Source: Candidatus Dojkabacteria bacterium (GTDB lineage: Bacteria > Patescibacteriota > Dojkabacteria > J137). Taken from it: a stretch of DNA of 64,000 nucleotides. Position numbers and translations under genes: made by a program. The notes beneath the pieces are model-generated. The model saw only the letters and a list, made by a program, of their open reading frames with translations. It was not told the DNA's origin and made no database searches. The DNA lies in contig JBDTVZ010000001.1 of the NCBI GenBank assembly GCA_040006935.1, forward strand, positions 18,218 through 82,217, in the 5' to 3' direction. Shown one piece after another: positions 1-64,000 of this stretch; the first letter of the stretch is position 1, and every line of letters begins with the position of its first letter.

Positions 1-795
1 GGTCTTCATAAATGCATTGGAAACTTGTAAGAAATTATTATAATCAACTTCCTTTCCCCAAATCGGATATATATAAACACCTAGAGTTATATTCTTAGTT
101 TTTAACTGATCTTTAAGAAGGTTAATTAAATTTAGATAATCTTTAATATATGTAAAGGAAGTGTCCAAATATATTTTCTTAGAACCAGAGGTTGTTGCAT
201 CATTCACTATTACATTTGTAAGCTTAATGTTATCGAAAGCTGAGGTCTCAGTTAATGTTTTTAAAGAAAAGAAATATATTGGCACAAAATCAGGGTTAGT
301 TTTGTCTGAATTTGGAATCGCATGATCGTCAATTGTTAAGTCTTTCGAAATTTCAAAAACCTTTGCTGTTCTATAATTAACAGAAGGATTTTGAACTTGT
401 TCAACTGCAATCGAAGAGTTATATCCAATGATTAATTGGGATTTATCCTTCTGTGCAGTTGCAACATTTTCTAGATTTCTACTTTCGGCTTCAGCTTTAG
501 AGATAGTGTCATCATTGACTGTTGCATTACTATCTACTTTGTTGATCGTAATATCCCTTCGAATAAAAAACACATATGCTAAAACCAGACTAAATGCTAC
601 AAGAACTAGAATTAATATAATTGTAAGAAATTTCAAAAAGGACTTTAATAAATCTCTTTTTTTAGATGTACTCTCAACCTCATTAACCTGTGGTGAAAAT
701 GGGTGTGGAAGAGTCTCTGGTACAGTTTTAACAATAGGAGCTGACACTGGCTCGTCAATAATAGATTGTATTTGTTTATTTTTAAACCCAAACAT
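1..795 (-). CDS. partial CDS (start codon in window, 3' end runs off the window start): hypothetical membrane-anchored protein
   Basis: ATG at 795-793 on the minus strand, 1 nt after the rnhA stop. I checked all 265 codons of this frame down to position 1 and found no stop, which is very unlikely by chance at this AT content. A hydrophobic helix FLKFLTIILILVLVAFSLVLAYVFFI is encoded around 585-660. It is missing from the ORF track because it has no stop inside the window. Confidence 0.75.
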   Translation of the reverse strand, partial: MFGFKNKQIQSIIDEPVSAPIVKTVPETLPHPFSPQVNEVESTSKKRDLLKSFLKFLTIILILVLVAFSLVLAYVFFIRRDITINKVDSNATVNDDTISKAEAESRNLENVATAQKDKSQLIIGYNSSIAVEQVQNPSVNYRTAKVFEISKDLTIDDHAIPNSDKTNPDFVPIYFFSLKTLTETSAFDNIKLTNVIVNDATTSGSKKIYLDTSFTYIKDYLNLINLLKDQLKTKNITLGVYIYPIWGKEVDYNNFLQVSNAFMKT

Positions 796-796
796 T

Positions 797-1204
797 TTAT
801 TTTGATTCTATTGTATCTAAAATAGTATTAACTAATTTATCAGCGAATTTATTTTGTTCTCTTGGAACGTGTTTAAATTCAATCTTTTTAAAGTTTTTCT
901 CTAAATATTTCACCTCTTTATGTTGTTCTTTAATTGAATCACTAGATACTTTATAAATCCCAGTAATTTGTTTGATAGCAAGTTCACTATCCATGCAGAC
1001 TAATAAATCATCGATACCATTTTTCACAGCTAGCTTTAATCCATTGATCAATCCTGAGTACTCTGCATTATTATTAGTTACTGTTCCTAAAAATTCACCT
1101 CCAAAATCGGATAATTTCCCTTCGGAGTCCAAAAGAAAGTAAGCACAAGCAGAATTTCCCGGATTACCTCTTGAGCCACCATCTGTAAATAGAGTAAACA
1201 TCAA
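797..1204 (-). CDS. rnhA: ribonuclease HI
   Basis: 135 aa; TDGGSRGNPG...AEY.GL..GL...D....S.L...Q..G.Y, the conserved RNase H fold motifs with acidic catalytic residues. Confidence 0.85.
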   Translation of the reverse strand: MMFTLFTDGGSRGNPGNSACAYFLLDSEGKLSDFGGEFLGTVTNNNAEYSGLINGLKLAVKNGIDDLLVCMDSELAIKQITGIYKVSSDSIKEQHKEVKYLEKNFKKIEFKHVPREQNKFADKLVNTILDTIESK

Positions 1205-1295
1205 AGCTAGTTAATAATTAATAGTTAAGAGTTAATAATTGAATAAACAGTGAATCTGGACTGTTTAACTATTAACTTTTAGCTCTTAACTAAAT

Positions 1296-1967
1296 TTATA
1301 CTTGTGACATAAAGTAGGATACATTTCTTACCCATTGATCTTGATTATCAGATGGGCCTCCATACTTTCTTATTATACAATACAAGTCACCTTTGCAGGG
1401 TGCAATAAATCTTTGGGAAATAACACACGACAGTTTTGTTAAAGATTGTGACCAACCAGTGTATTGAACACCATCTAAATATCCAAAAGGATTATAGATC
1501 TTATACGGAACTTTCCCCAATCCGGATTCGTTTCCGGCTATTCCTACAAGAATTTTATAGTCTCCACCGCATTCAACTGCTTTCCTCACCATTATTCCAC
1601 CATAACCTTTCATTGGCGAGTCATAGCTATTAAAAAGATTTTCAACTCGAGCAGTCCATTCCTCTATATCAGCTTCCTGTTTTGCTTCTGCTACACGTTT
1701 TGCTTTTGCTACTTTTGCTTCTTCTATCTTCTCCTGAGAGGCTAAATGTAGTGCATTTACTACATCAGCTTCTGTTATTTTGATAGTAAATCCCTTATTT
1801 AATGCATTTAAATCCCCAATCCAAATTCCGGAGAGAATAATTAAAACTATAGAAATAGTTACAAGAGAGGAAGCGATAATGTGAGAATCGTAATAATTTA
1901 CGAAGTTCTTGATTTGCTTTACTAATTTCTTTTTATTAAATTTAACTCTGAACTTTATTCTAGCCAT
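1296..1967 (-). CDS. membrane-anchored protein, possibly a glucosaminidase-like peptidoglycan hydrolase
   Basis: 223 aa; N-terminal TM segment; VGIAGNESGLGK...NPFGY resembles the ESGWG...NLFGIK motif of mannosyl-glycoprotein endo-beta-N-acetylglucosaminidase domains; the functional call is weak. Confidence 0.55.
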   Translation of the reverse strand: MARIKFRVKFNKKKLVKQIKNFVNYYDSHIIASSLVTISIVLIILSGIWIGDLNALNKGFTIKITEADVVNALHLASQEKIEEAKVAKAKRVAEAKQEADIEEWTARVENLFNSYDSPMKGYGGIMVRKAVECGGDYKILVGIAGNESGLGKVPYKIYNPFGYLDGVQYTGWSQSLTKLSCVISQRFIAPCKGDLYCIIRKYGGPSDNQDQWVRNVSYFMSQV

Positions 1968-2272
1968 TTCAGACTTCCTAATTTAACAATTAGTTCACGA
2001 TCGTCATCTGGAGCTATTATACAGTATGTGAGCTTATTACACTTCCCACACCTGTAAACTATTTGATTTCGACTATTCTTAACTCTAAGTCCAATCGGTT
2101 TTAGTAAACCTTTACAATCATTCGCTCTGTCTCCTGGATTAATATCAACGTGTTGGCTATATAAGCAAAAAATACAATGGTCTCTTGAGCTTGATGGATG
2201 GGCAGGTGTGACTTTCCCACAATTTAAGCAAGTAAAGGACTTGTTGTTCTTTTGAAATTTCTTTTGATCCAT
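1955..2272 (-). CDS. RNHCP-domain zinc-ribbon protein
   Basis: 105 aa; CLNCGK...RDHCIFCLYSQHVDINPGDR...CKG...YRCGKC matches the RNHCP domain pattern (C..C...RNHCP.CL.S.HVD..PGDR); overlaps the upstream gene by 13 nt. Confidence 0.6.
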   Translation of the reverse strand: MDQKKFQKNNKSFTCLNCGKVTPAHPSSSRDHCIFCLYSQHVDINPGDRANDCKGLLKPIGLRVKNSRNQIVYRCGKCNKLTYCIIAPDDDRELIVKLGSLKWLE

Positions 2273-3616
2273 TTAAATTAAATATATAACTAAACCAGCC
2301 AAGGCAGATCCCATAAGTCCAAGTGTTAAATACTTAGCATATTTTCTTGTTCCAATTGTATAAGCATAAATGCTCTTGGCAACAAAATTAACAAAATTAG
2401 TCAGTAAAAAGGCAATCAGTGCAGTATTAACATCAATAACCCCATTTGTAAGTAATCCGGCAATTGCAATTGTGGGTGCATCTACTCCTATAACTCCCGA
2501 TAAAGCAGTAACTATAATTACAAAACCTGTATTAATATTTATTAATTGCATTGCTTGCACAACTAAACTAAGTACAACAATAATAGAAACAAATTTTAAA
2601 GCTGGTACAACTGAAAAAGCTTGATATTCGACAGTAATGCTTTTGGAAGATCCTCCTCCATATAAAAATATTAATAAACTACCAGTTACAAATCCAAAGA
2701 TTAGAACTACTAAAGTAACTGGAAATGCTGCAATGAATAAATCTTTATTAATTATCAATAGAAGAGTTGTTACAACCACAAAACTTACGGCATTTGAAAC
2801 AATTGCAGCTCCAGATAGAAGGATATCTTCTTTCTTAGTCTCTTTTGACTTTGAAGCGAAAGAAATAATTCCCGAGGTAGAAGAAATAAAACCAGAGAAA
2901 ATTGATGTGAAAAATAATCCTAATTTTTCTCCCGTAAGTCTACTTAAAATATAACCTAAGAGATTAATGCCAGAAATTATTACTACTATTACCCAAATCT
3001 GAAAAGGATTTCCTAAACTAAAATTTTGTAAAGCAGTACTACCAATATTAGTTACTCCAATAAGTGAAAAGAAATCTCCAAGCGTAAATACATGATCGGG
3101 GAAGACAGGTAGAATTACTAATGCAATTAATCCAAAACTAAAAACATCAATAACTTCACGGTGTTGAATTTTCTTAATAAATTTTCCAAAGCCTCTTTTC
3201 TGTGAAAGGAAAAAAGCCATTAAAACTAAAATAACCAACACAACTTCCAATTTTATTATTGAAGATGTTGTTAGAAATCCTAAAACGAAAGTAATTATTA
3301 CTGCGATTTCTGTTGTTATTCCAAAAGCTTCCTTCAATTTTACATTCATAAAGTAAGCTATTAGTAAAAATCCAGCTAATGCAAGAATTAGAAAAAAACT
3401 TAATATTTCTAAATGATTTACAAAAAGAATCCCAGCAATCCCACCCATCAACGATATTAAAGTATAAGTTCTAAATCCTCCAATTCTACTTTTCTCTTCT
3501 TTCTCTGCTTTTTCCACTCCATTTTCTTCAATTTCTCTAGTTTCGGTTTCCAGACCCAATATGGCACCAAATAGTACAGATAATAGAATCTTGGTAAAAA
3601 TATTAAGCTCAATCAT
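2273..3616 (-). CDS. MgtC/SapB-family membrane protein with a DUF4010-like C-terminal polytopic domain
   Basis: 447 aa; N-terminus LSVLFGAILGLETETRE...GFRTYTLISLMGGIAG has the typical MgtC signature; many TM helices follow. Confidence 0.65.
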   Translation of the reverse strand: MIELNIFTKILLSVLFGAILGLETETREIEENGVEKAEKEEKSRIGGFRTYTLISLMGGIAGILFVNHLEILSFFLILALAGFLLIAYFMNVKLKEAFGITTEIAVIITFVLGFLTTSSIIKLEVVLVILVLMAFFLSQKRGFGKFIKKIQHREVIDVFSFGLIALVILPVFPDHVFTLGDFFSLIGVTNIGSTALQNFSLGNPFQIWVIVVIISGINLLGYILSRLTGEKLGLFFTSIFSGFISSTSGIISFASKSKETKKEDILLSGAAIVSNAVSFVVVTTLLLIINKDLFIAAFPVTLVVLIFGFVTGSLLIFLYGGGSSKSITVEYQAFSVVPALKFVSIIVVLSLVVQAMQLININTGFVIIVTALSGVIGVDAPTIAIAGLLTNGVIDVNTALIAFLLTNFVNFVAKSIYAYTIGTRKYAKYLTLGLMGSALAGLVIYLI

Positions 3617-3668
3617 AAATCTATTATGTACTAATGTTAAAATAAAAAAGTCTTATATAATTTACCAT

Positions 3669-4553
3669 ATGGATAAAAAGAAAGTAATAGTTGTAGGTGG
3701 CCCTACAGCTACTGGTAAAACTCAAACAGCATTTGAAATAGCTAGGTCAATTGGAGGCGAGATAATAAGTGCAGACTCGCGACAAATATATAAATATTTA
3801 GATATTGGAACCAATAAGGAAATCCCAATAGATATTCCAATCCACTTAATAAATTTAATAAATCCTGATGAAAGATTCAATGTCTATGAATTCCAAACCA
3901 TGGCACTTAAAAAGATAGATGAAATTATAAGTAGAGGGAAAGTCCCAATCATTGTAGGAGGAACCGGGTTATATATAGATTCATTAATCAGAAGCTATGA
4001 ACTAAGAACTAAAGATGAGAACTATTCCGGGAGATCTCAATTTGAAACTTTAAGTGTAGCCGAACTTCAGCAACTTATAAATTCTTATGATTCATCAATT
4101 TTATCTCAATTAAACAATAGTGATAAAAATAATCCGCGTCGTCTAATCCGATTATTGGAAAAAACAAATGAAACTGTTGCCAATAATAGGTATAATAACC
4201 TGGATTTCCTTTTTCTTTATCCGGAATATGATTGGGAAAAGCTAAAAGAAAAAATAAATTCAAGAGTAGAAAAAATGTTTGAAAGTGGATTAATTGAAGA
4301 AACTAGGAGAGTTATCCAATTAGGATATTCTAAAAATTGCGATGGTTTAAATATAATGGGATATAAGCAAATAGTAGAATTTCTTGATTCCAAAATAAAT
4401 TTAACAGAGTGCATCGAACAAGTTAAGATTGCACATAAGCAATATGCTAAAAGACAACGAACTTGGTTTGAAGGCAAAGGCAGAGGGTATAAATTAACTA
4501 AGTATAATAATACAAATGAAGCTTTGGATGCTTCAATAAAATTTCTAAAATGA
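3669..4553 (+). CDS. miaA: tRNA dimethylallyltransferase
   Basis: P-loop VIVVGGPTATGKT, DSRQIYK..DIGT.K, PIIVGGTGLYI...; the true start is probably the ATG at 3669 (MDKKKVIVV) rather than 3561 in the ORF track. Confidence 0.9.
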   Translation: MDKKKVIVVGGPTATGKTQTAFEIARSIGGEIISADSRQIYKYLDIGTNKEIPIDIPIHLINLINPDERFNVYEFQTMALKKIDEIISRGKVPIIVGGTGLYIDSLIRSYELRTKDENYSGRSQFETLSVAELQQLINSYDSSILSQLNNSDKNNPRRLIRLLEKTNETVANNRYNNLDFLFLYPEYDWEKLKEKINSRVEKMFESGLIEETRRVIQLGYSKNCDGLNIMGYKQIVEFLDSKINLTECIEQVKIAHKQYAKRQRTWFEGKGRGYKLTKYNNTNEALDASIKFLK

Positions 4554-5848
4554 GAGTAGATATAAAAAGTATTTTAAGAAAACTTATTTATTTCTTTTCA
4601 ATCGCGATCACAACTTTAATTCTAGTCGAAATATCAGACAAATCTTTCTTCACCTCAATTAACAATTTCATCGCAAGAGTTTTAAATTTCTATCGAGTAA
4701 GCGAGATAAATATCGTTAGCTTAACTTCTATAAACATTCGGATTGCTAACTTTAGTACAGAAACTAGTTCAGTTATCCTCATTATCATTTTAGGCTTAAT
4801 TGCTGGAGTTATATATTTACTATCTCGAAATTTCATTGTTCAAACTACTTTCTATTTAGTCACACTATCCCTAAACTTGATGGTTTTTGTAATATCAATC
4901 AGCAGTGGGAACCTCTGGCCTTTCTTACAAATTATATTTCTTTCATCCGTAGGCTACATTGCAACAATTTTTCTTAATTACTTTGAGAAAATGCTTAAAA
5001 TCGTGCAAATGCAGCAAGCACTTGGCACATTCGTAAATAAAAAAGTAAGTGAGGATTTACTGAATGGATCAAAATTAAGAGTGAGTGGAGCTGAAAAAGA
5101 TATAAGTGTAATGTTTATAGATATTCGTGAATTTACCAGTTTGACTGAAAATATGAAGGCAAAAGATTTGATTAAATTTTTAAATGGTTATTTATCTTTT
5201 ATGAGTAACCTTATTATTAAAAATGGAGGAACAATAGATAAATATATAGGAGATTCTGTAATGGCACTTTGGAATGCACCAGAAGATATAAAATTTCATG
5301 CTTATAACTCTGTAATTGCAGCTTTAGAAATTGTTCAAAATATGAAGGAGTTTCAAAACAAAAATCCTGATCTGCCTAAAATTCAAATAGGGGTTGGTAT
5401 TAGTACAGGCAAAACAATTGTTGGAAATATTGGAACCGAAGTGAAGCTTAACTATACAGTAATTGGTGACAATGTAAATTTAGCTTCAAGAATAGAAGGT
5501 TTAACAAAAAAATATGGGTTGCCAATGTTACTTGCAGATACTACTTATGAAGAATGTGTAGGATGTCCACTACTTTTTAGGGAAGTGGATACTGTTTTAG
5601 TGAAAGGTCGTAAGAAATCATTAAAATTGTATGAGCCAATGATAAATAATTCAAAAAATAAGAAGATTAAAGAAATATACGAAAAAGCATTAAAGTATTA
5701 TTATCAGAAGAAATTTGACGAGGCTAGGGACCTATTTGTTAAAATAGAAGATAACGATGGTCCATCTAAAACAATGCATAGAAGAATCTTCGAACTTTCT
5801 AAAGACCCTTCCAGCTTTAAAGGAGTTTGGAAATGGAGCGATAAATAA
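4550..5848 (+). CDS. membrane-bound class III adenylate/guanylate cyclase
   Basis: 432 aa; about 4-6 N-terminal TM helices, then a cyclase homology domain (VMFIDIREFTSLTE...GGTIDKYIGDSVMALWNAP...GVGISTG..IVGNIG...YTVIGDNVNLASRIE). Confidence 0.8.
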   Translation: MRVDIKSILRKLIYFFSIAITTLILVEISDKSFFTSINNFIARVLNFYRVSEINIVSLTSINIRIANFSTETSSVILIIILGLIAGVIYLLSRNFIVQTTFYLVTLSLNLMVFVISISSGNLWPFLQIIFLSSVGYIATIFLNYFEKMLKIVQMQQALGTFVNKKVSEDLLNGSKLRVSGAEKDISVMFIDIREFTSLTENMKAKDLIKFLNGYLSFMSNLIIKNGGTIDKYIGDSVMALWNAPEDIKFHAYNSVIAALEIVQNMKEFQNKNPDLPKIQIGVGISTGKTIVGNIGTEVKLNYTVIGDNVNLASRIEGLTKKYGLPMLLADTTYEECVGCPLLFREVDTVLVKGRKKSLKLYEPMINNSKNKKIKEIYEKALKYYYQKKFDEARDLFVKIEDNDGPSKTMHRRIFELSKDPSSFKGVWKWSDK

Positions 5849-5864
5849 ATATTAATTAATAAAA

Positions 5865-6320
5865 ATGATAATTGAAGGAATAGACAAAGAAGAAATTGAT
5901 ACTGTTCTATATTCACTTAAACAATTAGTAGAAGATGATTATAGAGAAATAAGAGTAATCCACGTTCCTCTTGAAAACATTAATAGTGGTCTGTCAGATC
6001 TATTTCAACAAAATGATCAGCTGCAGGCAAAATACGGCTTTGAAATGAAGAAAGGAAGTATAAGTAATGACGCTAATGGTTTTATGGATCTTGTTGATTT
6101 CTGCAGAGCTATAATAGCTTCAATTGACCTAATGTATTTTGATGAAGGTAAAGTACAGTCTCAAATGAAATTGCAGATTGCCAATTATTTTTCAGGGAAA
6201 GGGAGTGCTATACATTTAACTCATTTAGCTCGCGAATACATTCAAACAACAGCAGATGCTGACCTCGAAGGGAAAATTGTACAACTTGCTTTATTAGTTG
6301 CAAGAAAGACTATAAATTAG
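5865..6320 (+). CDS. hypothetical protein
   Basis: 151-aa ORF with coding-like composition; no recognised motif. Confidence 0.5.
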   Translation: MIIEGIDKEEIDTVLYSLKQLVEDDYREIRVIHVPLENINSGLSDLFQQNDQLQAKYGFEMKKGSISNDANGFMDLVDFCRAIIASIDLMYFDEGKVQSQMKLQIANYFSGKGSAIHLTHLAREYIQTTADADLEGKIVQLALLVARKTIN

Positions 6321-6741
6321 AGCTTTCAGATTCAAATAACAAGCTATATTGATCCTGAACAAAAGTATTGAAACCATCAAATTCAGGAAATCCATTTTTA
6401 ACCAAACTGTTGAGTATTTCTCTAATATCTATAAGATCAAGCACAGCATTGCTTTTTGCTCTTTCATAAATACTTTTACTGGATTCTGTTGTTCTATCTT
6501 TAAAAAATTCATAAAAGGATTCTGGTGCTCTACTTGAGAAAATAAAAGCAAATATTTCCATTAAAACACTCAGTTCATCCAAGCTTCTATTTCCCTGGAG
6601 AATTTCATAAAACCTATCTTTCAAGGTAAACTCCTTTTGATAAGCTAAATGTAGCAGCGAGTACTGAATGGCATTCATTTTCCTAGAACGTGGGATGTTA
6701 TCGACTGTATGGATATTTATGGCTGTAGCATGATCTGACAT
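6310..6741 (-). CDS. hypothetical protein
   Basis: 143-aa ORF, convergent with and overlapping the previous gene by 11 nt. Confidence 0.5.
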   Translation of the reverse strand: MSDHATAINIHTVDNIPRSRKMNAIQYSLLHLAYQKEFTLKDRFYEILQGNRSLDELSVLMEIFAFIFSSRAPESFYEFFKDRTTESSKSIYERAKSNAVLDLIDIREILNSLVKNGFPEFDGFNTFVQDQYSLLFESESSNL

Positions 6742-6890
6742 ATAAAGATAATAAACTTATAAAAACACATGATCTTACCAAATTCACTAATAACTGTCTG
6801 TAAGTATAATATTCTAGGATACTAAATTCTAAAACCATATTAGAAATATTTAGGTATAATAGACTATAAATTAATAATTAATTAAAATTT

Positions 6891-8036
6891 ATGGATATTA
6901 ATCAATTACTTCTAATTGTTCTTATTTTAATACTCATCGTAGGGTTTATCTATATTGCTTCTAAAATAAGCAAACCTCCTGTAAAAGACGACGGAACAGA
7001 GAAACTTTTACAAATGATGATGGTTCAGATGAACAGCGAATCCTCTAAAAATCAAGAAAAGCTAGATAGAACAATCAAAGATTTAAACGACAGATTAAAT
7101 GATCAAAATAGAACTATAAACGATCAGATGAGCAAATCTCAAACAAATATTCTCCAACAGTTTGCAATGTCTCAAAAAAATATGAGAGAAACTAGTGATA
7201 GCGCAGCTAAAATTATTAAGGAAGTTACAGAAAAACTTACTAAACTCGATGATACTAATAAGCAAGTTGTTAATTTCGCAGAACAACTACAAAGTTTAGA
7301 AAATATTCTTAAAAACCCAAAACAAAGAGGAGTTTTAGGTGAATATTTTCTGGAAACTGTTCTTAAAAACGTACTTCCACCCAATGGTTATCAAATGCAG
7401 TATAAATTTTTAAATTCTGAAATAGTTGATGCTGCTGTATTTGTAGGGAAAAAGATAATTCCAATTGATGCAAAATTTTCATTAGAAAACTACAATAGAA
7501 TTCTAGAGGCTAAAGAAGTAGGTGCACGCGAGATTTTAGAGAAAGAATTTAAAAATGACTTGAAGAAAAGAATAGATGAGACTTCTAAATACATTCGACC
7601 AGAAGAAGGCACAATGAGCTTTGCCTTTATGTTTATCCCATCTGAAGGTATTTACTACGATTTATTAATAAACCAGGTTGGAAATGTAAAAACTAATACA
7701 CACGATTTAATTGAATACGCTTTTAAACAAAAGAGTGTGATTATTGTCTCTCCTACATCTTTCCTAGCTTATTTACAAACAGTATTACAAGGTTTAAATG
7801 CACTTAAAATTGAAGAAAAAGCAATTGAGATTAAGGAAAATGTAGAAAAACTGCAAAAGCATATTGCAAGTTTTGATATGAATTTTGCAAAACTTGGGAA
7901 AAATTTATCTACAGTAGTAACAGCTTACGGAGATGCTCGGAGCGAATATAAAAAGATAGATAAAGATTTATATAAAATCACAGATAATACAATAGCAATA
8001 ACCTCGGAAGATATTGAAAGACCTGTTTTAGATTAA
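6891..8036 (+). CDS. rmuC: DNA recombination protein RmuC
   Basis: 381 aa; N-terminal TM anchor, a long coiled-coil, and a C-terminal RmuC-type nuclease-like domain (GEYFLE..L...LPPNGYQ.QY...VDA.VF......PIDAKF.LE). Confidence 0.75.
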   Translation: MDINQLLLIVLILILIVGFIYIASKISKPPVKDDGTEKLLQMMMVQMNSESSKNQEKLDRTIKDLNDRLNDQNRTINDQMSKSQTNILQQFAMSQKNMRETSDSAAKIIKEVTEKLTKLDDTNKQVVNFAEQLQSLENILKNPKQRGVLGEYFLETVLKNVLPPNGYQMQYKFLNSEIVDAAVFVGKKIIPIDAKFSLENYNRILEAKEVGAREILEKEFKNDLKKRIDETSKYIRPEEGTMSFAFMFIPSEGIYYDLLINQVGNVKTNTHDLIEYAFKQKSVIIVSPTSFLAYLQTVLQGLNALKIEEKAIEIKENVEKLQKHIASFDMNFAKLGKNLSTVVTAYGDARSEYKKIDKDLYKITDNTIAITSEDIERPVLD

Positions 8037-8053
8037 CGTGTTAAAATTAAAAC

Positions 8054-9262
8054 ATGAAAAGAGCTTATCTAATCTTACTAATTATACTTTCCTTGCTTAT
8101 TCCTGCAGAAGGAGTACTTGCTTATAACTTCTACAAAAACCCAGTAAAAGAGACTAGAGTAGAGCAGAATGTACATAAAACGTATATTTCTACAAAAAGA
8201 GATATTGATCTAGAATTTGCAAAATTGGATAAAGTTACTAAGCAACCAAAGAATTTAAATGATGTTTATGTAACTGGCTGGATTCCTGACTGGGACATTC
8301 CTAATGGTTTAACTACTTTAGAAGATCAAAAAGAAGTTTTTGATGGCATAAGTCCTGTTTGGTTTTATGTAAATGAGGATGGAACTTTAGAGGATACGAC
8401 TTATTCAAATGGACCTACGCTTAAATCTTTTGCGAGTGATAATAATCTGGAACTTGTACCTTCAATAGCATTATTTGATGCAGATACAATTAGCAAAGTA
8501 TTAAATTCAGAGGAAAATTTGAATAAGCATATCGACGCAATTGTAAATATGACTGTTGATAATAATTACAAAGGAATTGATTTAGATTATGAATCAGTTT
8601 TCCTTGCAGATAAGACTTTGTTTTTTAAATTTCTTCAAACAGTATCGACAAAGTTAAAGGAAAAAGGGAAACTTTTAAGCTTTACAGTTTTGCCAAAGTG
8701 GGGAGACTACATTGATTATCCTACTCTACCGCAAACCAGAAGAGTAGAGGATTACAAAAAAATTGCAGATCTAGTGGATGAGTTTAGAATCATGACATAT
8801 GACTTTAATGGTCGTGGAAGTAATACAGCTGGCCCAGTAGCGCCTTTGAAGTGGATGGAATCTACAATTAAATATGCTATCAGCTTAGGAATTCCAAGAA
8901 ATAAAATTCTACTGGGCATTCCAACCTACTCATACGATTGGGGTGAAAGACCTCTCGAACCGGACGACGTTGATATAATAAATTGGTACGGGAATTTGAT
9001 AACTGACACTCCGTTAGAGGCTGGTGTTGCTTACTTTAATAAGCAAATAAATCAAGTTAGAAATGGCTACACTTTAACTGAAACATTCAATAATGCTTGG
9101 GGAGAAGTTGTGGGAACTTATAATTATAAAGGAGAGAACAGAATAATAGTTTTTCCTAATGAAGAATCTTGGAAATTGAGAAAGCAACTAGCAGCAGATT
9201 ATGGATTAAAAGGAATTGCATACTGGAGAATTGGTGACGAAGATGGTTTAAAACTACAATAA
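8054..9262 (+). CDS. secreted glycoside hydrolase family 18 (chitinase-like)
   Basis: 402 aa; signal peptide; the GH18 catalytic motif GIDLDYE is present (DxxDxDxE). Confidence 0.8.
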   Translation: MKRAYLILLIILSLLIPAEGVLAYNFYKNPVKETRVEQNVHKTYISTKRDIDLEFAKLDKVTKQPKNLNDVYVTGWIPDWDIPNGLTTLEDQKEVFDGISPVWFYVNEDGTLEDTTYSNGPTLKSFASDNNLELVPSIALFDADTISKVLNSEENLNKHIDAIVNMTVDNNYKGIDLDYESVFLADKTLFFKFLQTVSTKLKEKGKLLSFTVLPKWGDYIDYPTLPQTRRVEDYKKIADLVDEFRIMTYDFNGRGSNTAGPVAPLKWMESTIKYAISLGIPRNKILLGIPTYSYDWGERPLEPDDVDIINWYGNLITDTPLEAGVAYFNKQINQVRNGYTLTETFNNAWGEVVGTYNYKGENRIIVFPNEESWKLRKQLAADYGLKGIAYWRIGDEDGLKLQ

Positions 9263-10327
9263 ATGAAAACTTGGCAACTTCTAAAACAAAACCCTGAGTT
9301 ATTCGAAAGATATTTTGTAAAAGAATATATAATAAAAGCCTGCAGAAAATTCTTCGAGAATAAAAATTATCATGAGCTTGAAAGCCCATTGTTAACTCCC
9401 TACTTACCTCAAGAAAGGTACATGGACCCAATGAGAGTCGATTTAGAATTGAAGGGACAGAAATTGAAAAAAGAAGTCTATATCACACCAACAACAGAAA
9501 GATATAATAAAGTTCTATTATCAGCTGGGTTTGGAGAGCATTTTGTAATTACAAAAGTTGCCAGAGATTTAGAGGACATTAGTCCAAATCATGGACCAGA
9601 ATTTACAATGTTGGAATGGTATCACCTAGATGCAAATTATAAAGACATGATGGATGATACTGAAGATTTAATAATAAGCATCTTAGATTATTTAAAAAAA
9701 CATTCAAAATTAGATAAATTCTCAAACGGTTATAAATTAACTTTTCAAGGGCAAGAAATAGATTTTTCAAAAGGTTGGGATAGACTTTCAGTTAGTGACG
9801 CTTTAGAAAAATTTGCAGGATTAAAATTAGAAAGTATTCAAACTTTGGAGCAAATTAAAGAAGCAGCAATTAAAAAAGGACATACTGTGGAAGGTGTGGA
9901 AGATTGGCAAGCTTTGTTTGAGCTTATTTTTATAACTGATATTGAACCTAATTTATCTAAAACAAAACCTACTTTCATTTATAATTATCCAAAAATTTTA
10001 GGACCTTTGACAAAACCAAATGTGGAAAACCCTTTAGTTTGTGAAAAGGTTGAGTTGTATATTGCAGGTAAGGAAATTGCTAATGGATATACAGAATTAA
10101 CCGATGGCAATCTTTTAGAACAAAATTTTAAAGAGGAAGAAGGAGCAAGGAAAAAATTAGGAAAAGACTCAATAACATTTGATAATGATTTAGTAGATGC
10201 TGTGAAATCTGGAATGCCAGAGGTTGGAGGAGTGGGAATGGGATTAGATAGATTGGCAATGATATTTACGGATGCAAAAAATATTGCAGAAGTAAATTTC
10301 TTTCCTGCGACGGAATGGTTTGAATAA
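9263..10327 (+). CDS. epmA: EF-P lysine lysyltransferase (PoxA/GenX)
   Basis: 354 aa class II LysRS-like catalytic core without an anticodon-binding domain; HGPEFTMLEWY, KPTFIYNYP, VELYIAGKEIANGYTELTD and GMGLDRL align with E. coli EpmA motifs. Confidence 0.85.
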   Translation: MKTWQLLKQNPELFERYFVKEYIIKACRKFFENKNYHELESPLLTPYLPQERYMDPMRVDLELKGQKLKKEVYITPTTERYNKVLLSAGFGEHFVITKVARDLEDISPNHGPEFTMLEWYHLDANYKDMMDDTEDLIISILDYLKKHSKLDKFSNGYKLTFQGQEIDFSKGWDRLSVSDALEKFAGLKLESIQTLEQIKEAAIKKGHTVEGVEDWQALFELIFITDIEPNLSKTKPTFIYNYPKILGPLTKPNVENPLVCEKVELYIAGKEIANGYTELTDGNLLEQNFKEEEGARKKLGKDSITFDNDLVDAVKSGMPEVGGVGMGLDRLAMIFTDAKNIAEVNFFPATEWFE

Positions 10328-10357
10328 GATTAATAATTATCAATTACTAACTTAAAT

Positions 10358-10570
10358 ATGAATCTAAAAAATAAAATTGCCTTAGTTACGGGTTCTACAT
10401 CAGGTATAGGAAAAGCAGTAGCTCAAAAACTTATGAATGAAGGATGTGTTGTCATTGTTTCGTCAAACGAAAATCTTGATGAAACCACAGTGTTAAGTAT
10501 GTTTGAAAATAGTGATTCATCAAGTTACTTTAAATGTGATATTTCTAAGAGAGTTCATTGCAGACTCTAG
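10358..10570 (+). pseudogene. truncated short-chain dehydrogenase N-terminal fragment, a partial duplicate of the downstream SDR
   Basis: 70 aa carrying only the Rossmann motif LVTGSTSGIGKAVA, then terminates; an out-of-frame ORF (10503-10700) follows; a full-length paralog starts at 10710. Confidence 0.5.
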
Positions 10571-10709
10571 CGTTGTGATGAAACAAGAAATCGAATTTTA
10601 TAGAAAATATTCACCTTCAATTTTTCATGAAAATACTTATAAAAATATAGAATCGGGTTTGAGAATTTATGATGAATTAGAAAAGTCTTTGAGTAGTTAA
10701 TATTATTTT

Positions 10710-11450
10710 ATGGAATTACAAAATAAGGTTGTACTAATAACAGGATCTTCCAGTGGGATTGGAAGGACAACGGCTATTAGATTTGCGAAAGAAGGCTGTA
10801 AAATAGTTATTAATTACCATATGAATAAAGAAGGTGCTGAAGAAGTAGAAAAAGAAATTAAAAAATTAGGAAATGAATGCATAGTGGTTCAAGCAGATGT
10901 ATCTAAACCCGAAGAGGTGAGAAAAATGTTTGATACAGTTACAGAGAAATTTAAAACAGTAGATATTTTAATAAATAATGCAGCAATTCCAAACGATCAA
11001 GTAGACTATTTTGAAGCAACACCTGATGATATTTCTACACTTGTAGCTACAGATTTAATTGCCCCAATGATTTGTTCTCAGCATGCAATTAAATTAATGC
11101 AGAAACAAGGTTACGGAAAAATTCTTAATACAAGTTCTATAAGAGGAGCTGAACATGGAGGAAGATCTGTGGTTTATGCAGCATCAAAAGCAGGACTAAA
11201 TAGTTTTACAAAAACACTTGCTAAAAAAGTAGCTCCCAATATTCAAGTAAACGCTGTTGCTCCAGGATTTGTAAAGACTAGAAATTATGACAAGATGCAA
11301 CCTGAACAACTTCAGAATTTTCTAGATCAAACATATTTAAAAAGATGGGTGACTGAAGATGAGATTGCAGACGCATTTATTTTTCTTGCTAAGAATGATG
11401 CTATGACAGGACAAGTAATTTATGTTGATGCTGGTTTTACTTTGAAATAA
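10710..11450 (+). CDS. short-chain dehydrogenase/reductase (FabG-like)
   Basis: 246 aa; TGSSSGIG, NNAA, and the S...YAASKAG catalytic triad pattern. Confidence 0.9.
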   Translation: MELQNKVVLITGSSSGIGRTTAIRFAKEGCKIVINYHMNKEGAEEVEKEIKKLGNECIVVQADVSKPEEVRKMFDTVTEKFKTVDILINNAAIPNDQVDYFEATPDDISTLVATDLIAPMICSQHAIKLMQKQGYGKILNTSSIRGAEHGGRSVVYAASKAGLNSFTKTLAKKVAPNIQVNAVAPGFVKTRNYDKMQPEQLQNFLDQTYLKRWVTEDEIADAFIFLAKNDAMTGQVIYVDAGFTLK

Positions 11451-12208
11451 TGTCCAATCCAAACGATACTACTGCACAACTTTACGACATTATTTCTGCT
11501 CCGGTTAAAGGTCCAGATATAACAGATGAAGAAATCGCGTTAATTTCGAGTTTAGTGCTTCCAGGATCAAGTATCCTAGACATTGGAGCTGGAACTGGAA
11601 GGCATTTAGTTCCTTTAGTTGAACTTGGCTACAAAGTTACGGGAATTGATTCTTCGGAGAAAATGCTTAACGAGCTTCGCACTAAATTACGAATTAAGAA
11701 TGACGAATTACAAATAGAATCCCATGTGATTAATGCAAATATTTTAACTGATAACTCAAAACTGGAAACTTATAACTTGGTGATTCTTATGTGGAATGCT
11801 TTTAACGAAATTGCTCTCACTTTAGAGGGTGCACAACATCTCCTCGGAGTTTTGAGCAGAATCACAGCTTCAGGTGGTAAAGTCCTTATAAATTCTGATG
11901 ATCCTGAGCTGGAAGATATGAAAAGTAAAGACTTTGAGCTTAATTATTCTAAAGATAATATTGATTATAAAATGAAATGGAAAGTAATTAGTTACGATGA
12001 GGAAAGTAATACTTCGACTTCGGAAGAAATCGTTTCTTTTATGGATAATGACAAATTAGTAGAGCATAAAACTCAAATTACACAAAGATGGTGGAGTGAA
12101 GATGAATATAGAAAACTTGCAGAACAAAATGGATTTAAATTTGAAAGAATGAAACTGAAGAGAAATAGTGAGATGTATTTGGTGTTGAATAAAGTGTCAA
12201 GTGCTTAG
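11450..12208 (+). CDS. class I SAM-dependent methyltransferase
   Basis: 252 aa; motif I ILDIGAGTGRH; start overlaps the SDR stop. Confidence 0.8.
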   Translation: MSNPNDTTAQLYDIISAPVKGPDITDEEIALISSLVLPGSSILDIGAGTGRHLVPLVELGYKVTGIDSSEKMLNELRTKLRIKNDELQIESHVINANILTDNSKLETYNLVILMWNAFNEIALTLEGAQHLLGVLSRITASGGKVLINSDDPELEDMKSKDFELNYSKDNIDYKMKWKVISYDEESNTSTSEEIVSFMDNDKLVEHKTQITQRWWSEDEYRKLAEQNGFKFERMKLKRNSEMYLVLNKVSSA

Positions 12209-12222
12209 TGTGTAGTGAATAG

Positions 12223-12591
12223 TTATTTAAGTCTTTTGATTAGTGTAACTATCATTTTAGATATTTCAATCATATCATTTAAAAGTTCTTCGTATTGTTT
12301 CTCATTGAGGTAGTTTATTTTGAAAGAAATCAATGTTTGTGTTTCCAATTCTGAGAGTGAACCTAATGAAATCCTTAAGAAGTTTATGAAATCTTTAGTA
12401 GTTCTTCTGGATCCTTCCGCAATATTTGAAGGAATCGAAACAGAGGATCTTCTTAATTGGTTTGTAATTCCGTAAACTTCTTTTGCAGGAAAATTTTCTG
12501 TATATTGATAAATTTTTACAGATAAATTAATACTTTTTTTCCAAATAGATAAATCTTTATATGAGGATATTTTGTTTTCCATACTATTCAC
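12223..12591 (-). CDS. four-helix-bundle protein (TIGR02436, '23S rRNA intervening-sequence protein' / bAvd-like)
   Basis: 122 aa; QLRRSSVSIPSNIAEGSRRTTKDFINFLRISLGSLSELETQ is the family signature. Confidence 0.8.
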   Translation of the reverse strand: MNSMENKISSYKDLSIWKKSINLSVKIYQYTENFPAKEVYGITNQLRRSSVSIPSNIAEGSRRTTKDFINFLRISLGSLSELETQTLISFKINYLNEKQYEELLNDMIEISKMIVTLIKRLK

Positions 12592-12612
12592 TATTAACTA
12601 TTTCACTTAACA

Positions 12613-13179
12613 CTAATTCGCTTTTGAGAAGTATTCCCCGTCCTCGGTGTTTACAATAATCTTTTCTCCTTGTTTTATGAATAATGGAACTTTTACAACA
12701 ACACCTGTTTCTAAGGTAGCGTCTTTTTTAGCACCGGTTGCAGTATCGCCTTTTACAGCATCGTAAGTTTCTGTGATTTCTAGAGTGATTTTTGGTGGTA
12801 ATTGAAGGTAAATAACTTCGTCCTCGTAAACTTTTGCAACATATTTAGCATCTCCATGAAGCCAATCAGTTTTCCCTGGAATTAAATCAAGAGAAATACT
12901 TGTTTGTTCGTATGTGTTTGGATCCATAAAAACAGCATTATTTCCATCTACATAAATAAATTGAACATTTTTTGTAGAAACATCAATTTCCTCAACTTTT
13001 ACACCAGAAGTAATGGTTAAGTTAAAAAATTTACCTGTTTTAATACTTTGAAGTCGAACTCTATTAAATCCCGACCCCTTTCCCATTGATGCGAACTCTT
13101 TCTCAACCATAATGTGAGGTTCTCCATTGTGTTTTATAATCATTCCTCGATACAAATCTGATGTCATTGCCATATACAC
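12613..13179 (-). CDS. efp: elongation factor P
   Basis: 188 aa; KH-like N-domain with the conserved lysine loop SMGKGSGFNRVRL (site of EpmA lysylation) and OB domains. Confidence 0.9.
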   Translation of the reverse strand: MYMAMTSDLYRGMIIKHNGEPHIMVEKEFASMGKGSGFNRVRLQSIKTGKFFNLTITSGVKVEEIDVSTKNVQFIYVDGNNAVFMDPNTYEQTSISLDLIPGKTDWLHGDAKYVAKVYEDEVIYLQLPPKITLEITETYDAVKGDTATGAKKDATLETGVVVKVPLFIKQGEKIIVNTEDGEYFSKAN

Positions 13180-13257
13180 GAACTAATAATTACGAGTAAT
13201 AAGAACCTGAATAACTAAGTATAATAGCATAAATGAAGCAAAGTGAGAAGTTAAAAT

Positions 13258-13749
13258 TTACGCTTCTAGGTTTACACTATCACTTAAATCGTACATAATT
13301 TCCAAAATAATATTAATGGCTGTATTTGTTTTTTCATACATATTAGTTCTACCTAAATAAGGAGTTCTTCTATTCTCATACTCAAGAAAATTATCATTAT
13401 CAGATATGGCTAATGAGATTGACCTAAGATGACTTAGAAAAGTATCAAGAATGTATTTCCTTGTTTCACTTGTAAAAGTTAAATTTCCTATCAATTCTAA
13501 AAAGCCCCTTTCTAAATCACAACTAAACATAGTTATAAACCATGGTGTTATAACTGACTTAGTAGTCTGTGTTGGACTTAAATGATCAGGTGGATTAATT
13601 ATTTTACGGCTAGTAAATTCAGCTAAATTTCTTCTATATGGGTCAGTGATTAGGTTAAGAAGCATTTGAGTTCCAACTTCACTTTTACTAATTTTTGGTA
13701 ATTCTGCATAATTTCCATCACATCCTTGTGTAGGTCCATTTATTTCCAT
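13258..13749 (-). CDS. hypothetical protein, paralog 3 of a tandem triplet
   Basis: 163 aa; shares EVGTQMLLNLITDPYRRNLAEFTSRK and ITPWFITMFSCDLERGFLELI blocks with the two upstream ORFs. Confidence 0.6.
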   Translation of the reverse strand: MEINGPTQGCDGNYAELPKISKSEVGTQMLLNLITDPYRRNLAEFTSRKIINPPDHLSPTQTTKSVITPWFITMFSCDLERGFLELIGNLTFTSETRKYILDTFLSHLRSISLAISDNDNFLEYENRRTPYLGRTNMYEKTNTAINIILEIMYDLSDSVNLEA

Positions 13750-13817
13750 ATATTTTAGAAATAAAAAATATTTACTAAATAATAAAAAATATCCAAAAGA
13801 GAGAAATTTATAGCTGC

Positions 13818-14318
13818 TTAATTTAATATATCTCTACAATTATACAATAGGTTAACTAACTCTTCTAAATATTGCTGAATACAATCATACTTATACTCAA
13901 GTAATAAAAAACTATCTAATTTTACATTTCCACTGTGTTTTATATCTTCTATCTCTTTAACATAAATACTTATGGTATCTACTAGGAATATAAATTGTTC
14001 TAATGTTTGCTTATCAGTAAAGTTTTTGAAAACTAAATATCTTTTTTTAAATCCTTCAATTAAATCTGCAGCAAATTCATTTATAAATTCTGGAGTGATT
14101 ACTTGAGTAATATATTTTAAATAAAAGATCTTCTCTGGTTCGCTTTCTTTAGTTACGATTGAGGTAAGGGGTTTTCTTGTAAATATCTCAGCTCCCAGTT
14201 TTCTCTTTGGATCATTTATCAAATTGAAAAAGAGTTCTATTGAAGAGTAAGCATAGAAACTAACTTCACCATATTTCTTAAAATCATCTGCTCCTTTAGG
14301 GAAGAAGTTATATTCCAT
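13818..14318 (-). CDS. hypothetical protein, paralog 2 of a tandem triplet
   Basis: 166 aa; LFFNLINDPKRKLGAEIFTRK / ITPEFINEFAADLIEGF blocks. Confidence 0.6.
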   Translation of the reverse strand: MEYNFFPKGADDFKKYGEVSFYAYSSIELFFNLINDPKRKLGAEIFTRKPLTSIVTKESEPEKIFYLKYITQVITPEFINEFAADLIEGFKKRYLVFKNFTDKQTLEQFIFLVDTISIYVKEIEDIKHSGNVKLDSFLLLEYKYDCIQQYLEELVNLLYNCRDILN

Positions 14319-14329
14319 GCAATAAATAT

Positions 14330-14800
14330 TTAATCTAACTCGGAACTATATTCTTTAAGTTCAAATAATATGTGTAAAAGAGGATTTATGATTTTATTGT
14401 CAGCTTTTATTATTAAATCCTTATCTTTAGGTAAACTTAAACTTCCTTCTTCAAACCCATCACTTAATAATCTTGCTGATAAAAGAAATTCATTTACTAG
14501 AGATATTTTGTCTTTTTGTTCACCAGGTTGGAGATTTGTTTTTTTTATAAATTCTATAAATCCATTCTCTATATCCTTGCTAAACGCAGCAATAAACCAA
14601 ACTGTAATTTGATTGTGAAATTTGTATGTAGTTGGTCCTTCAGAAAGCGAAACCATTTGACGACTGCTTAATTCTGCTAGACGCCTTCTTTGCTTATCAG
14701 CAATAAGGGCAACTAGCATTCTAGATCCAACATCTGCCTCTGTTAATTCTGGAAACCTTATATCGTCATCATAACCTTGGTAGATTTCTGTTCTGCTCAT
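14330..14800 (-). CDS. hypothetical protein, paralog 1 of a tandem triplet
   Basis: 156 aa; ADVGSRMLVALIADKQRRRLAELSSRQ / ITVWFIAAFSKDIENGFIEFI blocks. Confidence 0.6.
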   Translation of the reverse strand: MSRTEIYQGYDDDIRFPELTEADVGSRMLVALIADKQRRRLAELSSRQMVSLSEGPTTYKFHNQITVWFIAAFSKDIENGFIEFIKKTNLQPGEQKDKISLVNEFLLSARLLSDGFEEGSLSLPKDKDLIIKADNKIINPLLHILFELKEYSSELD

Positions 14801-14802
14801 TC

Positions 14803-16602
14803 TTAATTAGGCTTATAAGCTAAGTTGCCTCCAAGCAATGTTCTAATATCTGTAATTTTATATTTTGCCATCGCCCATCTATCCAGCCCCATTCCAAATG
14901 CATAACCTTGCCATTTACTAGGATCTAATCCACCCATCTTCAAAACATTAGGATGAATAATTCCTGCGCCTCCCATTTCAATCCAACCTCTTCCTTTACA
15001 AATTGCGCAACCTTCACCATGACAGTTAAAGCATCTTAAATCTGGTCCAACTCCTGGTTCAACTTCAGGATAGTATTTACATCTGAATCTTATTTCTACA
15101 TCATCTCCTAAGAAAGTTTTAAACATGTAATTAATAATAGCGAATAATTCAGCCATACTAACCTTCTCTTTCACTGCTGTCATTTGGTATTGATGGAATG
15201 TGAAGTGGTTTGTTCTATTAACTTTCTCATTTCTATAAACTCTTCCTGGCATAACAACTTTGAATGGAGGTTTGAAATCTTCTATAACATGCGCCTCGAT
15301 TGAGGATGTTTGGGTTCTCAATAGAATATTGGGTTCTTCTACAAAAATAGAATCTAATAGATCTCTAGCCGGATGATCCATCGGCAAATTTAGCCTTTGG
15401 AAACTATACTCATCTGTTTCTAACTCCGGTCCATCCATTACGCTAAAACCAATACTTCGAAAAATCGCGTTTAAATCCAGTTCTGTTTGAGTTAAAGGAT
15501 GAAGATGACCTACTTTAGCTTTAGAAAAATTTAATTCTGACTGAGGAATACTTAAGTAACCCTTATTATCAGAATTTTGAATATTTTCTTTTGCCCCATT
15601 AATTAATGCATCGATTGAAGCTTTTAGATTATTAATTGACTGGCCAAAATCTTTTCTTTTATCGTTTGGAACATCTTTAATTGTTTTCATTAATTCAGTT
15701 ACAATACCTTCTTTCCCTAAATACTTTCTCCAAAGATTTGTAAGTTCATCTAATGATGCCGCTTTAGCTACTTCATCATTTACTGTACTTATAATTTCTG
15801 TTTCGTTAACGTATTCAGATTCTACATGTGGCTGTATTTCCTTGACTGTTTTCTCACTCATTTCCTGATTTTTATTAATAGAATAGGACACTTTTAAAGT
15901 ATCTCCTTCTTTTATAATTTCTTCAATAGTAATTCCACCAACTTCAGAAGTTTTTTGCACAATAGTTCCACCATCTGCAAATGACCCAACTCCTTCAAGT
16001 TTCAGCATTCGCAAAGGTTTATTAGAAGGAAGATTTGGTTGTAAATATACTGCTTCTTTAGAAAGCTCATCTAATGTAACAAATCCCCAACTAAATTTTA
16101 AATCTGAGTTTATAAGATCATTTGTAGTGTTTTGAATTTTTTCTTTAAGCTCATTTAAATCACCAACATCTTTTAAAATACTGTATAGGATAAATGGCTT
16201 CTTACCATGATCTGCTTTTAAAGGACTAAGGGAATTAGGAACCAAACCTAATTTCACTAAAGAACAATCAATAATATGTCCTGCAGAATGCATTTTCATG
16301 TTTTGGTACCTTCTTTCCCAATTTATTTCTGCATCAACTTCATCTCCTACTTTTAATTGATTTGTTTTTATACTATGCCAAATTTCTCCATCCTTGATTT
16401 GTACTTGGAAAACTTCAACAAAAGATCCATCGCTAAGCATAAATTTACCTTGATCTGTAGGCTGACCGCCTCCCATAGGGTAAAATACAGTCTTGTCTAA
16501 AATTACTCGCGATTGGTTATCACCTTCTGTAAATACTTCCAAAACTTTAGCTTTGGTAGTTTTTATATATGGTTCTAGAAGGTAGATTGTTTCAGTCTTC
16601 AT
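14803..16602 (-). CDS. pheS: phenylalanine--tRNA ligase alpha subunit with an N-terminal AlaX/tRNA_SAD-like domain
   Basis: 599 aa; the C-terminal 260 aa are a PheS catalytic core (motifs FRSIGF...HPARD, FRCKYYP.EP, GMGLDRWAM); the N-terminal ~240 aa have HSAGH (HxxxH) and a degenerate DGGTIV in place of CGGTHV. Confidence 0.85.
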   Translation of the reverse strand: MKTETIYLLEPYIKTTKAKVLEVFTEGDNQSRVILDKTVFYPMGGGQPTDQGKFMLSDGSFVEVFQVQIKDGEIWHSIKTNQLKVGDEVDAEINWERRYQNMKMHSAGHIIDCSLVKLGLVPNSLSPLKADHGKKPFILYSILKDVGDLNELKEKIQNTTNDLINSDLKFSWGFVTLDELSKEAVYLQPNLPSNKPLRMLKLEGVGSFADGGTIVQKTSEVGGITIEEIIKEGDTLKVSYSINKNQEMSEKTVKEIQPHVESEYVNETEIISTVNDEVAKAASLDELTNLWRKYLGKEGIVTELMKTIKDVPNDKRKDFGQSINNLKASIDALINGAKENIQNSDNKGYLSIPQSELNFSKAKVGHLHPLTQTELDLNAIFRSIGFSVMDGPELETDEYSFQRLNLPMDHPARDLLDSIFVEEPNILLRTQTSSIEAHVIEDFKPPFKVVMPGRVYRNEKVNRTNHFTFHQYQMTAVKEKVSMAELFAIINYMFKTFLGDDVEIRFRCKYYPEVEPGVGPDLRCFNCHGEGCAICKGRGWIEMGGAGIIHPNVLKMGGLDPSKWQGYAFGMGLDRWAMAKYKITDIRTLLGGNLAYKPN

Positions 16603-16686
16603 TACTGTTAATTAATATATGCAGTATTTTACCAGAGTTATTAAGTTTTTAGTATTTCTTAATAAAACATTTGAAATATTAACTGA

Positions 16687-17433
16687 ATGTTGGTATTATT
16701 TGGCAACATATTATTGAAAACACAAATGACTACTGCTATGCTTATTCCAAGAGAAGAAATTTTAACTCCAAAAGATTATGATATTGCTCTGACTTTGCTT
16801 CCATTAAATTATAAAGGTAGAGACGAAAGTATGAGAGAATTCTCAATTCATACAAGTTCAATAGCAGATAAATTATTTTCAGATGTACTAGACAAAGAAT
16901 CATTAGATATTCTTGTTAAAACTATTAATGATTGGATGTTTAAATCCAGAGATTTAGTTTTAAAAACTGAGGAAGGTTTTTATTCAGGATTACTAAATAG
17001 CAGGCTTTTTGCTTATAGATTAAATAGCATTTTAAGCCCATTATCAGACGGAAATAAGTACAGTAAAGATAGTTTCTCTACAAACTCTATTGAATTATTA
17101 ACTAAAATTTGTTCATTAACTAGACAGGGAGTAGATGAAATTCTATTGAGTGTTCAACCAGATTGCTTTCCATATTTAAACCCTCAAGGGATACCATATA
17201 GCAATGAAGATAAAATGATAGGATCGAATAGAATTATTAATCCAAACTATGACAATAGAAAAAGGAATATCTATATTGAACTAAACCTACTGAAAAATAC
17301 AACTAACAGACTTTTGTTACTTATCGGGAGACTAGGATCTAAAAAAGAACAAGAATACCTTTTGCACCCTCCTGTTGAAGGTTCACTTAATGGAGATTCT
17401 AATATCCTGCATCCAGGAAGTATAGAAGGTTAA
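16687..17433 (+). CDS. hypothetical protein
   Basis: 248-aa ORF; its 3' end overlaps convergent tgt by ~50 nt; the start may be the internal ATG near 16720. Confidence 0.5.
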   Translation: MLVLFGNILLKTQMTTAMLIPREEILTPKDYDIALTLLPLNYKGRDESMREFSIHTSSIADKLFSDVLDKESLDILVKTINDWMFKSRDLVLKTEEGFYSGLLNSRLFAYRLNSILSPLSDGNKYSKDSFSTNSIELLTKICSLTRQGVDEILLSVQPDCFPYLNPQGIPYSNEDKMIGSNRIINPNYDNRKRNIYIELNLLKNTTNRLLLLIGRLGSKKEQEYLLHPPVEGSLNGDSNILHPGSIEG

Positions 17434-18618
17434 GTTATGGATTGTTGCCAGTCTAAATCCAGCGGGCTCATTCATTCTAATTAAATGTCTAATGTAAGCT
17501 CTGGAATAATTAACGCAAGCTTCACACTTACAATTTTCGTCAATTGGCCTTGAATCCTTAGAATAAATTTCTTTTTTAATTCTCAAAACATCATGAGACA
17601 GCTTTTTATAAATTTTTGTTTCTTCACCTTGACCTTCACTTACATACAAATACCCATGCCTAGCATTTCTTGTTGGTAAAACAGTATCAAATAAATTCCA
17701 TCCAACATCAACACAGTAAGCAATGTCCGTAGGTTGGCCAACTCCCATCGCATATTTACACTTCTTGTCCGGAATTAGGTCGGAAACATATTTGAGCATA
17801 TCGTGAAAGAACCCTTCCTCAGATTCTGTTTTCCATGTCACAGGAGTATGAAGAGGAAGTCCTCCAAAATTATAAATATCAAAATCAAGTTCAACTAATT
17901 CTTCAGCACTTTGCTTTCTTAATTCATAATCATTACCACCTTGAATTACACAACCAAGTAGAGGTTGAACCCCTCTCATCCTCCCTTTTATTAAAGGTGA
18001 TGTGTCACGAAGTGACGAAGGGGTTGACAACTCATCGAATTTTTTCTTAGCTCTTTTTGCCCACACTGTATTAATTCTTACACATTCTTTCCTTTCAGCA
18101 AAACTAGCATCACCTAAAATTGGGTCGTCTAAGACAGTCATTAAGTCCGCTCCTAAGTTAAATTGAATTTGCATTGAAGATTCGGGAGTTAGTAAAAATT
18201 GCTGATTAGTTACTGGATCTAAAAAAGAACAACCTGCCTCCGTGATAAAGTTATCAGTCATCAGTTTTGAGTTTTCAGATCGTTGCTTTTTATCTGAAGA
18301 CTGATTACTGATAACTGACCTCTGTCTATTTATTAAACTAAATACTTGCCATCCACCACTATCTGTAAGAATTGGCCTGTCCCAACCAAAAAATTTATGA
18401 ATACCTCCAAATTCTTTTATGAACTCGCTACCTATATTTTGCTCAATGTGCATAGTCGTAGTCACAATTTCTTTAACACCAGCTGTCTCTGCATCTTTAA
18501 AGCTTATAGATTTAATAGATCCATAAGTTGCGTCGGGCATGAAGGCAGGAAGTAGAATGTCTCCGTGTTGTGTTTTTATTAGTTCTTTTACCATATGTAA
18601 AACTCTAAACAAATTCAA
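17383..18618 (-). CDS. tgt: queuine tRNA-ribosyltransferase
   Basis: 411 aa; LPAFMPDAT, catalytic Asp region, and the zinc site CKCEAC...H. Confidence 0.9.
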   Translation of the reverse strand: MNLFRVLHMVKELIKTQHGDILLPAFMPDATYGSIKSISFKDAETAGVKEIVTTTMHIEQNIGSEFIKEFGGIHKFFGWDRPILTDSGGWQVFSLINRQRSVISNQSSDKKQRSENSKLMTDNFITEAGCSFLDPVTNQQFLLTPESSMQIQFNLGADLMTVLDDPILGDASFAERKECVRINTVWAKRAKKKFDELSTPSSLRDTSPLIKGRMRGVQPLLGCVIQGGNDYELRKQSAEELVELDFDIYNFGGLPLHTPVTWKTESEEGFFHDMLKYVSDLIPDKKCKYAMGVGQPTDIAYCVDVGWNLFDTVLPTRNARHGYLYVSEGQGEETKIYKKLSHDVLRIKKEIYSKDSRPIDENCKCEACVNYSRAYIRHLIRMNEPAGFRLATIHNLTFYTSWMQDIRISIK

Positions 18619-18775
18619 AATACAAATTTCAAAGTTTAAAACATTTGAGAATTGGTTGATTAGATATTATTTAGTTTTTTTGATATTAGAATTTTAAGAT
18701 TAAATAAAGTTATTTGGAAATGATAATTATTTTCTGATAGACTATTCCTCGCACTTAAACTATTTATTACACCAA

Positions 18776-20416
18776 ATGAAATCTCGTTCAAAAACTTCAT
18801 TTCTTAAATTAGTTATCCCAGTTGTAATTATAGCAGGGATAATGCTTTTTATAACCAAAAGCAGAGCCGAAAACGACTTCAATATTCCAAGTAAGCCGAA
18901 TATTTTACAAGGCTCAGAATGGTGGAATAATGACTTTGCTTTCCGTAAAAAAGTTATTACTTCAAGTGAAATAGATCAGGTAATTAAAATCAATCATTCC
19001 CAAATGGTTATAGATAATAAATCTATCCAGGACGGCAGTGATTTAAGAGTGGTTGCATATGAAGGAACCGAATCAAAAGAAGTTCCAATGGATATTACAA
19101 ACCCAGATACATCCGAAACTTTAATAAATTTCTCAAAATCTAAAAATGTAACAGATGTATATTTATACTATGGTAATAAATCAGATTTACCTGAACCAAC
19201 GATTAGAAGCGAAGACCTCTCAACCTTAAAAGAAAATGCAAGTTTATCGGAAGAAGAAACTCCTGAGTTGCTGGTGACTACTCAAAAAAAATGGAATTTA
19301 AAGGAAAAAGATTCACAGTTAATTCTTCAAGTTGCAGACCAATTAAAGCAAGGAGATACCATTTATTATTATCTTCTTGATAATGAACAAACTCCACGGA
19401 ACATGGAAGTTCAAAATGGTTTTTCGACTATAAATCCAATTGATATTCAGCCTGGTGACCACAATATATTTCTAATCAAAAAATCAGGAGTAAATATTAC
19501 ACGTAGCAATTCTTCTAGATTTATTCTTTCCGAACCTATATATATTGCATGGACTGTTGATTGGGAAGGAATAGACCCAGGAAAACCAAATATAGAAAAT
19601 ATTTCTAAAACTGCTGTTGAGTTTAAAATTCCGATTACACATTTTTTTAGTCCAAGAACAATTATTAGTACAAAAATAACAGAACCAAGAAAAAAGGAAA
19701 TTATAAATTGGATAAAAGATAGAGTAAATAATTTTGGTGATGATCTAGCAATGAATTTACATTTTCAATTTGATTTAGTCGATGCTGCAGGAGTTGACCC
19801 AAAATATTCTGAAAAAACTTGGGATAATGGTATAAGTGGTTACGATATGCCTGGAACAGTTTACGATTATAATGAATATTTAAAAATACTAAATTGGGGA
19901 AAGCAAAAATTAATAGATGCTGGATTACCATCACCAAAAGGTTTTAGAGCAGGCGGTTGGTTTATAAATGATGATAATTTAAGAGCTGTTAAAGATGCAG
20001 GTTTTGTTTATGATTCCTCAGCAATTAAACCCACTGAGCTTGGTGAGAATAAAATGATGCAGGATTGGGAAACAACAAGTATAACCCAACCCTATAAAAT
20101 TTCTCAAAAAGATAAAAATTCTAGCGATGACCCAACCCTAGGAATTCTAGAAGTACCTATAAATGGAGGTGATACCTATATAAATTCTGCTGAGGAAATT
20201 TTACAAAATTTCAAAGATAATTATAGTTACAATACTTACTCGAATACATCGAAATTAATTGTTTATTCTTCAAGCCCAGATTGGTTTGATACTAGTAAAG
20301 ATGGTGTAGAGAATTTATTTGCAACAGTGTCAAATTACAGATATGATAGAGATAGGGGACCAGTTAAATTTATCACGCTAAATGAATGGCTTGATAAAAG
20401 TAATACAGGTAAATAG
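18776..20416 (+). CDS. secreted or membrane-anchored protein, weakly polysaccharide deacetylase (CE4)-like
   Basis: 546 aa; N-terminal signal anchor; IAWTVDWEG, FRAGGW and FVYDSS loosely resemble NodB motifs (TFDDG / RxPxG / DxxDW); first gene of the giant-ORF block. Confidence 0.5.
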   Translation: MKSRSKTSFLKLVIPVVIIAGIMLFITKSRAENDFNIPSKPNILQGSEWWNNDFAFRKKVITSSEIDQVIKINHSQMVIDNKSIQDGSDLRVVAYEGTESKEVPMDITNPDTSETLINFSKSKNVTDVYLYYGNKSDLPEPTIRSEDLSTLKENASLSEEETPELLVTTQKKWNLKEKDSQLILQVADQLKQGDTIYYYLLDNEQTPRNMEVQNGFSTINPIDIQPGDHNIFLIKKSGVNITRSNSSRFILSEPIYIAWTVDWEGIDPGKPNIENISKTAVEFKIPITHFFSPRTIISTKITEPRKKEIINWIKDRVNNFGDDLAMNLHFQFDLVDAAGVDPKYSEKTWDNGISGYDMPGTVYDYNEYLKILNWGKQKLIDAGLPSPKGFRAGGWFINDDNLRAVKDAGFVYDSSAIKPTELGENKMMQDWETTSITQPYKISQKDKNSSDDPTLGILEVPINGGDTYINSAEEILQNFKDNYSYNTYSNTSKLIVYSSSPDWFDTSKDGVENLFATVSNYRYDRDRGPVKFITLNEWLDKSNTGK

Positions 20417-20440
20417 TTTTAAACATTTATCGTTGAAAAG

Positions 20441-20899
20441 GTGATGATTAAATTTATATCAGAATCAAATATATTCGATCTTTTAAACCTGGGCAATCTT
20501 GACGAGGAGAAAAAAAACGACTTATTGCAAAACATGTTAACGATAACTCTAACGAAGAGTGTTTATAATTTCTTCGATGATACAGAGACCTCAATTGCAG
20601 AGTTAAATAGAATAGAAAAGAAAATGGATGAGGCTAAAGACGTAATTAAATTCCAAGAATTCCTACTAAAAAAATACCCTCAATTAAACGACTATATTGC
20701 AGAAGGTACCTACAGCTTTAAAAGAGATGCGTTAGTAAAACAAGTCGAGGCATATATACAAGAGTTGAAACAAGGAGAGCAAAATGAAGATACGACTTAT
20801 AAATTAAAATCTGCGGAGGATTTAGTAAAGTCCATTGATACAGAAAACGAAGAGGAATTCGAAAAGAGTTATCAAATTTATAAACAAGTAAGAAAATAA
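20441..20899 (+). CDS. hypothetical acidic protein
   Basis: 152-aa ORF tightly packed before the giant ORF. Confidence 0.5.
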   Translation: MMIKFISESNIFDLLNLGNLDEEKKNDLLQNMLTITLTKSVYNFFDDTETSIAELNRIEKKMDEAKDVIKFQEFLLKKYPQLNDYIAEGTYSFKRDALVKQVEAYIQELKQGEQNEDTTYKLKSAEDLVKSIDTENEEEFEKSYQIYKQVRK

Positions 20900-20905
20900 A
20901 ATAAC

Positions 20906-23900
20906 ATGAATAGTGCAATTGCAAAAGCTATCGCAGGACAAGACACTCTTGTTACTCCAGCTAGATTTGATAATAATCAGCAAAAAGACAGAATGAGAAA
21001 TAAAAATGGAGCTGATGGTCGTGGTCTTGTACAAAAGTACGGTATTAATCCTACTGATTTAGCAGCGCTTGAAGCCTATGTTGATGGAAACCTACAACAA
21101 GTACAAATTATAGACCAAGACGCAAATACAATGGAAGCTGATAGATTAAATCAGTCCAGTGGTGGTGAGCAATGGCTTAGAAAACATAAAATTACTAAAT
21201 TTATTGGTAAATTTGGTAAATTTATAGCACCACAAATTGCAGGAATGGGCGTAAGAGCAGCTTTTGGAACAGTAGGTGCAACAGGTGGTCCATTAGTTGC
21301 AGGGGCAATTGGAGGACTTACAGGTGGTTTAAAAGCTGCAGTTGATATTACATTGGCAGGAAGGAATAACACAGACATTGTCGAGTTCTTTGGTAAGAAT
21401 GTAAACGTGGCTGGAGTATTTGAGCAACAGAATAGAGATAAATGGAAAGTAGATAAATTGGCAAGAGGCTGGTTTAATTGGGGAAAAAATTGGGCATTAG
21501 AACCAGTTTATAAATATCAAGAGAGAGAAGATAGGATTTTAAATTTCTTAAGCGATAAAAGGCTAGATTTTTCTAGAGAGGGATATTTCAGAGATCCAAT
21601 GACGGTATTCCCTGTAATGAAGAATCTCCCACTTTCAGATATCCAATTATTTTTGAAAGATTTGTATATACAAGGTACTCTCCTTAGTGCTGTAGGGAGC
21701 AGAAAGGATTTAACACCAGAAGTTAGAAGGATAATCCAAAATTGGATAGACTCATTTTGTGAATTACAACTAATGCTAAATGCTATTTTGTTGAATAGAG
21801 GTTTGCCTTTAACACAAATAGAAGGGATTAGGACTGATGCAACGAAAGAAATAACTTCGTTTAGATCTGCCAAAGGAGAGGCTGCATATGCTCTCAGAAG
21901 AGGCACAACTAATGCAATTCAAAGTGCTGTTTATAATGTAGCATTCCAAACCTTAGTAACAGGTGTTCAAAAATTAGTTACACACTATCAAGGTCTAGTT
22001 ACAATTAATAGAGAGTTAGTTCCAATAAATAACAATGTGGATGCAATGAGGGCAGCTAATCCTCGTTTGGATCAAATAGATCAACAGGTACAGAATTTAC
22101 AGACCCAATTACAACAGACAAACGTAGCTGGTGGGGTTACTAATGTAACCAATCAAGTAGTGCAAAATGTGGCAGGGACTGCAAGAGATAGAGCCCTTTC
22201 ACTCTTTGGTGCAGATTACTTAAATAATGCCGGAATGGGAGAAATGGGAAGGTGGGCAAGAGTTGCAGCAATACAAACTTTTCAAAATCAATATACACCT
22301 CAAGTTGAGAATTTGATTGGAACTTTATCAAGAAACACACACTTAAGCAGAGATGATATCTTAGCCTGGATAATGAATAGAGGGTCTATTGATGGAGCTT
22401 ATCAAGTAGTTGGCGGAGCTTCTATAGTAAATTTAAACGTAACTGATTTACTAACAAGAGCCATAAATGGTCAGTATAATGTTGCATCAATTATTCAAGG
22501 TGCAAATGCAAATGTAGATGCTAGGTGGTTAGATTTAATGAAAAATGGAATGGGACAAATAATTAATCAAGTAACTACTACTAATGTTGCAGGTGCTGGA
22601 TTAACAGATGCTGCACGAGCAAATATTTTTGAGCAAATTGCGAGATTATTAGCTGAGAAAGCTTTAATTGGAGAGAATATTGGGGGAGCTGAATTGCAAA
22701 GAGCAGTAGCTGCTATGGATCCTAACATTTTAAGACAGATATCAGAAGGAAGTGTAAATGTTTTGGATTACTTAATCGATACTGGGTTAATTGTTGCTGG
22801 CGGTGCAATTGGGTTTATAGGTGTTGCAGGTTCTTGGGCAGCAGAAAGTGGGGAATTAGGCACAAGAAGAACTGTTGAAGTTAGAAGAAATATCCCTAAT
22901 CCAAATACTCCTATGCCGCCACCGGTTGGGCCAAATGGTAGACCTTATCCTCAGCCTAACGCGCAACGTGCAGCAGTTTATAATGCAACGCCATATCCAC
23001 AACAAGCTGCGAATCAGCAGCCAGGATTAGCTCCTGTTCCGCAAGGAGGATTAGGTTCAGGTGTTCCAGTTTCAAGCGATGAAACGCTTCATGGTGTCAG
23101 AGCATTGGATGATGCTTCAGCTCAAACAGTCCCATCTGATTTTTTTGCTAACACAAGGCAAAATACCTCCACTCAGCCTATATTAAATAATGCTGTGCCT
23201 CAACAAAATCAACCAGTAGATCAAAATAATCTTGTAGCTAAGATTAATCAAATTATGACTGAGAATTATGACTTGCCTAGAATTATTAATGAGATAATTA
23301 ACAATCCTAGAACAATTACTTTGGACGCTGTTATCCATAACGATAATATATCGAGGCTTTTTGACAAAGCCTTGATCTCGAATTTAGGTATTAAAGAGAA
23401 AGTCTACTATTTAGGAAATGATGGACTAAAAAAAGAAAAAGATATTATGAAATTGATTATTATTAATGACCAATACAATGATATTGTGAAGGATCTAGAC
23501 GCTTGGGGATTAAGTAAAGATCAAATTATCCTTAGACGTATTGTTAATAAACCAGGTGGAGGTGAGGAGGAAGTATTCTACAATATGAAAATAAATAATA
23601 GAAATTATACAATTGAGGAAATAACTGATTCAGGTGTTGAAGTAGGTGGTATTCAATATGGAACACCAAAAGTCACTGACTTAGGCATTGGATTCAATTT
23701 ACTTAGTCAAATAGAAGAAACACAGAAATCTACATCAGTAGGAGAAAATCAAGTAGAAAATAAGGACGAAGATATTATTGCGAGATTTAATATTCCTGAT
23801 TATCCTACTGGAGCTTCTCAGGGTTATCCCGAATCTATAGCAGGAAAAGAAGCAATTATTAATAAAAATTATAAAGAGGAGTATAAATTGCAGCCATATG

Positions 23901-26900
23901 ATGGAGAAGTAGAAAAATATCCACTATTTGATAATGATTACAATGAATTTGACGGAATAATGTTACATAGATTTGAAATTGAAGGTCAAAAATTTGATTT
24001 ATTTATAACTAAAGAAGGTGCAATTTGGTATTTCGATAAAGATAATAATTTTATGAGATTAGAAAATCCTGCAAATGTAGGAGGAACTATTACTTTAGAT
24101 AACGGTGAAGCTTATGAAATAAAATTAGATGCAAATCATAATGTAAGAGTTAAGAAGAACGAAGTTGTTGCAGCACCAGATGTAATTGGTGAGAAGATAA
24201 TTGTAGATGGAGATGAAGTTATCATTAACTCATCAGAAAATTTAAGATTACTTGGCTCTGGAAATAGCTCTATCCCACTTGAATCTTTTGCGATTAAAGA
24301 TGGTAAAGGGAAAATAGAAGAAGACTCAAGGCTATTAGTAATTAATAACCAGAAGTATGTGTTCAGAGATGGGAAAATATATGAAATTAATGGAACAGAG
24401 GTAGTAGAAGATCAAGATGGAACTATCACTATTGAATCATCAAAAGAGCGAGATGTGAAAGTAAAATTATCTAACGGTAAAATAGAAGTATATGAAATTA
24501 TAAAGGGTGATCTTAAATTACCAAAATTGGAAAGAAGAGAATTCCAAGCTAACAGTGTCGAAACGAAGAAACTAAGTTCAGAAGAAAGATTGCAATCACT
24601 AAATGATCAATTAAAAGATAAAAAAATCACTATAGAAAACAAAAATGAGAGTGCAATTACTATTAGTGATTTAGAATTAACACCAGATGAAAAGGCTTTA
24701 CTCCAAGGAAGATTATCTTTGTGGTACGACAGAATTCAAGAAATCAACCCTTTAATCTTAACTGGTCCGTATGATAAAACTTTCAATTTTCAAGAGTATG
24801 GTAATGGTGAAAGTATAGCTGCTGCAATTGTAGAATCTGGTTTTGAAGGAAATAATAATAGTTTAAATCTAGTTGATTTTATAAATAACCCTGACAAATT
24901 GGATATAGCTGATGTAGAAAGAGCTTTGATTAACAAATTTGGATGGAAAGAGGAAAAACAAGCAGAAAATAGAGTGGAAATTATGCTTTATGTTTACCAT
25001 TTAGTTCATGCTGTGGAAGGTGCATTAGGTGGATATTTCGGAGTATATAATCAATTAGAGGCTCTTGATGGTAAAGATATAAAAATTGATATTCAAAATG
25101 ATTCTGGGGCAAATGCTATTCGTTTTGTAGGTAAAGATAATATTAAAGAATTAACACCAGAGAACAAGGCCTTCATTGGCGGTAGAATTACTAAATTATT
25201 TGATATTTCTAGGAAGTTGAATCCTGATATTAGCCCTGAAGACCATCAAACACTTCACTATGACTTTTCAAATGATGGTAATAGGATGCTTAATGCTATT
25301 AGAAAAATTGTTTCTAAAGAGAACGCGGGACCAATATCCTTGTTTAATCTATTAAATGAGATCGAGATTATTGATTTCGGAGAATTATTCCCAACGTTGT
25401 TTATGGAGGGTTGGAAAGACGACAACATGAATGATAATAGAGCAGCAGTTGGTTTAATGCTTTGGCATTTAGCAAATGCAATTGAGGGACAGCTAAGTGA
25501 TAATGAAGTAAAGGGCGAAGACAAAATTTTGGATGTTGACACTGAAATAAAAAAAGACAAGGAATTTGTTGTCAGATTAATCTCTAGCATAAAAGATGTC
25601 ACACCTAAATCTACCTCTGAAGAACGGCTATTCCCGATGGTATTTGAAGCGATTGGCTATAATACTGGAAATAGAGATAACCCAGATTTGCTTGTAACAG
25701 CAATTATTATGGATTCTATTGAGCATTATGCACTTCCAGGATTAGTAAATAGAATAATAGACTTAATGGATATTGATGATGTCGATAGAGAATCCGTGCG
25801 ATTAGGAATTTATACATTTATAGAGGAAAAATTATTAACTAACGATATTGCTGTAGTTCATAAGGACGATGCAAAGACTGCTTTAATTGGACTTGAATCC
25901 AGGAAAACTCTAGAGACACTAGATATTGCTTTAAGTGTCGAAGAAATAAGTAAATTAAATAAAGAAAGTAATGAAGATGAACAAACTAATAATTTAGAAG
26001 TTAACAAGTTCCCGGAGAGTATGGAACTAAACAAGGCATATGAAACTTTAATTCAATGGGATAGAAATCCTTTAAAAGTTGAAATCCCAGTAACTAATGA
26101 GCAAGGGGTAAGTTTTCAGATAAGTTTTAACCATAAAGAATTAGTACCAGCACTTAATGCAGAAGGTCGAATAATGCATAGGGAATTTAACGTTAAGAAC
26201 TCCCAAAATGTTAAGGATTATCCTACTGAGTCTGGGGAATACACGTTGATTTATTCTTTTAGTAAGGTTAAAACATCGGGAGAGGGGATTGAAAGTTTAT
26301 TAATAGAGTATAAAGTTTTAAAGAAAGAAACTCCCGATTCTAAAAATATAGATAAAGTTAAGCTACTAAGAACGATTGAAGAAAAAGAGAAAAACTTAGG
26401 AGAATTACAAGAACAATTACAATCTAATCTAATAAGTAGAGAACTTTATAATGTCAAGAGGAGAGATTTAATGTTTAAAGTAGGAAATGATTGGTTATTA
26501 GTGGGGTTAAAACGATGGCATCTTCATCATCCTGAAAAAGCAGGTACCAAGGACGAATGGGAAATAATTAACCCATACCAAAGGTATCAATTAGAGAGGC
26601 CTATTATTAAAACTAAAGATATTAATGAACCAGACTTTCTTGCCAGCCTAAGTGAGGGTAATGATCAGGTAATCAGAAATCTAGATGCTGAGAAAATAAT
26701 TGGAGAACTTAAGCCAGGAAGACAGTTTGAATCGGATGATAATATCTTTACAGTTATAGAGATTACCCCAAACGGAGTATTTAGAACAAAAAGGCAATCA
26801 AGGAAAGGGGGAATAGAAGTATCTCTAAATTTTGCAAGAGAAAATCTATTGGAATATTTTACAGAAGGAAGGTTGAGAACTATTGAAAATATTAATGTAA

Positions 26901-27463
26901 ACGAAAATAAAAAGAAAGTAGATGAAATTGTTATCTCATTAGAAAAAAATAAAGAACTAATTGAAAGATTAACTATCAATGACAGATTCAGAAGAAAAAC
27001 CACAAATACTACTTACACAATCGAAGATAATGATGGTGATAGTTTGGTAGTAATAGAAAGCACTGCTCGAACAGAAACTCCTATGTTTTTAAGAAAAAGC
27101 ATTTTGCTTGAATGGTTGCTTAACGATGATGTGGAGATGTTAGAGCCAGAAGATAATTCTGAATATGAAAAAACTGTTGAAAACTTAAAGAAAGGGGATG
27201 AATTTACCTACAACGGAAACAAGTACGTGGTTTTACCTAGTATCTCAGGTTATCGTGGGATAGTTGGCGGTAACATAGATAAGCGAAGCGATGTGAAGAG
27301 ATTTCCATCTGGGACCTTTATGAGATTTTTAAAGGAAGGAGTAGTTAAGATTGAAAGTACGAATGAAGAGATAACGCAACAAGTTGCAAAAGGAGTAAAG
27401 GAAGCTCAGAGAAGTCCAACAGCTATTCTAAAGGAAATAGCAGATACTTATGAAGATTTATAA
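20906..27463 (+). CDS. giant protein (2185 aa): Gly/Ala-rich hydrophobic N-terminal region, Pro/Gln-rich linker, long K/E/N-rich C-terminal region
   Basis: Uninterrupted 6.56 kb ORF. Glycine-zipper-like hydrophobic segments (GMGVRAAFGTVGATGGPLVAGAIGGLTGGL; LIVAGGAIGFIGVAGSWAAES). A proline-rich low-complexity segment sits at ~22890-23230 and is locally GC-rich. No recognised catalytic motif. Confidence 0.8.
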   Translation: MNSAIAKAIAGQDTLVTPARFDNNQQKDRMRNKNGADGRGLVQKYGINPTDLAALEAYVDGNLQQVQIIDQDANTMEADRLNQSSGGEQWLRKHKITKFIGKFGKFIAPQIAGMGVRAAFGTVGATGGPLVAGAIGGLTGGLKAAVDITLAGRNNTDIVEFFGKNVNVAGVFEQQNRDKWKVDKLARGWFNWGKNWALEPVYKYQEREDRILNFLSDKRLDFSREGYFRDPMTVFPVMKNLPLSDIQLFLKDLYIQGTLLSAVGSRKDLTPEVRRIIQNWIDSFCELQLMLNAILLNRGLPLTQIEGIRTDATKEITSFRSAKGEAAYALRRGTTNAIQSAVYNVAFQTLVTGVQKLVTHYQGLVTINRELVPINNNVDAMRAANPRLDQIDQQVQNLQTQLQQTNVAGGVTNVTNQVVQNVAGTARDRALSLFGADYLNNAGMGEMGRWARVAAIQTFQNQYTPQVENLIGTLSRNTHLSRDDILAWIMNRGSIDGAYQVVGGASIVNLNVTDLLTRAINGQYNVASIIQGANANVDARWLDLMKNGMGQIINQVTTTNVAGAGLTDAARANIFEQIARLLAEKALIGENIGGAELQRAVAAMDPNILRQISEGSVNVLDYLIDTGLIVAGGAIGFIGVAGSWAAESGELGTRRTVEVRRNIPNPNTPMPPPVGPNGRPYPQPNAQRAAVYNATPYPQQAANQQPGLAPVPQGGLGSGVPVSSDETLHGVRALDDASAQTVPSDFFANTRQNTSTQPILNNAVPQQNQPVDQNNLVAKINQIMTENYDLPRIINEIINNPRTITLDAVIHNDNISRLFDKALISNLGIKEKVYYLGNDGLKKEKDIMKLIIINDQYNDIVKDLDAWGLSKDQIILRRIVNKPGGGEEEVFYNMKINNRNYTIEEITDSGVEVGGIQYGTPKVTDLGIGFNLLSQIEETQKSTSVGENQVENKDEDIIARFNIPDYPTGASQGYPESIAGKEAIINKNYKEEYKLQPYDGEVEKYPLFDNDYNEFDGIMLHRFEIEGQKFDLFITKEGAIWYFDKDNNFMRLENPANVGGTITLDNGEAYEIKLDANHNVRVKKNEVVAAPDVIGEKIIVDGDEVIINSSENLRLLGSGNSSIPLESFAIKDGKGKIEEDSRLLVINNQKYVFRDGKIYEINGTEVVEDQDGTITIESSKERDVKVKLSNGKIEVYEIIKGDLKLPKLERREFQANSVETKKLSSEERLQSLNDQLKDKKITIENKNESAITISDLELTPDEKALLQGRLSLWYDRIQEINPLILTGPYDKTFNFQEYGNGESIAAAIVESGFEGNNNSLNLVDFINNPDKLDIADVERALINKFGWKEEKQAENRVEIMLYVYHLVHAVEGALGGYFGVYNQLEALDGKDIKIDIQNDSGANAIRFVGKDNIKELTPENKAFIGGRITKLFDISRKLNPDISPEDHQTLHYDFSNDGNRMLNAIRKIVSKENAGPISLFNLLNEIEIIDFGELFPTLFMEGWKDDNMNDNRAAVGLMLWHLANAIEGQLSDNEVKGEDKILDVDTEIKKDKEFVVRLISSIKDVTPKSTSEERLFPMVFEAIGYNTGNRDNPDLLVTAIIMDSIEHYALPGLVNRIIDLMDIDDVDRESVRLGIYTFIEEKLLTNDIAVVHKDDAKTALIGLESRKTLETLDIALSVEEISKLNKESNEDEQTNNLEVNKFPESMELNKAYETLIQWDRNPLKVEIPVTNEQGVSFQISFNHKELVPALNAEGRIMHREFNVKNSQNVKDYPTESGEYTLIYSFSKVKTSGEGIESLLIEYKVLKKETPDSKNIDKVKLLRTIEEKEKNLGELQEQLQSNLISRELYNVKRRDLMFKVGNDWLLVGLKRWHLHHPEKAGTKDEWEIINPYQRYQLERPIIKTKDINEPDFLASLSEGNDQVIRNLDAEKIIGELKPGRQFESDDNIFTVIEITPNGVFRTKRQSRKGGIEVSLNFARENLLEYFTEGRLRTIENINVNENKKKVDEIVISLEKNKELIERLTINDRFRRKTTNTTYTIEDNDGDSLVVIESTARTETPMFLRKSILLEWLLNDDVEMLEPEDNSEYEKTVENLKKGDEFTYNGNKYVVLPSISGYRGIVGGNIDKRSDVKRFPSGTFMRFLKEGVVKIESTNEEITQQVAKGVKEAQRSPTAILKEIADTYEDL

Positions 27464-27465
27464 CT

Positions 27466-28485
27466 ATGGATCAACCACCTCAAGATTTGGTCAAAAAAAA
27501 GGGGAAAGTACTAGCTAGCCTTAACTTGTATCCAGAGCTTCTAAATCATCCTGATATGCAGGAGGATCGGCTAGCTACATTGAACCAAATTGGAGAAACT
27601 CTTTTAGGTTTGTTTCAAAAATTATTTAGTAACCCTGAGTACTACGGCGATGTATTTTTCATTGGTGGAATAGAAAAATGGCTTTCCGATTTAGAGAATA
27701 TTGAGATATTTGAAGCAGTAGTTCAACAACTTCGAACACTGGAGGAGATAGGGTCTGATCAAGCAGAATGGCATATTAGAAACTTTTTAAATAATGTAGC
27801 AAAAAGAGTTAAAAGTAATGGAGGTCAGTTATCACTACAAACAAATGATAAGTTAGGAATTACGGAAGCCGAAGCTGTTTTTAAGCAAATGGATAAAATT
27901 AGTGCAGAAAGAATTCATATCCCTGAGAATTTAAATATTTTATTGGACCAAAGATTTATAATTTCTGCACGCGAACTAGAAATAGATATGCAAAAGGTTT
28001 TAGCGCGTCCAAAAGTTACAGAAGTATCCTTTTTAGATCAGCCTAGAGCAGATTTCCAAAAAGAGATTGAGATGTACGATAATGATAGCGAAATTGATGG
28101 AGTTCTTTTGTTTATTCTTTCCAACTTAACAGGAGATGCTATGCAATATGTTATCAATCAAATGGTAAATAAATTAAAAAGAACTACTCAAACAGTTGTG
28201 GCAGTTCTTGAAAGGTATAGAACTTCGTTTGAAAGCAGAGTTTTGAGAGGAGAACAAATCTCGGTCTATGGATCGCCAATACGAGATTATGAATTAATTA
28301 TAAATGAAATACTTGATCTTATTAAAGAACAAGAGAAAAAGAATGGAGAGTATTTATTCGGTGCAGTAGATCTACTTAGAACCAAATCACCAGACGGGTT
28401 TGTAGGTATAACTAAAATGTCACAAATACTATTAACCACACATAGAGCAAGGTATAAAAGTAAAATTATAGCCTTACTAAAATAA
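27466..28485 (+). CDS. hypothetical soluble protein
   Basis: 339 aa; begins 3 nt after the giant ORF stop, so probably co-transcribed. Confidence 0.7.
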   Translation: MDQPPQDLVKKKGKVLASLNLYPELLNHPDMQEDRLATLNQIGETLLGLFQKLFSNPEYYGDVFFIGGIEKWLSDLENIEIFEAVVQQLRTLEEIGSDQAEWHIRNFLNNVAKRVKSNGGQLSLQTNDKLGITEAEAVFKQMDKISAERIHIPENLNILLDQRFIISARELEIDMQKVLARPKVTEVSFLDQPRADFQKEIEMYDNDSEIDGVLLFILSNLTGDAMQYVINQMVNKLKRTTQTVVAVLERYRTSFESRVLRGEQISVYGSPIRDYELIINEILDLIKEQEKKNGEYLFGAVDLLRTKSPDGFVGITKMSQILLTTHRARYKSKIIALLK

Positions 28486-28505
28486 ATCTCTTCTATAGTT
28501 CTAAA

Positions 28506-31500
28506 ATGCAGTACGATGAGATTAAACAAACACAAAATAATAATCTTACCGAAATTCAAAGAGAACGTGAATTAAAAGCTGCACAACTTCGAGCACAAAA
28601 TGCTTCTACAATTTTAAACAAAAAAATTAATCGGTCTTCATTTTCTAATTCTGCTAAAGAAGTTAAACCATTTGATTATCTTGAACGGCTAGAATGTTCC
28701 ATGACATTAGATAGAGTTGATTCAGAAAGAAATGGTACTAATATCAATACTCAAATTATAAATTGTGATTACTCTACAGAAATAGATTCTAAAGGTAGAG
28801 AAATAATTAAAATGACAGTGCCCCATCGGCTGGATTTTTTAGCACTAAATTTAAACCCAGGATCAGTTTTTATTTTTGATAGGTCTAACTATAGATTGCT
28901 ATCTATAGAACAAAAAGATCAGCAGAAAGTAGTAAATTCTGTTGAAGTTTGGCCTCATGTTGAAATACTATCTATAGATAAAATACTTTTCACATTCTCA
29001 GATTTACTTAATAAAGAGAAAATCGTAGCCTTTGAAAGTTTAGAAAATAATGTAATGCGTCTCAAAAAAGGTCCTTTTGATGGCTTCCCAAATAAAATTT
29101 ATTTCCAAAAATATAACCTTGAGAACCCAATATTTATTGAAGACTATGATGAAATTAAAAAAGCCTACCATGCTCCTGGGCAAGGGTCTTTTATTGATGT
29201 TGATTATAATATGGCTATTAAAGCGTTTAACCAAGCATCGAACATATTAGAAACCGAAGACAGAACTGCTGATTTTCAATACCCAGAAGTATTAAGATTA
29301 TTTTCTAAATTAAAAATAGCATTTGCTAAAGATTTAATTCCTAATGAAAATCCTCATGACACTGTTTTTGAATTGAGATTAAGAAACGAATTAAATATTG
29401 ATGGTGTACATATTTACGCAGGGGCAGTAATGAAAATTGATGTGAATGATCCAGAATTTTTTACAATAAAGTATCCTCCTCAAAATGGTGTCCAGATTGA
29501 GTTTATAGAAATAAATGGCACAAAATTATATGCACCAGGGGAAATTTTGTGTAGAAATACCTCCGAAGATCTCCAAATAACCTCAATAAATGGTGGCCAA
29601 CTCGAGAATATGGGAAGCGAAAGAGTTATTAAAATTATAAAAGCAAATAATGGATTTATTGGCTTGGTAGCAAATGATGAAGTAATTAAATTCACGAAAG
29701 ATCATAAAGTTTTAACTTTACTAAGTAATGTGGACCCATCAGTACAAATACTAATAAGTGATATTATGAAAAATAGATACTTTTTACATGATATTTACTC
29801 TGATAATTACCTAGAAGGGGCAATTGAACTTGTAAGTAATCACACAGGTTCTCTTGCTACAATAATATTTGAAGATGAACAACCTGGGAATATAATTATT
29901 CCAAACTATCCAAACATTCATCCATCGTTACACGGTCTTGCAATAGGCCAATTTGACAGATTAATTTTAGATAAAAAAGGTGAATTTGCAATCTTTGGCG
30001 TTGCTACTGAAAGATACGATATGCATTTTCGTGGAGTATGGTACGAAAGAATAGAACGAATTTTTATAAATTTTCGAACTGGAGAGGTTAGGTTTAGGTG
30101 TGATAGCTATTTTGAAGGTGGCAAAAGATACGGTCAAACTAAGTACAGTGAGAATACTTATATTATTGTCGATAATTTAGGCCTTAAACAAACAGGAGAT
30201 GGTATATTTTCTGAAGTCGAAAACAATGTGCCAAAGGGAGATGATTATAAGGACCACATTTCAAGGACGCTTAAAATTAAAGAAATAAGAATAGGAGATA
30301 TGAGACAGTTAAATGAAGATAGGATTGATATAACTGCATCATTTGACTCAATAGTATTAAATAACCAAGAAAACCCCACATTACATAACTGGATATACGC
30401 ACAGGCTCCATTTGGAAGTATTGTTAACTTTAATAGTAAAAATTCTATAATTGAAAGCATTGAAGTACCCTACGATACCTATATAAAATCTGGTGGGATA
30501 CGCGCATCACTAGGATCTAGCTTTAAAATAAGTGGTATAAGAAAAGTTTTATTTGAGGAAGATTCTCAGAATTTTCCATTAGATGTAAAGGAATTAAAAG
30601 GTGAAATTACTATTACATTAAATAATAAAATTTATAGGGCAAAAGATATTAGTGTTAATAGTTTAGGTTTAAAATTGGACAAATTCCCTTTAATTACTTG
30701 GGAGGTTATTTACAATGGTGCTACAGAATTACCTGATGAGTTATTAGTGGAAAATAATAGTGTAAATATACCAACAAAGAACGAAATTCTTTATCTTGCA
30801 AATCGATTAACTGTGCAGGTTAATAATAGGAAACCTGAAGATGACTTTGATCTAGAACAAAATGTAAATAGTTTAATCGGGCTAACAAGATGGCTATATG
30901 AATCTGCAAATAAATTAGGTGGCCCATTCAATCTAGCGGAATGGGTTACAATCTATAAACCATTACTTTATTATTACTATAACGACCCTGAGGCAGTAAT
31001 ATTGCTAATAATGGGCTTTATACCTAATTCAAACGGTAATATAGATCCAATAGATTACATGTTTCTTTATGCAACATACCTTGAGATTTTTAAACAAAGA
31101 TATCCGGAGGTAGAAAGTGAATTAATTTTACTATTGAGTAGTTTAAACCCCGATCTTAAATTTATATATAAGAATGAAATTAAAGATATTATAAGTAATT
31201 TTGAAATACTCGAAGATGAGAATAAGCAACATTTCCTAGACGAGTTAGATAGCATAAATATGGATACGCCTAGTCATATCCCAGTCCCAGTAAGTCACTC
31301 TCAAGTAGAAGGCTTCAAAGCAGACCAATTCTCAATAGAAAAAGGTTTTCTCAAATTTAATGAAGAACCTAAAGCAATCGATCTTTTACAAAGAATAGGT
31401 AACCTTCGAGAACTTTCAACTAGCTCTGAGCTTGACAAGCAAATAGAAATAATTAAAGAAAACGGTTCGAGAATTGATATGAATGTTGTTGGTCAGATTT

Positions 31501-33941
31501 CTCAAATCCTTGAAACAATAATAGGCTTTAAGATCGAAGGTTTAGATCTAGCTAAGAACTTTGTTGTATTTGGAATGATAATAAACTTTGCAAATAACTT
31601 ACGCGAATTAAAGAACAAAAGGTCTAAAGACTCTCAAGAAGAAATAAATATTGCTATAACTGAACTGCAGAATAAAATAAATAGAATTAAATCTGGCGAA
31701 TTAACAGAAGAAGAAATGCAATTTGAAATGTCTAATGAAAATGTATTGAAGATTTTAATGCACATGACCTCCGGAACTTTACCCAAAGAATATCTAGTAT
31801 TTACAATATTGATGTTGATTACTTCTGGTGTTGAAATTGCTGGAGTTAGAAACGTTTTAAAACTTGATCAAATTATAAAAAACCAAAGAGGAGATGATAT
31901 TGGAGTTCCGTATTTAAAGTATAGAGAGGAAATACTTGAAGTAAAAGCCACAGGAAATGTGATGGCACTACAAGAAGTTATTATAAAAAACGTAAGCATG
32001 TTAATCAACTACATGAGAAATTTTCATAATTACGAGGATTACTCCGAAGATTTTTTAGTAATGTGTAAATTATTGAACCTTAAAGAAGGTGAGTTCTCTA
32101 CCAACTGTTTTGGTATAGGGCTAATTTATCAAGCCATACTTGACTTAATGATTGGTGATATTTGTGAGATTAATTATGCAACTCTCCATCACGAATTAGG
32201 TAATGATATTGAAGACTGGTTTAAAAATCTGGGTGAAATAGTTATGGCGGGTCATGCTGTATTCATTATTAAACTTCCACTTATAGATGGAGAGGAAAAT
32301 AAATATATCATTGGAGATCCACTAAGTGTGATTAACAGCTTAGCTCAAAAAAATAAAAGAAAACCTTTAGACAAACATCATAATTGCATGGTTGTAAAGG
32401 AGTCCGAACTTATGCTAGACAATGAGATTAATTCTGTTCTTGAAAATACAAAATTCGTTACTATAGATCCTAATAAAAAAATCCGAATAGTTCAGAAAGA
32501 TAATAAAGAAATACAAATGAAGATAGATCCTAATGATGTTTATCAAGTATATAAAGACAGGAATTCTATTTTAACCTATGCAATGATTAGTTCCTTCAGA
32601 GATTTAAATGGCTACTTAACAACCATAGCGCCAGATGAAGGTGAAGTATTAATGGATATGATTACAGATTCAAAATATAAAGGAGATAGAAACAAAGCAT
32701 TTGAGAAGTATATGCTTTTATATAATAGATATTCAGGATTTGAATATAGATCTACAAACTCTAATCAAGTAATAGCATCGAATATAATATTATTAAATTT
32801 TGCTCTTGAAAATGATTATTATATTGAAGCTTTGTTCCTGGCCAATGTAAATAAAATAAAATTAGCCAAACTATATCCAGACAAAGACGACTACGATGAA
32901 TCTTTAATTTTCGATACGCAAAAAGCATTTATACTTACAAAAATAGCCAATCTCGATGAGACAGAAATCCTAAAATTAATTGAAGATAAAAAATATCTTT
33001 TAAGAAAAGAAGATATTACACTTATCTGGGAAAATGTCTCCTTTATAAATTTAACATTGCGTTTATTTAATGAAACAAAAGAGGATCAAAAAAGAACTCT
33101 AAAATTACTATCTTCTGAGTCACTTTACTATTTGATTTTTGATCCACTAAGATACAATAATATCCAGGAAATGAAAGACTTATGTAAAGAGATATTAAAA
33201 GTTGCTTTGGAAAATGATTATTTACCATATTCAGCTTATATTATAGAAAAACTAGTTAAGTTAAGTCCCGAAGACGAAACTCTGAAATTAGTAGAAGATA
33301 AGATTATAAAATTCATTGCTAAAACCGATAACTATATAATACTTACACAACTAAATCCACATTTAATTTTCTCAAAATTTATAGACAAAATTCATAAAGT
33401 TTTAGAAGTTAGTTTTGAGATACCAACTATCCAATCAATTTTAAACATATTGAATGGAGTGAAGGATGATAAAGTTATTGATGATCAATACGAAAGTCTT
33501 CACAAAGTATTAAGTAGTAATCACACTGCACTTGATAGAGCTGCTTATCGACATAAAGTTGAAGAAGAAAAAAGAATAGTTGCAGCTGTAGAGGCAAACA
33601 CTCATAGAATTGAGGAGATAAATAATCAAGTAAAAACTGAAGTGAGGTCAGGAGGGCAATCCTACCAATCCCTGCATCAAGAAGAAAAACCCCTTGAACT
33701 TGGAGACAACTATATAAAAATAACTGAAGAGGCTGTTTTCGGATCGATTGATCTACTCGTGAGTAAATATGGTGAACTCTCAGGAGACATAATGGCTCTA
33801 TTTCTTCGAGGAGCTGATGAAACAGTAATTCGTCTAGCAGAGAATAATTTGAGGAAGAAAGGAATATTACTTCCATCACCCGAAAATGCAGCTAAAAGGT
33901 TACAAGGACAAAATCTCCCATTGTTACAATCGAATTCTTAA
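28506..33941 (+). CDS. giant protein (1811 aa), no hydrophobic segments recognised
   Basis: Uninterrupted 5.4 kb ORF; its stop overlaps the stop of the convergent VirB4-like gene by 4 nt. Confidence 0.8.
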   Translation: MQYDEIKQTQNNNLTEIQRERELKAAQLRAQNASTILNKKINRSSFSNSAKEVKPFDYLERLECSMTLDRVDSERNGTNINTQIINCDYSTEIDSKGREIIKMTVPHRLDFLALNLNPGSVFIFDRSNYRLLSIEQKDQQKVVNSVEVWPHVEILSIDKILFTFSDLLNKEKIVAFESLENNVMRLKKGPFDGFPNKIYFQKYNLENPIFIEDYDEIKKAYHAPGQGSFIDVDYNMAIKAFNQASNILETEDRTADFQYPEVLRLFSKLKIAFAKDLIPNENPHDTVFELRLRNELNIDGVHIYAGAVMKIDVNDPEFFTIKYPPQNGVQIEFIEINGTKLYAPGEILCRNTSEDLQITSINGGQLENMGSERVIKIIKANNGFIGLVANDEVIKFTKDHKVLTLLSNVDPSVQILISDIMKNRYFLHDIYSDNYLEGAIELVSNHTGSLATIIFEDEQPGNIIIPNYPNIHPSLHGLAIGQFDRLILDKKGEFAIFGVATERYDMHFRGVWYERIERIFINFRTGEVRFRCDSYFEGGKRYGQTKYSENTYIIVDNLGLKQTGDGIFSEVENNVPKGDDYKDHISRTLKIKEIRIGDMRQLNEDRIDITASFDSIVLNNQENPTLHNWIYAQAPFGSIVNFNSKNSIIESIEVPYDTYIKSGGIRASLGSSFKISGIRKVLFEEDSQNFPLDVKELKGEITITLNNKIYRAKDISVNSLGLKLDKFPLITWEVIYNGATELPDELLVENNSVNIPTKNEILYLANRLTVQVNNRKPEDDFDLEQNVNSLIGLTRWLYESANKLGGPFNLAEWVTIYKPLLYYYYNDPEAVILLIMGFIPNSNGNIDPIDYMFLYATYLEIFKQRYPEVESELILLLSSLNPDLKFIYKNEIKDIISNFEILEDENKQHFLDELDSINMDTPSHIPVPVSHSQVEGFKADQFSIEKGFLKFNEEPKAIDLLQRIGNLRELSTSSELDKQIEIIKENGSRIDMNVVGQISQILETIIGFKIEGLDLAKNFVVFGMIINFANNLRELKNKRSKDSQEEINIAITELQNKINRIKSGELTEEEMQFEMSNENVLKILMHMTSGTLPKEYLVFTILMLITSGVEIAGVRNVLKLDQIIKNQRGDDIGVPYLKYREEILEVKATGNVMALQEVIIKNVSMLINYMRNFHNYEDYSEDFLVMCKLLNLKEGEFSTNCFGIGLIYQAILDLMIGDICEINYATLHHELGNDIEDWFKNLGEIVMAGHAVFIIKLPLIDGEENKYIIGDPLSVINSLAQKNKRKPLDKHHNCMVVKESELMLDNEINSVLENTKFVTIDPNKKIRIVQKDNKEIQMKIDPNDVYQVYKDRNSILTYAMISSFRDLNGYLTTIAPDEGEVLMDMITDSKYKGDRNKAFEKYMLLYNRYSGFEYRSTNSNQVIASNIILLNFALENDYYIEALFLANVNKIKLAKLYPDKDDYDESLIFDTQKAFILTKIANLDETEILKLIEDKKYLLRKEDITLIWENVSFINLTLRLFNETKEDQKRTLKLLSSESLYYLIFDPLRYNNIQEMKDLCKEILKVALENDYLPYSAYIIEKLVKLSPEDETLKLVEDKIIKFIAKTDNYIILTQLNPHLIFSKFIDKIHKVLEVSFEIPTIQSILNILNGVKDDKVIDDQYESLHKVLSSNHTALDRAAYRHKVEEEKRIVAAVEANTHRIEEINNQVKTEVRSGGQSYQSLHQEEKPLELGDNYIKITEEAVFGSIDLLVSKYGELSGDIMALFLRGADETVIRLAENNLRKKGILLPSPENAAKRLQGQNLPLLQSNS

Positions 33942-35911
33942 ACTTGCGGTGGAACAGCTGAAACTTCTGTAGTAACAGGTTGTTCAATAGGCTGTGCTTG
34001 AGGAGTTACATTATCTGTTGGTAGAACTGTTCCTGGTTGTTCTAATGGTGGAGCCGAAGAAATATCTAACTGATCTCCTTCTTCATTTTCTACTTTCTGT
34101 TGAAGTAACTCATTAGGGTTTGTAGTTATCAAATTATGCTCATTTTGACTTGCAACAATTTGTATAGCAACATGATTAGCCCCAGCAAAAAATAATCCTT
34201 GTCCAATTCCTGCAGACATTAAAAAAGACTTTTCACCATCTGTAAGATAGAATACTTTCTTTAATTTATCTATCGCAGCTGGTGCTTGCTTCAATAATAT
34301 CTGCATGGATGAGTTATTAATTATTGCTTTACCATAATCTGAAGCTAAGAAGTCATCAACATCTTGTGTAATAGTTGTTAGACCTAATGCATATTTTCTA
34401 GCTCTCTTAGCAATTGAGTATACAAACTTGGCAGCATCTTCGTATTGCATCATAATCCAAGCTTCATCAATTATTAATAATCTTTTCCTCTTATCTCTTT
34501 TAATCTTGGTCCAAATGTAATCAAGCATTACATACATGGCCATTGGTCTTAAATCATCAGCTAAATCACGAATTGAAAATACTGTAAATGTATTGTGAAT
34601 GTTAACCGTGGATTTCCTATCAAACACACCAGATGCGGAACCTTTTAAATATTTTTCTAATCTACGAGCCATTGAATGGGATTCATCTTCCGACATTGCA
34701 TTTAAAATCTTATACAAATCTTCTAACAAAGGAGCTTCGTTTGAATGTGTTGATGGATCGGGTGTGATACCTTTTTCTTTGTACGTTAATATTAAAGCTC
34801 TATCTAAAATTGCTGCTTCCTCTGCAGTTACTGTTCCACCCAACATCATTCTAATTAATCCAGAGAGAGTTAAAATTTTAAATCGGAGTTCATCTTCATC
34901 AGCGTTAAATATCCCAGATAATTCAAAGGGATTCAATTTCTGAGCACCGTCTTGCGAGAATGATATATATTCTCCACCAACTGCATCACATAATCTATCA
35001 AATTCTTTTTCTGGGTCTATAATAATAATGTCAATTCCAAGCATTAAGGACCTCACAGCTTCCAATTTAACTGCATAGGATTTACCAGCTCCGGATGTAG
35101 CCAAAACGACTGAGTTAGCATTAGGAAGTGAAAATCTATCGAAAATAACTAAAGAATTATTATGAAGATTAACCCCATATAAAACTCCTTTATCCATTGT
35201 TAACTCACTACTGACGAATGGGAAAGTTGTAGCAATGGCAGTAGTATCCAAGTTTCTGGTCATATTTATTTTATCAAGACCATATGGAATTGTGCTTTGG
35301 AAACATTCTTCTTGTTGAAGTGTAGCAACTTTAATAATAATTCCAATCGTTGCCATTGTGCTCTCCAGATTCTTTGAAATTTTATCTAACTCTTCCATAG
35401 TATCTGCATGCAATGTTACGTACAAGGCATATTGGAAGAATTTTTCGTTCCCAGCGGCAAGCTGTTCTTGCAAAGTTAATGCATCTTTAAGTTGTACTGC
35501 AACAATAGGATCTCCTTGTCTACCTGCTTCAATTTCAATATTTATTGTTGCCTGAAACTCTGCAATTTTTCTTTTTAAGATTTTTAATATTTCACCAGTT
35601 TCAAAAGGATAATAATAAGTGCTGATGTCTACGGGATATTCAAAGTTAATTAATGGTTCTAACCAACTAGGAGAAACAACACTAGGAAAGCCGATAGCAA
35701 AATATGATCTAAAATACTTATTCCCTATTATTAAATTACTGAAGTTAACCTCAATGGCACTTGGTGCAATAATGTCTTTAACATCAATTAATCCTTGAGC
35801 AAATTTCTGAATAGATTGGTTCTCTCGAGCCAAAGCAGCAGCTTCTTGAGGGTTTATAGGTTTTGTACCTTTTTTAGGTTTTGCGTCTGGTATTAATCCG
35901 AATAAAGCCAT
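33938..35911 (-). CDS. VirB4/TrbE/CagE-like type IV secretion ATPase (C-terminal 657 aa)
   Basis: Walker A LATSGAGKSYAV, Walker B LLIIDEAW; the overall VirB4-family arrangement; a C-terminal ~60 aa Pro/Gln-rich tail. Confidence 0.85.
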   Translation of the reverse strand: MALFGLIPDAKPKKGTKPINPQEAAALARENQSIQKFAQGLIDVKDIIAPSAIEVNFSNLIIGNKYFRSYFAIGFPSVVSPSWLEPLINFEYPVDISTYYYPFETGEILKILKRKIAEFQATINIEIEAGRQGDPIVAVQLKDALTLQEQLAAGNEKFFQYALYVTLHADTMEELDKISKNLESTMATIGIIIKVATLQQEECFQSTIPYGLDKINMTRNLDTTAIATTFPFVSSELTMDKGVLYGVNLHNNSLVIFDRFSLPNANSVVLATSGAGKSYAVKLEAVRSLMLGIDIIIIDPEKEFDRLCDAVGGEYISFSQDGAQKLNPFELSGIFNADEDELRFKILTLSGLIRMMLGGTVTAEEAAILDRALILTYKEKGITPDPSTHSNEAPLLEDLYKILNAMSEDESHSMARRLEKYLKGSASGVFDRKSTVNIHNTFTVFSIRDLADDLRPMAMYVMLDYIWTKIKRDKRKRLLIIDEAWIMMQYEDAAKFVYSIAKRARKYALGLTTITQDVDDFLASDYGKAIINNSSMQILLKQAPAAIDKLKKVFYLTDGEKSFLMSAGIGQGLFFAGANHVAIQIVASQNEHNLITTNPNELLQQKVENEEGDQLDISSAPPLEQPGTVLPTDNVTPQAQPIEQPVTTEVSAVPPQV

Positions 35912-35926
35912 ATTTTTAATTCTTAA

Positions 35927-36622
35927 TTAGCTGGATCTAACAATTCCAGTAGAAACATCAGAATCTCTAAGATTAAGTATCTCAAGACCCAATTTATCTG
36001 GTTCGTACACAGAGTAATATAGTTTTATTAATTCATCATTTGTTAATTGTTTTGCTGCTACACCCATATTCTGATATTGTTTAATTATCGAATCCCTTTT
36101 TGGATATAACTCCTCTTTAGCCTTTTCTACAATTCTTGTTACATGGGCAATTCTTTCAGGTGTTCCAAAAGTTTCTTTAAACCAGTTATTTTTTATAACA
36201 GGTAAATTTAAACTTGGAATCACAGTATAAAATCTTTTATCTAGAATCTGAGTTGTTTGTGTTAGGTTATTTATGAAGTCCTGGTACAAAGAAACCTGTT
36301 CTGTTACAGCAGTCGAAGTAATTTTCGATTTATAACTTTCTAGAAGTTTTAAATAATTTGCAATGTCAGTTCTTTGAGTTTTAATTACAATTTGTACTGG
36401 GAAATTTGTAGCATTTAAAAATGCAGCAAAAGATCCGATTTTAGCATCTTGTTCCGGTCCATCAAGTAAATCAAAATTAAGCGAAGTAGTTTCTATCACA
36501 ATAGACACTTTTCCACTTTTCAGTACAACCATATCATCTTTAATATCTGCGATATCTAAATGCTCCTGCGTGCTAATTCTTTTTGGATCGAAAATACCCA
36601 TAATACAATTAAAAGTTCTCAA
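35927..36622 (-). CDS. VirB4-like N-terminal domain encoded as a separate 231-aa ORF
   Basis: MVVLKSGKVSIVIETTSLNFDLLDGPEQDA resembles the N-terminal region of Gram-positive VirB4 homologs (TcpF/PrgJ type); it is in the same frame as the downstream ATPase ORF and separated from it only by TAA plus 5 codons. Confidence 0.6.
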   Translation of the reverse strand: MRTFNCIMGIFDPKRISTQEHLDIADIKDDMVVLKSGKVSIVIETTSLNFDLLDGPEQDAKIGSFAAFLNATNFPVQIVIKTQRTDIANYLKLLESYKSKITSTAVTEQVSLYQDFINNLTQTTQILDKRFYTVIPSLNLPVIKNNWFKETFGTPERIAHVTRIVEKAKEELYPKRDSIIKQYQNMGVAAKQLTNDELIKLYYSVYEPDKLGLEILNLRDSDVSTGIVRSS

Positions 36623-36834
36623 TTAAAAATTAAAAGATTTCTCCTTCAACTATAACAGTATATAGTAAATAGCTGAAAGGATACAATAGGAAATTATTAA
36701 GGACCTATAGCATTAGTCAATAGAAGTTAATCAAAGAATCTAAAAATTTGGGACTGGTTATTTGCCATTGGTTATTATAAGGGTATAATCCTTTAAGCAT
36801 ACCTGATGGCGCAGGTTATTTTTTTAATTTTTAA

Positions 36835-37383
36835 TTGAAATGTATGCCTTCTCCAGAAGAATCAGAAAAATTATTATTAGAATATATACAAAATGAGTCA
36901 TTGTTGAATCATTGCAGAATGGTTGCGAAAGCAATGGGAGCTTATGCAAAATCTTTAAATCTTTCCGAAAATGAAGTAGAGGAATGGTACACAGCAGGAT
37001 TATTACACGACTTAGATTGGGAAAAATTTCCTGATGAACACCCGAATAAGGCTGTAAACGAAATACTTCCAGCAAAAGGTTATCCTGAGAATGTAATTCT
37101 TGCTGTTAAAGCACACGGACCTCAAAGAACTGGTAAATATCCAGAAACTAAAATCGAAAAATACTTATTTGCATGCGATGAACTATCTGGATTTCTAAAT
37201 GCATCGTCCTTAATGAGGCCTACAAAATTCGAAGGTATGGAAGTTAAATCGGTAAAGAAAAAATTAAAAGATAAGCATTTTGCAGCTAATGTAAGCAGAG
37301 AGGATATAGAAGAAGGAGCAAGATTAATTGAGAGACCAATTGAGGAGCATATTCAGTTTTTGATAAATGTGTTTAATAATTAA
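36835..37383 (+). CDS. HD-domain phosphohydrolase
   Basis: 182 aa; YTAGLLHDLDWEKFPDEHP (an H...HD motif) and a further His. Confidence 0.8.
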   Translation: MKCMPSPEESEKLLLEYIQNESLLNHCRMVAKAMGAYAKSLNLSENEVEEWYTAGLLHDLDWEKFPDEHPNKAVNEILPAKGYPENVILAVKAHGPQRTGKYPETKIEKYLFACDELSGFLNASSLMRPTKFEGMEVKSVKKKLKDKHFAANVSREDIEEGARLIERPIEEHIQFLINVFNN

Positions 37384-37392
37384 AACTATTAT

Positions 37393-37462
37393 GGACCGCC
37401 GAACTATTGCGCGAGAATTGGCGGTATGACCTCACCCTAACCCTCTCCTTGAAAGGAGAGGG
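37393..37462 (-). repeat. GC-rich two-hairpin intergenic repeat, copy A (reverse orientation)
   Basis: GGACCGCC-loop-GGCGGTATGACCTCACCC-TAA-CCCTCTCC-TTGAAA-GGAGAGGG; the same stems recur at 46885-46956 and 62216-62288. Confidence 0.8.
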
Positions 37463-37743
37463 AATTGGTCCCTCTTGTAATGACAAGTGCACCTGAGATT
37501 CATAAGGTACACAGATTTACCCTGTCGAAGGCATGGTCTGCGCCCCTGTTATTCGTATGGGGTCCAGCCACCTGCCTGACTGCGCACACAGGCACGGTGA
37601 CTGGACCTTCATTAAGTGCCAAGTTAAAGAGTGTTGTAACATCATGCAGTAATAAACTGCCACGATCAAAAGATGAGGTGGTAAGGTCAACATAAAACTA
37701 AAGCTAATAAATTCGCTAAGATTTATAGCAGTATAGCAATAAC

Positions 37744-37773
37744 AAAAAAAACTGGATTTTACTCCAGTCTTTT
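37744..37773 (-). terminator. bidirectional intrinsic terminator
   Basis: A7-ACTGGA-ttttac-TCCAGT-cTTTT; on the minus strand the hairpin is followed by a U8 run, downstream of the 37791-38156 gene. Confidence 0.65.
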
Positions 37774-37790
37774 AAACTTCTAAAAAGAAA

Positions 37791-38156
37791 TTATGCAGTC
37801 ACAGGTGTTTTTCCTTTGGTAGCTTCTGCTCTTGGAACTAGGAAGTAAATCAAGATTCCAATAATATTAAAGAAGAAACATAATACTGCCCATAATCCAG
37901 CGTTTTCAATTTTATGCTTAGTAGCATCTTTGTAAACCAAATAAGCTATTACAGAATCGATTAGTAATGGAACACAACAAACGCAAAGTAACCAAACAAA
38001 GCTAAACCCTAAACCTGCTGCACTTGCTGCTGCTGCATCTGCTGCTGTAGTCGTAGTGTATGGATAGTATGTTTGTGCAAATGCTGGTGTTGCAAGAAGT
38101 GTGAATCCAACAACTGCTGTTATCGCTGCAAGCGCTCTTGAGAAAATTTTTCTCAT
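37791..38156 (-). CDS. small membrane protein
   Basis: 121 aa; signal or TM at the N-terminus, Ala-rich region, two C-terminal TM helices. Confidence 0.6.
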   Translation of the reverse strand: MRKIFSRALAAITAVVGFTLLATPAFAQTYYPYTTTTAADAAAASAAGLGFSFVWLLCVCCVPLLIDSVIAYLVYKDATKHKIENAGLWAVLCFFFNIIGILIYFLVPRAEATKGKTPVTA

Positions 38157-38234
38157 ATTGAATAAAAATAAAAAATAATAGATATACCGAAATAAGGTTT
38201 ACTTATAATATAACCATATAAGTAATTCCATGTC

Positions 38235-38265
38235 AAAAAAAACTGCACCCATAAATGAGTGCAGT
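38235..38265 (-). terminator. intrinsic terminator downstream of hpf
   Basis: On the minus strand ACTGCAC-tcatttatgg-GTGCAGT is followed by T8. Confidence 0.65.
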
Positions 38266-38287
38266 ATAATATCATATTCAATTGTAC

Positions 38288-38599
38288 TTAGCCTATCATT
38301 TTCTTTCTTTTAGAAATGATTTGCGATTTAAGCTTATGGGCAGCTGTTCCTATAGCTTTTCTCAAATCATGATCCTTAATGATAACAACAGGATTCTCTC
38401 TTTTAAAGTCTAGTACTTCTACATTTATTCTAAATATATTCCCGTGACCTTCTTTGGAGACTGAGATCTTAATTGTGCATTCAGTTTCATTAATTTTTTT
38501 TAGAATTTCTTCAACTTTCTTGAACATCCTAAAGCTAACTTCTTGAAGTGTTTCGAATGTAGGCTGTGTTAAATTTGGTGCGACAAATAAATATCTCAT
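38288..38599 (-). CDS. hpf: ribosome hibernation promoting factor / RaiA family
   Basis: 103 aa; beta-alpha-beta-beta-beta-alpha pattern with KISVSKEGHGNIFRINVEV...AIGTAAHKLKSQIISKRKK. Confidence 0.8.
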   Translation of the reverse strand: MRYLFVAPNLTQPTFETLQEVSFRMFKKVEEILKKINETECTIKISVSKEGHGNIFRINVEVLDFKRENPVVIIKDHDLRKAIGTAAHKLKSQIISKRKKMIG

Positions 38600-38908
38600 G
38601 GTATCGTCATTAAAAATTAAAATACCGTTTGAGAAGCTCCTCTAAATTAAGTATACTACCGAGTACTATATCGGGCAAATATAATCTCTATCATCAGTGT
38701 AGTATTAAGGATAGAAAAAATAGAGAGTTCGTGAAATCTGATCGTGAAAACATAGAGCCAGTAATCTTTAGTTGATTTAGCTAACATTCATCGGAAATTC
38801 ACAAATGCTAAAAAACTATAATGTTTAAAGTTACAAAGTTTGAATAACCTTTTAACATTTTAACTTTTGAGCATTGCAACATATTTCTTAATTTTTAATT
38901 AATTTATA

Positions 38909-39295
38909 ATGAGTAACACAAAAAACGATGACTTATTAACAAATGAGAATCTGGATAAAGTAGAGGAATACTTTAAACTTAAAGGAGTTATTAAGACTTT
39001 GAGAAACGACTTAAAAGATATTAAAGACTCTTTAGAAGCTCAAATAGAATTAGAAAAGATAAATAAGAAAGTAAAAGAACTTAGAGATAAAGTAAAAGGA
39101 GACGAGACTGTTTTTGAACTATCCGAAAAGCTTTCCACTACAAGAGAAAGATTAGATTTAATTAAAGAATTAATCAGAATTGATTTAATTGAAACTGCTC
39201 AAGAAGAAGTAAAACGAGATGGGAAAAAATTAAAGTTAGTACATGTTTTAAAAGAAGTCAAAGACGATGGGAAAGATGAGAAAAAGAAATCCTAA
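38909..39295 (+). CDS. K/E-rich coiled-coil protein
   Basis: 128-aa charged ORF. Confidence 0.5.
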   Translation: MSNTKNDDLLTNENLDKVEEYFKLKGVIKTLRNDLKDIKDSLEAQIELEKINKKVKELRDKVKGDETVFELSEKLSTTRERLDLIKELIRIDLIETAQEEVKRDGKKLKLVHVLKEVKDDGKDEKKKS

Positions 39296-39409
39296 GCACT
39301 AAACTCTAAATCCTAAACAAATTATAATAACCAAATGTTTTAAATTTAAAATATTTGAATTTTGGAAATTGTTTAGTATTTAGTAATTAGATTTTATAGC
39401 TTAATTAAT

Positions 39410-40207
39410 ATGCGTAAATTCACTCCTTACGAAATTAATCAATTAATAAAATTTGGATTTGATCCATTTGAACTAGCTTCCGAAGTAGATGCAAATATTC
39501 CTGTAGAATACATAACTGGTAAAGCAGAATTTCGAGGGGAAATCTATGAAGTATCAAAAGATGTATTAATTCCAAGAGTAGAGACAGAAGGAATTATTAA
39601 TATTGCATTAAATAAAATTGAAGATCGAAGTCGTAAATACGAAAAAATTACTTTTGCTGATGTAGGAACTGGTTCTGGTGCAATAGGAATTAGTTTTGCA
39701 CTTGAGTTAGAAAAATTAATTATTCCATACAATTGCTACTTATCAGATAAATCACAAAAAGCACTTGATGTTGCGAGAAAGAATGTTGAAGAAATGCTGG
39801 TTAAAAGAAAAGTAAATTGTTTTACATATCAAAAAGAAGAAAGTTCTGTAAAGATTGTAGAGTCAGATTTGTTAAGTAATTACCCAAAGAAAATCCAGTT
39901 TGATGTTATCTTTGCTAATCTTCCGTATATTCCTTCTTCACGAATAGATACGTTAGATTCCAGTGTAAAAGATTATGAACCTATGATTGCTCTTGATGGC
40001 GGAACAGATGGTTTAAAGTTTATAAGAGAACTATTACAACAGGCAGAGTTAAAATTAGCCAATCACGGAATCATACTTCTTGAAGTTGATGATAATCATG
40101 ATGAAGAATTTTTAAAGTCTCAAGAATCTATTCTTCATAAATTTAATACCGAACTAAAGAAAGATCAATTCGGAAGAACTAGATTCTGGATCTGTACTCT
40201 AAAATAA
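39410..40207 (+). CDS. prmC: release factor glutamine N5-methyltransferase (HemK)
   Basis: 265 aa; SAM motif DVGTGSGAIG and the catalytic NLPYIP (NPPY-type) motif. Confidence 0.85.
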   Translation: MRKFTPYEINQLIKFGFDPFELASEVDANIPVEYITGKAEFRGEIYEVSKDVLIPRVETEGIINIALNKIEDRSRKYEKITFADVGTGSGAIGISFALELEKLIIPYNCYLSDKSQKALDVARKNVEEMLVKRKVNCFTYQKEESSVKIVESDLLSNYPKKIQFDVIFANLPYIPSSRIDTLDSSVKDYEPMIALDGGTDGLKFIRELLQQAELKLANHGIILLEVDDNHDEEFLKSQESILHKFNTELKKDQFGRTRFWICTLK

Positions 40208-40208
40208 C

Positions 40209-41015
40209 TTACTCGAGAAACGTAAGTGCATACATCAGTGCAAACCCTATCACAAACATTGATATCTCAATCACATATTTTTTTACTCCAGACTTTTCGT
40301 GTATTTCAGGTAAAAGATCAGCCAATGCAATATAAATAAATTGGCCAGCAGCTAAAGGGATTAGAAACTTCTGTGCACCTTGAACATAATTACTTAATAT
40401 TAAAGTGAACACGGCTCCGGCCACAGCTGTTAACGCAGTCAGAAAATTTACTATTAAAACTTTCTTTTTAGACCAGCCAGAATACAAAAGGATTCCGACA
40501 TCAGCAAATTCTTGTGGAATCTCATGAACAATAATGGCAATAGTACTTGCTACTCCAGCAATCGGACTTACCAAAAAACTTGCTGCAATTGCAATTCCAT
40601 CTAAAAAATTATGTATTCCATCTCCAAATGTATTTAAATTTGCTAAAACTGATTTTTTAACATGCTCATGCTTATATTCATCTGAAGTATCATGGCTACA
40701 ATGAAAATATGCCTCTATCACTAACATTAATAAAATTCCTGCAAAAACAAAAACCATTGCTTCAATACTATAGCCATTTTCCGAAATACTTTCTCCTATC
40801 AAATGAAGGAAAGCGTCACCCAACAAGGCTCCCGCAGCAAATGCAATTAAAGAAGTTATAAAATTACTTTTTTCAGAAATTTTTCTAAAAAATAATAAAA
40901 CGCCTACAAATGAGATTAAACTCACAATAAAAGTTGCAAGCAGAGAATATAATAAAGTTTCCATATTACAATTTAATAAATAAATTTCTTTCCTGCCTAC
41001 CATTAGGCATGGCAA
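40209..41015 (-). CDS. zupT: ZIP-family zinc transporter
   Basis: 268 aa; 8 TM helices; the HEIPQEFADVGIL signature plus His-rich loop. Confidence 0.85.
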   Translation of the reverse strand: MPCLMVGRKEIYLLNCNMETLLYSLLATFIVSLISFVGVLLFFRKISEKSNFITSLIAFAAGALLGDAFLHLIGESISENGYSIEAMVFVFAGILLMLVIEAYFHCSHDTSDEYKHEHVKKSVLANLNTFGDGIHNFLDGIAIAASFLVSPIAGVASTIAIIVHEIPQEFADVGILLYSGWSKKKVLIVNFLTALTAVAGAVFTLILSNYVQGAQKFLIPLAAGQFIYIALADLLPEIHEKSGVKKYVIEISMFVIGFALMYALTFLE

Positions 41016-41359
41016 TCTTCACATTTTCCTTTTAAATTAAGTTCAAAATTTTCAAGACTAGCACCATTAGGAATAACTTGTTTTAAGAATTTATCATCTA
41101 CTTCTACATGCACAACCTTTTCGCAATTATTACAAATAAAATGTTGATGATGATCTCCAATTTTGCTTAATTCATAACTCATAACACCTTTTTTTACATT
41201 AACTTCCCTCAAAATGCCTTGCTCTACAAATAAAGATAAGTTTCTATAAATAGTTGCCCTGTCTATATCTGGAATTAAACCACAGACTTGGCTAGCTGTT
41301 AAAAGGAAACCATTAGAAAATAATTTTAATATTCTGTCTCTTTTCTTCGAATTTTTCAT
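41003..41359 (-). CDS. Fur-family metalloregulator (probably Zur)
   Basis: 118 aa; winged helix then HHQHFICNNCEKV...CEDCH metal sites; 13-nt overlap with the ZIP transporter gene suggests a Zur-zupT operon. Confidence 0.85.
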   Translation of the reverse strand: MKNSKKRDRILKLFSNGFLLTASQVCGLIPDIDRATIYRNLSLFVEQGILREVNVKKGVMSYELSKIGDHHQHFICNNCEKVVHVEVDDKFLKQVIPNGASLENFELNLKGKCEDCHA

Positions 41360-41866
41360 ATATAAATGCGATTAAGTTGCGAAGATAATAATGCAACATT
41401 GTCGCATTGTCAAATATTACTTATAGTTATTTTTAATTGAGTAAAATTGTTCTCTGTATACAATTATTTATCACGAAACTACAGCATATAGTATTTCCTT
41501 GACTTACTTATCACAACTTTCTAAAGTATAAGTTACAGCATTCTAAATATTTAGAAATTGGGAAAGAGGAGTAACTCAATTAAAAATTATAAATTTAAAG
41601 ATGAATAGCAAATGAGATTCTCTTTAATTGATTACTTTTAATTTTTAATTGTAAAATCTCCCACTGTGCCGCAACTGTGATGAGAGAGCTTGAGTTTATG
41701 AGAGGATAAGTTACGAATGAAAAATTCCCGTAACACAATTACTCATCATCTCATTCTCTATCTAAGTCAGAAAACCAATCTGTGCCTACAAAGAATTTCT
41801 TTGGAGTCTACGAGCAATAGACATTAGTTTTTAGCAGTTGTACGCTCACAGCTGTTTTTTTACAAT

Positions 41867-43858
41867 TTGGAAGAGTTATTAGGTACAATAAATATAGATA
41901 GTCTAGAAGGAGAAAACTTTAATCAGGAAATCTTTAGTATTCTTGAAAAATACAATTCTCTTATAAATACTCTTCAAACCGAAGGGTTAGAATCTATAGA
42001 AATTATAGGGCATGAAATGGCTACCGTAACACTTTACAAAAACCTCTTCCGCGTACAACTAGAAAAGTTGTTGCAAACTCTACTAATAAAAGAAATAGAT
42101 AAACTGAGTAATGTGAACGAAAGGCAATTGCTTTCATCTATTACATTAGAAAATATTTCCATATTTTTAGAAAATGATTTGTTTCTTGATGGAAGTTCTA
42201 TTTCGAATACACTCAAAAATATTGTGGTGAATATAATGAATAAAGTAAACATTATTTCGGAGAATTGGACTTTCCTTTTAAACACAGACACCAGCGTTAG
42301 CCCAATTTTAAATAATATAAATAAGGAAGTTGAGTATTTATTTGCAGATAATGTTAATACTTTCTTAGGTGAAAACTTAATTTTAAGAGAAGATTTGTTT
42401 AAGGATAAGTTAAAAAATTTTGGTGTTGACGATCAAATTAAATTAATGGACTTAATAAAAGTAAATGGAGCGAGAAAGATTGAGTTTGGTTATGACATGG
42501 ATTTTGGAATGATTAAATACCTTATTGATTCTGCAATTAGGTGTAAGAATCAATTACATAACGAAAGAGAAGATATTGAGCTATTCAATTTAATTACAAT
42601 TCTAATTACTTTTTTTAGAAATAATTTAGGTACTCAGAAAATATTAGATGAAGTAATTAATATTTATGAGGATAGGCCGGAAGTAATCGCTCATTTAAAA
42701 TATTTAATGAATCTGGAGTTATTACCAAAACTAATAATAGAAAATAGTCCTCCTATATACAAGAAAGTCCAAAAAAATTTGATGTTTAGAATTTATGAAC
42801 ATACCGATGGTGGAGTAAAAGTACATATTCATTCCATACCTTACAGCCAAATTGATGCAGAAAAATCTATTGATGATTTTATAATTAATAATGGATTAGA
42901 AATACAATCATTTCCTAATAGTGTGAATAGACAAACTGAAAATAAAATACTTTCAAGACTAGTTGCAACTAATTTAAGTTTTGAAGAGGCCGTTAAGATG
43001 CACACAAGTATAAGTAAAATAGGGTTACAAACCATTAAAAATAACGACTCTTTATTAGATCCAATTCTCGAAAAACTAAACCATTCATTAAAACCTTTTG
43101 TAAAAGAGGTAGCACAAATACTTCCACAATTAATTAATGATCAACGACTAAGAGCACAGTATGTGGATCAATACGAAAGCAGAATTAAAGGAATTCATTT
43201 TCACCATGCACCAAAATCTAGTATTGAAACAGATTTAAGCGAAGCAGAACTCACGGATCTTCAAGAAAAAATTATGAAAAGAGTTATGGAAGGGCAAAGT
43301 TTCGAAGCAGCAATTGGAGATATTGTAGATAGAGAGGATTTTAATTTAAGAGTGGGATCTCAAGGGGATTGTGTTCAATTTGAGACAAAAATTGAGCAGG
43401 TCGCAGTAGTAGCACAAAAAAGTGAGGATTTATCTGGATATAAAGATGGCACAGTCCTAACTAGCAAGAAAGTGGAAGGAAATGGTTTTCAAAGTACAAT
43501 TAGAGAAAAGGTAATTGATGGGAAGAAGATTAATACAGTAACTTGTCTAGTTTGCCAAAAAGAATTTGATACTTGTAATGACAAATGCCCTGAATGTGAT
43601 ACATCTAGAGAAATGCAATATAACGCTATCTATAACGGGAATACTAGATTAGGGAAGGAGGCTATTAAGACTATTCAGGAAAGAATAGATCAAAAGAGAT
43701 CAGAAGTTGAGTCTCAACTAAATGACAATGTTGTAAAAGAAACTAACCAATCTATGGACCCTTGGCTTGGGAAAAAAGTTGAAGGAGTTTTTAGCCAGTT
43801 AATTTCTGTAGTAACATTTGGTGCTGTGAAGGAAAGCCCTAAATATTATGAGAATTAA
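41867..43858 (+). CDS. hypothetical protein with a C-terminal zinc ribbon
   Basis: 663 aa; CLVCQKEFDTCNDKCPEC near the C-terminus. Confidence 0.6.
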   Translation: MEELLGTINIDSLEGENFNQEIFSILEKYNSLINTLQTEGLESIEIIGHEMATVTLYKNLFRVQLEKLLQTLLIKEIDKLSNVNERQLLSSITLENISIFLENDLFLDGSSISNTLKNIVVNIMNKVNIISENWTFLLNTDTSVSPILNNINKEVEYLFADNVNTFLGENLILREDLFKDKLKNFGVDDQIKLMDLIKVNGARKIEFGYDMDFGMIKYLIDSAIRCKNQLHNEREDIELFNLITILITFFRNNLGTQKILDEVINIYEDRPEVIAHLKYLMNLELLPKLIIENSPPIYKKVQKNLMFRIYEHTDGGVKVHIHSIPYSQIDAEKSIDDFIINNGLEIQSFPNSVNRQTENKILSRLVATNLSFEEAVKMHTSISKIGLQTIKNNDSLLDPILEKLNHSLKPFVKEVAQILPQLINDQRLRAQYVDQYESRIKGIHFHHAPKSSIETDLSEAELTDLQEKIMKRVMEGQSFEAAIGDIVDREDFNLRVGSQGDCVQFETKIEQVAVVAQKSEDLSGYKDGTVLTSKKVEGNGFQSTIREKVIDGKKINTVTCLVCQKEFDTCNDKCPECDTSREMQYNAIYNGNTRLGKEAIKTIQERIDQKRSEVESQLNDNVVKETNQSMDPWLGKKVEGVFSQLISVVTFGAVKESPKYYEN

Positions 43859-44901
43859 TTATTTATCTCATACTTAATCTTATCTTTCAAAGTATCAATT
43901 ATAGATTTCTTTCCTTTAGTTTCAGTAGACTTTAAGGATTCTAAGATACTCTTTTTATTTAAATCTTTCCCAAGAATCAAAAGTGCAGTTATTTTTTCTT
44001 CACCATTATCCCATTCTTTATAAGTGTAATCTTTTCTAGATACAACATATTGAAGAAGGTATTTCTTTGAATTATTCCTAGTATCTTTAATAGGTGCATT
44101 GTCAAAATATAAAAACCCTTTTGCCCTAATAACGTTTTTTGGAAACTTTCTTAAGACTTCTTCAAATTTATAAAAATCTAAGGGTACTTCAGATTTAAAG
44201 AAAATTTCGTCAATATTTTCATGATGATGCTCCACTTCACCTTCATGATCATGCGATTCATGACCTCCTTCCTCAACAATCTTCTGAAACTCTTCCAAAG
44301 TTTTTAAATCACTCATAGATCTATCTATTAAAATGGACATATCTAAATCATCATTAATTTCGTAAACTAATGCTTTTGGATTTAAACTGGTGACCAAATC
44401 CTTCAGTTGCTCTATCTTTTCTGGTCTGGATTTATTTATCTTAGAAATAAGAATTATATTAGCAGTTGAGACTTGAATCCTTGCGATGTCGTAATTATCA
44501 AATTGTTCTTCAAAATTAACAGCGTCTACCACACAAATCACGGCATCTAATTTAAAATCTTTCTCAAGGCTGGGATTATAAAAGGTTAAACCTAAAGCTA
44601 GAGGATCCGATAAACCTGAGGCTTCAAGAATAATATAGTTAGTTTCTGGATTTGCTTTCATTACTTTATTAAAAGCTGAAATTAAATCTCCTCTTGCAAC
44701 ACAGCAAACGCAACCATTGCTTAGTTCCACGACTTCATCTTCAGTTGGCACAAGAAATTGGCTTTCTAGCGAAACATCGCCGAATTCGTTTAAAATAACT
44801 CCTAGCTTTAAGTCCTTGTTATTTTCAATTATTTTGTTTAAAAAAGAGGTTTTACCTGCTCCTAAGAACCCTGTTATTAATGTTATTGGAATTCTAGACA
44901 C
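43855..44901 (-). CDS. COG0523 (CobW/ZigA/YeiR-like) metallochaperone GTPase
   Basis: P-loop ITGFLGAGKTSFL, GCVCCVARGDL (the CxCC motif), and a His-rich stretch HESHDHEGEVEHHHEN. Confidence 0.85.
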   Translation of the reverse strand: MSRIPITLITGFLGAGKTSFLNKIIENNKDLKLGVILNEFGDVSLESQFLVPTEDEVVELSNGCVCCVARGDLISAFNKVMKANPETNYIILEASGLSDPLALGLTFYNPSLEKDFKLDAVICVVDAVNFEEQFDNYDIARIQVSTANIILISKINKSRPEKIEQLKDLVTSLNPKALVYEINDDLDMSILIDRSMSDLKTLEEFQKIVEEGGHESHDHEGEVEHHHENIDEIFFKSEVPLDFYKFEEVLRKFPKNVIRAKGFLYFDNAPIKDTRNNSKKYLLQYVVSRKDYTYKEWDNGEEKITALLILGKDLNKKSILESLKSTETKGKKSIIDTLKDKIKYEINN

Positions 44902-45085
44902 GAAAAACTATTAAAAATTAAAAGAGATAATAGAATTATTATACATTATTAAAAATAGTCAAAAAAATAACTAATTACTAAATATGAAAACTTACGGATT
45001 GATTATTGGCTATTTGTTATTCGGCATTAATTAGCACTCGGGCTAACCTCTTGCTAAAATTAAAATCTGGTGATATTATGTCTGA

Positions 45086-46837
45086 ATGCGTAAAAAAGAT
45101 TCATCTCAAAAAGATACAACTAAAAAGCAGGATTCAACATTTAAGAATTTCCTACAAACTCTAAAGCCATATACTTTATATTTAGTAATTATCTTGGCGT
45201 TAACAGCTGCTTTGAATAGTTATAACTTAGAAATACCTAAGGTAATTTCTAGGGCTATTGATGCTTACGCAAGAGGTACCTATAATCAAAACACAACTTT
45301 AAACGAGTTTATAGTGATTGTTGCTGCTGTGTTAATACTTTCAATTCTTCAAGTAGTAATTGGAAGTTACACTGCTGAAAGAGTTGCAAAAGATTTAAGA
45401 TTAAAATTATCAAGAAAAATTGCTGGAGGTTCATTTAGATTTGTACAAGATCAAACTTCATCTAAATTATTAACTAATATAACTTCTGATGTAGATGGAG
45501 TTAAAACATTTGTTTCTCAAGCAGCACCAACTTTATTCTCATCCATCTACCTAGCAATTGGAGCTGCGTGGAATATGTTTCAGTTAAATGGAAGTTTAGC
45601 TTTATTCACAATTGCATTTATCCCTGTAATAATTTTTGCATTTACTTATATTTTCGGGAAAATTCAAAAATTATTTACAAAAGGACAGGAAAATATTGAT
45701 GCCTTAAACAAAAAAATATCTGAGACAATCGAAGGAAGTGCATTAATAAGAGTTCTAAATTCACAAAAATACGAAACTGCAAGATTTGATGTTTTAAATA
45801 TAGTTACAAGAGATATAGGGAAAGGAATTCTTACAGGATTTGCGACTATATTCCCTTTAATAGGAGTTCTATTTAATGCAATGATTATTGGAATTATATG
45901 GTTTGGTGGGAATCAAGTTATTACAGGTGATTTATCAATTGGTAATTTTGGAGCATTTTACTCCTATGTTGCTATTTTAATAATGCCCATTATTACCTTA
46001 GGATTCATTAGTACATTAATTTCTAGATCTTTCTCAACATTTGTTAGAGTTTCTAGTGTCCTAAGTTCTAAAGACGAGGGACCTCAAGGAACGATTGTAA
46101 AAGATATTAAAGGTGATATTGAATTTAAGAAAGTACACTTAAAAATAGGTGAAAAAGAAATATTAAAGGATATTAACCTTAAAATTAAAGCTGGTACACG
46201 AAATGCAATAGTTGGACCAACAGCCTCAGGAAAAACTCAATTACTTTATATAATAGCTGGATTAGTGGAGCCAACAGATGGAGAAGTATTAGTTGATGGA
46301 GAAAATATTGAAAAGATAGAACCTAAAAGTCTTTATGGACAAATGGGTATCGTTTTTCAGGACAGCATTATCTTTAATACAACTTTAGAAGAGAATATAG
46401 CATTTAATAGCGAGGTAGATAAAGAATCTACAGATAAAGCAATTAATACAGCAGAGCTTGACGAATTTATTTCCAAACAACCAGAAGGTTTGAAAACGCA
46501 AGTTTCAGAAAGAGGAACAAGCTTATCCGGAGGACAAAAACAGAGATTGACTTTGGCAAGAGCTTTAACTTTAAATCCTAAAATATTACTACTAGACGAC
46601 TTTACTGCGAGAGTGGATCAACGGACAGAAAAATCAATTTCTGATAATCTAGTTAAGAATTATCCTGATACTACAGTTATTTCTATTACACAGAAAGTAA
46701 ATTCAATCACTGATTACGATCAAATATTTTTAATTATGGAAGGAGAATTACTAGCAAGTGGAACTCATCAAGAATTATTAAAGAATAGTTTCGAATATAA
46801 ACAAATTTTTGAATCACAAAAATCAACTGATAGATAA
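45086..46837 (+). CDS. ABC exporter, fused permease-ATPase (MsbA/MdlB-like), partner 1
   Basis: 583 aa; 6 TM helices; Walker A GPTASGKT, signature LSGGQKQR, Walker B LLLDD. Confidence 0.85.
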   Translation: MRKKDSSQKDTTKKQDSTFKNFLQTLKPYTLYLVIILALTAALNSYNLEIPKVISRAIDAYARGTYNQNTTLNEFIVIVAAVLILSILQVVIGSYTAERVAKDLRLKLSRKIAGGSFRFVQDQTSSKLLTNITSDVDGVKTFVSQAAPTLFSSIYLAIGAAWNMFQLNGSLALFTIAFIPVIIFAFTYIFGKIQKLFTKGQENIDALNKKISETIEGSALIRVLNSQKYETARFDVLNIVTRDIGKGILTGFATIFPLIGVLFNAMIIGIIWFGGNQVITGDLSIGNFGAFYSYVAILIMPIITLGFISTLISRSFSTFVRVSSVLSSKDEGPQGTIVKDIKGDIEFKKVHLKIGEKEILKDINLKIKAGTRNAIVGPTASGKTQLLYIIAGLVEPTDGEVLVDGENIEKIEPKSLYGQMGIVFQDSIIFNTTLEENIAFNSEVDKESTDKAINTAELDEFISKQPEGLKTQVSERGTSLSGGQKQRLTLARALTLNPKILLLDDFTARVDQRTEKSISDNLVKNYPDTTVISITQKVNSITDYDQIFLIMEGELLASGTHQELLKNSFEYKQIFESQKSTDR

Positions 46838-46884
46838 GTTTCTCCCCTTCATAAGGGGAGATGGCGAAGCCGAGGGGTTTGGCT

Positions 46885-46956
46885 CCCTCTCCTTTTAAGG
46901 AGAGGGTTGGGGTGAGGTCATACCGCCGCAAAACCACGTACTAGTTAGGGCGGTCC
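46885..46956 (+). repeat. GC-rich two-hairpin intergenic repeat, copy B, preceded by an extra hairpin at 46841-46861
   Basis: CCCTCTCC-TTTTAA-GGAGAGGG-TTG-GGGTGAGGTCATACCGCC-loop-GGGCGGTCC; an upstream TCTCCCCTT-CATAA-GGGGAGA hairpin. Confidence 0.8.
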
Positions 46957-46975
46957 AAATTAATATACAACAAAT

Positions 46976-48742
46976 ATGAGATACAAATTAACTCAAAAAA
47001 AAGAAGGTGAAGTTGAGAAAAAAAGTAATATACTTTCTATCCTTATAGCATTCTCTCCTTTTTTAAGAACAGAGAAATTAAGAATTACCTTAGGCTTTAT
47101 TGCTATTGTAATCAACTCAGCAGTATCCATAGTTGCACCTTTTATTTTAGGATCAGTAATCGATGATTATATTCTTAAGAGAGATGTGGATGGTTTACTA
47201 CGCATTGTACTAGTTTTAATTGCCATGTACGCTGTTGCTTTCGTAACTAGCTACTTGCAAATATATTTAATGGGTATTGTAGGCCAGAACGTATTGTTTA
47301 AATTAAGAGATAAAATATTTAGAAAAATACAATCACTTCCCCTAGAGTTCTTTAACGATAATAAATCCGGAGATTTGATCTCAAGAATTAATAATGATAC
47401 AGACAAGCTAAATCAATTATTTTCAGAAGTTTTAGTAAGGCTTACAGGTAGTGTATTTACAATTGTAGGAATTGGTATTTTTATAATTTTTGTTAATGCA
47501 AAACTTGCCGCTGCTACATTAATTGGAGTTGTAGCCTTGTTTGTTATTACAACACTACTGGGACCGCTAATTAGGAAAGCAAATAAGAAAAGTTTAGATG
47601 CTTTGGGTAATTTCTCAGCGGAAATACAAGAAAGTTTAAGCAACTTTAAAGTTATCATAGCTTTTAATAGAAGAGATTATTTTAAAGAGAAATTTCAAGA
47701 AGCTCAACAGAAGAACTACTTGGCAGCAGTTTGGGCAGCAGTAGCAAATGGAGTAATTGCGCCAATCTATGATTTCGCTGGGAATATTGCTCAATTATTG
47801 ATATTGATTTACGGTATCTACTTAATTGGAACTGGAGAAGTTACAATAGGTTTATTAATAAGTTTTATTTCATATGCCGATAGATTCTATCAACCATTAA
47901 GAATTATGGCTTCTTTAATTGCGACCCTACAGTCTTCTTTGGCAGCATGGACTAGAGTAAATGAAATCTTAACGGCAGAAAGTAATTTAATAGAAGCAGA
48001 CGAAAAAACTATTGATGAGAAGAAATCTATTTTAAAATTCGATAATGTTTCTTTTGGTTATTTAGAAGGGTCAGATGTGCTTAAAGATATAAATATTGAT
48101 TTAGATTACGGTAAAACATACGCATTGGTAGGGCCAACTGGGGGAGGAAAAAGTACATTAGCATCTTTAATTGCAAGACTTTTTGACGCGAGAGCAGGAG
48201 AAATATATTTAGAAGGGAAAAATCTAAAATCTATAGCACCATCAGAAATAGCTAAAGAAATAGGGTTTATTTTACAAGATCCTTACCTGTTTGGTGGTAC
48301 CTTAGCAGACAATATTAAATATGGTAACGATGAGTTGCAAAATCTAAACTCAGAAGAATTAGCAACTAGAATAAAAGAATTAGGCTTAGAGAAAGTTCTA
48401 GAAAGATTCAATTCAGGTTTGGATGTTAAAGTAAGTTCAGATTCTGAAAATATTAGTCTTGGACAAAAGCAACTAATTGCATTCTTAAGAACTATTTTAA
48501 GAAAGCCGAAGTTACTAATATTAGATGAGGCTACTGCCAACATAGATACAATTACTGAGGCACTGCTTGAGGAAATTATTGATAAGCTTCCAAAAGATAC
48601 TACAAAAATTATCATTGCACACAGGCTTAATACCATTAAGAAAGCTGATCAAATCTTCTTTATTGCTAATGGGGAAGTTACACAAGCTAAAAACCTAAAA
48701 GGAGCTGTGGAAATGATTGAAAATGTTAAACGAAGCTCCTAA
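46976..48742 (+). CDS. ABC exporter, fused permease-ATPase, partner 2
   Basis: 588 aa; Walker A GPTGGGKST, a degenerate signature ISLGQKQL, Walker B ILDEAT; probably heterodimeric with the upstream gene. Confidence 0.85.
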   Translation: MRYKLTQKKEGEVEKKSNILSILIAFSPFLRTEKLRITLGFIAIVINSAVSIVAPFILGSVIDDYILKRDVDGLLRIVLVLIAMYAVAFVTSYLQIYLMGIVGQNVLFKLRDKIFRKIQSLPLEFFNDNKSGDLISRINNDTDKLNQLFSEVLVRLTGSVFTIVGIGIFIIFVNAKLAAATLIGVVALFVITTLLGPLIRKANKKSLDALGNFSAEIQESLSNFKVIIAFNRRDYFKEKFQEAQQKNYLAAVWAAVANGVIAPIYDFAGNIAQLLILIYGIYLIGTGEVTIGLLISFISYADRFYQPLRIMASLIATLQSSLAAWTRVNEILTAESNLIEADEKTIDEKKSILKFDNVSFGYLEGSDVLKDINIDLDYGKTYALVGPTGGGKSTLASLIARLFDARAGEIYLEGKNLKSIAPSEIAKEIGFILQDPYLFGGTLADNIKYGNDELQNLNSEELATRIKELGLEKVLERFNSGLDVKVSSDSENISLGQKQLIAFLRTILRKPKLLILDEATANIDTITEALLEEIIDKLPKDTTKIIIAHRLNTIKKADQIFFIANGEVTQAKNLKGAVEMIENVKRSS

Positions 48743-49007
48743 ATCTACAATTGTCATTGCGAGCGAACGAAGTGAGCGTGGCAATCCCGTATTAAAAGCA
48801 AATCTATTAAAGATACACGACGAAATCTGTATGGCAGGCAGGTTAAAAAGAGGGGAATGAATAACAACTCATAGCAATAACACTTTTCATTATTTGAAAA
48901 TTAAATACTGATTATTTGTCAGTGGTTATTATAAAAACCTATAACATTTTTTTTCTTGCAGTCTGTTTACGAATTTATTAAACTGGACTCATTTGGTAAA
49001 TTTTTCT

Positions 49008-50681
49008 ATGAAGACAAAGTATATTTTTATATCAGGGGGTGTGATCTCGGGCATTGGCAAGGGAGTAACCGCATCCTCTTTAGGACTTCTTCTCAAATCC
49101 CGCGGATTTAAAATTAGTGTCATTAAGTGTGAAACCTATCTAAATGTAGACTCCGGAACCATTAACCCCATTGAACATGGGGATCCTTTTTTATGCGCGG
49201 ATGGGCTAGAAGCTGACATGGATTTAGGAACATATGAAAGATTTCTTGAAATAGAAGTGGGACATAAAAATTTCTGTACAATGGGACAGGTGTACAAGAC
49301 CATTATTGATAAGGAAAGATCTATGGGTTACCATGGGAAAACCGTGGATGCTATACCAGAAATTCCAAATGAAATAATAAGAAGAATAAAGGAAGCAGGA
49401 AAAGGTTCAGAAATATGTTTGGTAGAACTGGGTGGCACAGCAGGTGAATATCAAAATATTTACAACTACGAGGCAGCTAGAATGATGAAGTTAGAAATGC
49501 CTGATGATTGTGTACATATTCATATTAGTTATGTTCCAATTCCAGAACACATTGGTGAGCCTAAAACAAAACCTACGCAGTTATCTATGAGATTTTTGAA
49601 CATGGCTGGAATACAGCCTGATTTTCTAGTTTTAAGAAGCAGCAAAGTTGTTGATTCGCTCAGGCTATCTAAAGTTGCAATTCAATGCAATATCCATCCT
49701 GATAGAATAATAATGAATTCTAATGTTAAGAGTATTTACGAACTACCTTTAAAATTTCAGTCACAAAATATGGATATTAAGGTTTTAAGTCTACTTAAGC
49801 TTAAAAGGAAGCCCTTAAATCTAAAAAGATGGCAGAAATTGGTAAAAATTATTACTACTGAAAGAAAAAAACGTGTTCTAATAGCTGTTGTTGGCAAATA
49901 TATTGCAACTGGATCTTTCCAATTACCTGACTCTTATAATTCTTTATCACACGCTCTAAAACATGCAAGTTGGGGTACGAATATTGGAGTAGACATAATG
50001 TTTATAAACGCAGAAGACCTTGAGGATAGCCACAAAGCCAGTGATCTACTCAAGCACGCAAATGGAATAATTGTTCCAATTGGATGGGGTAGCAGAGGAG
50101 TAGAAGGTAAAATTAAAGCAATAGAGTATGCTAGAAAGAATAAAGTTCCATATTTAGGTCTTTGTTATGGTATGCAACTTGCATGCGTAGAATTTGCAAG
50201 AGATGTTTTGGGTTGGAAGGATGCTAATTCTGAAGAAGTTAATCCTAAAACGAATCATAAAATAATACATACGATCCCTTTTGATCCAAAATACCAAACA
50301 ATAAAAGGAGAAGGCACTTCGATGAGGCTAGGAACTTACCCTTGTGTTGTAAAGAAAGGAAGCCTAGCATACGATATATATTCTAAAGACGCGCAATTGC
50401 GCGTCTCAAAAAAGAACAAAGATATGATTGTTTATGAGAGACATCGTCATAGGTTTGAATTTAATAATGAATATAGAAAAGCCTTAGAAGATAAAGGAAT
50501 GGTATTTAGTGGAACTTCACCTGATGACTTTTTTGTAGAAATTATAGAACTTCCAAAGAAACTACATCCATTTTTTATTGCTACACAAGCGCATCCAGAA
50601 TATAAATCTAAGCCTTTGGAACCTCATCCAGTTTTCGTAGAATTTGTTAAAGCCTCTATGAAATTCACTCCAAAAAAATAA
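49008..50681 (+). CDS. pyrG: CTP synthase
   Basis: KYIFISGGVISGIGKGV...YLNVDSGT...HGDPF; C-terminal glutamine amidotransferase domain with GLCYGMQ; the start is probably the ATG at 49008. Confidence 0.9.
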   Translation: MKTKYIFISGGVISGIGKGVTASSLGLLLKSRGFKISVIKCETYLNVDSGTINPIEHGDPFLCADGLEADMDLGTYERFLEIEVGHKNFCTMGQVYKTIIDKERSMGYHGKTVDAIPEIPNEIIRRIKEAGKGSEICLVELGGTAGEYQNIYNYEAARMMKLEMPDDCVHIHISYVPIPEHIGEPKTKPTQLSMRFLNMAGIQPDFLVLRSSKVVDSLRLSKVAIQCNIHPDRIIMNSNVKSIYELPLKFQSQNMDIKVLSLLKLKRKPLNLKRWQKLVKIITTERKKRVLIAVVGKYIATGSFQLPDSYNSLSHALKHASWGTNIGVDIMFINAEDLEDSHKASDLLKHANGIIVPIGWGSRGVEGKIKAIEYARKNKVPYLGLCYGMQLACVEFARDVLGWKDANSEEVNPKTNHKIIHTIPFDPKYQTIKGEGTSMRLGTYPCVVKKGSLAYDIYSKDAQLRVSKKNKDMIVYERHRHRFEFNNEYRKALEDKGMVFSGTSPDDFFVEIIELPKKLHPFFIATQAHPEYKSKPLEPHPVFVEFVKASMKFTPKK

Positions 50682-50723
50682 TTATCTGCTAAAATAGATT
50701 TCTAAGATTGTTTCCATAAACTG

Positions 50724-51158
50724 ATGTTACTTCAAATTGATAAAGCTTTTACCCGTTTTGCTTATAAACTAGGGGTTGAATCTGCATATATTGCTGCGAA
50801 AGGGAAAAAGAACGCTCTGGAATCCTCAAATGATTTACCTATCTCAATGGCAGTTCTTGTAGATAAATGCAATAGTTTCAATCAACTCCCAGCAAACAGA
50901 GCAATTTACTTTATAGCTTTATTAGAGCAGCTCCAAAAACAAAACTATAGTGGATTTATTATTTCCAGTGAGAATTATAATTACTTTTTATCAAACTCTA
51001 ATAGCCCTTATCTTTCCAAAGATATTCAAATACTAAATAACTGGAAAAGCATAGATACGGAGACAGTCACTAAAGCCTATATTAGGACTTTAATGACTGT
51101 TAAATACGGCGAGAATCATCATGGAAGAGAGTTCCGAGTTGTTATATCAGAGTCTTAA
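50724..51158 (+). CDS. hypothetical protein
   Basis: 144-aa ORF. Confidence 0.5.
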   Translation: MLLQIDKAFTRFAYKLGVESAYIAAKGKKNALESSNDLPISMAVLVDKCNSFNQLPANRAIYFIALLEQLQKQNYSGFIISSENYNYFLSNSNSPYLSKDIQILNNWKSIDTETVTKAYIRTLMTVKYGENHHGREFRVVISES

Positions 51159-51164
51159 GAGTAA

Positions 51165-51587
51165 TTACTTAATTGCTATCTTTTTAGGCATTATTTCAGG
51201 TTGTTTTGGAAGTTTAAGAGTCAATACTCCACTGTCCAGAGTAGCTTCAACACTATCTGTGTCCACTTTCCCAGGAAGGGCCACACTTCTTTTAAAACTA
51301 CCTTCTCTGTATTCTTGCATTACAAAATTATTTTCTTCTGTATTTGATTTCTCGCTCATTTTTCCCTCCAAAATAAGCATATTTTCTTGAAAAGCAATTT
51401 CAATATTTTCCTTTGTATAACCTGGAACTTGTGCAGTAACTTCAAATCTATCTGGAAGGTCTTTAATATTCACGCTTATGGATGATCCTAGATTCGGCAT
51501 TCCAACGTCACTTATAAAGTTTGACATAGAATCTTCAAAAACTCTAAACATCTCCGATGGTCTTACTAATGTTATTTTTCTAGTCAT
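51165..51587 (-). CDS. Hsp20/alpha-crystallin small heat-shock protein
   Basis: 140 aa; an alpha-crystallin domain pattern F.R...LP..VD...V.A....GVL.L..PK. Confidence 0.85.
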   Translation of the reverse strand: MTRKITLVRPSEMFRVFEDSMSNFISDVGMPNLGSSISVNIKDLPDRFEVTAQVPGYTKENIEIAFQENMLILEGKMSEKSNTEENNFVMQEYREGSFKRSVALPGKVDTDSVEATLDSGVLTLKLPKQPEIMPKKIAIK

Positions 51588-51702
51588 AAATTTATTTTTA
51601 ATAAATATTTGGCAGACTCTTATTTACTCTGCTAATAGTATTTTATTACCTAAGTAGTTTTTCTGTCAAGAATTAGTATAATTACTTAATAATATTTAGT
51701 AA

Positions 51703-52110
51703 ATGACCATGGCAGAACTAAAAACAAAAGCTACAACTGTAAGCGTAGCTGACTTTATAAATTCAATAGAAGATGAAATAAAAAAGAATGATTGTAAAGA
51801 AATCTTAAAAATGATGGCAGAAGTTACAGGTGATAAAGGTAAAATGTGGGGATCAAGCATAGTTGGATTTGTTGATGTACATTTAAAATACGAAAGTGGA
51901 AGAGAGCTAGACTGGTTTAAAATTGGATTTTCTCCTAGAAAACAGAACCTGACTCTTTATGGTTTATTAAACAACTTAGGTGACTCTTCAAATTTGCTAG
52001 ATAAACTAGGAAAATACACAACAAGTAAAGGATGTTTATACATCAAAAAACTTTCGGAAGTAAATAAAGATATCTTAAAAGAAATCATAAAGAAGGCTTT
52101 AACAGTATAG
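51703..52110 (+). CDS. DUF1801/YdhG-like protein
   Basis: 135 aa; weak resemblance only. Confidence 0.45.
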   Translation: MTMAELKTKATTVSVADFINSIEDEIKKNDCKEILKMMAEVTGDKGKMWGSSIVGFVDVHLKYESGRELDWFKIGFSPRKQNLTLYGLLNNLGDSSNLLDKLGKYTTSKGCLYIKKLSEVNKDILKEIIKKALTV

Positions 52111-52200
52111 CTTTATAAGAATTAAATGTTTTACTAATTTGTTATAATAATTTCCTAAAAATATCTAGTCATAATTTTTACGATGTGACATAATTGTCAC

Positions 52201-53220
52201 ATGGACAAAAATGAACAAAAAAATATCAAATATTTCCAGTTAGCTTCTATAATATTTAGTATTATCTTTTTCATATTAGTTTTTCAAGCAATTTACCCGC
52301 ACTACATATTTGGTGTTTGTGACTATACTCGGTGGTTGACAATTCCGATGGTTCTTTTTGCCATACTAAGTTTCTTAACATTTTTACCTAACTTTATTAT
52401 CCGATTTAAACAAAGATCACAAACTAAATTATTTTTAGTTAATCTAATCTTCATTTTGCTTACAGTTTCTATACTGTTTATTTCAATTTTAAGTAACCTT
52501 TGTGGTGGTTCTACAGGTATAACTGGAGCCACTGGTTTAAACGGGACAATTGGAGTATCAGGGAATATTGGTGGAACGGGTGAACAAGGAAAACCAGGAT
52601 CAACTGGATCAAAAGGGATTTCTGGGCAAACTGGTACCCAGGGTAACTCCGGTGAAGCAGGTGCAGTTGGAGCTGGTGGAACACCTGGATCTGTAGGATC
52701 TACTGGAAGCAATGGGATACCCGGAACAAACGGTTTAGTTGGAGGTTTAGGGTTACAAGGGCCACCAGGTCCACAGGGAGATCCAGGAGCTGCTGGTACT
52801 CCAGGAACAAGTGCTAATATTAACTATGGGTACATTTATAATACTGGTGCCCAATCAGTAGCAATTGATGCTCCTATTCTTTTCAGCTCGTCCGGACCAA
52901 TGGTTGGAGTCACACATACTGCTGGAACATCTACAATTACTATTACTAATGCTGGAGTATATTCAATTAATTTTTCAGTATCAGGGGCAGAAGCTAATCA
53001 ATTTACTGTATATATAAATGGCACACCATCTCCTACAACTACTTATGGCTCAGCAGCTGGTATCCAACAGAATAATGGACAAGCAATTCTTATACTCGGT
53101 GCTGGTGATGTTTTAACTGTTGTAAATCATTCTTCTGCAGCTGCTGTAACTCTTACAGCTCTAGTTGGAGGGACACAATCAACAGTAAGTGCTTCAGTAC
53201 TTATTAGACGATTAGATTAA
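52201..53220 (+). CDS. collagen-like triple-helix repeat protein with a BclA/C1q-like C-terminal domain
   Basis: 339 aa; three N-terminal TM helices, ~100 residues of G-X-Y repeats (GATGLNGTIGVSGNIGGTGEQGKPGSTG...GPPGPQGDPGAAGTPG), then a ~130-aa beta-rich domain (ITITNAGVYSINFSVS...TVYINGTP...AILILGAGDVLTVVN) typical of BclA/TNF-like trimerisation domains. Confidence 0.8.
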   Translation: MDKNEQKNIKYFQLASIIFSIIFFILVFQAIYPHYIFGVCDYTRWLTIPMVLFAILSFLTFLPNFIIRFKQRSQTKLFLVNLIFILLTVSILFISILSNLCGGSTGITGATGLNGTIGVSGNIGGTGEQGKPGSTGSKGISGQTGTQGNSGEAGAVGAGGTPGSVGSTGSNGIPGTNGLVGGLGLQGPPGPQGDPGAAGTPGTSANINYGYIYNTGAQSVAIDAPILFSSSGPMVGVTHTAGTSTITITNAGVYSINFSVSGAEANQFTVYINGTPSPTTTYGSAAGIQQNNGQAILILGAGDVLTVVNHSSAAAVTLTALVGGTQSTVSASVLIRRLD

Positions 53221-53630
53221 GGTATAGGTTTAGTATACTTTTCAATTGCTACTTCTAAATGTTTCTTAATCCAAGGTTGTAGCTCTTCTTTCGCAAGATC
53301 TTGGAAAGCAACCCATTTATAACCTTCATGTTCATAAGATAATTTAACCTCACCGCTCTTATAGTCAAGAATATAAAAAAGTGCTAAAGCTGGCTCACCT
53401 TTTCTCTCAAAAATTGTATTCGACATTAAAGCAGAGTTTTCAACTTCCAAGCCAGTTTCCTCTTGAACTTCTCTTAAAACAGCATCGTCAGGAAGCTCAT
53501 TATCATCAACTAAACCACCCGGTAAATCCCAGGTTAAAGGAAAAGTAGGAGCAGTGGACCCACGTTTAACAAGAAGGATTTTGCCTTCTTTTAAAATTAA
53601 AGCTTTTACACCAAGTAGAAATTTGTTCAT
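53217..53630 (-). CDS. Nudix hydrolase
   Basis: 137 aa; Nudix box GGLVDDNELPDDAVLREVQEETGL. Confidence 0.85.
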   Translation of the reverse strand: MNKFLLGVKALILKEGKILLVKRGSTAPTFPLTWDLPGGLVDDNELPDDAVLREVQEETGLEVENSALMSNTIFERKGEPALALFYILDYKSGEVKLSYEHEGYKWVAFQDLAKEELQPWIKKHLEVAIEKYTKPIP

Positions 53631-53646
53631 AAATATATATAAATAA

Positions 53647-54217
53647 TTATTTACTAATCTTCTTTATCATCCCCTCTATTTTTGGTAATAGATCAGTGTC
53701 TATAAATTTGATTAATTCAGATCCTTTATCCGGTGAATTCGATACGTCTATTGTGCAGGCATATTTAATACCATATTCAGCACCCGGAGGAAGTTTAGAT
53801 AGGTAATCTGCTAATTCAGACTCCTTAAGTGTGATAACTTCTACAGGTCGATCTAAGTGGGAGAGCTCAATTAGAATTTTATAACCTGGTAAATCTTTAA
53901 AAAACCTTGCCAAAAATCGTGTTGGAGTCTTCAGTTCAGTCTTTGAAGGTATAAATATTTGATCATGAAGAATTAACCCTTTCAGATTATTTAATCCTAA
54001 AGATATATCCTCCAGTGTATTTATTAGTTTATCCTTAGTAGGTGCAAATGTGGATCCTAACAATACTTCTTCATATAGCCCCCCCAAAGTGAAACTGTGC
54101 CCGATCTTCTACTGTATTAATTACCATATTTAGCCCCGGAGAGAGAGTAACAGATAGCGTATCCTTGCCTAGACTGCCGATTTTTTCAATTATAGGAGTA
54201 AATAATGTTGGGTTCAT
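53647..54217 (-). CDS. hypothetical protein interrupted by a frameshift in a C7/G7 homopolymer
   Basis: A 49-aa ORF from the ATG at 54217 (MNPTLFTPIIEKIG...AQFHFGGAI*) and the 146-aa ORF 53647-54087 (which starts at TTG) are joined into one ~194-aa reading frame by removing one C from the C7 run at 54079-54085. Confidence 0.5.
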
Positions 54218-54241
54218 AATTTAGAGTTAAAATTTATATAT

Positions 54242-54592
54242 TTAGTAAGTTAACATTTTATTAATCAATCCAGACAGCATCTTCCCTATTATAACTAATG
54301 AACTATAAATATTGCTATACTCGATTTCGTTTATTTTATCTTCGATCTTTAGAAGCTTTATTATTGCTACACATTCCTGCGTGGAACCACGAGCTATTAT
54401 ATAAAAGTTCTTCTTATCTTTACTACTATATTTACCAGCTCCCTCTGCAATATTTAACAAAATACTTGAAGACGCACGATATAACTGGTCTCTTAGGCTA
54501 TTATGTATCAATCTATTTTTTAGAAAAGGTTGTAGAGAAGTTATTAAGTCTTCAGTTTTCAAATACACAGGAAATTTTTCGAAATCAAACAT
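54242..54592 (-). CDS. four-helix-bundle protein (TIGR02436 / bAvd-like), second copy
   Basis: 116 aa; LNIAEGAGKYSSKDKKNFYIIARGSTQEC family signature. Confidence 0.8.
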   Translation of the reverse strand: MFDFEKFPVYLKTEDLITSLQPFLKNRLIHNSLRDQLYRASSSILLNIAEGAGKYSSKDKKNFYIIARGSTQECVAIIKLLKIEDKINEIEYSNIYSSLVIIGKMLSGLINKMLTY

Positions 54593-54725
54593 TACTATTA
54601 TGGTAAATGTTTGATTATAGCAAAAAGAGAAATCTTGAAAAAGAAATTCCTAAATTCTTAATCTTTGCCTTTATCTTAATTCTTAGAATTTAGATAAAGA
54701 ATTGAGTATTAGAATTAAGAAGAAT

Positions 54726-54969
54726 AGCAGGTAGGGGGAATCGAACCCCCCTCATCAGTTTGCCTGCCCGCCTAAGGTAAAGTCAGGTTGCAATAAAGAA
54801 TGTGAATACAGCGGGTAGAGGGAATCGAACCCTCCTCTTCAGTTTGGAAAACTGACATAATAACCGATATACTATACCCGCTGTATTCACACTAATTATT
54901 TTTAATACCAGTTAAGTTTACTATGGCAGGCGGGGGAAACTGGCATAATAACCGATATACTATACCTGC
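54726..54969 (-). tRNA. tRNA-Gly(CCC)-like gene split in the anticodon loop: 5' exon 54969-54934, 173-nt insert 54933-54761, 3' exon 54760-54726 (minus strand)
   Basis: Minus-strand halves: GCAGGTA-TA-GTAT-ATCGGTTA-TTAT-G-CCAGT-TTCCC | insert | AA-ACTGA-TGAG-GGGGG-TTCGATT-CCCCC-TACCTGC. The acceptor pairs perfectly (GCAGGTA/TACCTGC). The discriminator is U. The T-arm is canonical. The anticodon stem has a C27.A43 mismatch. Confidence 0.5.
54810..54881 (-). tRNA. tRNA-Gly(UCC), complete, inside the insert of the split tRNA
   Basis: Minus strand GCGGGTA-TA-GTAT-ATCGGTTA-TTAT-G-TCAGT-TTTCCAA-ACTGA-AGAG-GAGGG-TTCGATT-CCCTC-TACCCGC-T. The anticodon is UCC and the discriminator is U73, as expected for Gly. 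The D-arm is identical to that of the outer tRNA. Leader TGTGAATACA and trailer TGTATTCACA form a perfect 10-bp extension of the acceptor helix. Confidence 0.8.
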
Positions 54970-55588
54970 ATTAATTACTCCACAATTATAGCAAGTAACT
55001 CAAAATTTTCAAGAATAACAATAATGGCTATGCTACTCATAAACCGACATTTTGAAAAGGCCGTGCCACCTCCTATTCAGTTTTCCGTCAAACTTTAGCG
55101 ACACATCGAATTATCGTTACCAGGTAAGCACTTAGATGTATTCTGATGATTGACAAAAGTATATTTCTGTTATATAATTAAATAGTTAAAAATCAATTAC
55201 AGATCGCGTGTTTACAAGACGGGATGGTCAAGGGAAAGTACGTGAGTCCCAAAACAACCACAAAACTCCCCAACCCTAGTTAATAGTTAAAAATTAATAG
55301 TTAAAAGAAGGAAATATCTTCTTGTTCAATTTCAATAAATGGTTATTAATAGTGCACTTAACTCTTCACTATTAAATCTTAACTATTTATGGGCATTGAA
55401 CCATCTTATTTTCGTAAGAATTTAAGACTCATGCTTAATTCTACTTTATTGTAGAAGAACCTTAAAAACTCAAAAGAAGAAATTCTTTTGGGTTTCGTGA
55501 TTAACAATACACATGCTAACGCTGTGTGTTAATTGCAAAAACCCAATAGAAAGCTTAATAATTCGATTTAACTCTAGTTTACAACTGG

Positions 55589-55625
55589 ACGCATATTGCC
55601 TATAAAATTTGTAGGTAATATGCGT
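55589..55625. promoter_or_regulatory. 37-bp near-perfect palindrome upstream of the island ORF (candidate operator)
   Basis: ACGCATATTGCCTA-TAAAATTT-GTAGGTAATATGCGT: 9-bp perfect arms plus a 4/5 extension, about 80 nt upstream of the ATG at 55707. Confidence 0.35.
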
Positions 55626-55706
55626 ATTCAGTTGTAACTAGGGTGCACGTAGATGCAACTGAAGAAAGAAGTCCCGATACGCTAGGGCAATATAGGAGGG
55701 TCTTAA

Positions 55707-56696
55707 ATGACCGCAACTACAACAAGCCCTGTAACCCGGGCTTCCAATTCGGGTTGGTTCTGGATATATTTGATACTTTTTATGTTCGCTTGTATTGGTT
55801 TAAGCGGTCTCGCGCTACGATACACCAATGGCAACGGAGCAATCAAGAACAGTGCAGCAAGCGTAAGCTTGACAATGCAGCCACTGAACACTAACTACGG
55901 AGCCGGTGGTGTAAATGATTCACCAACGGCAACGCCTTATTGGCAACCTTCGACTATTTCGACGCAGACAGCAGTTCCAAACACATTGATTAACGACTCG
56001 ACATTCGGTTGGGTATATCAAAGTGATGTAACATGTATTCGCAATACATTTGAAGCAATGCATGTTACTCGCATCGTCAACATCGGACAGTCTGTCGGAA
56101 CTGACGGTTCGCCTTCACCAACCCTTGCTTTAATTGGCGTAATCAGCGAAGGCTCTTTTGTGTCTGAATTTGACAACACCAATGGACGGTCATTGACCTT
56201 TCGAGGTGGCGAGGAAGAACAAATCACTCCTACAAGTCCGACACAAATTATCCTCGTAATACTCAATCAAAATGTGGTCAATTTCGCAAATTTCTACTCA
56301 CAACCCTTGCAAGGGGTTGTTGCTGAAGGCGGAGTACCGCTGCTGTCTGTGGGTATAGAAATTAATCAAGGTCAAGGGAATGTTAGCGAAAATCTCTACT
56401 GGGGTAATTCTCTTATTGGTTACGTTAACGGACCTGTAACAATTGTACAGGATATTGGATCAGTATTCACCAACTACACTATGTCGGAGCTGGGCAATCA
56501 CTTGACTTTCAATGACTTTTCTCCTGATAACCTCAGAGGAATCGGTATACCTGTTGAAATGCTTGGAAATGACTGCTGGTCAATCAGCCTAGCTGTCACA
56601 GTCCCAACAAATCAAATACTCAGCTTTGGTGTGGGAACTTTTCAGTATCCACACTATACAGCTATCGCAGACTACCTGATGGTTCACAGCCAGTAA
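55707..56696 (+). CDS. membrane-anchored Ser/Thr/Gly/Asn-rich protein of foreign composition
   Basis: 329 aa; one N-terminal TM helix (WFWIYLILFMFACIGLSGLAL). Codon and amino-acid usage are clearly different from neighbours: GC about 45% against about 30%, and almost no Lys/Glu. No recognised domain. Confidence 0.7.
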   Translation: MTATTTSPVTRASNSGWFWIYLILFMFACIGLSGLALRYTNGNGAIKNSAASVSLTMQPLNTNYGAGGVNDSPTATPYWQPSTISTQTAVPNTLINDSTFGWVYQSDVTCIRNTFEAMHVTRIVNIGQSVGTDGSPSPTLALIGVISEGSFVSEFDNTNGRSLTFRGGEEEQITPTSPTQIILVILNQNVVNFANFYSQPLQGVVAEGGVPLLSVGIEINQGQGNVSENLYWGNSLIGYVNGPVTIVQDIGSVFTNYTMSELGNHLTFNDFSPDNLRGIGIPVEMLGNDCWSISLAVTVPTNQILSFGVGTFQYPHYTAIADYLMVHSQ

Positions 56697-56728
56697 ATCG
56701 CCATGTTAAGCTTCTATTGGCTCTTTGC

Positions 56729-56768
56729 CCCGACCCTCAAAAAGTCGGGGCAAATCCCTTTTTTTTCA
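56729..56768 (+). terminator. intrinsic terminator
   Basis: GCCCCGAC-cctcaaaaa-GTCGGGGC-aaatccc-TTTTTTTT, 30 nt after the island ORF stop. Confidence 0.75.
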
Positions 56769-56841
56769 GATCAAATTTAATAAGATAACACATTGTCTTA
56801 ATAAATTTGCTTTGTATACAAATTTATAGAACAATATATTT

Positions 56842-58764
56842 ATGTTTAGATACAGAATACTAACAACTCTCATACAAATCGCAGTACTTTCTCTAATTCT
56901 TTTTTTAGGGTTTACTAATCCAAATTATTCTACAAATTACTTTATTATTGGCTACATTTGGCTAATCCTATTCACTTTCCCAAGCTTACTTTCTAAAATT
57001 ATTTTTAATAAGTCTTATTTTAGTTTAACTTCCGCACTTTGCTTTCTTTATTATCCAATTACTTATCTATTTGTATTTTTTGTAGCAAAGGTCTTTGCAA
57101 TTGATATAAATATATTAATACTTACATTGAGTATATTAGTAGTTCTACTTTGGAACCTTGCATTAATTAGTATTACTTTTACTCAAAAGGCTCATGAAAC
57201 CAGGCAAATAATCACGTTTGCACTTGGAGTACTAATTTTGAGTGTAACGTTATTTGGATTTTTAACAATTGCAGGTAGGTCTGTAAATTCAGTAGTAGCA
57301 AACGATTACCTTGTACACAAAACAGTTGTCTTCCCCATGGCTAATAGCGCAGAAACACTTTGCTTTCTACCAAGCCAGTGTTCAAATTTATTTCTATTAG
57401 ATTCCTATACAAGCTTTTACCATACTTTCATAATAATTCCTCTTGGAGGATTTAAATTTGATCCTATAATCTCAAGTTATATCTTAGACATTGTTTTTTC
57501 ATCTTTTATTATAATTTTAAGCTACATAACAGCCAGAAAGTTTGGCCTAAAAGTCAATTATGCAATTTTTGCAGGATTAATTTCACTAGTGGTTTTCGAT
57601 TCTGGAGCATTTACCGCCACAATATTCATTCCTCAAACTATGGCCTTTATGCTTACATTGTTTATTATTAACTCTCAAAAGCTAAATTTAAAATCACTCC
57701 TAATATCACTTATAGTGCTAATTCCAATACATTTTATAATGGGAATTTATTGTTTTGGAATTATGCTGCTTTACTATTTAATTGTAGAAAAAGAAATTTT
57801 AGAAAAATTTGAAATTAGAAAAAGATTACTAATAATACTGTCACTTTCAGCTACTTTATTAGTTTTATTGCTCAGTATTTCAGGCTTTGGAATAGAAAAG
57901 ATCTTTCAAGCAGAAGAAATTAAAAAACTTGGGTTTGCTACAAACTACTACTTTCCTGACAATTTAAAATTTCTATTCGAAATGGTCGGTTTAGGGAGTT
58001 TTATTTTTATAGCATGTCTTATTTATTACTATATCAAGGGAAAAGAAGATAAATATAATAATTTCCTAATAACAATAATTACTTGTGAACTGGTAGCATT
58101 TTTACTTGCACCAATATATGCAAATAAGTTTTTAATTGGCATTGGTGTATTTTTAGCAATTTTTATAATCAAAATTATTGCTAACCTAAAACAAAATGAA
58201 ATTAATAAATTATTTTATTGTTTTTATACCCTAATTTTAATCGCAATAAGTTTTGTTACACAATATAGATTCTTTCTTCTATTTTATACTCAGAGTAATG
58301 GTGAAACTTCGGCAATAGTTCAGAAAGACTTACCTATGGTTAACTTTGTAAAAAATAGCAAATTAAATTGCTTTTATGTTTCAGACCCACAAACACAACT
58401 CACAATCAGTGCTTTAGGCGATAAAATAACAGCAAGTGGGCACTATATGAGCTTAGACTCTCGAAGAGTATTATTTGAATTAATAAAATCTCCAAACGAT
58501 TTAAGGCTAAGTAAATTATATTCATTAGAAGAGTTCAAAGGAGTACGAACAGATATCTGCTTTGTTTACTCTGCAAGGTTAAAGGAATACGTAGCAAATG
58601 ATAACCAAAACTGGACGTTTAATATCTACAACTATATTGTAGATTATCAAAGAGAGATTGACCCAACAGACAATATTGAGAGGTATATGGTAAGTAAAAA
58701 TATCCACAGTGTCTACAATGACAAATACTATTCAATATACTTACTTCCTAAAAGTAGTAACTAA
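56842..58764 (+). CDS. polytopic membrane protein, probably a GT-C-type (ArnT/PMT-like) glycosyltransferase or polymerase
   Basis: 640 aa; at least 12 TM helices then a soluble C-terminal domain; next to GT4, GT2 (polyprenyl-phosphate sugar synthase-like) and a flippase. Confidence 0.55.
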   Translation: MFRYRILTTLIQIAVLSLILFLGFTNPNYSTNYFIIGYIWLILFTFPSLLSKIIFNKSYFSLTSALCFLYYPITYLFVFFVAKVFAIDINILILTLSILVVLLWNLALISITFTQKAHETRQIITFALGVLILSVTLFGFLTIAGRSVNSVVANDYLVHKTVVFPMANSAETLCFLPSQCSNLFLLDSYTSFYHTFIIIPLGGFKFDPIISSYILDIVFSSFIIILSYITARKFGLKVNYAIFAGLISLVVFDSGAFTATIFIPQTMAFMLTLFIINSQKLNLKSLLISLIVLIPIHFIMGIYCFGIMLLYYLIVEKEILEKFEIRKRLLIILSLSATLLVLLLSISGFGIEKIFQAEEIKKLGFATNYYFPDNLKFLFEMVGLGSFIFIACLIYYYIKGKEDKYNNFLITIITCELVAFLLAPIYANKFLIGIGVFLAIFIIKIIANLKQNEINKLFYCFYTLILIAISFVTQYRFFLLFYTQSNGETSAIVQKDLPMVNFVKNSKLNCFYVSDPQTQLTISALGDKITASGHYMSLDSRRVLFELIKSPNDLRLSKLYSLEEFKGVRTDICFVYSARLKEYVANDNQNWTFNIYNYIVDYQREIDPTDNIERYMVSKNIHSVYNDKYYSIYLLPKSSN

Positions 58765-59880
58765 CGTATAGTATTGCTCAAAGAGAACTTTATCTGAAAG
58801 CTTTTCAAAAGCCTTAGTCGAAACTTCTTGGTTTAATTTAAAGTTAGTTTTCTCACAAAGTTTAATTGCCTCAGAAACTTTATTAACTAAATCAACAATA
58901 TTTTTTCTTTCAAATACCAAATTATCAATTCCCAAAGTTTTAGCCATTTCAATATTACTTTCAGCATTAGAAAACACTCCTACATTGCCTAAAGCACTAG
59001 CTTCTTGATTAGCAAGAGAAAACCCCTCACTTAGTGAAGAATTGATGAAAATAGAGCTTGTAGAGAGCAAACTAAATACTTCCTCTTGCGGTAACAACCG
59101 ATTCTGAACTGATACATTGGAAGGGTAACTATAATCACCTGGTTTTATTTCAAAATCCCCTTTACCTATTAACTGAAACTTCCAATTTGGATATTTTGTA
59201 CTTAAAATTTCATATGCTTTTGCTACAGTTTCAGGATCCTTCACGATGGATATTCTAGATATGAAAGATATTGTTTTCTCTTTCTTTGTAATATCGTATT
59301 TACTGACTTTATCGCTATTAAAACCTGTATTTATCACAATAACTCTATCTTTAATCTTTGGATGAAGGTTAATTAATATGTTCTTAGTATATTCCGAAAT
59401 TGCAACGACAGCTTTTGCTTTAAATACTATGCTTCCAAATACAAATTTATCTAAAAAAGCCATCAATTTATTTGCACCTCCAGATTTGAAGATATTTGGC
59501 TGAAAACCACTATCAATATAGATGTAATTTATTCTCATTAATACACAAAGTACAAAAGCAATATAACTTGTAGTGAAATGCCTACCATTAATAATTACAA
59601 CTTTATTCTTAGTTTTAAGAAAAAACTTTAAAACAGTAAAAAAGAACTTTAAAGTTACAAATGGATATAACCCTCCAAAAAGCATCTTAGCCCTAATTGA
59701 CATTTTTAAAATCCCATTCTCTTGCCTGGTGTAATTTTCACTTGAACAAAAAATAGCAGTAGTTTTAATATGTGGCTTAGATACTAAAAAACTTAGTAAA
59801 TTATATGCAAAGGTTTCAACACCACCTACATGAGGAAGAAAAAGGTGGGAAATTGAGATTACATTTATTTCTTGTTCCAT
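58741..59880 (-). CDS. glycosyltransferase family 4 (GT-B)
   Basis: 379 aa; the C-terminal EGFSLANQEASALGNVGVFS motif (E.7E-like). Confidence 0.8.
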   Translation of the reverse strand: MEQEINVISISHLFLPHVGGVETFAYNLLSFLVSKPHIKTTAIFCSSENYTRQENGILKMSIRAKMLFGGLYPFVTLKFFFTVLKFFLKTKNKVVIINGRHFTTSYIAFVLCVLMRINYIYIDSGFQPNIFKSGGANKLMAFLDKFVFGSIVFKAKAVVAISEYTKNILINLHPKIKDRVIVINTGFNSDKVSKYDITKKEKTISFISRISIVKDPETVAKAYEILSTKYPNWKFQLIGKGDFEIKPGDYSYPSNVSVQNRLLPQEEVFSLLSTSSIFINSSLSEGFSLANQEASALGNVGVFSNAESNIEMAKTLGIDNLVFERKNIVDLVNKVSEAIKLCEKTNFKLNQEVSTKAFEKLSDKVLFEQYYTLVTTFRK

Positions 59881-59913
59881 AACTTTGTAAAGTAATACAA
59901 TGATATTGTATAC

Positions 59914-60612
59914 TTATGCCTTCAAAGATGCGAATCTATTAGAGATTAACCAGCCTAAGTGACTTAAACCAGTTTTTAGATATTGTTGTTTAGAGTTACC
60001 TTTAGATCTTCTGTTTTGTCTAATTGAATACTCACCCATTTTCAAATCTTTATTTTTTGCAACGTTAATTTTTATTTGAGGGCTTAAGTTCCAATCTCCT
60101 TGAGTTAAATTAAGTTGAGATTTAACCTCTTTTCTAATAAACCACATACCGGAGAGTATGTCGTTAAAGTACTTTCCATAAAGTATAAAGGCAGTGATAT
60201 TAAGCACATAAACTCCTAACTTTTGTATAGCACTAATTTTAGAACCTTTAGCTGGAGGAAGTCTATGGCAATACATAAAGTCGTACTTAGAATCTATAAA
60301 TTTATCCAACATTACGGTTAAATTATCTAACGGGTGTTCTGCATCTCCGTCTATAGAAAGAATTATATCTCCCGTAGCTTTTTCTATACCAGTCATATGG
60401 GCAAAACCATAACCTATTCCATTTAACTCTCTGTCATCTTTGAATGCTTTAAATCCAAGCGATAAGGCTTTCTCATAGGTATCATCTGTAGATCTATTGC
60501 TTACCACAATAATCTCATCTACAAAACTAGGTATAGAAGATTTAATCGTTTCCAGATTATTAGATTCATTCCTACAAGGAATATAGATTGTTACTTTGTT
60601 ATTTCTATACAT
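59914..60612 (-). CDS. glycosyltransferase family 2, polyprenyl-phosphate sugar synthase (DPM1/ArnC-like)
   Basis: 232 aa; IYIPCRNE...VVSNRSTDDT...DGDAEHP (DXD region). Confidence 0.85.
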   Translation of the reverse strand: MYRNNKVTIYIPCRNESNNLETIKSSIPSFVDEIIVVSNRSTDDTYEKALSLGFKAFKDDRELNGIGYGFAHMTGIEKATGDIILSIDGDAEHPLDNLTVMLDKFIDSKYDFMYCHRLPPAKGSKISAIQKLGVYVLNITAFILYGKYFNDILSGMWFIRKEVKSQLNLTQGDWNLSPQIKINVAKNKDLKMGEYSIRQNRRSKGNSKQQYLKTGLSHLGWLISNRFASLKA

Positions 60613-60718
60613 ATGATGCTATTAGTATATACTAATTATATCATAAATAGAGCAAAAACTCAATTTTGAGGAGACCAACAATGCTTTACTGTAGATCCAA
60701 TCGAAGAGATTACTAGAA

Positions 60719-60997
60719 TTATTGTACGCTGCTGACTTCCAGTCCCTTATCTTCTAAACACAATTGATAAAGGTAAGTAGAAGGTTCCGTTCTAGTCACT
60801 CCATTGGCAGTATTAGTTACTGTTGCACTCTTAAAACAGCCGTCAATTGCATCGTTTTTTGTCTTTTGTACTTCAAGAGAGTACGTATCTTGAGCTATTT
60901 TTAGGTAATCTGCTGACCTTATGAATGCAACATAAGCAAGGATACCTATAGCTATAATGAATGCGATTCCTAGTAGAAAATTTATAAATACCTTCAT
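60719..60997 (-). CDS. small membrane-anchored protein
   Basis: 92 aa; N-terminal TM; two Cys. Confidence 0.5.
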   Translation of the reverse strand: MKVFINFLLGIAFIIAIGILAYVAFIRSADYLKIAQDTYSLEVQKTKNDAIDGCFKSATVTNTANGVTRTEPSTYLYQLCLEDKGLEVSSVQ

Positions 60998-61109
60998 AGT
61001 GATAACTTAATAAATATATGATGATTATATATTAAGGATGAATTTATCTCAAATAAAAAGGCGACAATTTATATTGCCGCCTTTTAAATACTTTAGAAGT
61101 TCTGTAAAC

Positions 61110-61388
61110 TTACTTTTTAAGTTTGTTCTTAATATATTTACCGTTTAGTATAAGTACTAAGCCCGCATTGAATGCTGCTCCAATAGCTATTACATCAAAT
61201 GCTCCTATCTGACCGGGATTATCATCTTGAAAAATAATACCAGTATTTGCGCATGTAGTAATACCATATGCTCCAACTGTACAAGTTTGACCACCAGCTG
61301 CTGAAACAGTATTTATATTACTAAATACAAATGTAAATAGGAACATTGATATTGCTACTATTATTAATTTTATTATATTTTTTGTCAT
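61110..61388 (-). CDS. small secreted Cys-containing protein with a C-terminal hydrophobic segment and basic tail (possible sortase substrate or pilin-like)
   Basis: 92 aa; signal peptide ending ...NTVSAAG; C-terminus AIGAAFNAGLVLILNGKYIKNKLKK resembles a cell-wall sorting signal but has no LPXTG. Confidence 0.5.
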   Translation of the reverse strand: MTKNIIKLIIVAISMFLFTFVFSNINTVSAAGGQTCTVGAYGITTCANTGIIFQDDNPGQIGAFDVIAIGAAFNAGLVLILNGKYIKNKLKK

Positions 61389-61456
61389 ATTATTTTTATA
61401 TAAAACTATTGTTTTAATATATAAGCATTATACACTCAATATACCAATTTGTCAAG

Positions 61457-62134
61457 TTATCTAATCAAAGTGGCATAGACAATTATCCTTTCTGGTGAAT
61501 AATAATCTATACATGTGTACATTATTAAGTCTGCTAATTTTGAGACATGATTAGAAGTCTCAATTGCATTAACCTGATACCTATATTGTTTACCATTCCA
61601 ATTTATTGTGACTATTTCTCCACCTTTTAATTGATCGAATTCCGTGAATAAGTTGGCATTTCTCCAATCCCAAGATATGTTATTTTCACCCCATCTATGA
61701 GCTGCGAGAACAATAGGTAGCTCATTATTGTCTGGAGTACCATAATTCGGATCTCTCCAAACACCTGCAGCTAAAGCAGCCTCTTGGTTTGTAGATTCGT
61801 AGATTGTTGTATTTATTTTGATTCCGCTTACTTGTACAGTAGCACCTGTAGTAGTTACCGTATTCCCTACGACAAACTGTAATGGTTTTACCTTAGTTTC
61901 ATTAACAACTGTAGCTGTAAATGGATCTTTAAAGGTATATTTTGGAGTAGGTTTTACATCTGATTGTGCAAAAATAGCTGTTGATAGGATTTTATCTTCT
62001 TTTTGAGCCTCAAAAACATTAGTTTCAGCTTTAGGTGCAAAATTGATAAAAGACAAGAAAGCTATCGGGATTATCATCAGAATAATTCCGATCAAAATAT
62101 TTATATTGGCAAAGGTTTTTAGCACTTTTTTCAT
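61457..62134 (-). CDS. sortase-family transpeptidase
   Basis: 225 aa; N-terminal TM; catalytic His in LAAHR, Cys in LIMYTCID (TLxTC-like), and a C-terminal Arg (RIIVYATLIR). Confidence 0.75.
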   Translation of the reverse strand: MKKVLKTFANINILIGIILMIIPIAFLSFINFAPKAETNVFEAQKEDKILSTAIFAQSDVKPTPKYTFKDPFTATVVNETKVKPLQFVVGNTVTTTGATVQVSGIKINTTIYESTNQEAALAAGVWRDPNYGTPDNNELPIVLAAHRWGENNISWDWRNANLFTEFDQLKGGEIVTINWNGKQYRYQVNAIETSNHVSKLADLIMYTCIDYYSPERIIVYATLIR

Positions 62135-62215
62135 ATACCAATTATATCACAAAACGAAGTGTTTTACGAGGCATCAGGATTGTGGATCATGCTAAGAGTG
62201 ATGTGAGAAGAAGTT

Positions 62216-62288
62216 CCCTCTCCTTTCAAGGAGAGGGCTAGGGTGAGGTCATACCGCCCCAAAACCATGACATACATCTGGGCGGTCC
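62216..62288 (+). repeat. GC-rich two-hairpin intergenic repeat, copy C
   Basis: CCCTCTCC-TTTCAA-GGAGAGGG-CTA-GGGTGAGGTCATACCGCC-loop-GGGCGGTCC; hairpin 2 is identical to copy A. Confidence 0.8.
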
Positions 62289-62313
62289 ATATTTAGATTT
62301 GCTTATTGATTGT

Positions 62314-63543
62314 TTACCGCCTTAACTCTAAATCTCTCAAACTAAATCTTAAGTTTAGTATATTCAAGAATAAGAAAAGTATATTAGCTAGAAGTAACAA
62401 AATCGGAAGTAATGAAATCCCAAATATATTTATTAAAAGTACTGAAAGCACTAGGAACGAAATACTTTGAATTAAAGCAGCATTTCTATATCTATTTTCG
62501 AAACCTAAAGCCATTAAAGCCGATAATATAGGTGAAGTAACAATGTAGATCAAAACACCCCCAAGAATAGGGTAAAAGTACTGTAAGCCATTATCTGCAA
62601 TTTCCTGGTTATAGACAATTCTTAGGGCTAACCCAGCTAGAGGAATACTTAAAAGGAAGATTGCGACACAGAATGCAGATAATATTTTTATATACCTAAA
62701 CATCGACTCAACAAGCTCTTTCATTTTACCCTGCGCAACTAAGTGACTAAATTCCGGTAAGAGTTTCGTTTGTAATATTACGGATAGCACTATTGGTACA
62801 GTTGCCAAAGTACTTACAGATTTATAAATTCCGTTTTCATAATTACCAGCATAGTTGGTCACAAGTATTGAATCCCATTGTCCCATAATCACATAGGCCA
62901 TTATAGAAATTAATACATTTGCTGCAAAAATAACAAAGCGCTTATCGTATTTAGCTTTTGAAAAGTCTATTAGCTTATCTTTAAATAACTTTTGAAGAGG
63001 AATTATTGAGAATAAGAGCCAAGCAAAGGCTCTACTTAATAGGAAAGCATTTATTACATCTGTGATTTTCAAGAAGTATAGAACAAAAGTAAGTCCAATA
63101 AATATTAATGAAGAAATTGTAAAGTAGAGACTGGTTCGAAAATCGTCTCTAAGTCCATTAAAAATGAGAATAAATACGTTGCTCGCAGAAAATATTAGTA
63201 TTAAAGCCATTTGCCAACCATAACCGAAGGAGATTCTATAACCAGTAGCCCAATCAAGTAGTAGAAACAAAACTCCACCAATTAAAACTAGCACAATCTC
63301 TGCATAAACCGAGAACGAAATTCTCTCAACTCTGTCTGTATTTTGAGCAACAAACTTTTGAGCAGCTTCTGGTAAGCCAAAATCCGTTAAAACTCCAACA
63401 ATAGTAATCAAAGCAATAAAGTAATTTAATAATCCTATCTCGTCTGTACGAGCAAATTTACTCAATACAAAAAGAATAATTACGGGACTTGTGCTTGATA
63501 GTACTCGAGAGATTCCGGGAAGAACAGATTTTATAAATTTCAT
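62314..63543 (-). CDS. MOP-superfamily polysaccharide flippase (Wzx-like)
   Basis: 409 aa; ~12 TM helices; length and topology typical of polysaccharide biosynthesis transporters. Confidence 0.7.
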   Translation of the reverse strand: MKFIKSVLPGISRVLSSTSPVIILFVLSKFARTDEIGLLNYFIALITIVGVLTDFGLPEAAQKFVAQNTDRVERISFSVYAEIVLVLIGGVLFLLLDWATGYRISFGYGWQMALILIFSASNVFILIFNGLRDDFRTSLYFTISSLIFIGLTFVLYFLKITDVINAFLLSRAFAWLLFSIIPLQKLFKDKLIDFSKAKYDKRFVIFAANVLISIMAYVIMGQWDSILVTNYAGNYENGIYKSVSTLATVPIVLSVILQTKLLPEFSHLVAQGKMKELVESMFRYIKILSAFCVAIFLLSIPLAGLALRIVYNQEIADNGLQYFYPILGGVLIYIVTSPILSALMALGFENRYRNAALIQSISFLVLSVLLINIFGISLLPILLLLANILFLFLNILNLRFSLRDLELRR

Positions 63544-63672
63544 ATGTTTTAAGTTAAATAAGCTGCTTAATTATATATGAACCTCGAGGGAAGAGCTAGA
63601 AGGAAGATGTCATTCGTAGGGTCCGTCGATCGACGAACCTAGAGATTCATATTCATATGCAAAGCTAAACAA

Positions 63673-63754
63673 GGACCGCACAAAGAAATATCCTGCTTTC
63701 GGTGCGGTAGAAACCCCTCCGGCTACACCACCTCCCCTTTGATCAAAGGGGAGG
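63673..63754 (-). repeat. diverged member of the two-hairpin repeat family, copy D
   Basis: GGACCGCAC-loop-GTGCGGTA...CCTCCCCTTT-GATC-AAAGGGGAGG: the same architecture with different stems. Confidence 0.4.
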
Positions 63755-63861
63755 GTGGGTGGAGTTAGTTATTCTCAACCCTTAATCACAAAATCCATTT
63801 TCTCATTCCTTCATTTTTCTGATAGAATATTTTTGCACAATAACTTTTACTAAATTCCTCA

Positions 63862-64000
63862 ATGGGAAAATTAAATTCTCTTTTTAATCCTAAAAGTGTA
63901 GCAATAGTCGGAGTTTCCGAAGATCCCGCAAAATTAGGTTCCGTAATGCTTTCTAATTTGAACGAAGGCAAATATAAAGGTGAAATCTACCCTGTAAATC
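63862..64000 (+). CDS. partial CDS (5' end): CoA-binding domain protein / NDP-forming acyl-CoA synthetase N-terminus
   Basis: MGKLNSLFNPKSVAIVGVSEDPAKLGSVMLSNLNEGKYKGEIYPVNP matches the CoA-binding Rossmann N-terminus of the SucD/ACS-alpha family; it runs off the window end; the antisense ORF 63786-63971 was rejected. Confidence 0.7.
   Translation, partial: MGKLNSLFNPKSVAIVGVSEDPAKLGSVMLSNLNEGKYKGEIYPVN

What the first reader, a model, noticed from the sequence alone, without database searches (positions are those of the whole stretch)
14803..16602. pheS carries an N-terminal AlaX/ThrRS-type tRNA_SAD domain with a degenerate metal site
Bacterial PheS is ~340 aa, but this protein is 599 aa. 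Its first ~240 residues resemble the AlaX editing domain, with HSAGH retained but CGGTHV replaced by DGGTIV. The lost Cys/His ligands suggest a non-catalytic tRNA-binding or remodelled editing role. No pheT (the usual editing subunit) is in the window. If PheT is absent or reduced genome-wide, this fusion could be a novel cis-acting editing or tRNA-recognition solution.
Basis: partly seen in the sequence, partly recalled or inferred. Interest (0 to 1): 0.5.

Follow-up and report, generated by a model that had tools for sequence, protein, structure and literature searches.

The report
AlaX-like editing module fused to PheS
This candidate-phylum bacterium's phenylalanine-tRNA synthetase alpha subunit carries an extra, well-conserved proofreading-type domain from a large, apparently undescribed branch of the AlaX family in which the supposedly invariant catalytic cysteine is an aspartate; it looks like an optional add-on rather than a substitute for the normal PheT editing subunit.

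Summary
ORF 14803-16602 (-) encodes 599 aa: an AlaX-M-type module (1-242), a ~20-aa flexible linker and a complete PheS (80% identical, gapless, to a 340-aa unfused PheS in a syntenic relative). HSAGH is kept, and DGGTI aligns with the CGGTH zinc motif of AlaRS/AlaX.

The interpretation needs revising. The "degenerate" site is not decay. HxxxH plus D-G-G-T-(Q/I) is invariant in a large family of free-standing ~240-aa proteins, found in at least 576 GTDB species genomes (Chlamydiota, Patescibacteria, Chloroflexota and others). The fused copies keep essentially all 70 positions conserved in that family.

The fusion is real but rare and patchy: 30 of the 120 best public matches, and about a dozen clusters at 50% identity. 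AlaX modules also occur fused to PheT, encoded after pheS-pheT, and as Cys-type AlaX-PheS fusions.

Absence of pheT from the window is uninformative, because pheS and pheT are unlinked throughout this clade. In two other fused lineages PheT is adjacent with a B3/B4 domain; its editing residues are intact in the one checked.

I could not locate pheT in this genome. Best reading: a tethered, probably active accessory deacylase. It is a new variant of a known kind.

The parts
14803..16602 (-). Whole gene: AlaX(Asp-type)-linker-PheS fusion, 599 aa. Identical to NCBI MEP7103119.1, 'alanine--tRNA ligase-related protein', Candidatus Dojkabacteria MAG, on a 516,739-bp contig.
16318..16602 (-). Residues 1-95: N-terminal beta-barrel subdomain of the AlaX-M/AlaRS type. 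It includes the glycine-rich loop GGGQ (residues 44-47, nt 16462-16473) and H76.
   Evidence: PF01411 C-terminal end hit at 24-97; alignments to 2e1b, 9iuw and 2zze; strands in the model; coordinates
15877..16317 (-). Residues 96-242: editing-core subdomain homologous to the AlaRS/AlaX editing domain.
   Evidence: NF040865 covers 3-235; Foldseek to 2zzf, 3kew and 9iuw; pLDDT 92-98
16276..16290 (-). HSAGH (residues 105-109): the retained HxxxH half of the metal/catalytic site.
15961..15975 (-). DGGTI (residues 210-214): occupies the CxGxH position. Asp replaces the Cys and Ile replaces the last His. Family-wide the motif is D-G-G-T-(Q/I/L/M).
16207..16212 (-). D131-H132 within KADHGKKP: a family-specific conserved motif. 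In the alignments, AlaRS shows different sequence at this stretch.
15817..15876 (-). Residues 243-262: linker NKNQEMSEKTVKEIQPHVES, predicted disordered or flexible.
   Evidence: pLDDT <50 for 247-261; the unfused PheS P0143 aligns only from query residue 265
15553..15816 (-). Residues 263-350: PheS N-terminal helical (coiled-coil) domain.
   Evidence: PF02912 at 283-344; helices 267-350 in the model
14806..15552 (-). Residues 351-599: PheS class II catalytic core. It includes a CxxC-x4-CxxC knuckle (residues 524-535, within nt 14995-15033).
   Evidence: PF01409 at 359-595, E 2e-69; 80% gapless identity to unfused PheS; Foldseek to bacterial PheRS alpha chains; coordinates

Best explanation
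The gene encodes an ordinary, complete bacterial PheS. A full AlaX-M-type module (beta-barrel plus editing core) is attached to its N-terminus through a ~20-residue flexible linker.

The module belongs to a large, previously uncharacterised 'Asp-type' branch of the AlaX family. In this branch the site reads HxxxH plus DxGx(Q/I) instead of HxxxH plus CxGxH. Asp replaces the Cys that the literature calls invariant and crucial for proofreading.

The fused copy keeps every family-conserved pocket residue. It therefore most likely does the same job as its free-standing relatives: hydrolysing a mischarged aminoacyl-tRNA, by analogy a small non-cognate residue such as Ser or Gly on tRNA. Asp would take over the role of Cys, possibly without zinc. 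PheRS would serve as scaffold and expression partner.

The module is an accessory. It is not needed for Phe-tRNA-Phe synthesis and is not a replacement for the PheT B3/B4 editing site.

Shown: domain identity, motif mapping, family-wide conservation, rarity and patchiness of the fusion, and coexistence with an intact PheT in other fused lineages. Inferred: catalytic competence, the substrate, and the role of Asp.
For: 1. Identity of both halves.

2. The D-for-C substitution is a family trait. A motif scan found D at that position in 119 of 120 free-standing homologs (no match in the last), and all 120 have HxxxH. It is also present in all 30 fusions retrieved and in 77 of 80 GTDB loci, drawn from at least 576 species genomes.

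3. Purifying selection continues in the fusions. All 70 positions that are >=95% conserved in free-standing proteins are kept in the 20 close fusions. These include GGGQ, D50, H76, W95, R97/R98, H105, H109, D112, H132, K195, R198, D210-G-G-T and E220.

4. The fusion is real. Thirty fusion proteins come from separate public records, and about a dozen 50%-identity clusters match end to end.

5. The module is dispensable for PheS function. The same TGT - ORF - pheS - efp locus holds a fused pheS in the window and in L093, but an unfused pheS of 80-85% identity in GCA_039922295.1.

6. It does not replace PheT editing.
- A Microgenomates fused pheS is followed by a pheT with B3_4, B5 and CLM domains.
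- That PheT keeps the residues equivalent to T. thermophilus beta N250, H261, E334, T354 and A356.
- A Cys-type fusion is also followed by a pheT with tRNA_bind, B3_4 and B5.

7. The link to PheRS recurs, which argues that the tethering matters.
- A PheT-AlaX C-terminal fusion exists (P0344).
- A pheS-pheT-alaX gene string exists in a Levybacteria chromosome.
- AlaX-PheS fusions exist with canonical CGGTH modules.

8. Literature: Zn2+ is dispensable for AlaRS-Ed/AlaX-M deacylation (PMC12003907). So loss of zinc ligands does not by itself imply loss of activity.
Against: - The same paper states that the Cys of CxGxH is crucial for proofreading. No Asp-type member has been assayed, and none of the six solved homologs detected by sequence is Asp-type (3kew is Cys-type).
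- The region after HxxxH (KxDHGKKP) differs from the aligned AlaRS sequences. The pocket is remodelled, so the substrate could be something else.
- Free-standing members often sit next to a beta-eliminating lyase or a YheO-type regulator rather than translation genes.
- PheT, AlaRS and tRNA genes of this genome could not be examined.
- The trees are neighbour-joining without support values.
Confidence: 0.5

Rival explanations
1. Cis-editing site dedicated to PheRS. In this view the AlaX module proofreads tRNA-Phe while it is bound to the enzyme. It would clear a mischarged species that B3/B4 does not handle, or replace B3/B4 where PheT is reduced.
For: AlaX modules are fused to PheRS in at least three ways (N-terminus of PheS, C-terminus of PheT, Cys-type and Asp-type) or encoded right after pheS-pheT. 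No other fusion partner appeared among 80 GTDB loci. The flexible linker could let the pocket reach the acceptor end. The pocket is remodelled relative to AlaRS. In the Levybacteria string, PheT has Phe at the position equivalent to E334.
Against: PheT with a B3_4 domain coexists with fused PheS in two lineages, with intact editing residues in the one checked. Of the 80 best GTDB family loci, 78 are not PheS fusions and only one of those is near pheS/pheT. The module is absent from an orthologous PheS of 80-85% identity. From my own knowledge, the known PheRS error is Tyr, which is a poor fit for an AlaX-type pocket.
Confidence: 0.2
2. Non-catalytic tRNA-binding appendage, like the AlaX-like domain of apicomplexan TrpRS. 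It would raise tRNA affinity of a PheRS whose beta subunit lacks the B2 OB-fold domain.
For: There is a precedent: the Plasmodium TrpRS N-terminal AlaX-like domain lacks the motifs and supports tRNA binding and aminoacylation (PMC3680381). The retrieved PheTs (named ones are Patescibacteria/CPR) are mostly 570-690 aa and lack tRNA_bind. The Cys called crucial for proofreading is missing (PMC12003907).
Against: Unlike the Plasmodium domain, HxxxH and all 70 family-conserved positions are retained, including pocket residues. The same residues are conserved in free-standing proteins that have no synthetase to assist. Most retrieved PheS homologs and close orthologs work without the module.
Confidence: 0.12
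3. The Asp-type family is not a tRNA-editing enzyme but a hydrolase acting on another aminoacyl ester or small molecule tied to amino-acid metabolism. Its fusion to PheS would then be a neutral by-product of gene adjacency.
For: Free-standing members are immediately preceded by a beta-eliminating lyase (threonine-aldolase-like) in 11 loci and followed by a YheO-PAS/HTH regulator in 9 loci. The family scores 145 bits against a cutoff of 300 for the AlaXM equivalog. The pocket is remodelled.
Against: The beta-barrel with the GGGQ loop and the conserved basic residues (R97, R98, K195, R198) are retained. Fusions and operon links are exclusively with PheRS, a tRNA enzyme. Cys-type, canonical-looking AlaX modules show the same fusion.
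Confidence: 0.1
4. Assembly or annotation artefact, for example a lost stop codon joining two genes.
For: The source is a metagenome-assembled genome. The fusion is absent in the closest PheS relatives.
Against: There is one uninterrupted ORF. Thirty homologous fusions of 38-66% identity to the query come from separate NCBI, JGI, ENA and Logan records. The syntenic fused ortholog in L093 confirms the architecture. The linker length is conserved.
Confidence: 0.01

Closest known systems
AlaX-M trans-editing proteins (P. horikoshii PH0108, PDB 2E1B; P. furiosus, PDB 9IUW) and the AlaRS editing domain (PDB 2ZZE/2ZZF, 2ZTG)
   Same: Same two-subdomain fold: beta-barrel with a GGGQ loop plus editing core. 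HxxxH is retained. There is profile-level homology over the whole module.
   Different: The Cys of CxGxH is Asp and the final His is Ile or Gln. The stretch after HxxxH reads KxDHGKKP, unlike the aligned AlaRS sequences. The score is far below the AlaXM equivalog cutoff (145 against 300 bits). Here the module is covalently fused to PheS.
AlaX-like domain (AXD) at the N-terminus of apicomplexan TrpRS (PMC3680381)
   Same: An AlaX-type domain appended through a linker to the N-terminus of a synthetase that is not AlaRS or ThrRS.
   Different: The Plasmodium AXD is AlaX-S-like and has lost all four site residues. It is reported to help tRNA binding rather than editing. Here HxxxH and all family-conserved residues are kept, and the partner is PheS, a class II enzyme that already has an editing subunit.
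ThrRS N2 editing domain
   Same: Same superfamily. It is an N-terminal cis-editing domain on a class II synthetase. Zn is not needed for activity (PMC12003907).
   Different: ThrRS N2 keeps CxGxH and lacks the AlaX-M beta-barrel. No ThrRS entry appeared among the sequence or fold matches listed.
PheRS beta-subunit B3/B4 editing domain
   Same: The established proofreading site of bacterial PheRS. This makes it the functional neighbour of any editing module tethered to PheRS.
   Different: The fold is unrelated. It is present and apparently intact alongside AlaX modules in the lineages where it could be checked.
Other AlaX-PheRS arrangements found here: PheT-AlaX fusion (P0344), Cys-type AlaX-PheS fusions (P0370, P0386), pheS-pheT-alaX string (L018)
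   Same: The same kind of module is physically or genetically coupled to PheRS.
   Different: The attachment point or motif state differs: C...H, D...H or D...Q/I.

Membership tests
Bacterial PheS (PheRS alpha subunit) | Class II catalytic core of the PheS type (PF01409) | tested here: met
   Residues 359-595, E 1.8e-69, 234 bits against a cutoff of 19.8. Foldseek matches bacterial PheRS alpha chains.
Bacterial PheS (PheRS alpha subunit) | N-terminal helical tRNA-contacting domain (PF02912) | tested here: met
   Residues 283-344, E 5.5e-18. Helices 267-350 in the model.
Bacterial PheS (PheRS alpha subunit) | Reaches the NCBIfam equivalog cutoff for pheS (TIGR00468) | tested here: inconclusive
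   221 bits against a cutoff of 237.45, covering profile positions 3-316 of 324. However, it is 80% identical without gaps to a 340-aa protein that NCBI names PheS.
Bacterial PheS (PheRS alpha subunit) | A partner PheT encoded in the same genome (alpha2beta2 enzyme) | not testable with these tools
   pheT is not in the window.
AlaX-M (NCBIfam NF040865, PH0108 type) | Beta-barrel plus editing-core fold | tested here: met
   Profile coverage 1-225 of 234. TMt 0.84 to 9iuw and 0.82 to 3kew; rmsd 2.3 A to 2zzf.
AlaX-M (NCBIfam NF040865, PH0108 type) | HxxxH motif | tested here: met
   HSAGH at residues 105-109.
AlaX-M (NCBIfam NF040865, PH0108 type) | CxGxH motif, described as invariant with a crucial Cys (PMC12003907) | tested here: not met
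   DGGTI at residues 210-214 aligns to CGGTH.
AlaX-M (NCBIfam NF040865, PH0108 type) | Reaches the curated equivalog score | tested here: not met
   145.4 bits against a cutoff of 300.
AlaX-M (NCBIfam NF040865, PH0108 type) | Deacylates Ser-/Gly-tRNA-Ala; binds Zn2+ | not testable with these tools
   This needs biochemistry. Model coordinates were not exposed, so site geometry could not be measured.
Pfam tRNA_SAD (PF07973) | Match to the model | tested here: not met
   No hit even at E<=1. Cys-type fusions P0386 and P0344 do hit it.
Asp-type AlaX-M-like family (defined here) | ~240-aa module with GGGQ, HxxGH, KxDHG and D-G-G-T-(Q/I/L/M), plus about 70 conserved positions | tested here: met
   50-56% identity to the 120 listed free-standing members. 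All conserved positions are present except F65, C113, I142 and F208, which are conservative or variable within the fusions.
ThrRS N2 editing domain | Best similarity to ThrRS N2, with CxGxH present | tested here: not met
   PDB sequence matches and the 50 listed fold matches are AlaRS, AlaX or PheRS only.
Degenerate AlaX-like tRNA-binding appendage (Plasmodium TrpRS AXD type) | Loss of both site motifs and of pocket conservation | tested here: not met
   HxxxH and the pocket residues are conserved across fusions.

The most novel reading that the evidence does not exclude
The Asp-type AlaX module is a second, cis-acting proofreading site of PheRS with a new specificity. It would clear a mischarged tRNA-Phe species that B3/B4 cannot handle. 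It would work without zinc and without the oxidation-sensitive cysteine, making it an intrinsically ROS-proof editing chemistry that breaks the 'invariant CxGxH' rule for this fold.
Probability: 0.15. Interest if true: 0.75.

Novelty: new variant of a known kind. Interest (0 to 1): 0.5.

Why it matters
A 2025 study treats HxxxH/CxGxH as invariant in AlaRS, AlaX and ThrRS editing domains across life. It assigns the Cys a crucial role, with zinc acting as its shield against oxidation.

Here a family present in at least 576 species genomes replaces that Cys with Asp and usually drops the last His. Everything else in the pocket stays under strong conservation. If these proteins are active deacylases, they are a natural experiment in Cys-free, possibly zinc-free and oxidation-insensitive proofreading. 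If they are not, they are a widespread enzyme family of unknown function built on an editing fold.

The repeated coupling of AlaX modules to both PheRS subunits in candidate-phyla bacteria adds a synthetase architecture that I could not find described. It also gives a concrete handle, tRNA-Phe against tRNA-Ala substrates, for testing what the family does. The claim that the module compensates for a missing PheT is not supported where it could be tested.

Tried and rejected
1. Locating pheT of this genome or of any member of its PheS clade.
- The exact protein is not in the gene-position index.
- The PheT homolog search returned no Dojkabacteria-named hit and no hit on a 516,739-bp contig.
- Ten contexts from this clade (the window plus nine other distinct loci) show no pheT within about 10 kb.
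- A composition screen of weak PheT hits was not discriminating.
- The window's genome was not among the GTDB representatives returned.
- Result: untested, not negative.

2. Artefactual fusion: rejected.

3. Fusion-specific degeneration of the site: rejected, because it is a family trait.

4. A general PheRS linkage for the whole Asp-type family: rejected. Only 1 of the 78 loci that are not PheS fusions is near pheS/pheT. Recurrent neighbours are a beta-eliminating lyase and a YheO-type regulator.

5. The idea that tRNA-Phe carries an AlaRS-like acceptor stem (G3:U70): no tRNA-Phe is present in the window or in 34 loci, so it is untestable here.

6. Measuring metal-site geometry: model coordinates are not exposed.

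7. Literature.
- The Novoa 2015 AlaX paper is not held.
- Searches combining AlaX with PheRS and fusion, or AlaX with CPR taxon names, found no description of this architecture.

8. A tool quirk: the N-domain-only search returned neither the query's own protein nor any fusion. Fusions surfaced only with the full-length query.
Full report
**1. What is at the coordinates**

The window is about 32% G+C. Its gene content fits a candidate-phyla (Patescibacteria) genome.

ORF 14803..16602 on the minus strand encodes 599 aa from an ATG. Its first residues, MKT..., match the N-terminal consensus of the homologous family.

The identical protein is already public as NCBI MEP7103119.1. It is named 'alanine--tRNA ligase-related protein' from a Candidatus Dojkabacteria MAG, on a 516,739-bp contig.

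**2. Domain anatomy**

Pfam places Phe_tRNA-synt_N at 283-344 and the PheS class II core at 359-595. It places the C-terminal end of the AlaRS model at 24-97.

NCBIfam AlaXM covers residues 3-235 (E 2e-42) but scores only 145 bits against a cutoff of 300. The pheS model gives 221 bits against 237.

An AlphaFold model has mean pLDDT 88.9. It shows two confident bodies, residues 1-242 and about 263-599, joined by a low-confidence stretch at 247-261.

Foldseek matches the C-terminal body to bacterial PheRS alpha chains. It matches the N-terminal body to the beta-barrel plus editing region of archaeal AlaRS (2zzf, rmsd 2.3 A over 246 columns) and to AlaX-M-type proteins (9iuw TMt 0.84; 3kew TMt 0.82).

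A 340-aa unfused PheS (P0143) aligns without gaps, at 80% identity, from its residue 5 to query residue 265. The protein is therefore a complete PheS with a 242-residue AlaX-M-type module and a ~20-residue linker added in front.

**3. The 'degenerate' site**

HSAGH (105-109) is the HxxxH motif. DGGTI (210-214) aligns column for column with CGGTH of P. horikoshii and A. fulgidus AlaRS.

It is not decay, however.
- The N-domain's best matches are free-standing ~240-aa proteins of 50-56% identity.
- All 120 of them have HxxxH. A motif scan found D-G-G-T-(Q 83, I 35, M 1) in 119, with no match in the last.
- All 30 fusions retrieved have the same motif.
- A scan of GTDB species representatives found at least 576 genomes with a relative. 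Record titles of the 80 best include Chlamydiota, several Patescibacteria groups, Chloroflexota, Micrarchaeota and others.
- 77 of those 80 loci show VADGGT(Q/I/L/R).

Seventy positions are at least 95% conserved in the free-standing proteins. Essentially all are kept in the 20 close fusions. They include GGGQ, D50, H76, W95, R97/R98, H105, H109, D112, H132, K195, R198, D210-G-G-T and E220.

The stretch after HxxxH (KxDHGKKP) is family-specific. The aligned AlaRS sequences differ there.

The closest free-standing bacterial structure, 3kew, is Cys-type. None of the six solved homologs detected by sequence is Asp-type.

**4. Literature frame**

PMC12003907 describes HXXXH/CXGXH as invariant in AlaRS-Ed, AlaX and ThrRS-Ed. 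It reports the Cys as crucial for proofreading. It also reports Zn2+ as dispensable for deacylation and structure, serving instead to protect the Cys from oxidation.

Loss of zinc ligands therefore does not imply loss of activity, but loss of the Cys is unprecedented in that framework.

PMC3680381 describes an AlaX-like N-terminal domain on apicomplexan TrpRS. That domain has lost all site residues and aids tRNA binding.

I found no paper describing an AlaX-PheRS fusion or an Asp-type AlaX.

**5. How common is the fusion, and is it real**

The full-length query retrieves 30 proteins with the three-domain architecture among the best 120.
- One group is 52-66% identical to the query. Its two source-named members, the query itself (P0121) and P0133, are Candidatus Dojkabacteria.
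- A second group is 38-45% identical and includes Microgenomates GW2011_GWA2_44_7.

An exhaustive HMMER search of 1.84 billion cluster representatives finds about a dozen 50%-identity clusters matching end to end. By comparison, 5,492 representatives match the query at E<=1e-10, and most of the listed ones match only the PheS half.

Independent records and a conserved linker rule out an artefact.

In a neighbour-joining tree of PheS halves, the second group is monophyletic in both halves. In the first group's clade, 19 fused and 38 unfused clusters are interleaved. These trees have no support values.

The query's nearest PheS relatives are unfused (81-85% identity). Its AlaX half is nearest to other fusions (60-64%).

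The locus TGT - divergent ORF - pheS - efp is shared by three genomes:
- the window (fused);
- L093/P0122 (fused);
- GCA_039922295.1 (unfused).

These are orthologous loci that differ by presence or absence of the module. The most economical account is inheritance of the fusion with a later loss. Either way, PheS works without the module.

**6. PheT**

No pheT is in the window. This is uninformative, because pheS and pheT are not adjacent in any context of this clade examined, fused or unfused.

Where pheT is adjacent to a fused pheS, it looks normal.
- In Microgenomates LCJH01 the operon is thrS-infC-rplT-[alaX-pheS]-pheT. PheT there has B3_4, B5, CLM and a weak FDX-ACB match.
- That PheT keeps the residues equivalent to T. 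thermophilus beta N250, H261, E334, T354 and A356. That these are the editing residues rests on my own knowledge of the PheRS editing literature.
- A Cys-type fusion (P0386) is followed by a pheT with tRNA_bind, B3_4 and B5.

I could not retrieve any PheT from the query's own clade or inspect the rest of this MAG. The state of PheT in this genome remains untested.

**7. A recurrent AlaX-PheRS link**

Besides the two groups of AlaX-PheS fusions, I found three further arrangements.
- P0344 is a full PheT with a C-terminal AlaXM-like module reading HTAGH ... DGGVH.
- A Levybacteria chromosome has pheS, pheT and a free-standing Asp-type alaX back to back.
- AlaX-PheS fusions also exist with canonical modules: P0370 has PCGGTHV and P0386 has LCGGTHA.

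No other fusion partner appeared among the 80 GTDB loci.

The link is not a property of the whole family, though. Of the 80 best loci, 78 are not PheS fusions, and only one of those is near pheS/pheT. Recurrent same-strand neighbours are a beta-eliminating lyase (11 loci) and a YheO-PAS/HTH regulator (9 loci).

**8. Interpretation**

The best-supported reading is a tethered accessory deacylase. It is a selectively maintained member of an Asp-type AlaX branch, riding on PheRS through a flexible linker. It probably performs the same hydrolytic job as its free-standing relatives, with Asp in place of Cys.

Three rivals remain:
- a cis-editing site dedicated to tRNA-Phe;
- a non-catalytic tRNA-binding appendage;
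- a non-tRNA hydrolase.

The evidence disfavours a replacement for PheT editing and an obligate role in tRNA-Phe recognition. Catalytic competence and substrate are inferred, not shown.

**9. Verdict**

The sequence is already deposited, and AlaX-like appendages on synthetases have a precedent. However, the Asp-type family and its coupling to PheRS appear undescribed in the literature I could search.

Novelty: new variant of a known kind. Interest: 0.5.

Noticed in passing
window 13258-14800 (minus strand): ORFs 14330-14800, 13818-14318, 13258-13749: Three tandem paralogous small ORFs (156, 166 and 163 aa; 19-32% identical to each other) lie between pheS and efp. They have no Pfam hit. They are absent from the syntenic loci L002 and L093, so they look like a lineage-specific insertion or expansion.
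   Followed up: partly
L008 6276-8570 (GCA_034680565.1, JAXOUH010003742.1): A complete class II LysRS (553 bits to the lysS model) carries a C-terminal B3/4 domain at residues 604-732. This is another unusual synthetase/editing-domain fusion, 1.4 kb upstream of a fused pheS. The position equivalent to PheT beta-H261 is Ala; N250 is kept.
   Followed up: partly
L010 2458-5187 (P0344, 909 aa): A full PheT has a C-terminal AlaXM-like module reading HTAGH ... DGGVH (Asp replaces Cys, the last His is kept). It lies downstream of rplT and an unfused pheS.
   Followed up: yes
L018 7016-10723 (Ca. Levybacteria chromosome OY970292.1): pheS, pheT and a free-standing Asp-type alaX are packed 2-3 bp apart. 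pheT is split into two ORFs (8047-9318 and 9333-9998), which may be a sequencing error. It has Phe at the position equivalent to editing residue E334.
   Followed up: partly
L070-L091 and others (e.g. L074 7383-8489; L020 10668-11360): Free-standing Asp-type AlaX genes are immediately preceded by a beta-eliminating lyase (threonine-aldolase-like) in 11 loci. They are immediately followed by a YheO-PAS/HTH regulator in 9 loci. This hints at a link to amino-acid metabolism.
   Followed up: partly
P0370 (627 aa), P0386 (566 aa; L094 292-1992): AlaX-PheS fusions also exist with canonical HxxxH/CxGxH modules. P0386 is followed by a pheT with tRNA_bind, B3_4 and B5.
   Followed up: partly
window 14995-15033 (residues 524-535 of the fusion): A CxxC-x4-CxxC knuckle sits inside the PheS catalytic core. 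It is conserved in the consensus of these PheS sequences and may be a structural metal site.
   Followed up: no
window 20906-27463 and 28506-33941 (plus strand); 33938-35911 (minus strand): Two giant ORFs (2185 and 1811 aa) and the 339-aa ORF between them have no Pfam hit. They lie next to a TraG/VirB4-like P-loop ATPase. A TraC-like/TraG pair also lies near TGT-pheS in L093, which suggests a type IV secretion-like region.
   Followed up: no
window 9263-10327 (plus strand) and 12613-13179 (minus strand): A 354-aa stand-alone class II core (tRNA-synt_2, EpmA/PoxA-like by size and by its position near efp) lies about 2 kb from efp. The same pairing is seen in L002 and L093.
   Followed up: no
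P0241-P0360 (PheT homologs; named ones are Patescibacteria/CPR): Nearly all retrieved PheTs are 570-690 aa and lack the B2/tRNA_bind OB-fold. Alignment to T. thermophilus PheT jumps from residue ~33 to ~153.
   Followed up: partly
The word-indexed protein search with the N-domain alone returned neither the query's own protein nor any fusion among its listed hits. Fusions appeared only with the full-length query. Domain-only queries in that tool can therefore miss multidomain targets.
   Followed up: no

Follow-up and report, generated by a model that had tools for sequence, protein, structure and literature searches.

The two open reading frames (ORFs) that adjoin a single in-frame TAA codon in a Candidatus Dojkabacteria genome are, with a probability of about 0.93, trsD and virB4/trsE, two bona fide adjacent genes of a Patescibacteria type IV secretion system (T4SS). 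Judged by sequence comparison, trsD corresponds to the first part of the N-terminal domain of one-piece VirB4 proteins, and virB4/trsE to the remainder of this domain together with the ATPase. The window, i.e., the whole stretch of DNA that was analysed, comprises 64,000 nucleotides with ~32% G+C, and contains the following features:

33938..35911, minus strand: virB4/trsE-like ATPase gene, 657 aa (NCBIfam, Pfam, PDB, alignment with pGO1 TrsE)

35912..35926, minus strand: intergenic spacer TTAAGAATTAAAAAT, 15 nt, AT-rich, without SD motif and without terminator-like hairpin

35927..36601, minus strand: trsD-like gene, 224 aa, with ATG at 36601 and TAA at 35929-35927 (NCBIfam, homologues, hhalign, Foldseek)

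36693..36720, minus strand: promoter-like site TTGACT-16-AATAAT, ~90 nt before the start codon of trsD, 10/12 matches

Re-reading of the minus strand at the junction (...GGA ATT GTT AGA TCC AGC TAA TTA AGA ATT AAA AAT ATG GCT...) confirmed the succession of elements that had been described in the initial annotation. The upstream ORF ends in GIVRSS and is closed by the TAA at 35929-35927, after which the spacer TTA AGA ATT AAA AAT would read LRIKN if translated and contains no second in-frame stop, and the ATG at 35911-35909 opens, in frame with the upstream ORF, the ORF of the P-loop ATPase (657 aa). The distance of 18 nt from stop to start that was given in that annotation is correct if the stop codon is counted, whereas the spacer itself measures 15 nt. 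Similarly, the upstream ORF has 231 aa if it is extended mechanically to a TTG at 36622, whereas the protein itself likely starts at the ATG at 36601 and has 224 aa. The shorter length agrees with the public annotation of P0001 (224 aa), a hypothetical protein from a Candidatus Dojkabacteria MAG that shows 100% identity to the upstream ORF. The bases called at 35927-35929 derive from one assembly, and in the public annotation of the source genome two genes are called at this position.

The 657-aa ORF contains the rest of the N-terminal domain, a P-loop ATPase domain, and a P/Q-rich C-terminal tail, and it includes both a Walker A (SGAGKS, within ATSGAGKSY) and a Walker B motif (LLIIDEAW, within RLLIIDEAW). 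The first 30-60 residues, ahead of the conserved motif DVKDIIAPSAIEV, make up a basic and variable leader. With 395.5 bits (E 4.8e-118), the ORF exceeded the 325-bit cut-off of the NCBIfam family conju_CD1110 (NF045971), and it also matched Pfam P-loop_TraG (E 3e-28), while the PDB entries retrieved were 4ag5, a VirB4-like C-terminal domain (E 1.7e-45), and TrwK (E 1e-6). Across Dojkabacteria, VirB4 is 65-93% identical. However, the ORF covers only positions 176-735 of the 752 positions in NF045971, and a complete N-terminal domain is absent from the 657-aa polypeptide, the first ~175 positions of this profile being uncovered.

The counterpart of these uncovered positions is the separate TrsD-like ORF. 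When compared with NCBIfam VirB4_plasma, a model of full-length VirB4 of Mycoplasma ICEs with 894 positions, the 224-aa ORF matched positions 110-279 (E 9e-10) and the 657-aa ORF positions 281-893, without overlap; since these positions are contiguous on the profile, the two ORFs represent exactly adjacent pieces of one VirB4. The 224-aa ORF also aligned with residues 9-199 of P0225, a VirB4 from a CPR relative, at 36% identity, and a Foldseek search with a structure model of TrsD retrieved TrwK/VirB4 chains as its top PDB matches. Together with the VirB4_plasma match, these results bear out the initial remark that the small ORF resembles the N-terminal domain of VirB4; the 224-aa protein is homologous to the first part of that domain and stands alone. 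A sequence search of the PDB with the TrsD profile gave no match, even at E <= 10.

At the level of protein families, the 224-aa ORF matched positions 17-198 of the 201 positions in NCBIfam TrsD/TraD (NF041427; E 2.5e-6), with a score of 27.5 bits that fails the curated cut-off of 200. By sequence, the protein is thus best classified as a remote homologue of TrsD and not as a member of NF041427 by the NCBI equivalence threshold. The TraC-like Pfam family PF26593 is precomputed for P0001, as it is for each of the 120 close homologues; in a local Pfam-A hmmscan of the 224-aa ORF, for which the local copy may differ or lack the model, PF26593.2 was not listed at E <= 1 and only noise was obtained. 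No transmembrane segment was found in the 224-aa ORF. In the TrsD alignment, mean column identity amounted to 63-65%, with more than 40 invariant columns, and the C-terminal tail varied among homologues in both length and sequence. Many stand-alone TrsD cluster representatives carry long P/Q/T/S-rich tails. TrsD and the ATPase share MG[IL]F starts and a faint 'LDV.DI' resemblance, from which the idea of an internal duplication arose; hhalign comparison of TrsD with the first 265 residues of the ATPase ORF gave a probability of 0.1%, i.e., no relation.

The boundary between the two ORFs was then compared with that in related genomes. Each of the 120 closest homologues of the small ORF, which have 58-100% identity, is a protein that stands alone, with a length of 212-257 aa. 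An exhaustive, profile-free search with the small ORF yielded 1,454 homologues at E <= 0.001, and among the best 150 cluster representatives of these, fusion to the ATPase was encountered only in P0225, all others being stand-alone. Eighty loci were fetched from species-representative genomes, and both parts were readable in 78, which are distributed over Dojkabacteria, WWE3, Curtiss-, Beckwith-, Shapiro-, and Woykebacteria, and other lineages, all belonging to the Patescibacteria/CPR. In each of these 78 loci the small gene is closed by its own stop codon (TAA, TAG, or TGA) and is followed by the ATPase gene. From stop to start, 15 loci have a distance of -4 nt (ATGA) and 11 loci one of -1 nt, and in another 38 the ATPase gene begins 0 to 25 nt away, placing the spacer between -4 and +25 nt in 64/78. 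A reading frame is shared by the two genes in 10 of the 78 loci, the remaining 68 being out of frame or overlapping, and since an in-frame spacer is expected by chance in 1 out of 3 cases, the in-frame state is not above chance.

In the closest relatives, L001 (87/93% identity) and L002 (86/90%), the two genes are separated by 14 and 16 nt, which places the pairs out of frame; the C-terminus of TrsD in both loci is unlike that in the window, and L002 uses TAG as the stop codon. Proteins of 224-226 aa with the same endpoint and 81-90% identity were found in the independent assemblies of P0002-P0005, L001, and L002, and the boundary is present in relatives down to ~36% identity. On the basis of these comparisons, the boundary is ancient and universal in this lineage. 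Moreover, the C-terminus of TrsD and the N-terminus of VirB4 both look like real protein termini, because the TrsD tail and the basic VirB4 leader are variable. Relatives that consistently possess two genes with the same boundary had been named in the initial annotation as the sign of a normal split architecture, and this is the pattern that was found, with 120/120 stand-alone homologues and 78/78 split loci. The natural two-polypeptide VirB4 that was among its suggestions was therefore right. In contrast, its headline of a VirB4 interrupted by an in-frame TAA does not hold, as the boundary is universal while frame and spacer length vary freely among relatives, and its further suggestions of stop-codon readthrough, a recent nonsense mutation, or a sequencing error are unsupported. 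A boundary that recurs in 78/78 relatives, mostly in other frames, is incompatible with a fresh nonsense mutation, with a sequencing error, and with a readthrough device that is conserved.

The signals around the junction are those of ordinary gene ends in this genome. TAA closes 28 of the 32 long ORFs in the window. The TAA at 35929-35927 has a T as its next base, and TAA followed by T is an efficient termination signal in bacteria. Neither a structure nor a motif that would promote readthrough was found near the TAA, and no terminator-like site was found on the minus strand between trsD and virB4. The initial annotation had also raised a possible ribosome-binding site before the downstream ATG. 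No SD motif was found before the ATG at 35911, and this absence is uninformative because SD motifs are almost absent genome-wide, an SD-like core preceding only 3 of the 32 long ORFs. The promoter-like site at 36693..36720 is a tentative candidate for the promoter of a trsD-virB4 operon; the region contains 18 promoter-like sites, which is not above the shuffle expectation of 14.7 +/- 3.5.

Among the alternative explanations, the one that survives best is that the small protein acts as an independent accessory factor, e.g., a regulator or chaperone, which shares ancestry with the VirB4 N-terminal domain and does not complete the VirB4 motor. This is improbable, since the ATPase ORF does not cover the first part of its own family profile, both ORFs are exactly contiguous on one VirB4 profile, and a fused orthologue exists in P0225. 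In addition, the tight adjacency and frequent overlap of the two genes (ATGA, TAATG) suggest coupled synthesis in matched amounts.

It is even less probable that the TAA undergoes programmed or leaky readthrough, giving a minor fused TrsD-VirB4 isoform of ~886 aa beside the separate proteins. Such readthrough would be permitted by a stop and start that lie in frame and by the lack of a second in-frame stop in the 15-nt spacer, and in some lineages a natural fusion is functional. Nevertheless, the frame is not conserved, with 68/78 relatives, including the two closest, out of frame or overlapping, the TAA-T context is an efficient one, no promoting structure or motif was found, and TAA is the standard stop codon of this genome. 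With a similarly slight likelihood, the accidental in-frame spacer may permit rare TAA readthrough that yields a little covalent TrsD-VirB4 in this genome only; such a rare fused product would represent an extant transitional stage linking the split arrangement with fused proteins like P0225. A selected function for such readthrough appears very unlikely from the sequences compared.

There is hardly any likelihood that a recent nonsense mutation has split a one-piece VirB4 in a secretion system undergoing pseudogenisation. It is true that the TAA and the downstream ATG share a frame, and one-piece relatives are known from P0225 and from the profile of the Mycoplasma ICE VirB4 family, but the same boundary is found in 78/78 relatives to ~36% identity and both genes are strongly conserved, with the invariant columns in TrsD and the identity of VirB4 within Dojkabacteria mentioned above. 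Furthermore, a single base change cannot interconvert the split form and P0225, because P0225 is devoid of the ~24-aa TrsD tail and the ~47-aa VirB4 leader. A false stop codon from a sequencing or assembly error is equally implausible: although the exact protein sequence is known from one contig (P0001), the independent assemblies with the same endpoint and the public annotation of two genes argue against it.

For two separate genes, the course of expression and assembly would be as follows. The trsD and virB4 genes would be co-transcribed from a promoter upstream of trsD, and the ribosome would terminate at the TAA, after which the same or another ribosome would start at the ATG 15 nt downstream in an SD-independent manner, like for nearly all genes here. 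The TrsD and ATPase polypeptides would then join non-covalently into a VirB4-like motor with a completed N-terminal domain, in which TrsD may supply the surface that faces the membrane components in one-piece VirB4 (TrwK of R388). The N-terminal domain of the R388 VirB4 faces inner-membrane components (TrwK structures 7o41/8rtb). The shared reading frame is a coincidence without function, arising from a 15-nt spacer that happens to be a multiple of three.

The trsD-virB4 pair stands alone in the chromosome amid housekeeping genes, with neighbours that include an HD-domain protein, a ribosome hibernation factor-like protein, a methyltransferase, ZIP, and Fur. The HD-domain gene is located upstream of the pair in divergent orientation, and three large ORFs downstream, none of which has a family match, converge on the pair; the genes that flank the pair are common only to the closest relatives. 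No genes for PrgI/VirB3, VirB6, VirB2-like proteins, or cell-wall hydrolases were recognised in Pfam/NCBIfam scans of the 14.8-50.7 kb region, which divergent ones could escape, and with Pfam/NCBIfam neither a relaxase nor a coupling protein was recognised among the products of the window. In some classes, VirB3 and VirB6 are often non-adjacent or unrecognisable (PMC12102498).

Few large machines are conserved in these reduced epibiotic bacteria, and the T4SS, which is one of them, is of recognised interest. For the annotation of such genomes, the present case calls for caution: where a TrsD-like ORF and a VirB4 ATPase are separated by a short in-frame gap in Patescibacteria or Bacillota, the gap should not be taken for a sign of pseudogenisation, readthrough, or error. 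The trsD-virB4 arrangement itself is already known, because TrsD next to virB4 has been reported across Patescibacteria (PMC12102498, Microb Genom 2025). In that study, 2,272 TrsD homologues were found in Patescibacteria, of which 1,664 were associated with virB4; TrsD was the most abundant T4SS component found, and it is listed as essential in Ca. Southlakia epibionticum ML1 (PMC12102498). TrsD is not mentioned by name in the main text of Guglielmini et al. 2014 (PMC4027160).

Compared with one-piece proteins, the two ORFs in the window have the same domain content and order as TrwK of R388 (PDB 7o41/7o42), which is a single polypeptide, unlike the pair in the window. The ORF pair is also colinear with the profile of the Mycoplasma ICE Mbov_0397 family (NF045975), in which the parts are covalently joined. 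P0225 is a one-piece VirB4 of 787 aa that is known from two independent assemblies and adjoins PrgI and an M23 peptidase. The ORFs in the window are colinear with it at residues 9-199 and 213-774, and differ from it in that its 13-residue link is replaced by a 24-aa tail, a stop, the spacer, and a 47-aa leader.

Among systems with separate genes, TrsD and TrsE of plasmid pGO1 from Staphylococcus aureus, which equal TraD and TraE of pSK41, are the prototype of one MPF-FATA subclass. The layouts are alike, with 227 aa, a 14-nt gap, and a 672-aa ATPase in pGO1 compared with 224 aa, 15 nt, and 657 aa in the window. The ATPase aligned with pGO1 TrsE end-to-end (22-594 versus 11-626) with the same N-terminal boundary and 25% identity, and hhalign of a 68-sequence TrsD profile with pGO1 TrsD gave a probability of 71% (E 3.7e-5, 22% identity) over 178 aligned columns (5-200 versus 28-216). 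In contrast to the pair in the window, pGO1 is a conjugative plasmid, on which a relaxase, a coupling protein, and other trs genes are in one operon with trsD-trsE. TrsD-ATPase pairing also occurs on plasmids of Bacillales (Planococcus, Pontibacillus).

For the T4SS of Patescibacteria (PMC12102498), the gene pair that was counted is the same as here, and the window shares with that system a stand-alone TrsD immediately upstream of a chromosomal, MPF-FATA-related virB4. As in pGO1, the window contains a stand-alone protein within the range of ~200-230 aa directly upstream of a VirB4-like ATPase, and this TrsD homologue adjoins a Patescibacteria-type virB4 in a Ca. Dojkabacteria genome, as the pair does in 78 Patescibacteria genomes. 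There is no substantial difference from that system, the in-frame spacer of 15 nt being peculiar to this genome, and the window thus provides one more ordinary example of the trsD-virB4 pair.

Among the TrsD homologues recovered from related genomes, one protein of 787 aa (P0225) carried TrsD and VirB4 in a single polypeptide. It was encoded at the following positions in loci of two independent assemblies, and split and fused forms of the pair therefore coexist among the relatives.

Locus L083, 4001-6364: fused TrsD-VirB4 (P0225)
Locus L084, 877-3240: fused TrsD-VirB4 (P0225)

The fused gene was flanked by genes for PrgI (VirB3-like) and an M23 peptidase, with dnaN adjoining. The TrsD and VirB4 proteins both tended to start with M-[GA]-[IL]-[FL]-[DGS], for example MGIFD and MALFG/MGLFD, as was seen for the starts at 36601 and 35911 in the window and in related loci L005, L014-L018, and L020. 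Profile comparison of TrsD with the N-terminal region of VirB4 did not detect homology between them.

Long low-complexity C-terminal tails rich in P, Q, T, S, and N were present on the TrsD homologues P0139, P0195, P0214, and approximately 40 others, which reached total lengths of up to 715 aa, and the VirB4 of the window also carried a P/Q-rich C-terminal tail. Loci encoding long-tailed TrsD proteins were found in related Patescibacteria, including Curtissbacteria and Beckwithbacteria (L045, L051, L071, L075, and L076). The family PF26593 (TraC-like) was precomputed for a protein identical to the TrsD of the window and for all its close homologues, but a local Pfam-A hmmscan of the window's TrsD did not report this family at E <= 1, a disagreement that probably reflects a difference in library version.

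Concerning translation signals, Shine-Dalgarno motifs were nearly absent from the genome (3 of 32 long ORFs across the whole window), and stop codon usage was heavily biased to TAA (28 TAA, 2 TAG, and 2 TGA).

Converging on virB4, the following stretch encodes three consecutive large ORFs.

20906-33941, + strand: ORFs of 2,185, 339, and 1,811 aa

Scans of these ORFs against Pfam and NCBIfam yielded no family matches, and each contained at most two hydrophobic segments. The 1,811-aa ORF overlaps the virB4 stop by 4 nt. In the related loci, the region downstream of virB4 contains nothing resembling the three ORFs.

The approximately 310-nt stretch at 37390-37700 had a G+C content of 49%, compared to 32% for the genome, and folded far more strongly than shuffled sequences (z -4.0 on the + strand and z -5.2 on the - strand). 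It contained no convincing ORF, tRNA, or tmRNA, and an Rfam search gave nothing at gathering score, its sole signal being noise (E ~0.2). The closest relatives lack this stretch at the equivalent intergenic position, where the gap is approximately 120 nt, as compared to 407 nt in the window. A structured RNA that has not been described, or else an element inserted at this position, could account for the stretch.

Moreover, a small dispersed intergenic repeat was present in three copies with 84-98% identity, two of which are inverted.

37392-37464: repeat copy
46884-46957: repeat copy
62214-62258: repeat copy

The repeat, which may be of a REP/MITE-like or terminator-like kind, contains a perfect GC-rich hairpin, CCCTCTCC-TTGAAA-GGAGAGGG.

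Follow-up and report, generated by a model that had tools for sequence, protein, structure and literature searches.

Between ABC1 and ABC2, the genes of a probable heterodimeric ABC exporter in a Candidatus Dojkabacteria bacterium (GCA_040006935.1, JBDTVZ010000001.1:18218-82217), lies a spacer made up of GC-rich hairpins, and hairpins of the same build recur in other spacers of the 64,000-nt stretch of DNA that was analysed here (the window). The question raised by this locus is what kind of element it is, and whether it acts as RNA, as a binding site for a protein, or as DNA. REP/MITE-like elements, RNA stability or attenuator elements, protein-binding sites and a small structured RNA family had all been offered as candidates by a sequence-only reading of the window.

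Copies, anatomy and gene context

The window contains three near-identical copies of the repeat (A, B and C) and one diverged copy (D), and all four copies that had been proposed were recovered at their positions and in their orientations, with a covariance model and pattern statistics in agreement. The 18-mer GGCGGTATGACCTCACCC occurred three times in the window and in none of 100 shuffles, and the pattern GGACCGC-N15-30-GCGGT matched four times against 0 expected. In pairwise comparisons with a repeat finder, copies A, B and C aligned over 44-53 nt at 92-98% identity. The covariance model, which was built from the four copies, scored A-D at 70-100 bits, and when it was run over the 64 kb with filters off, no full-length copy beyond A-D was found. 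Both hairpins of the unit were predicted as RNA on either strand, and both were also predicted as single-stranded DNA (z-scores of -3.1 to -4.3). Every copy lies between genes, and the G-rich strand was found in both orientations. The GC content of the elements was 56-58%, in place of the value of about 65% that had been estimated at first, compared to 32.2% for the window. Overall, the copies, patterns and folds bear out a dispersed, GC-rich, structured intergenic repeat family; the family is real, and it is described here from four to five copies, all within the 64-kb window.

Read along the G-rich strand, a full unit consists of a pyrimidine arm (Y), a loop, a purine arm (R), a short loop, a G-rich mirror segment (RH) and then a further hairpin (hairpin 1), and the consensus of A-C is CCCTCTCCT-4 nt-AGGAGAGGG-3 nt-GGGTGAGGT-CAT-ACCGCC-19-22 nt-GGCGGT; a 34-nt stretch of the G-rich strand of copy B reads CCCTCTCCTTTTAAGGAGAGGGTTGGGGTGAGGT. 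The first module (module 1) comprises the Y arm of 9-10 nt, a loop of 4 nt, the R arm, a loop of 3-10 nt and the mirror segment, which, when read backwards, places G opposite each G of the purine arm and A or T opposite each A. Watson-Crick pairing between the Y and R arms was perfect in A-D, and the purine-motif triads were complete in each copy (9/9 in A, B and C, 10/10 in D; 37/37 positions), as well as in an additional motif next to copy B (B-extra, 8/8). By our own count on the same sequences, 7/37 positions of the C strand break the pyrimidine-motif rule. In copy D, the three strands have changed together relative to A-C. A triplex-motif finder searching for Y arm, R arm and mirror arm returned exactly five places in the 64 kb and no match in 20 block-shuffled windows, and ViennaRNA predicted the two hairpins only, leaving the mirror strand unpaired. 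The segment GGTATGACCTCACCC, which had been taken for a linker between two hairpins, is not passive, since it contains on its other strand GGGTGAGGT, the third (mirror) strand; linker and second hairpin together make up one known unit, the BoxC/PIT/TM_ECO motif described below. Likewise, the extra hairpin that had been noticed beside copy B at 46841-46861 is real, but it is actually part of a second triplex motif, of the D type.

The second module (module 2) is hairpin 1, ACCGCN...NGCGGT, which lies 2-3 nt 3' of the mirror arm and has an AT-rich loop. Its stem, first read as GGACCGCC/GGCGGTCC with 8 bp implied, is in fact one of 6-7 bp (ACCGCC/GGCGGT), and its loop measures 19-22 nt where 19-21 nt had been given. 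The stem is invariant save for one compensated pair (C-G to A-T in D, changed on both sides), and the loop is largely variable. The earlier description of identical stems with differing loops holds for the stems of A-C, but the loops in B, C and D, though they have diverged, can still be aligned and share a CAAAACCA-like 5' part. Hairpin 1 is present in all four full units and absent from B-extra. The positions of all parts are given in Table 1.

Table 1. Repeat units of the window and their parts, numbered from the first nucleotide of the window
Feature	Position	Strand	Sequence or context
Copy A	37393-37462	-	Y arm CCCTCTCCT 37462-37454, loop TTCA
Copy A, R arm	37449-37441	-	AGGAGAGGG, then loop TTA
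Copy A, mirror segment (RH)	37437-37429	-	GGGTGAGGT, joint CAT
Copy A, hairpin 1	37425-37420 / 37400-37395	-	ACCGCC / GGCGGT, 19-nt loop, 6/6 pairs
Copy A, context			begins 10 nt past stop of HD-domain gene (36835-37383, +)
B-extra (type-2 triplex motif, without hairpin 1)	46841-46879	+	8/8 triads
B-extra, Y arm	46842-46849	+	CTCCCCTT, then loop CAT
B-extra, R arm	46853-46860	+	AAGGGGAG, then 11-nt loop ATGGCGAAGCC containing GCGAAGC
B-extra, mirror segment (RH)	46872-46879	+	GAGGGGTT
B-extra, context			begins 4 nt after ABC1 stop codon (46835-46837)
Copy B	46885-46956	+	Y arm CCCTCTCCT 46885-46893, loop TTTA
Copy B, R arm	46898-46906	+	AGGAGAGGG, then loop TTG
Copy B, mirror segment (RH)	46910-46918	+	GGGTGAGGT, joint CAT
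Copy B, hairpin 1	46922-46927 / 46949-46954	+	ACCGCC / GGCGGT, 21-nt loop
Copy B, context			138-nt spacer from ABC1 (45086-46837) to ABC2 (46976-48742); B inverted
Copy C	62216-62288	+	Y arm CCCTCTCCT 62216-62224, loop TTCA
Copy C, R arm	62229-62237	+	AGGAGAGGG, then loop CTA
Copy C, mirror segment (RH)	62241-62249	+	GGGTGAGGT, joint CAT
Copy C, hairpin 1	62253-62259 / 62280-62286	+	ACCGCC(C) / (G)GGCGGT, 20-nt loop
Copy C, context			between stop of polysaccharide-synthesis gene (62314-63543, -) and start of sortase gene (61457-62134, -)
Copy D (diverged, type-2 motif)	63673-63767 (repeat 63673-63754)	-	10/10 triads
Copy D, Y arm	63754-63745	-	CCTCCCCTTT, then loop GATC
Copy D, R arm	63740-63731	-	AAAGGGGAGG, then 10-nt loop
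Copy D, mirror segment (RH)	63720-63711	-	GGAGGGGTTT, joint CT
Copy D, hairpin 1	63708-63702 / 63681-63675	-	ACCGCA(C) / (G)TGCGGT
Copy D, second, weaker (6/7) G-rich mirror segment	63758-63764	+	GGTGGAG
Copy D, context			divergent spacer 63544-63862, upstream of promoter-like site 63800-63828

The gene context had been read correctly for all four copies, including the place of A at the 3' end of a gene, which is the HD-domain gene, and the inverted placement of B between the ABC genes. Several familiar classes of element were set aside at this stage. A search against Rfam, at gathering thresholds and at E <= 5, gave no match at the elements, which rules out a known Rfam RNA. The units lack U-tracts, on which ground they had already been denied the status of classical terminators; only the second hairpin of copy C passes a loose terminator rule (tail AACTTCTTCT), and an ordinary U-tract terminator lies nearby at 37773-37746 on the - strand. 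With no U-tracts in the units and ordinary terminators present in the organism, a classical intrinsic terminator was ruled out. A promoter was rejected as well: the units contain no consensus site, and the promoter-like site of the gene next to D begins only downstream of D. Next to copy A, a 238-nt GC-rich stretch was also observed, with weak fold z-scores (-1.1 and -1.9), no sequence common to the other copies and no convincing ORF.

Module 1 and the BoxC/PIT/TM_ECO motif

A text search of the literature with the 19-mer GGAGAGGGTTAGGGTGAGG, the reverse complement of copy A, led to the work of Holder et al. 2015 (PMC4666352), and this sequence of copy A is an exact match to E. coli TM_ECO type A. 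Table 1 of that paper lists 23 copies in E. coli K-12 (e.g. CCCTCTCCCTTGAGGGAGAGGGTTAGGGTGAGGGT), and the published pattern is CCCTCNCCC-N3-6-GGGNGAGGG-N3-GGGNGAGGG; the authors report 3610 copies from 262 genomes of proteobacteria and an abundance of related GC-rich motifs among cyanobacteria (PMC4666352). They regard TM_ECO as the same motif as BoxC, which dates from the 1990s, and as the PIT elements described by Hoyne & Maher 2000/2002 (PMC4666352); BoxC is listed as 56 bp with 32 copies by Petrillo et al. 2008 (PMC2267715). The motif is always intergenic, with no strand bias and no functional gene association; in E. coli it has no association with mobile elements, and the loci that bear it are more rearranged among strains than controls (PMC4666352). 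The isolated E. coli strand forms a stable triplex in vitro on single-stranded DNA, and the triplex was detected neither in duplex DNA nor when DMS footprinting was done in vivo (PMC4666352). Where PIT elements are cited by Holder et al., they are given neither promoter nor terminator activity (PMC4666352). No function has been demonstrated in any organism in the literature on BoxC/PIT, and later papers add none.

The exact published TM_ECO pattern was found neither in D nor in A-C, in which the ninth triad is T/A/T in all three arms; because this triad is T-A*T, the regular expression is missed by one triad and the outer G3 tracts are lost. Copies A-C fall within the limits of the ITxF search (loops of 1-6 nt, stems of 6-15 nt, at most one mismatch), as their 9-nt stems are free of mismatches and their two loops are 4 and 3 nt long, and D and B-extra exceed its loop limit with second loops of 10-11 nt. 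All copies have the three blocks with purine-motif triads and an antiparallel third arm, and they are intergenic, present in both orientations and several in number (five motifs in 64 kb), with stems more conserved than loops. Based on these features, we identify module 1 as the BoxC/PIT/TM_ECO potential intrastrand triplex motif, with the triplex itself predicted from sequence rules and from the biophysics of the E. coli motif.

Three-way covariation and the level of action

In order to follow the third arm across sequence types, perfect 8-bp pyrimidine/purine hairpins were collected from 2.0 Mb of fetched loci, and only types that the search patterns had not fixed were kept. A perfect (8/8) mirror segment within 12 nt on the 3' side was present at 65/255 of these hairpins, compared to 0/255 control windows 400 nt away, and the antiparallel rule was followed 64 times against 9 times for the parallel rule. 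The third arm tracked the purine arm by type, with GGAGAGGG accompanying GGGTGAGG, GGAGAAGG accompanying GGATGAGG, and GGAGGGGA accompanying AGGGG[TA]GG. Within the window the same coordination is seen in the ninth triad, T-A*T in A-C and C-G*G in E. coli, and in D, which is changed in all three arms. Since a mirror relation cannot be produced by template copying, these results indicate a constraint on a three-stranded fold. The stem identity of A-C on its own could come from recent copying instead of selection, and the heavy divergence of the hairpin-1 loops argues against copying that was very recent; similarly, the identity of the core across phyla could be convergence, and not common descent or transfer. 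A structure at the level of DNA is favoured because the rule on the G strand holds at all 37 positions, the rule on the C strand fails at 7 of them, and purine-motif triplexes do not form in RNA according to Holder et al. (PMC4666352).

These observations bear on the three readings that compete with a DNA fold of this kind. The main rival is an RNA-level element, in which the hairpins, placed in a 3' UTR or between cistrons, protect the upstream mRNA or tune operon expression in the manner of E. coli REP. Such an mRNA 3'-end stabiliser accords with the position of A, B-extra/B and C, which begin 4-25 nt past stop codons (three of the four copies lie directly after stops), with the predicted stability of both hairpins as RNA on either strand, with the placement of B between the two exporter cistrons, and with the terminator-like second hairpin of C; we consider it unlikely nonetheless, as B is inverted relative to A and C, D, in a divergent spacer, precedes the promoter-like site of the adjacent gene, and a plain hairpin leaves both the invariant unpaired mirror strand and the covariation unexplained. 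The perfect rule, moreover, is that of the purine motif, which is not formed in RNA (PMC4666352), the organism uses ordinary U-tract terminators, and PIT elements of E. coli are without terminator or promoter activity in the account cited by Holder et al. (PMC4666352). The empty Rfam result, the occurrence in both orientations relative to transcription, the position of D upstream of a promoter-like site, and a rule that is perfect only on the G-rich DNA strand speak equally against the small structured RNA and the attenuator that had been suggested.

A sequence-specific site on duplex DNA, bound by a nucleoid protein, a topoisomerase, a recombinase or the DNA-uptake machinery, would explain why 45 nt are kept at 95-98% identity among A-C while the adjoining loops drift, why the copies are indifferent to orientation and why the core is near-identical across phyla. 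Elsewhere, though, many sequence types keep the complement-plus-mirror relation, and because they do, a structural constraint fits better than a single recognition sequence; in D the architecture persists although the sequence is another one, and no candidate binding protein for BoxC is known in the literature, so that we regard a protein site of this kind as improbable. A G-quadruplex/hairpin switch, which Kaplan et al. 2016 proposed for the E. coli sequence, draws on the finding that the E. coli motif GGGAGAGGGTTAGGGTGAGGG, with its four GGG tracts, formed a G-quadruplex in vitro. In A-C, however, the outer tracts are only GG (AGGAGAGGG-NNN-GGGTGAGGT) and the triplex rule is fully kept; the G strand of these copies lacks the four tracts of 3 G or more, separated by loops of 1-7 nt, that a quadruplex of this type calls for, and because the T-A*T ninth triad leaves just two tracts of 3 G or more, a three-tetrad quadruplex is impossible in them. 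For A-C the quadruplex reading is thus largely refuted by the sequence, and we give it next to no credence as an account of the family. Because coordinated variants persist where quadruplex potential has been lost, the triplex fold on the G-rich DNA strand is favoured as the conserved feature.

The locus between the ABC genes also shows insertion-like behaviour. The best homologue of ABC2 beyond the source is 56% identical, and the overlap between ABC1 and ABC2 measures 20 and 59 nt in the two nearest relatives; no motif was found in the loci of these nearest relatives (39-41% GC, 21 kb each). In the present genome the 138-nt spacer consists of B-extra, B and hairpin 1. Insertion into an operon fits these data, because the genes overlap in relatives and the spacer is filled by B here, and the presence of the unit between the two genes means that it is not a strong terminator in that orientation. 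In a separate observation, 641 E. coli genomes were found to have an inverted BoxC pair in the gldA-yijF spacer, where most of the remaining genomes have a REP/BIME cassette; as the flanks are identical, BoxC and REP/BIME behave as alternative cassettes at this one site.

REP sequences are imperfect palindromes of 20-40 bp, the foot of which bears a conserved tag, GTAG or CGTC, and the associated RAYT (Y1 transposase-like) gene usually has REPs on its flanks. Like REP/BIME/REPIN elements, the units described here are short, GC-rich, palindromic intergenic repeats of mosaic make-up that often lie just past stop codons; in contrast to them, they show no sequence similarity to REPs and no GTAG/CGTC tag, and REPs are without a third mirror strand. 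The flanks of hairpin 1 are TATGG, TTTGG or CAAGG on the 5' side and ATGA or AGAA on the 3' side, and with neither GTAG nor CGTC at the 5' foot of hairpin 1 in the copies, identity with a tagged REP was ruled out. MITEs (Correia/NEMIS, RUP, ERIC) are likewise small, dispersed, structured and intergenic, and may sit inside operons; they differ in carrying terminal inverted repeats and target-site duplications, and the elements here have neither. The unit ends, GGACCGCC... and ...GGAGAGGGA, are not complementary, and the flanks of A-D, where target-site duplications had been proposed as a MITE signature to look for, showed no direct repeat and no such duplication. The MITE half of the earlier REP/MITE-like label fails because of these two absences, while REP-like was the nearest of the options that had been offered. 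A non-autonomous MITE or REPIN, dependent for its movement on a transposase or RAYT gene at another genomic locus, would be consistent with the dispersed intergenic copies, with the insertion-like state of B between genes that overlap in relatives, and with the alternation of BoxC and REP cassettes at one E. coli site. Besides its untagged and non-repeated ends, such an element is at odds with the 38 window ORFs scanned, among which there was no transposase or RAYT domain, and with the E. coli motif, which is without mobile-element association (PMC4666352), and we consider it very improbable.

Taken together, we hold it probable, for the identification and the general mode and with less assurance in the details, that the unit is a REP-like structured DNA repeat in which a BoxC-type triplex motif is joined to a lineage-specific hairpin. 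Mosaic in make-up and part of the non-coding DNA of a Candidatus Dojkabacteria (CPR) genome, it would fold when the G-rich strand is single-stranded and the third strand can occupy the major groove of the hairpin to give a purine-motif triple helix, presumably while the DNA is transiently unpaired during replication, transcription or DNA uptake. The unit would then act at the DNA level as an essentially selfish or neutral structured insert; in this compact genome, short spacers immediately behind stop codons would be the only places where it inserts or is tolerated. By analogy with the reports on E. coli, the folded unit may stall polymerases and raise the local rate of rearrangement, and it is likely to be a source of such stalling and rearrangement rather than a regulator. 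Selection or biased retention would in this case operate on the three-strand fold and not on an RNA or protein product. For annotation, the present data are a warning that GC islands of this type in AT-rich CPR genomes are repeats and not RNA genes or terminators. BoxC/PIT has been known since the 1990s without an assigned function, and the variant described here does not reveal one; by keeping the triplex rule with quadruplex potential lost, it does provide a cleaner test of triplex versus G-quadruplex.

Distribution and relation to known systems

The occurrence of both modules outside the window was assessed by scanning sequence collections with exact patterns, so every count given is a minimum and favours the canonical stem. 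The GGTATGACCTCACCCNNNCCCTCTCC pattern matched two species representatives, neither of them with hairpin 1. A Gottesmanbacteria MAG carries an inverted motif pair joined by the same GGT-ATG-ACC junction, and a Bacteroidota MAG has a truncated form of the linker-plus-arm pattern. Among IMG/VR viral contigs, 31 carried the motif by one pattern and at least 120 by a looser one; these contigs span 35-66% GC, their motifs are mostly intergenic and some of them hold many copies. The motif was further found in 293 plasmid records (enterobacteria, Azospirillum, Aeromonas, cyanobacteria) and in only three cultured phage records. With blastn, copy A matched 4276/5426 complete E. coli genomes, the match spanning positions 43-83 of the copy and no more, i.e. 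the module-1 part only. A relaxed pattern (GCGGTNNNNCCTCACCC...) was present in at least 120 metagenome contigs, mostly GC-rich, and the occurrences of GCGGT in these matches reflect chance or GC-rich context and not hairpin 1; the full composite GGACCGC-N15-30-GCGGTATGACCTCACCC had no metagenome match.

Hairpin 1 was distributed quite differently from the triplex motif. An ACCGC...GCGGT hairpin follows the motif in 4/4 units of the window, compared to 3/351 motifs elsewhere, and directly 3' of the mirror arm of the 351 motifs outside the window the hairpin stem lengths equalled those at control positions. A 3' hairpin was therefore rejected as a general feature of the motif, and module 2 is a lineage-specific module of a mosaic repeat, confined to the window among everything searched. 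In a comparison with the flanking ORFs of 343 motifs, based on crude ORF calls, no clear sense or antisense bias was seen. Absence elsewhere had been named beforehand as the result that would speak against the family; the triplex module turned out to be extremely widespread, and the two-hairpin architecture was not found beyond the window. With its occurrence in many viral contigs and in a streamlined CPR genome of 32% GC, the BoxC/PIT core extends far outside the proteobacteria and cyanobacteria in which it has been catalogued, and a lineage-specific hairpin on every full unit offers a handle for finding the partner machinery. A bolder version, which we rate as a long shot, would have the triplex module as a promiscuous element acting through single-stranded DNA and moving between phyla, from E. 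coli to CPR bacteria and over many contigs of uncultured viruses, its fold recognised by whatever copies or retains it, with hairpin 1 as an adaptor to Dojkabacteria machinery (e.g. DNA uptake, replication restart or a structure-specific nuclease). If this were true, selection for a DNA triplex in vivo would, with the mirror covariation, have its first evidence from evolution and not from biophysics.

Beyond the REPs and MITEs compared above, GC-rich two-hairpin units in AT-rich intergenic spacers are also known as the double-hairpin elements of Allomyces mtDNA and the GC clusters of yeast mitochondria. These are unrelated to the present repeats in sequence and host, and to our knowledge no triplex-type mirror strand has been described for them. 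Closer in build are the G-rich and C-rich repeats of Methanomicrobiaceae, which form an antiparallel intramolecular triplex in vitro; they too are intergenic, with a GC hairpin and an adjacent G-rich strand, but their C-rich tract lies 3' of the G-rich part, their sequence is another one, and they have the G-quadruplex potential that is lacking here (PMC8044849).

The closest relative by far is BoxC/PIT/TM_ECO itself. The present units share with it the same order of blocks (Y arm, loop, R arm, 3-nt loop and G-rich mirror) with 9-nt stems, the conservation of stems over variable loops, and a strictly intergenic placement in either orientation. They differ from it in the ninth triad, which is T-A*T in A-C and C-G*G in E. 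coli (8/9 triads are identical to type A), in copy D, with its other stem sequence and 10-nt second loop, and in the absence of inverted type A/type B pairs from the window. They differ further in their host, a 32% GC CPR bacterium as against proteobacteria and cyanobacteria, and in the 3' hairpin ACCGCN...NGCGGT, which is present on every full unit and unseen in E. coli or as a feature of the 351 motifs elsewhere. Because the core belongs to a family that has been described before, the repeat does not represent a new category; the new elements are the presence of this family in a CPR bacterium, the variant with T-A*T as its ninth triad, the fusion to hairpin 1 and the evidence for covariation.

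Repeats, palindromes and other features in the window

The paired exporter genes ABC1 and ABC2 (45086-48742) are 138 nt apart in the window, and this gap is the repeat, while in the nearest relatives (L003, 8287-11773; L005, 8326-11809) the corresponding pair shares an overlap of 20-59 nt. In the window, ABC2 is not preceded by any visible Shine-Dalgarno-like sequence. The imperfect palindrome that follows ABC2 is similar to GC-rich palindromes neighbouring the triplex motif (BoxC/PIT/TM_ECO) in a Gottesmanbacteria locus (L001, 2650-2710), and it may be a member of a second repeat family.

Additional features of the window
Feature	Position	Strand	Remark
GC-rich imperfect palindrome GTCATTGCGAGCGAACGAAGTGAGCGTGGCAATCC	48753-48790		11 nt past the ABC2 stop
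Perfect GC-rich palindrome GGTCCGTCGATCGACGAACC	63615-63644		in the divergent spacer also holding copy D of the GC-rich repeat
tRNA-Gly(UCC) gene nested in an apparent split tRNA-Gly(CCC)	54809-54882 within 54722-54978	minus	
AT-rich direct repeat of 43 nt, two copies	36738-36780 and 48892-48934		79% identical
ORF with an AlaX-type alanyl-tRNA editing domain and a phenylalanyl-tRNA synthetase alpha subunit	14803-16602	minus	

The two copies of the direct repeat, with the pattern ...ACTG.TTATTTG.CA.TGGTTATTATAA, precede the HD-domain gene (first copy) and pyrG (second copy) at a distance of ~55-59 nt, and may represent a promoter or operator common to these two genes. Copy A of the GC-rich repeat is adjoined by a 280-nt non-coding stretch (37465-37745) between convergent genes, in which the GC content locally reaches 64% and a near-perfect 47-nt hairpin is found at ~37561-37607. 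The fold z-scores of this stretch were weak (-1.1 and -1.9), its comparison with Rfam gave no match, and an ORF check of it revealed no convincing candidate.

tRNA-related loci

The apparent second tRNA-Gly gene, tRNA-Gly(CCC), encloses the tRNA-Gly(UCC) gene, its anticodon loop being interrupted by an insert of ~170 nt that is flanked by the complementary sequences GCCTGCCCGCC and GGCAGGCGGG. When the insert was excised in silico, ARAGORN called a tRNA-Gly(CCC). The locus could be a tRNA intron with a nested tRNA, or it could be a duplication scar. The combination of the AlaX-type domain with the synthetase alpha subunit in one ORF is an unusual fusion.

The triplex motif in viral contigs and in E. 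coli

Many triplex motifs were found on some uncultured viral contigs of IMG/VR, including L021, L076, L033 (15 kb; 9 model matches) and L106 (11 kb; 17 perfect motifs), and in several such contigs every motif lies on the same strand. For the E. coli triplex motif, Holder et al. (2015; PMC4666352) report no phage association. In the E. coli gldA-yijF spacer (L153, L274 and L275), a BoxC inverted pair is present in 641 genomes and a REP/BIME cassette in most other genomes. Both occupy one site, directly after the gldA terminator hairpin and between identical flanks; at this site, BoxC and REP/BIME behave as alternative cassettes.

Follow-up and report, generated by a model that had tools for sequence, protein, structure and literature searches.

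A collagen-like protein with a BclA_C head and a predicted three-helix membrane anchor in a Candidatus Dojkabacteria genome

In a window of 64,000 nt from a Candidatus Dojkabacteria contig (the whole stretch of DNA analysed here), a gene of host-like codon composition encodes a protein of 339 aa in which three conserved modules follow one another: a hydrophobic three-helix N-terminus, a Gly-X-Y tract and a C-terminal domain of 135 aa with the fold of BclA heads. The protein is probably a membrane-rooted trimeric collagen fibre carrying a BclA_C knob, and adhesion or aggregation is the most likely function of such a fibre. It belongs to the broad family of collagen + BclA_C proteins, and this sequence family is itself well known. 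New here are the three-helix foot and the occurrence in Dojkabacteria. A Dojkabacteria genome hereby gains a collagen + BclA_C fibre whose codon signature is native and in which a membrane foot replaces the spore or virion dock. The design of a collagen stalk with a BclA/C1q-like head recurs and is highly mobile; it is found on Bacillus spores and in prophages, protist symbionts and giant viruses. To our knowledge, the surface structures and attachment factors of bacteria belonging to the candidate phyla radiation (CPR) are poorly known, and no paper on collagen-like proteins in Patescibacteria turned up in the literature searched. The protein described here is a concrete and easily expressed candidate adhesin.

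The protein is an exact match to MEP7103144.1 at NCBI ('MAG: collagen-like protein [Candidatus Dojkabacteria bacterium]'), which is encoded on a contig of 516,739 bp and for which PGAP called the same ATG as the start codon. It has been deposited already and its name is correct. The coordinates of the gene, its modules and its direct neighbours are compiled in Table 1.

Table 1 Positions of the collagen-like gene, its modules and adjacent features within the window
Feature	Position	Strand	Residues	Basis or remark
Hsp20	51165-51587	-		neighbour
DUF1801	51703-52110	+		neighbour
Imperfect palindrome/hairpin over the start codon, with a perfect core of 8 bp (AUGUGACA/UGUCACAU)	52175-52210	+		inverted repeat
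CDS, collagen-like protein	52201-53220	+	339 aa + stop	ORF list, ATG start
Predicted TM helix 1	52240-52302	+	aa 14-34	hydropathy peak 2.48
Predicted TM helix 2	52333-52398	+	aa 45-66	hydropathy peak 2.08
Predicted TM helix 3	52429-52500	+	aa 77-100	hydropathy peak 2.82
Cys101-Gly102 junction, membrane to stalk	52501-52506	+	aa 101-102	alignment with the metagenome relative P0002
Collagen-like stalk, 34 uninterrupted G-X-Y triplets	52507-52812	+	aa 103-204	Gly-register scan; Pfam Collagen
BclA_C / C1q-TNF-like jelly-roll head	52813-53217	+	aa 205-339	Pfam, PDB match, AlphaFold, Foldseek
Nudix, convergent, 4-nt overlap with the collagen-like gene	53217-53630	-		neighbour

The C-terminal domain is all-beta and rich in Gly, Ser, Thr, Ala and Val. 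An earlier note on this DNA, made from the sequence alone, had read it as a BclA/C1q-like beta-sandwich, and this reading was borne out by profile, sequence and structure comparisons. The Pfam model BclA_C (PF18573) matched aa 211-323 with 42.9 bits, above its curated cut-off of 38 (E 5.5e-11). When the C-terminal 136 aa were compared with all PDB sequences by phmmer, one strong match was obtained, entry 9H38 (E 2.2e-16, aa 207-335). The protein in this entry is F-BclA, represented by its C-terminal domain; F-BclA forms the collagen-like tip fibrillum on the F-type endospore appendage (F-ENA) of B. thuringiensis, and the domain crystallised as a trimer whose fold is a TNF-like jelly roll (PMC12357932). 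9H38 was deposited under the molecule name 'Flagellar hook-length control protein FliK'. For aa 200-339, an AlphaFold2 model computed from an alignment of 78 sequences was all-beta as well (pLDDT 91.6, pTM 0.86). Foldseek searches against the PDB matched the domain to 9H38 (TM 0.90, rmsd 1.6 Å, E 1.5e-13), to BclA (1WCK, 2R6Q and 3TYJ, TM 0.80-0.81), to ExsFA/BxpB (TM about 0.75), to C1q heads (1PK6, TM 0.75), to the NC1 domain of collagen X (TM 0.75) and to the TNF ligand EDA-A1 (1RJ7, TM 0.72, E 7e-6). The values for C1q and EDA-A1 rule out the first refuting case named in the note, a domain with no structural similarity to C1q/TNF folds. The C1q model of Pfam (PF00386) gave no match up to E 1, hence the C1q likeness exists at the level of the fold only, and membership of the C1q family by sequence was rejected. 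The trimeric crystal structure of 9H38, the closest solved relative, suggests that this head forms trimers, too.

Upstream of the head, the note had described about 100 residues of uninterrupted Gly-X-Y triplets. The register scan confirmed an unbroken tract, which is the only run of at least 8 triplets in the six frames of the window; a run of this length has a chance expectation of about 5e-40 at ~7% Gly. The Pfam model Collagen (PF01391) reached 51.3 bits, its cut-off being 27.2 (E 1e-13). The stalk of C1q has ~27 triplets and that of EDA 19, and with 34 triplets the tract is longer than these two, near to that of BclA and inside the range that functional collagen stalks cover. For BclA, 40 triplets are given in the F-ENA paper (PMC12357932), and the second refuting case of the note, a tract too short for a triple helix, is ruled out as well. 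If it forms a triple helix, the stalk would extend over ~29 nm (102 residues x 0.286 nm); the F-ENA paper uses 2.8 Å per collagen residue (PMC12357932).

The X and Y positions of the stalk consist of 19% Thr and 15% Ser, together 34%, of 12% Pro and of 7% charged residues. This Thr/Ser-rich and Pro-poor composition matches that of the Firmicute-type collagens, which are Thr-rich and Pro-poor and which hydration networks are thought to stabilise (PMC8968730). Given the low shares of Pro and of charged residues, the stability of the helix may depend on the head and on glycosylation. Ser and Thr account for 22.5% of the residues in the stalk and for 23.7% in the head, and many of them could be O-glycosylated.

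The region 52500-52810 had been singled out as locally GC-rich, and GC indeed reaches 0.507 in 52500-52799 compared to 0.322 for the window. Along the collagen tract, GC1, GC2 and GC3 are 0.62, 0.73 and 0.18, respectively, while GC3 is 0.13 in the head and about 0.22-0.26 in the neighbouring genes. The Gly codons of the tract are GGA, GGT and GGG, as in the rest of the window. Because the excess GC is restricted to codon positions 1 and 2, the bump is a coding effect, and a recent horizontal acquisition was rejected as its source. The codon composition is host-like and the gene is native. DNA-level repeats were found in the tract neither by Tandem Repeats Finder nor by an exact-seed repeat search, which makes a variation of the repeat number by slipped-strand events unlikely.

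For the N-terminal region, the three transmembrane helices proposed before were recovered as three Kyte-Doolittle peaks >1.6 in 19-residue windows (aa 14-32, 48-66 and 79-97). A full-length AlphaFold model, computed from an alignment of 2 sequences and of low confidence (pLDDT 44.5), placed helices at aa 3-37, 42-67 and 72-100 and was counted as weak support for three helices only. Of the segments between and around the helices, aa 1-13 ahead of helix 1 hold three Lys and are predicted to be cytoplasmic, loop 1 between helices 1 and 2 (aa 35-44) contains Cys40 together with a single Lys or Arg and is predicted to face outward, and loop 2 ahead of helix 3 (IRFKQRSQTK) has four Lys or Arg and is predicted to be cytoplasmic again. 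Lys and Arg are absent from aa 101-130 after helix 3. By the positive-inside rule, this distribution places the N-terminus inside, loop 1 outside and loop 2 inside, with stalk and head outside of the cell. Hydropathy and the positive-inside rule together thus support an N-in/C-out topology.

Several other ways of attachment were considered and rejected. A lipoprotein signal was discarded because there is no lipobox ahead of Cys101, and a sortase substrate because LPXTG is absent, although a sortase gene is located 8 kb away. A holin-like origin of the three-helix region was rejected since none of the PHROG matches is restricted to the N-terminal region; only a weak match to the tail-fibre PHROG 17587 (1.1e-6, aa 38-160) reaches into it. 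For a class I holin, the predicted topology is the opposite. Scans of the protein with NCBIfam and Pfam returned no match to an exosporium-leader family, and the Pfam scan found no SLH domain within the 339 aa.

The anchor is rare. An exhaustive HMMER search with aa 1-105 against 1.84 billion cluster representatives retrieved only the protein itself (P0001) and one further protein, P0002, and both were also recovered by a local phmmer search with the N-terminal region. In a scan of metagenome contigs with the anchor alignment, none of 600 pattern matches was confirmed, to which the filtering of hydrophobic sequence by tblastn may contribute. A close relative of the full protein was not detected in a scan of genome contigs. 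All but one of 120 homologues align to stalk and head only, over at most 72% of the query.

The exception is P0002, an independent metagenome protein of 449 aa that is present on one JGI and one Logan contig with a GC content of 0.35-0.37. Its N-terminus is 52% identical to that of the Dojkabacteria protein over 79 aa, its head is 63% identical, and its collagen tract keeps the Gly register in the alignment. It differs by two DUF7151 modules that are inserted between collagen tracts, and a C-x-G motif precedes each tract. Cys40 and Cys101, the only two cysteines of the 339-aa protein, are both invariant. Cys101 sits where helix 3 ends on the outer side, two residues ahead of the first Gly-X-Y triplet, and corresponds to the cysteine of these C-x-G motifs; it is conceivable that it acts as an inter-chain disulfide staple. 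There was no synteny with the P0002 contig. Between the two genes, pN is 0.31 in the anchor, 0.37 in the stalk and 0.24 in the head, compared with pS values of 0.78, 0.62 and 0.60 at synonymous sites that are saturated. As pN is below pS in each of them, all three modules are under purifying selection. With P0002 as an independent case, sequence comparison indicates that the fusion of anchor, stalk and head is real and conserved; the comparative support for the anchor is thin since only one other protein carries it. The three-helix foot is the only unusual feature of the protein, and it is lineage-restricted and rare.

The combination of stalk and head is found far more widely. A scan of the GTDB species representatives for heads, built on an alignment of 13 sequences, yielded 205 confirmed loci. 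Heads 55-67% identical to the one studied here come from Dependentiae, Bdellovibrionales, Actinomycetes, Acidimicrobiia, Planctomycetota, Verrucomicrobiota and Ktedonobacteraceae and, within the Bacillota, from many Bacillus, Paenibacillus and related genera. These uncharacterised proteins share the order of stalk and head, whereas they carry no or one hydrophobic segment in the N-terminal part, compared to three here: among 71 complete GTDB genes, 54 (mainly from Bacillota) have none before the stalk, 17 have one and not a single gene has three. Signal peptides, single anchors, an SLH domain (in homologue P0021) and DUF7151 are the N-terminal modules met across the family, and because these modules vary, the new anchor fits the known modular variation.

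Among the characterised proteins, F-BclA shares a collagen stalk followed by a BclA_C head, both proteins are rich in Ser and Thr, and the two heads are 31-33% identical in the Foldseek alignment. F-BclA differs in its N-terminal hook, which docks on the spore appendage, and in a stalk of ~700 residues, whereas the protein studied here is anchored by three membrane helices, has a stalk of 102 residues and originates from a CPR metagenome-assembled genome. We assume that the source bacterium does not sporulate. BclA, the exosporium nap glycoprotein of B. anthracis and B. cereus, is likewise built from an N-terminal anchor, then a G-X-Y stalk and finally a BclA_C head, with heads that are ~20% identical. 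Its exosporium leader, the peptide docking to ExsFA/BxpB, was not found here, and its stalk is made up of near-identical GPT repeats and differs in length between strains, in contrast to a tract devoid of DNA repeats. A BclA orthologue was rejected since the exosporium leader is absent and three hydrophobic helices stand in its place.

A membrane anchor, a short collagen stalk and a trimeric head of the TNF/C1q fold follow one another in ectodysplasin A (EDA) in the same order. EDA is a single-pass type II protein that is shed by furin; its sequence identity to the protein is ~10%, and nothing points to a common descent of the whole architecture. The likeness to such membrane-bound collagenous TNF/C1q-fold proteins is one of analogy and not of membership. 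Finally, streptococcal Scl1/Scl2 and the Legionella Lcl protein have surface collagen-like stalks with a part in adhesion, and the NCBIfam models of such adhesins matched the stalk weakly, with scores far below their cut-offs (49 vs 400 and 43 vs 325 bits for Scl1/Scl2, NF038330/NF038329, and 44 vs 500 for a third model). The polarity of the Scl proteins is opposite, as their head is N-terminal and their wall anchor lies at the C-terminus with an LPXTG motif, which this protein lacks.

From these modules the following path can be proposed. The three N-terminal helices would fix the chain in the cytoplasmic membrane so that its N-terminus stays inside, and helix 3 would act as a signal-anchor, leading to the export of everything past residue 100. 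Outside of the cell, three chains would associate via their BclA_C jelly-roll domains, and the head trimer would nucleate the zipping of the 34 triplets in C-to-N direction into a collagen triple helix, with Cys101 possibly stapling the three chains at the membrane. The trimeric knob would be displayed past the cell wall of the Dojkabacteria cell and would most likely mediate adhesion to, or aggregation with, other cells or surfaces. Trimerisation and triple-helix formation are suggested here by comparison with the BclA/C1q-type collagens, and the adhesive role by analogy to BclA, L-BclA/F-BclA, the Clp proteins of Bacillus and the BclA-like collagens of Pasteuria. The tip fibrilla of F-BclA/L-BclA promote spore clustering (PMC12357932), and bacterial collagen-like proteins including ClpA-D of Bacillus are linked to biofilm formation and adhesion (PMC4319854). 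The structural interpretation given in the earlier note is supported, and the part in cell-cell attachment that it suggested is one that we infer.

The gene is preceded by pyrG, a hypothetical gene, Hsp20 on the minus strand and DUF1801 on the plus strand, and is followed by Nudix on the minus strand, a hypothetical gene, a gene for a 23S-rRNA-IVP four-helix-bundle protein and tRNA-Gly(TCC). Hence, the stress/Nudix neighbourhood stands as it had been described, with Hsp20 and Nudix flanking the gene. A functional link to these two neighbours was not found, nor is an adhesion or envelope operon obvious around the gene. An envelope cluster begins 3.6 kb downstream and reaches to 10 kb, mostly on the other strand, and comprises genes for a 640-aa polytopic membrane protein, a GT4 and a GT2 glycosyltransferase, a sortase and a Wzx-like flippase. 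The glycosyltransferases and the sortase nearest to the collagen-like gene are 5.5-9 kb away on the other strand. This cluster is compatible with a glycosylation of the Ser/Thr-rich stalk and head and is not evidence for it.

The likeness to phage tail fibres that had been noticed in the C-terminal domain is substantiated by PHROG 30509 ('collagen like minor tail'), which matched aa 134-339 at 5e-51 over profile positions 52-254 of 254; the stalk is also matched by many tail-fibre PHROGs. In addition, IMG/VR contains 68 contigs with heads 50-62% identical, metagenome-assembled giant-virus genomes among them; a Bodo saltans virus protein reaches 59% identity and TM 0.92, Klosneuvirus proteins match as well, and the head domain is carried by two temperate Bacillus phages. 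These matches would fit a phage-derived receptor-binding fibre, with the module being a minor tail protein or a tail fibre left by a prophage or retained as a moron. Nevertheless, we consider this extremely improbable. The better-matching Bacillus phage has its gene in an accessory region by a recombinase and a transposase, outside of the tail module. No phage genes flank the Dojkabacteria gene between pyrG and the 23S-IVP protein, and none of the unannotated neighbours tested matched a PHROG. Its synonymous-site GC equals that of the host, and a membrane anchor of three helices is no module for attachment to a virion. A phage tail protein was rejected by this context of housekeeping neighbours and host-like GC3. 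The same fold and anchor might instead have a structural role, as a spacer between membrane and wall or S-layer, as a matrix scaffold or as an ectodomain that is shed as in EDA, with the knob binding to the cell's own envelope or matrix. A rigid stalk of ~29 nm on a membrane foot would suit a ruler or tether, and the envelope-glycan and sortase cluster downstream, the S-layer-homology domain of homologue P0021 and the Foldseek match to EDA-A1 speak for it, too. Yet cleavage sites or wall-binding motifs were not seen, LPXTG, lipobox and SLH all being absent, and the characterised relatives work in adhesion or aggregation, which leaves a structural role unlikely.

That the Gly-X-Y tract is just a flexible Gly/Ser/Thr-rich linker that forms no triple helix in vivo appears very unlikely to us. 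The low Pro and charge contents would agree with it, a prolyl hydroxylase is not evident nearby, and the monomer AlphaFold model leaves the tract unstructured, but a triple helix cannot appear in a monomer model. Moreover, a linker needs neither the perfect Gly register over 34 triplets, which is in register in P0002, nor the purifying selection. The composition matches that of Thr-rich bacterial collagens (PMC8968730), and the closest solved relative of the head is a crystallographic trimer. We therefore favour the membrane-rooted, adhesive collagen fibre over the phage-derived, structural and linker readings. A possible, if doubtful, extension of the adhesive fibre is that it constitutes the host-attachment organelle of an episymbiotic CPR bacterium, in which the ~30 nm stalk would present a C1q/TNF-like knob recognising the surface of the partner cell. 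If true, the three-helix foot would represent an adaptation by which the fibre anchors, or even signals, across the CPR envelope, and EDA and other membrane-bound collagenous TNF ligands would have a bacterial counterpart in this protein.

At the 5′ end of the gene, no Shine-Dalgarno sequence was found before the ATG. A promoter-like site is located at 52166-52194, and its -10-like element TGaCATAAT ends 6 nt upstream of the ATG. The inverted repeat over the start codon (Table 1) was predicted to fold as RNA with -13.9 kcal/mol (z -3.1) and may, perhaps, be a regulatory or leaderless-start feature. On the opposite strand, a Pro-rich ORF of 129 aa (52323-52712) is an antisense shadow of the collagen tract.

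The C-terminal BclA_C (C1q/TNF-like) head of the collagen-like protein (52813–53217) was compared with BFVD, IMG/VR and L003, L015 and L019, and belongs to a subfamily that retains 55–67% identity across very distant hosts. These comprise Dependentiae, Bacillota, Actinomycetota, Planctomycetota, prophages and giant viruses of protists, and the head from Bodo saltans virus shares 59% identity with that of the window protein. Such unusual conservation implies that horizontal transfer has been frequent and the constraint strong. The name "flagellar hook-length control protein FliK", under which the subfamily appears in PDB and UniProt, is a misnomer.

The three-helix anchor, in turn, was found in only one other protein, the metagenome protein P0002 (L001 413–1762), in which two DUF7151 modules alternate with collagen tracts. 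Both modules possess DxNxNxxxD-type loops and a C-x-G at the end. The end of the third hydrophobic helix in the window protein (ILSNLCGG) aligns to the DUF7151 end in P0002 (VINYVCNG), and this alignment suggests that the module was either lost from the window protein or inserted into P0002.

The start codon of the collagen-like gene lies within an imperfect palindrome. This palindrome contains a perfect 8-bp core, AUGUGACA/UGUCACAU, with the loop UAAU, and its predicted RNA fold has a free energy of −13.9 kcal/mol (z −3.1). The sequence TGaCATAAT resembles an extended −10 element and ends 6 nt upstream of the ATG, which is not preceded by a Shine-Dalgarno sequence. This region could serve as an operator, as a translational hairpin or for a leaderless start. 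At the opposite end, the collagen-like gene shares 4 nt (53217–53220) with the convergent Nudix gene, the overlap lying at the two stop codons, and no terminator-like site was found between the two genes. Further downstream, tRNA-Gly(TCC) reads GGA, the most frequent Gly codon in the collagen tract, which is probably a coincidence. The interval of ~0.8 kb between this tRNA gene and the next long ORF (54883–55706) contains neither an ORF of at least 110 aa nor an Rfam match.

Further features of the window
Feature	Position	Strand	Remark
Giant ORF, 2185 aa	20906–27463		no Pfam match
ORF, 339 aa	between the giant ORFs		no Pfam match
Giant ORF, 1811 aa	28506–33941		no Pfam match
TraG/VirB4-like P-loop ATPase	33938–35911	−	adjoins giant ORFs
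Imperfect palindrome, 16-nt arms	52175–52210		across start codon
tRNA-Gly(TCC)	54809–54882	−	1.6 kb downstream of collagen-like gene
ABI721_00365 (NCBI locus tag), 329 aa	55707–56696	+	single N-terminal hydrophobic segment
Polytopic membrane protein, 640 aa	within 56842–63543	+	no Pfam match
GT4	58741–59880	−	envelope/glycan cluster
GT2	59914–60612	−	envelope/glycan cluster
Sortase	61457–62134	−	envelope/glycan cluster
Polysacc_synt flippase	62314–63543	−	envelope/glycan cluster

ABI721_00365 is atypical in composition (GC 0.447; GC3 0.41 versus ~0.22 for its neighbours). It had no Pfam or PHROG match, and a comparison with 5.8 billion proteins returned only itself; perhaps it is an orphan surface protein that was acquired recently. 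An envelope/glycan cluster, to which the 640-aa polytopic membrane protein also belongs, occupies positions 56842–63543. Elsewhere in the window, the segment 20906–35911 may represent a type-IV-secretion-like locus or a giant surface-protein locus.
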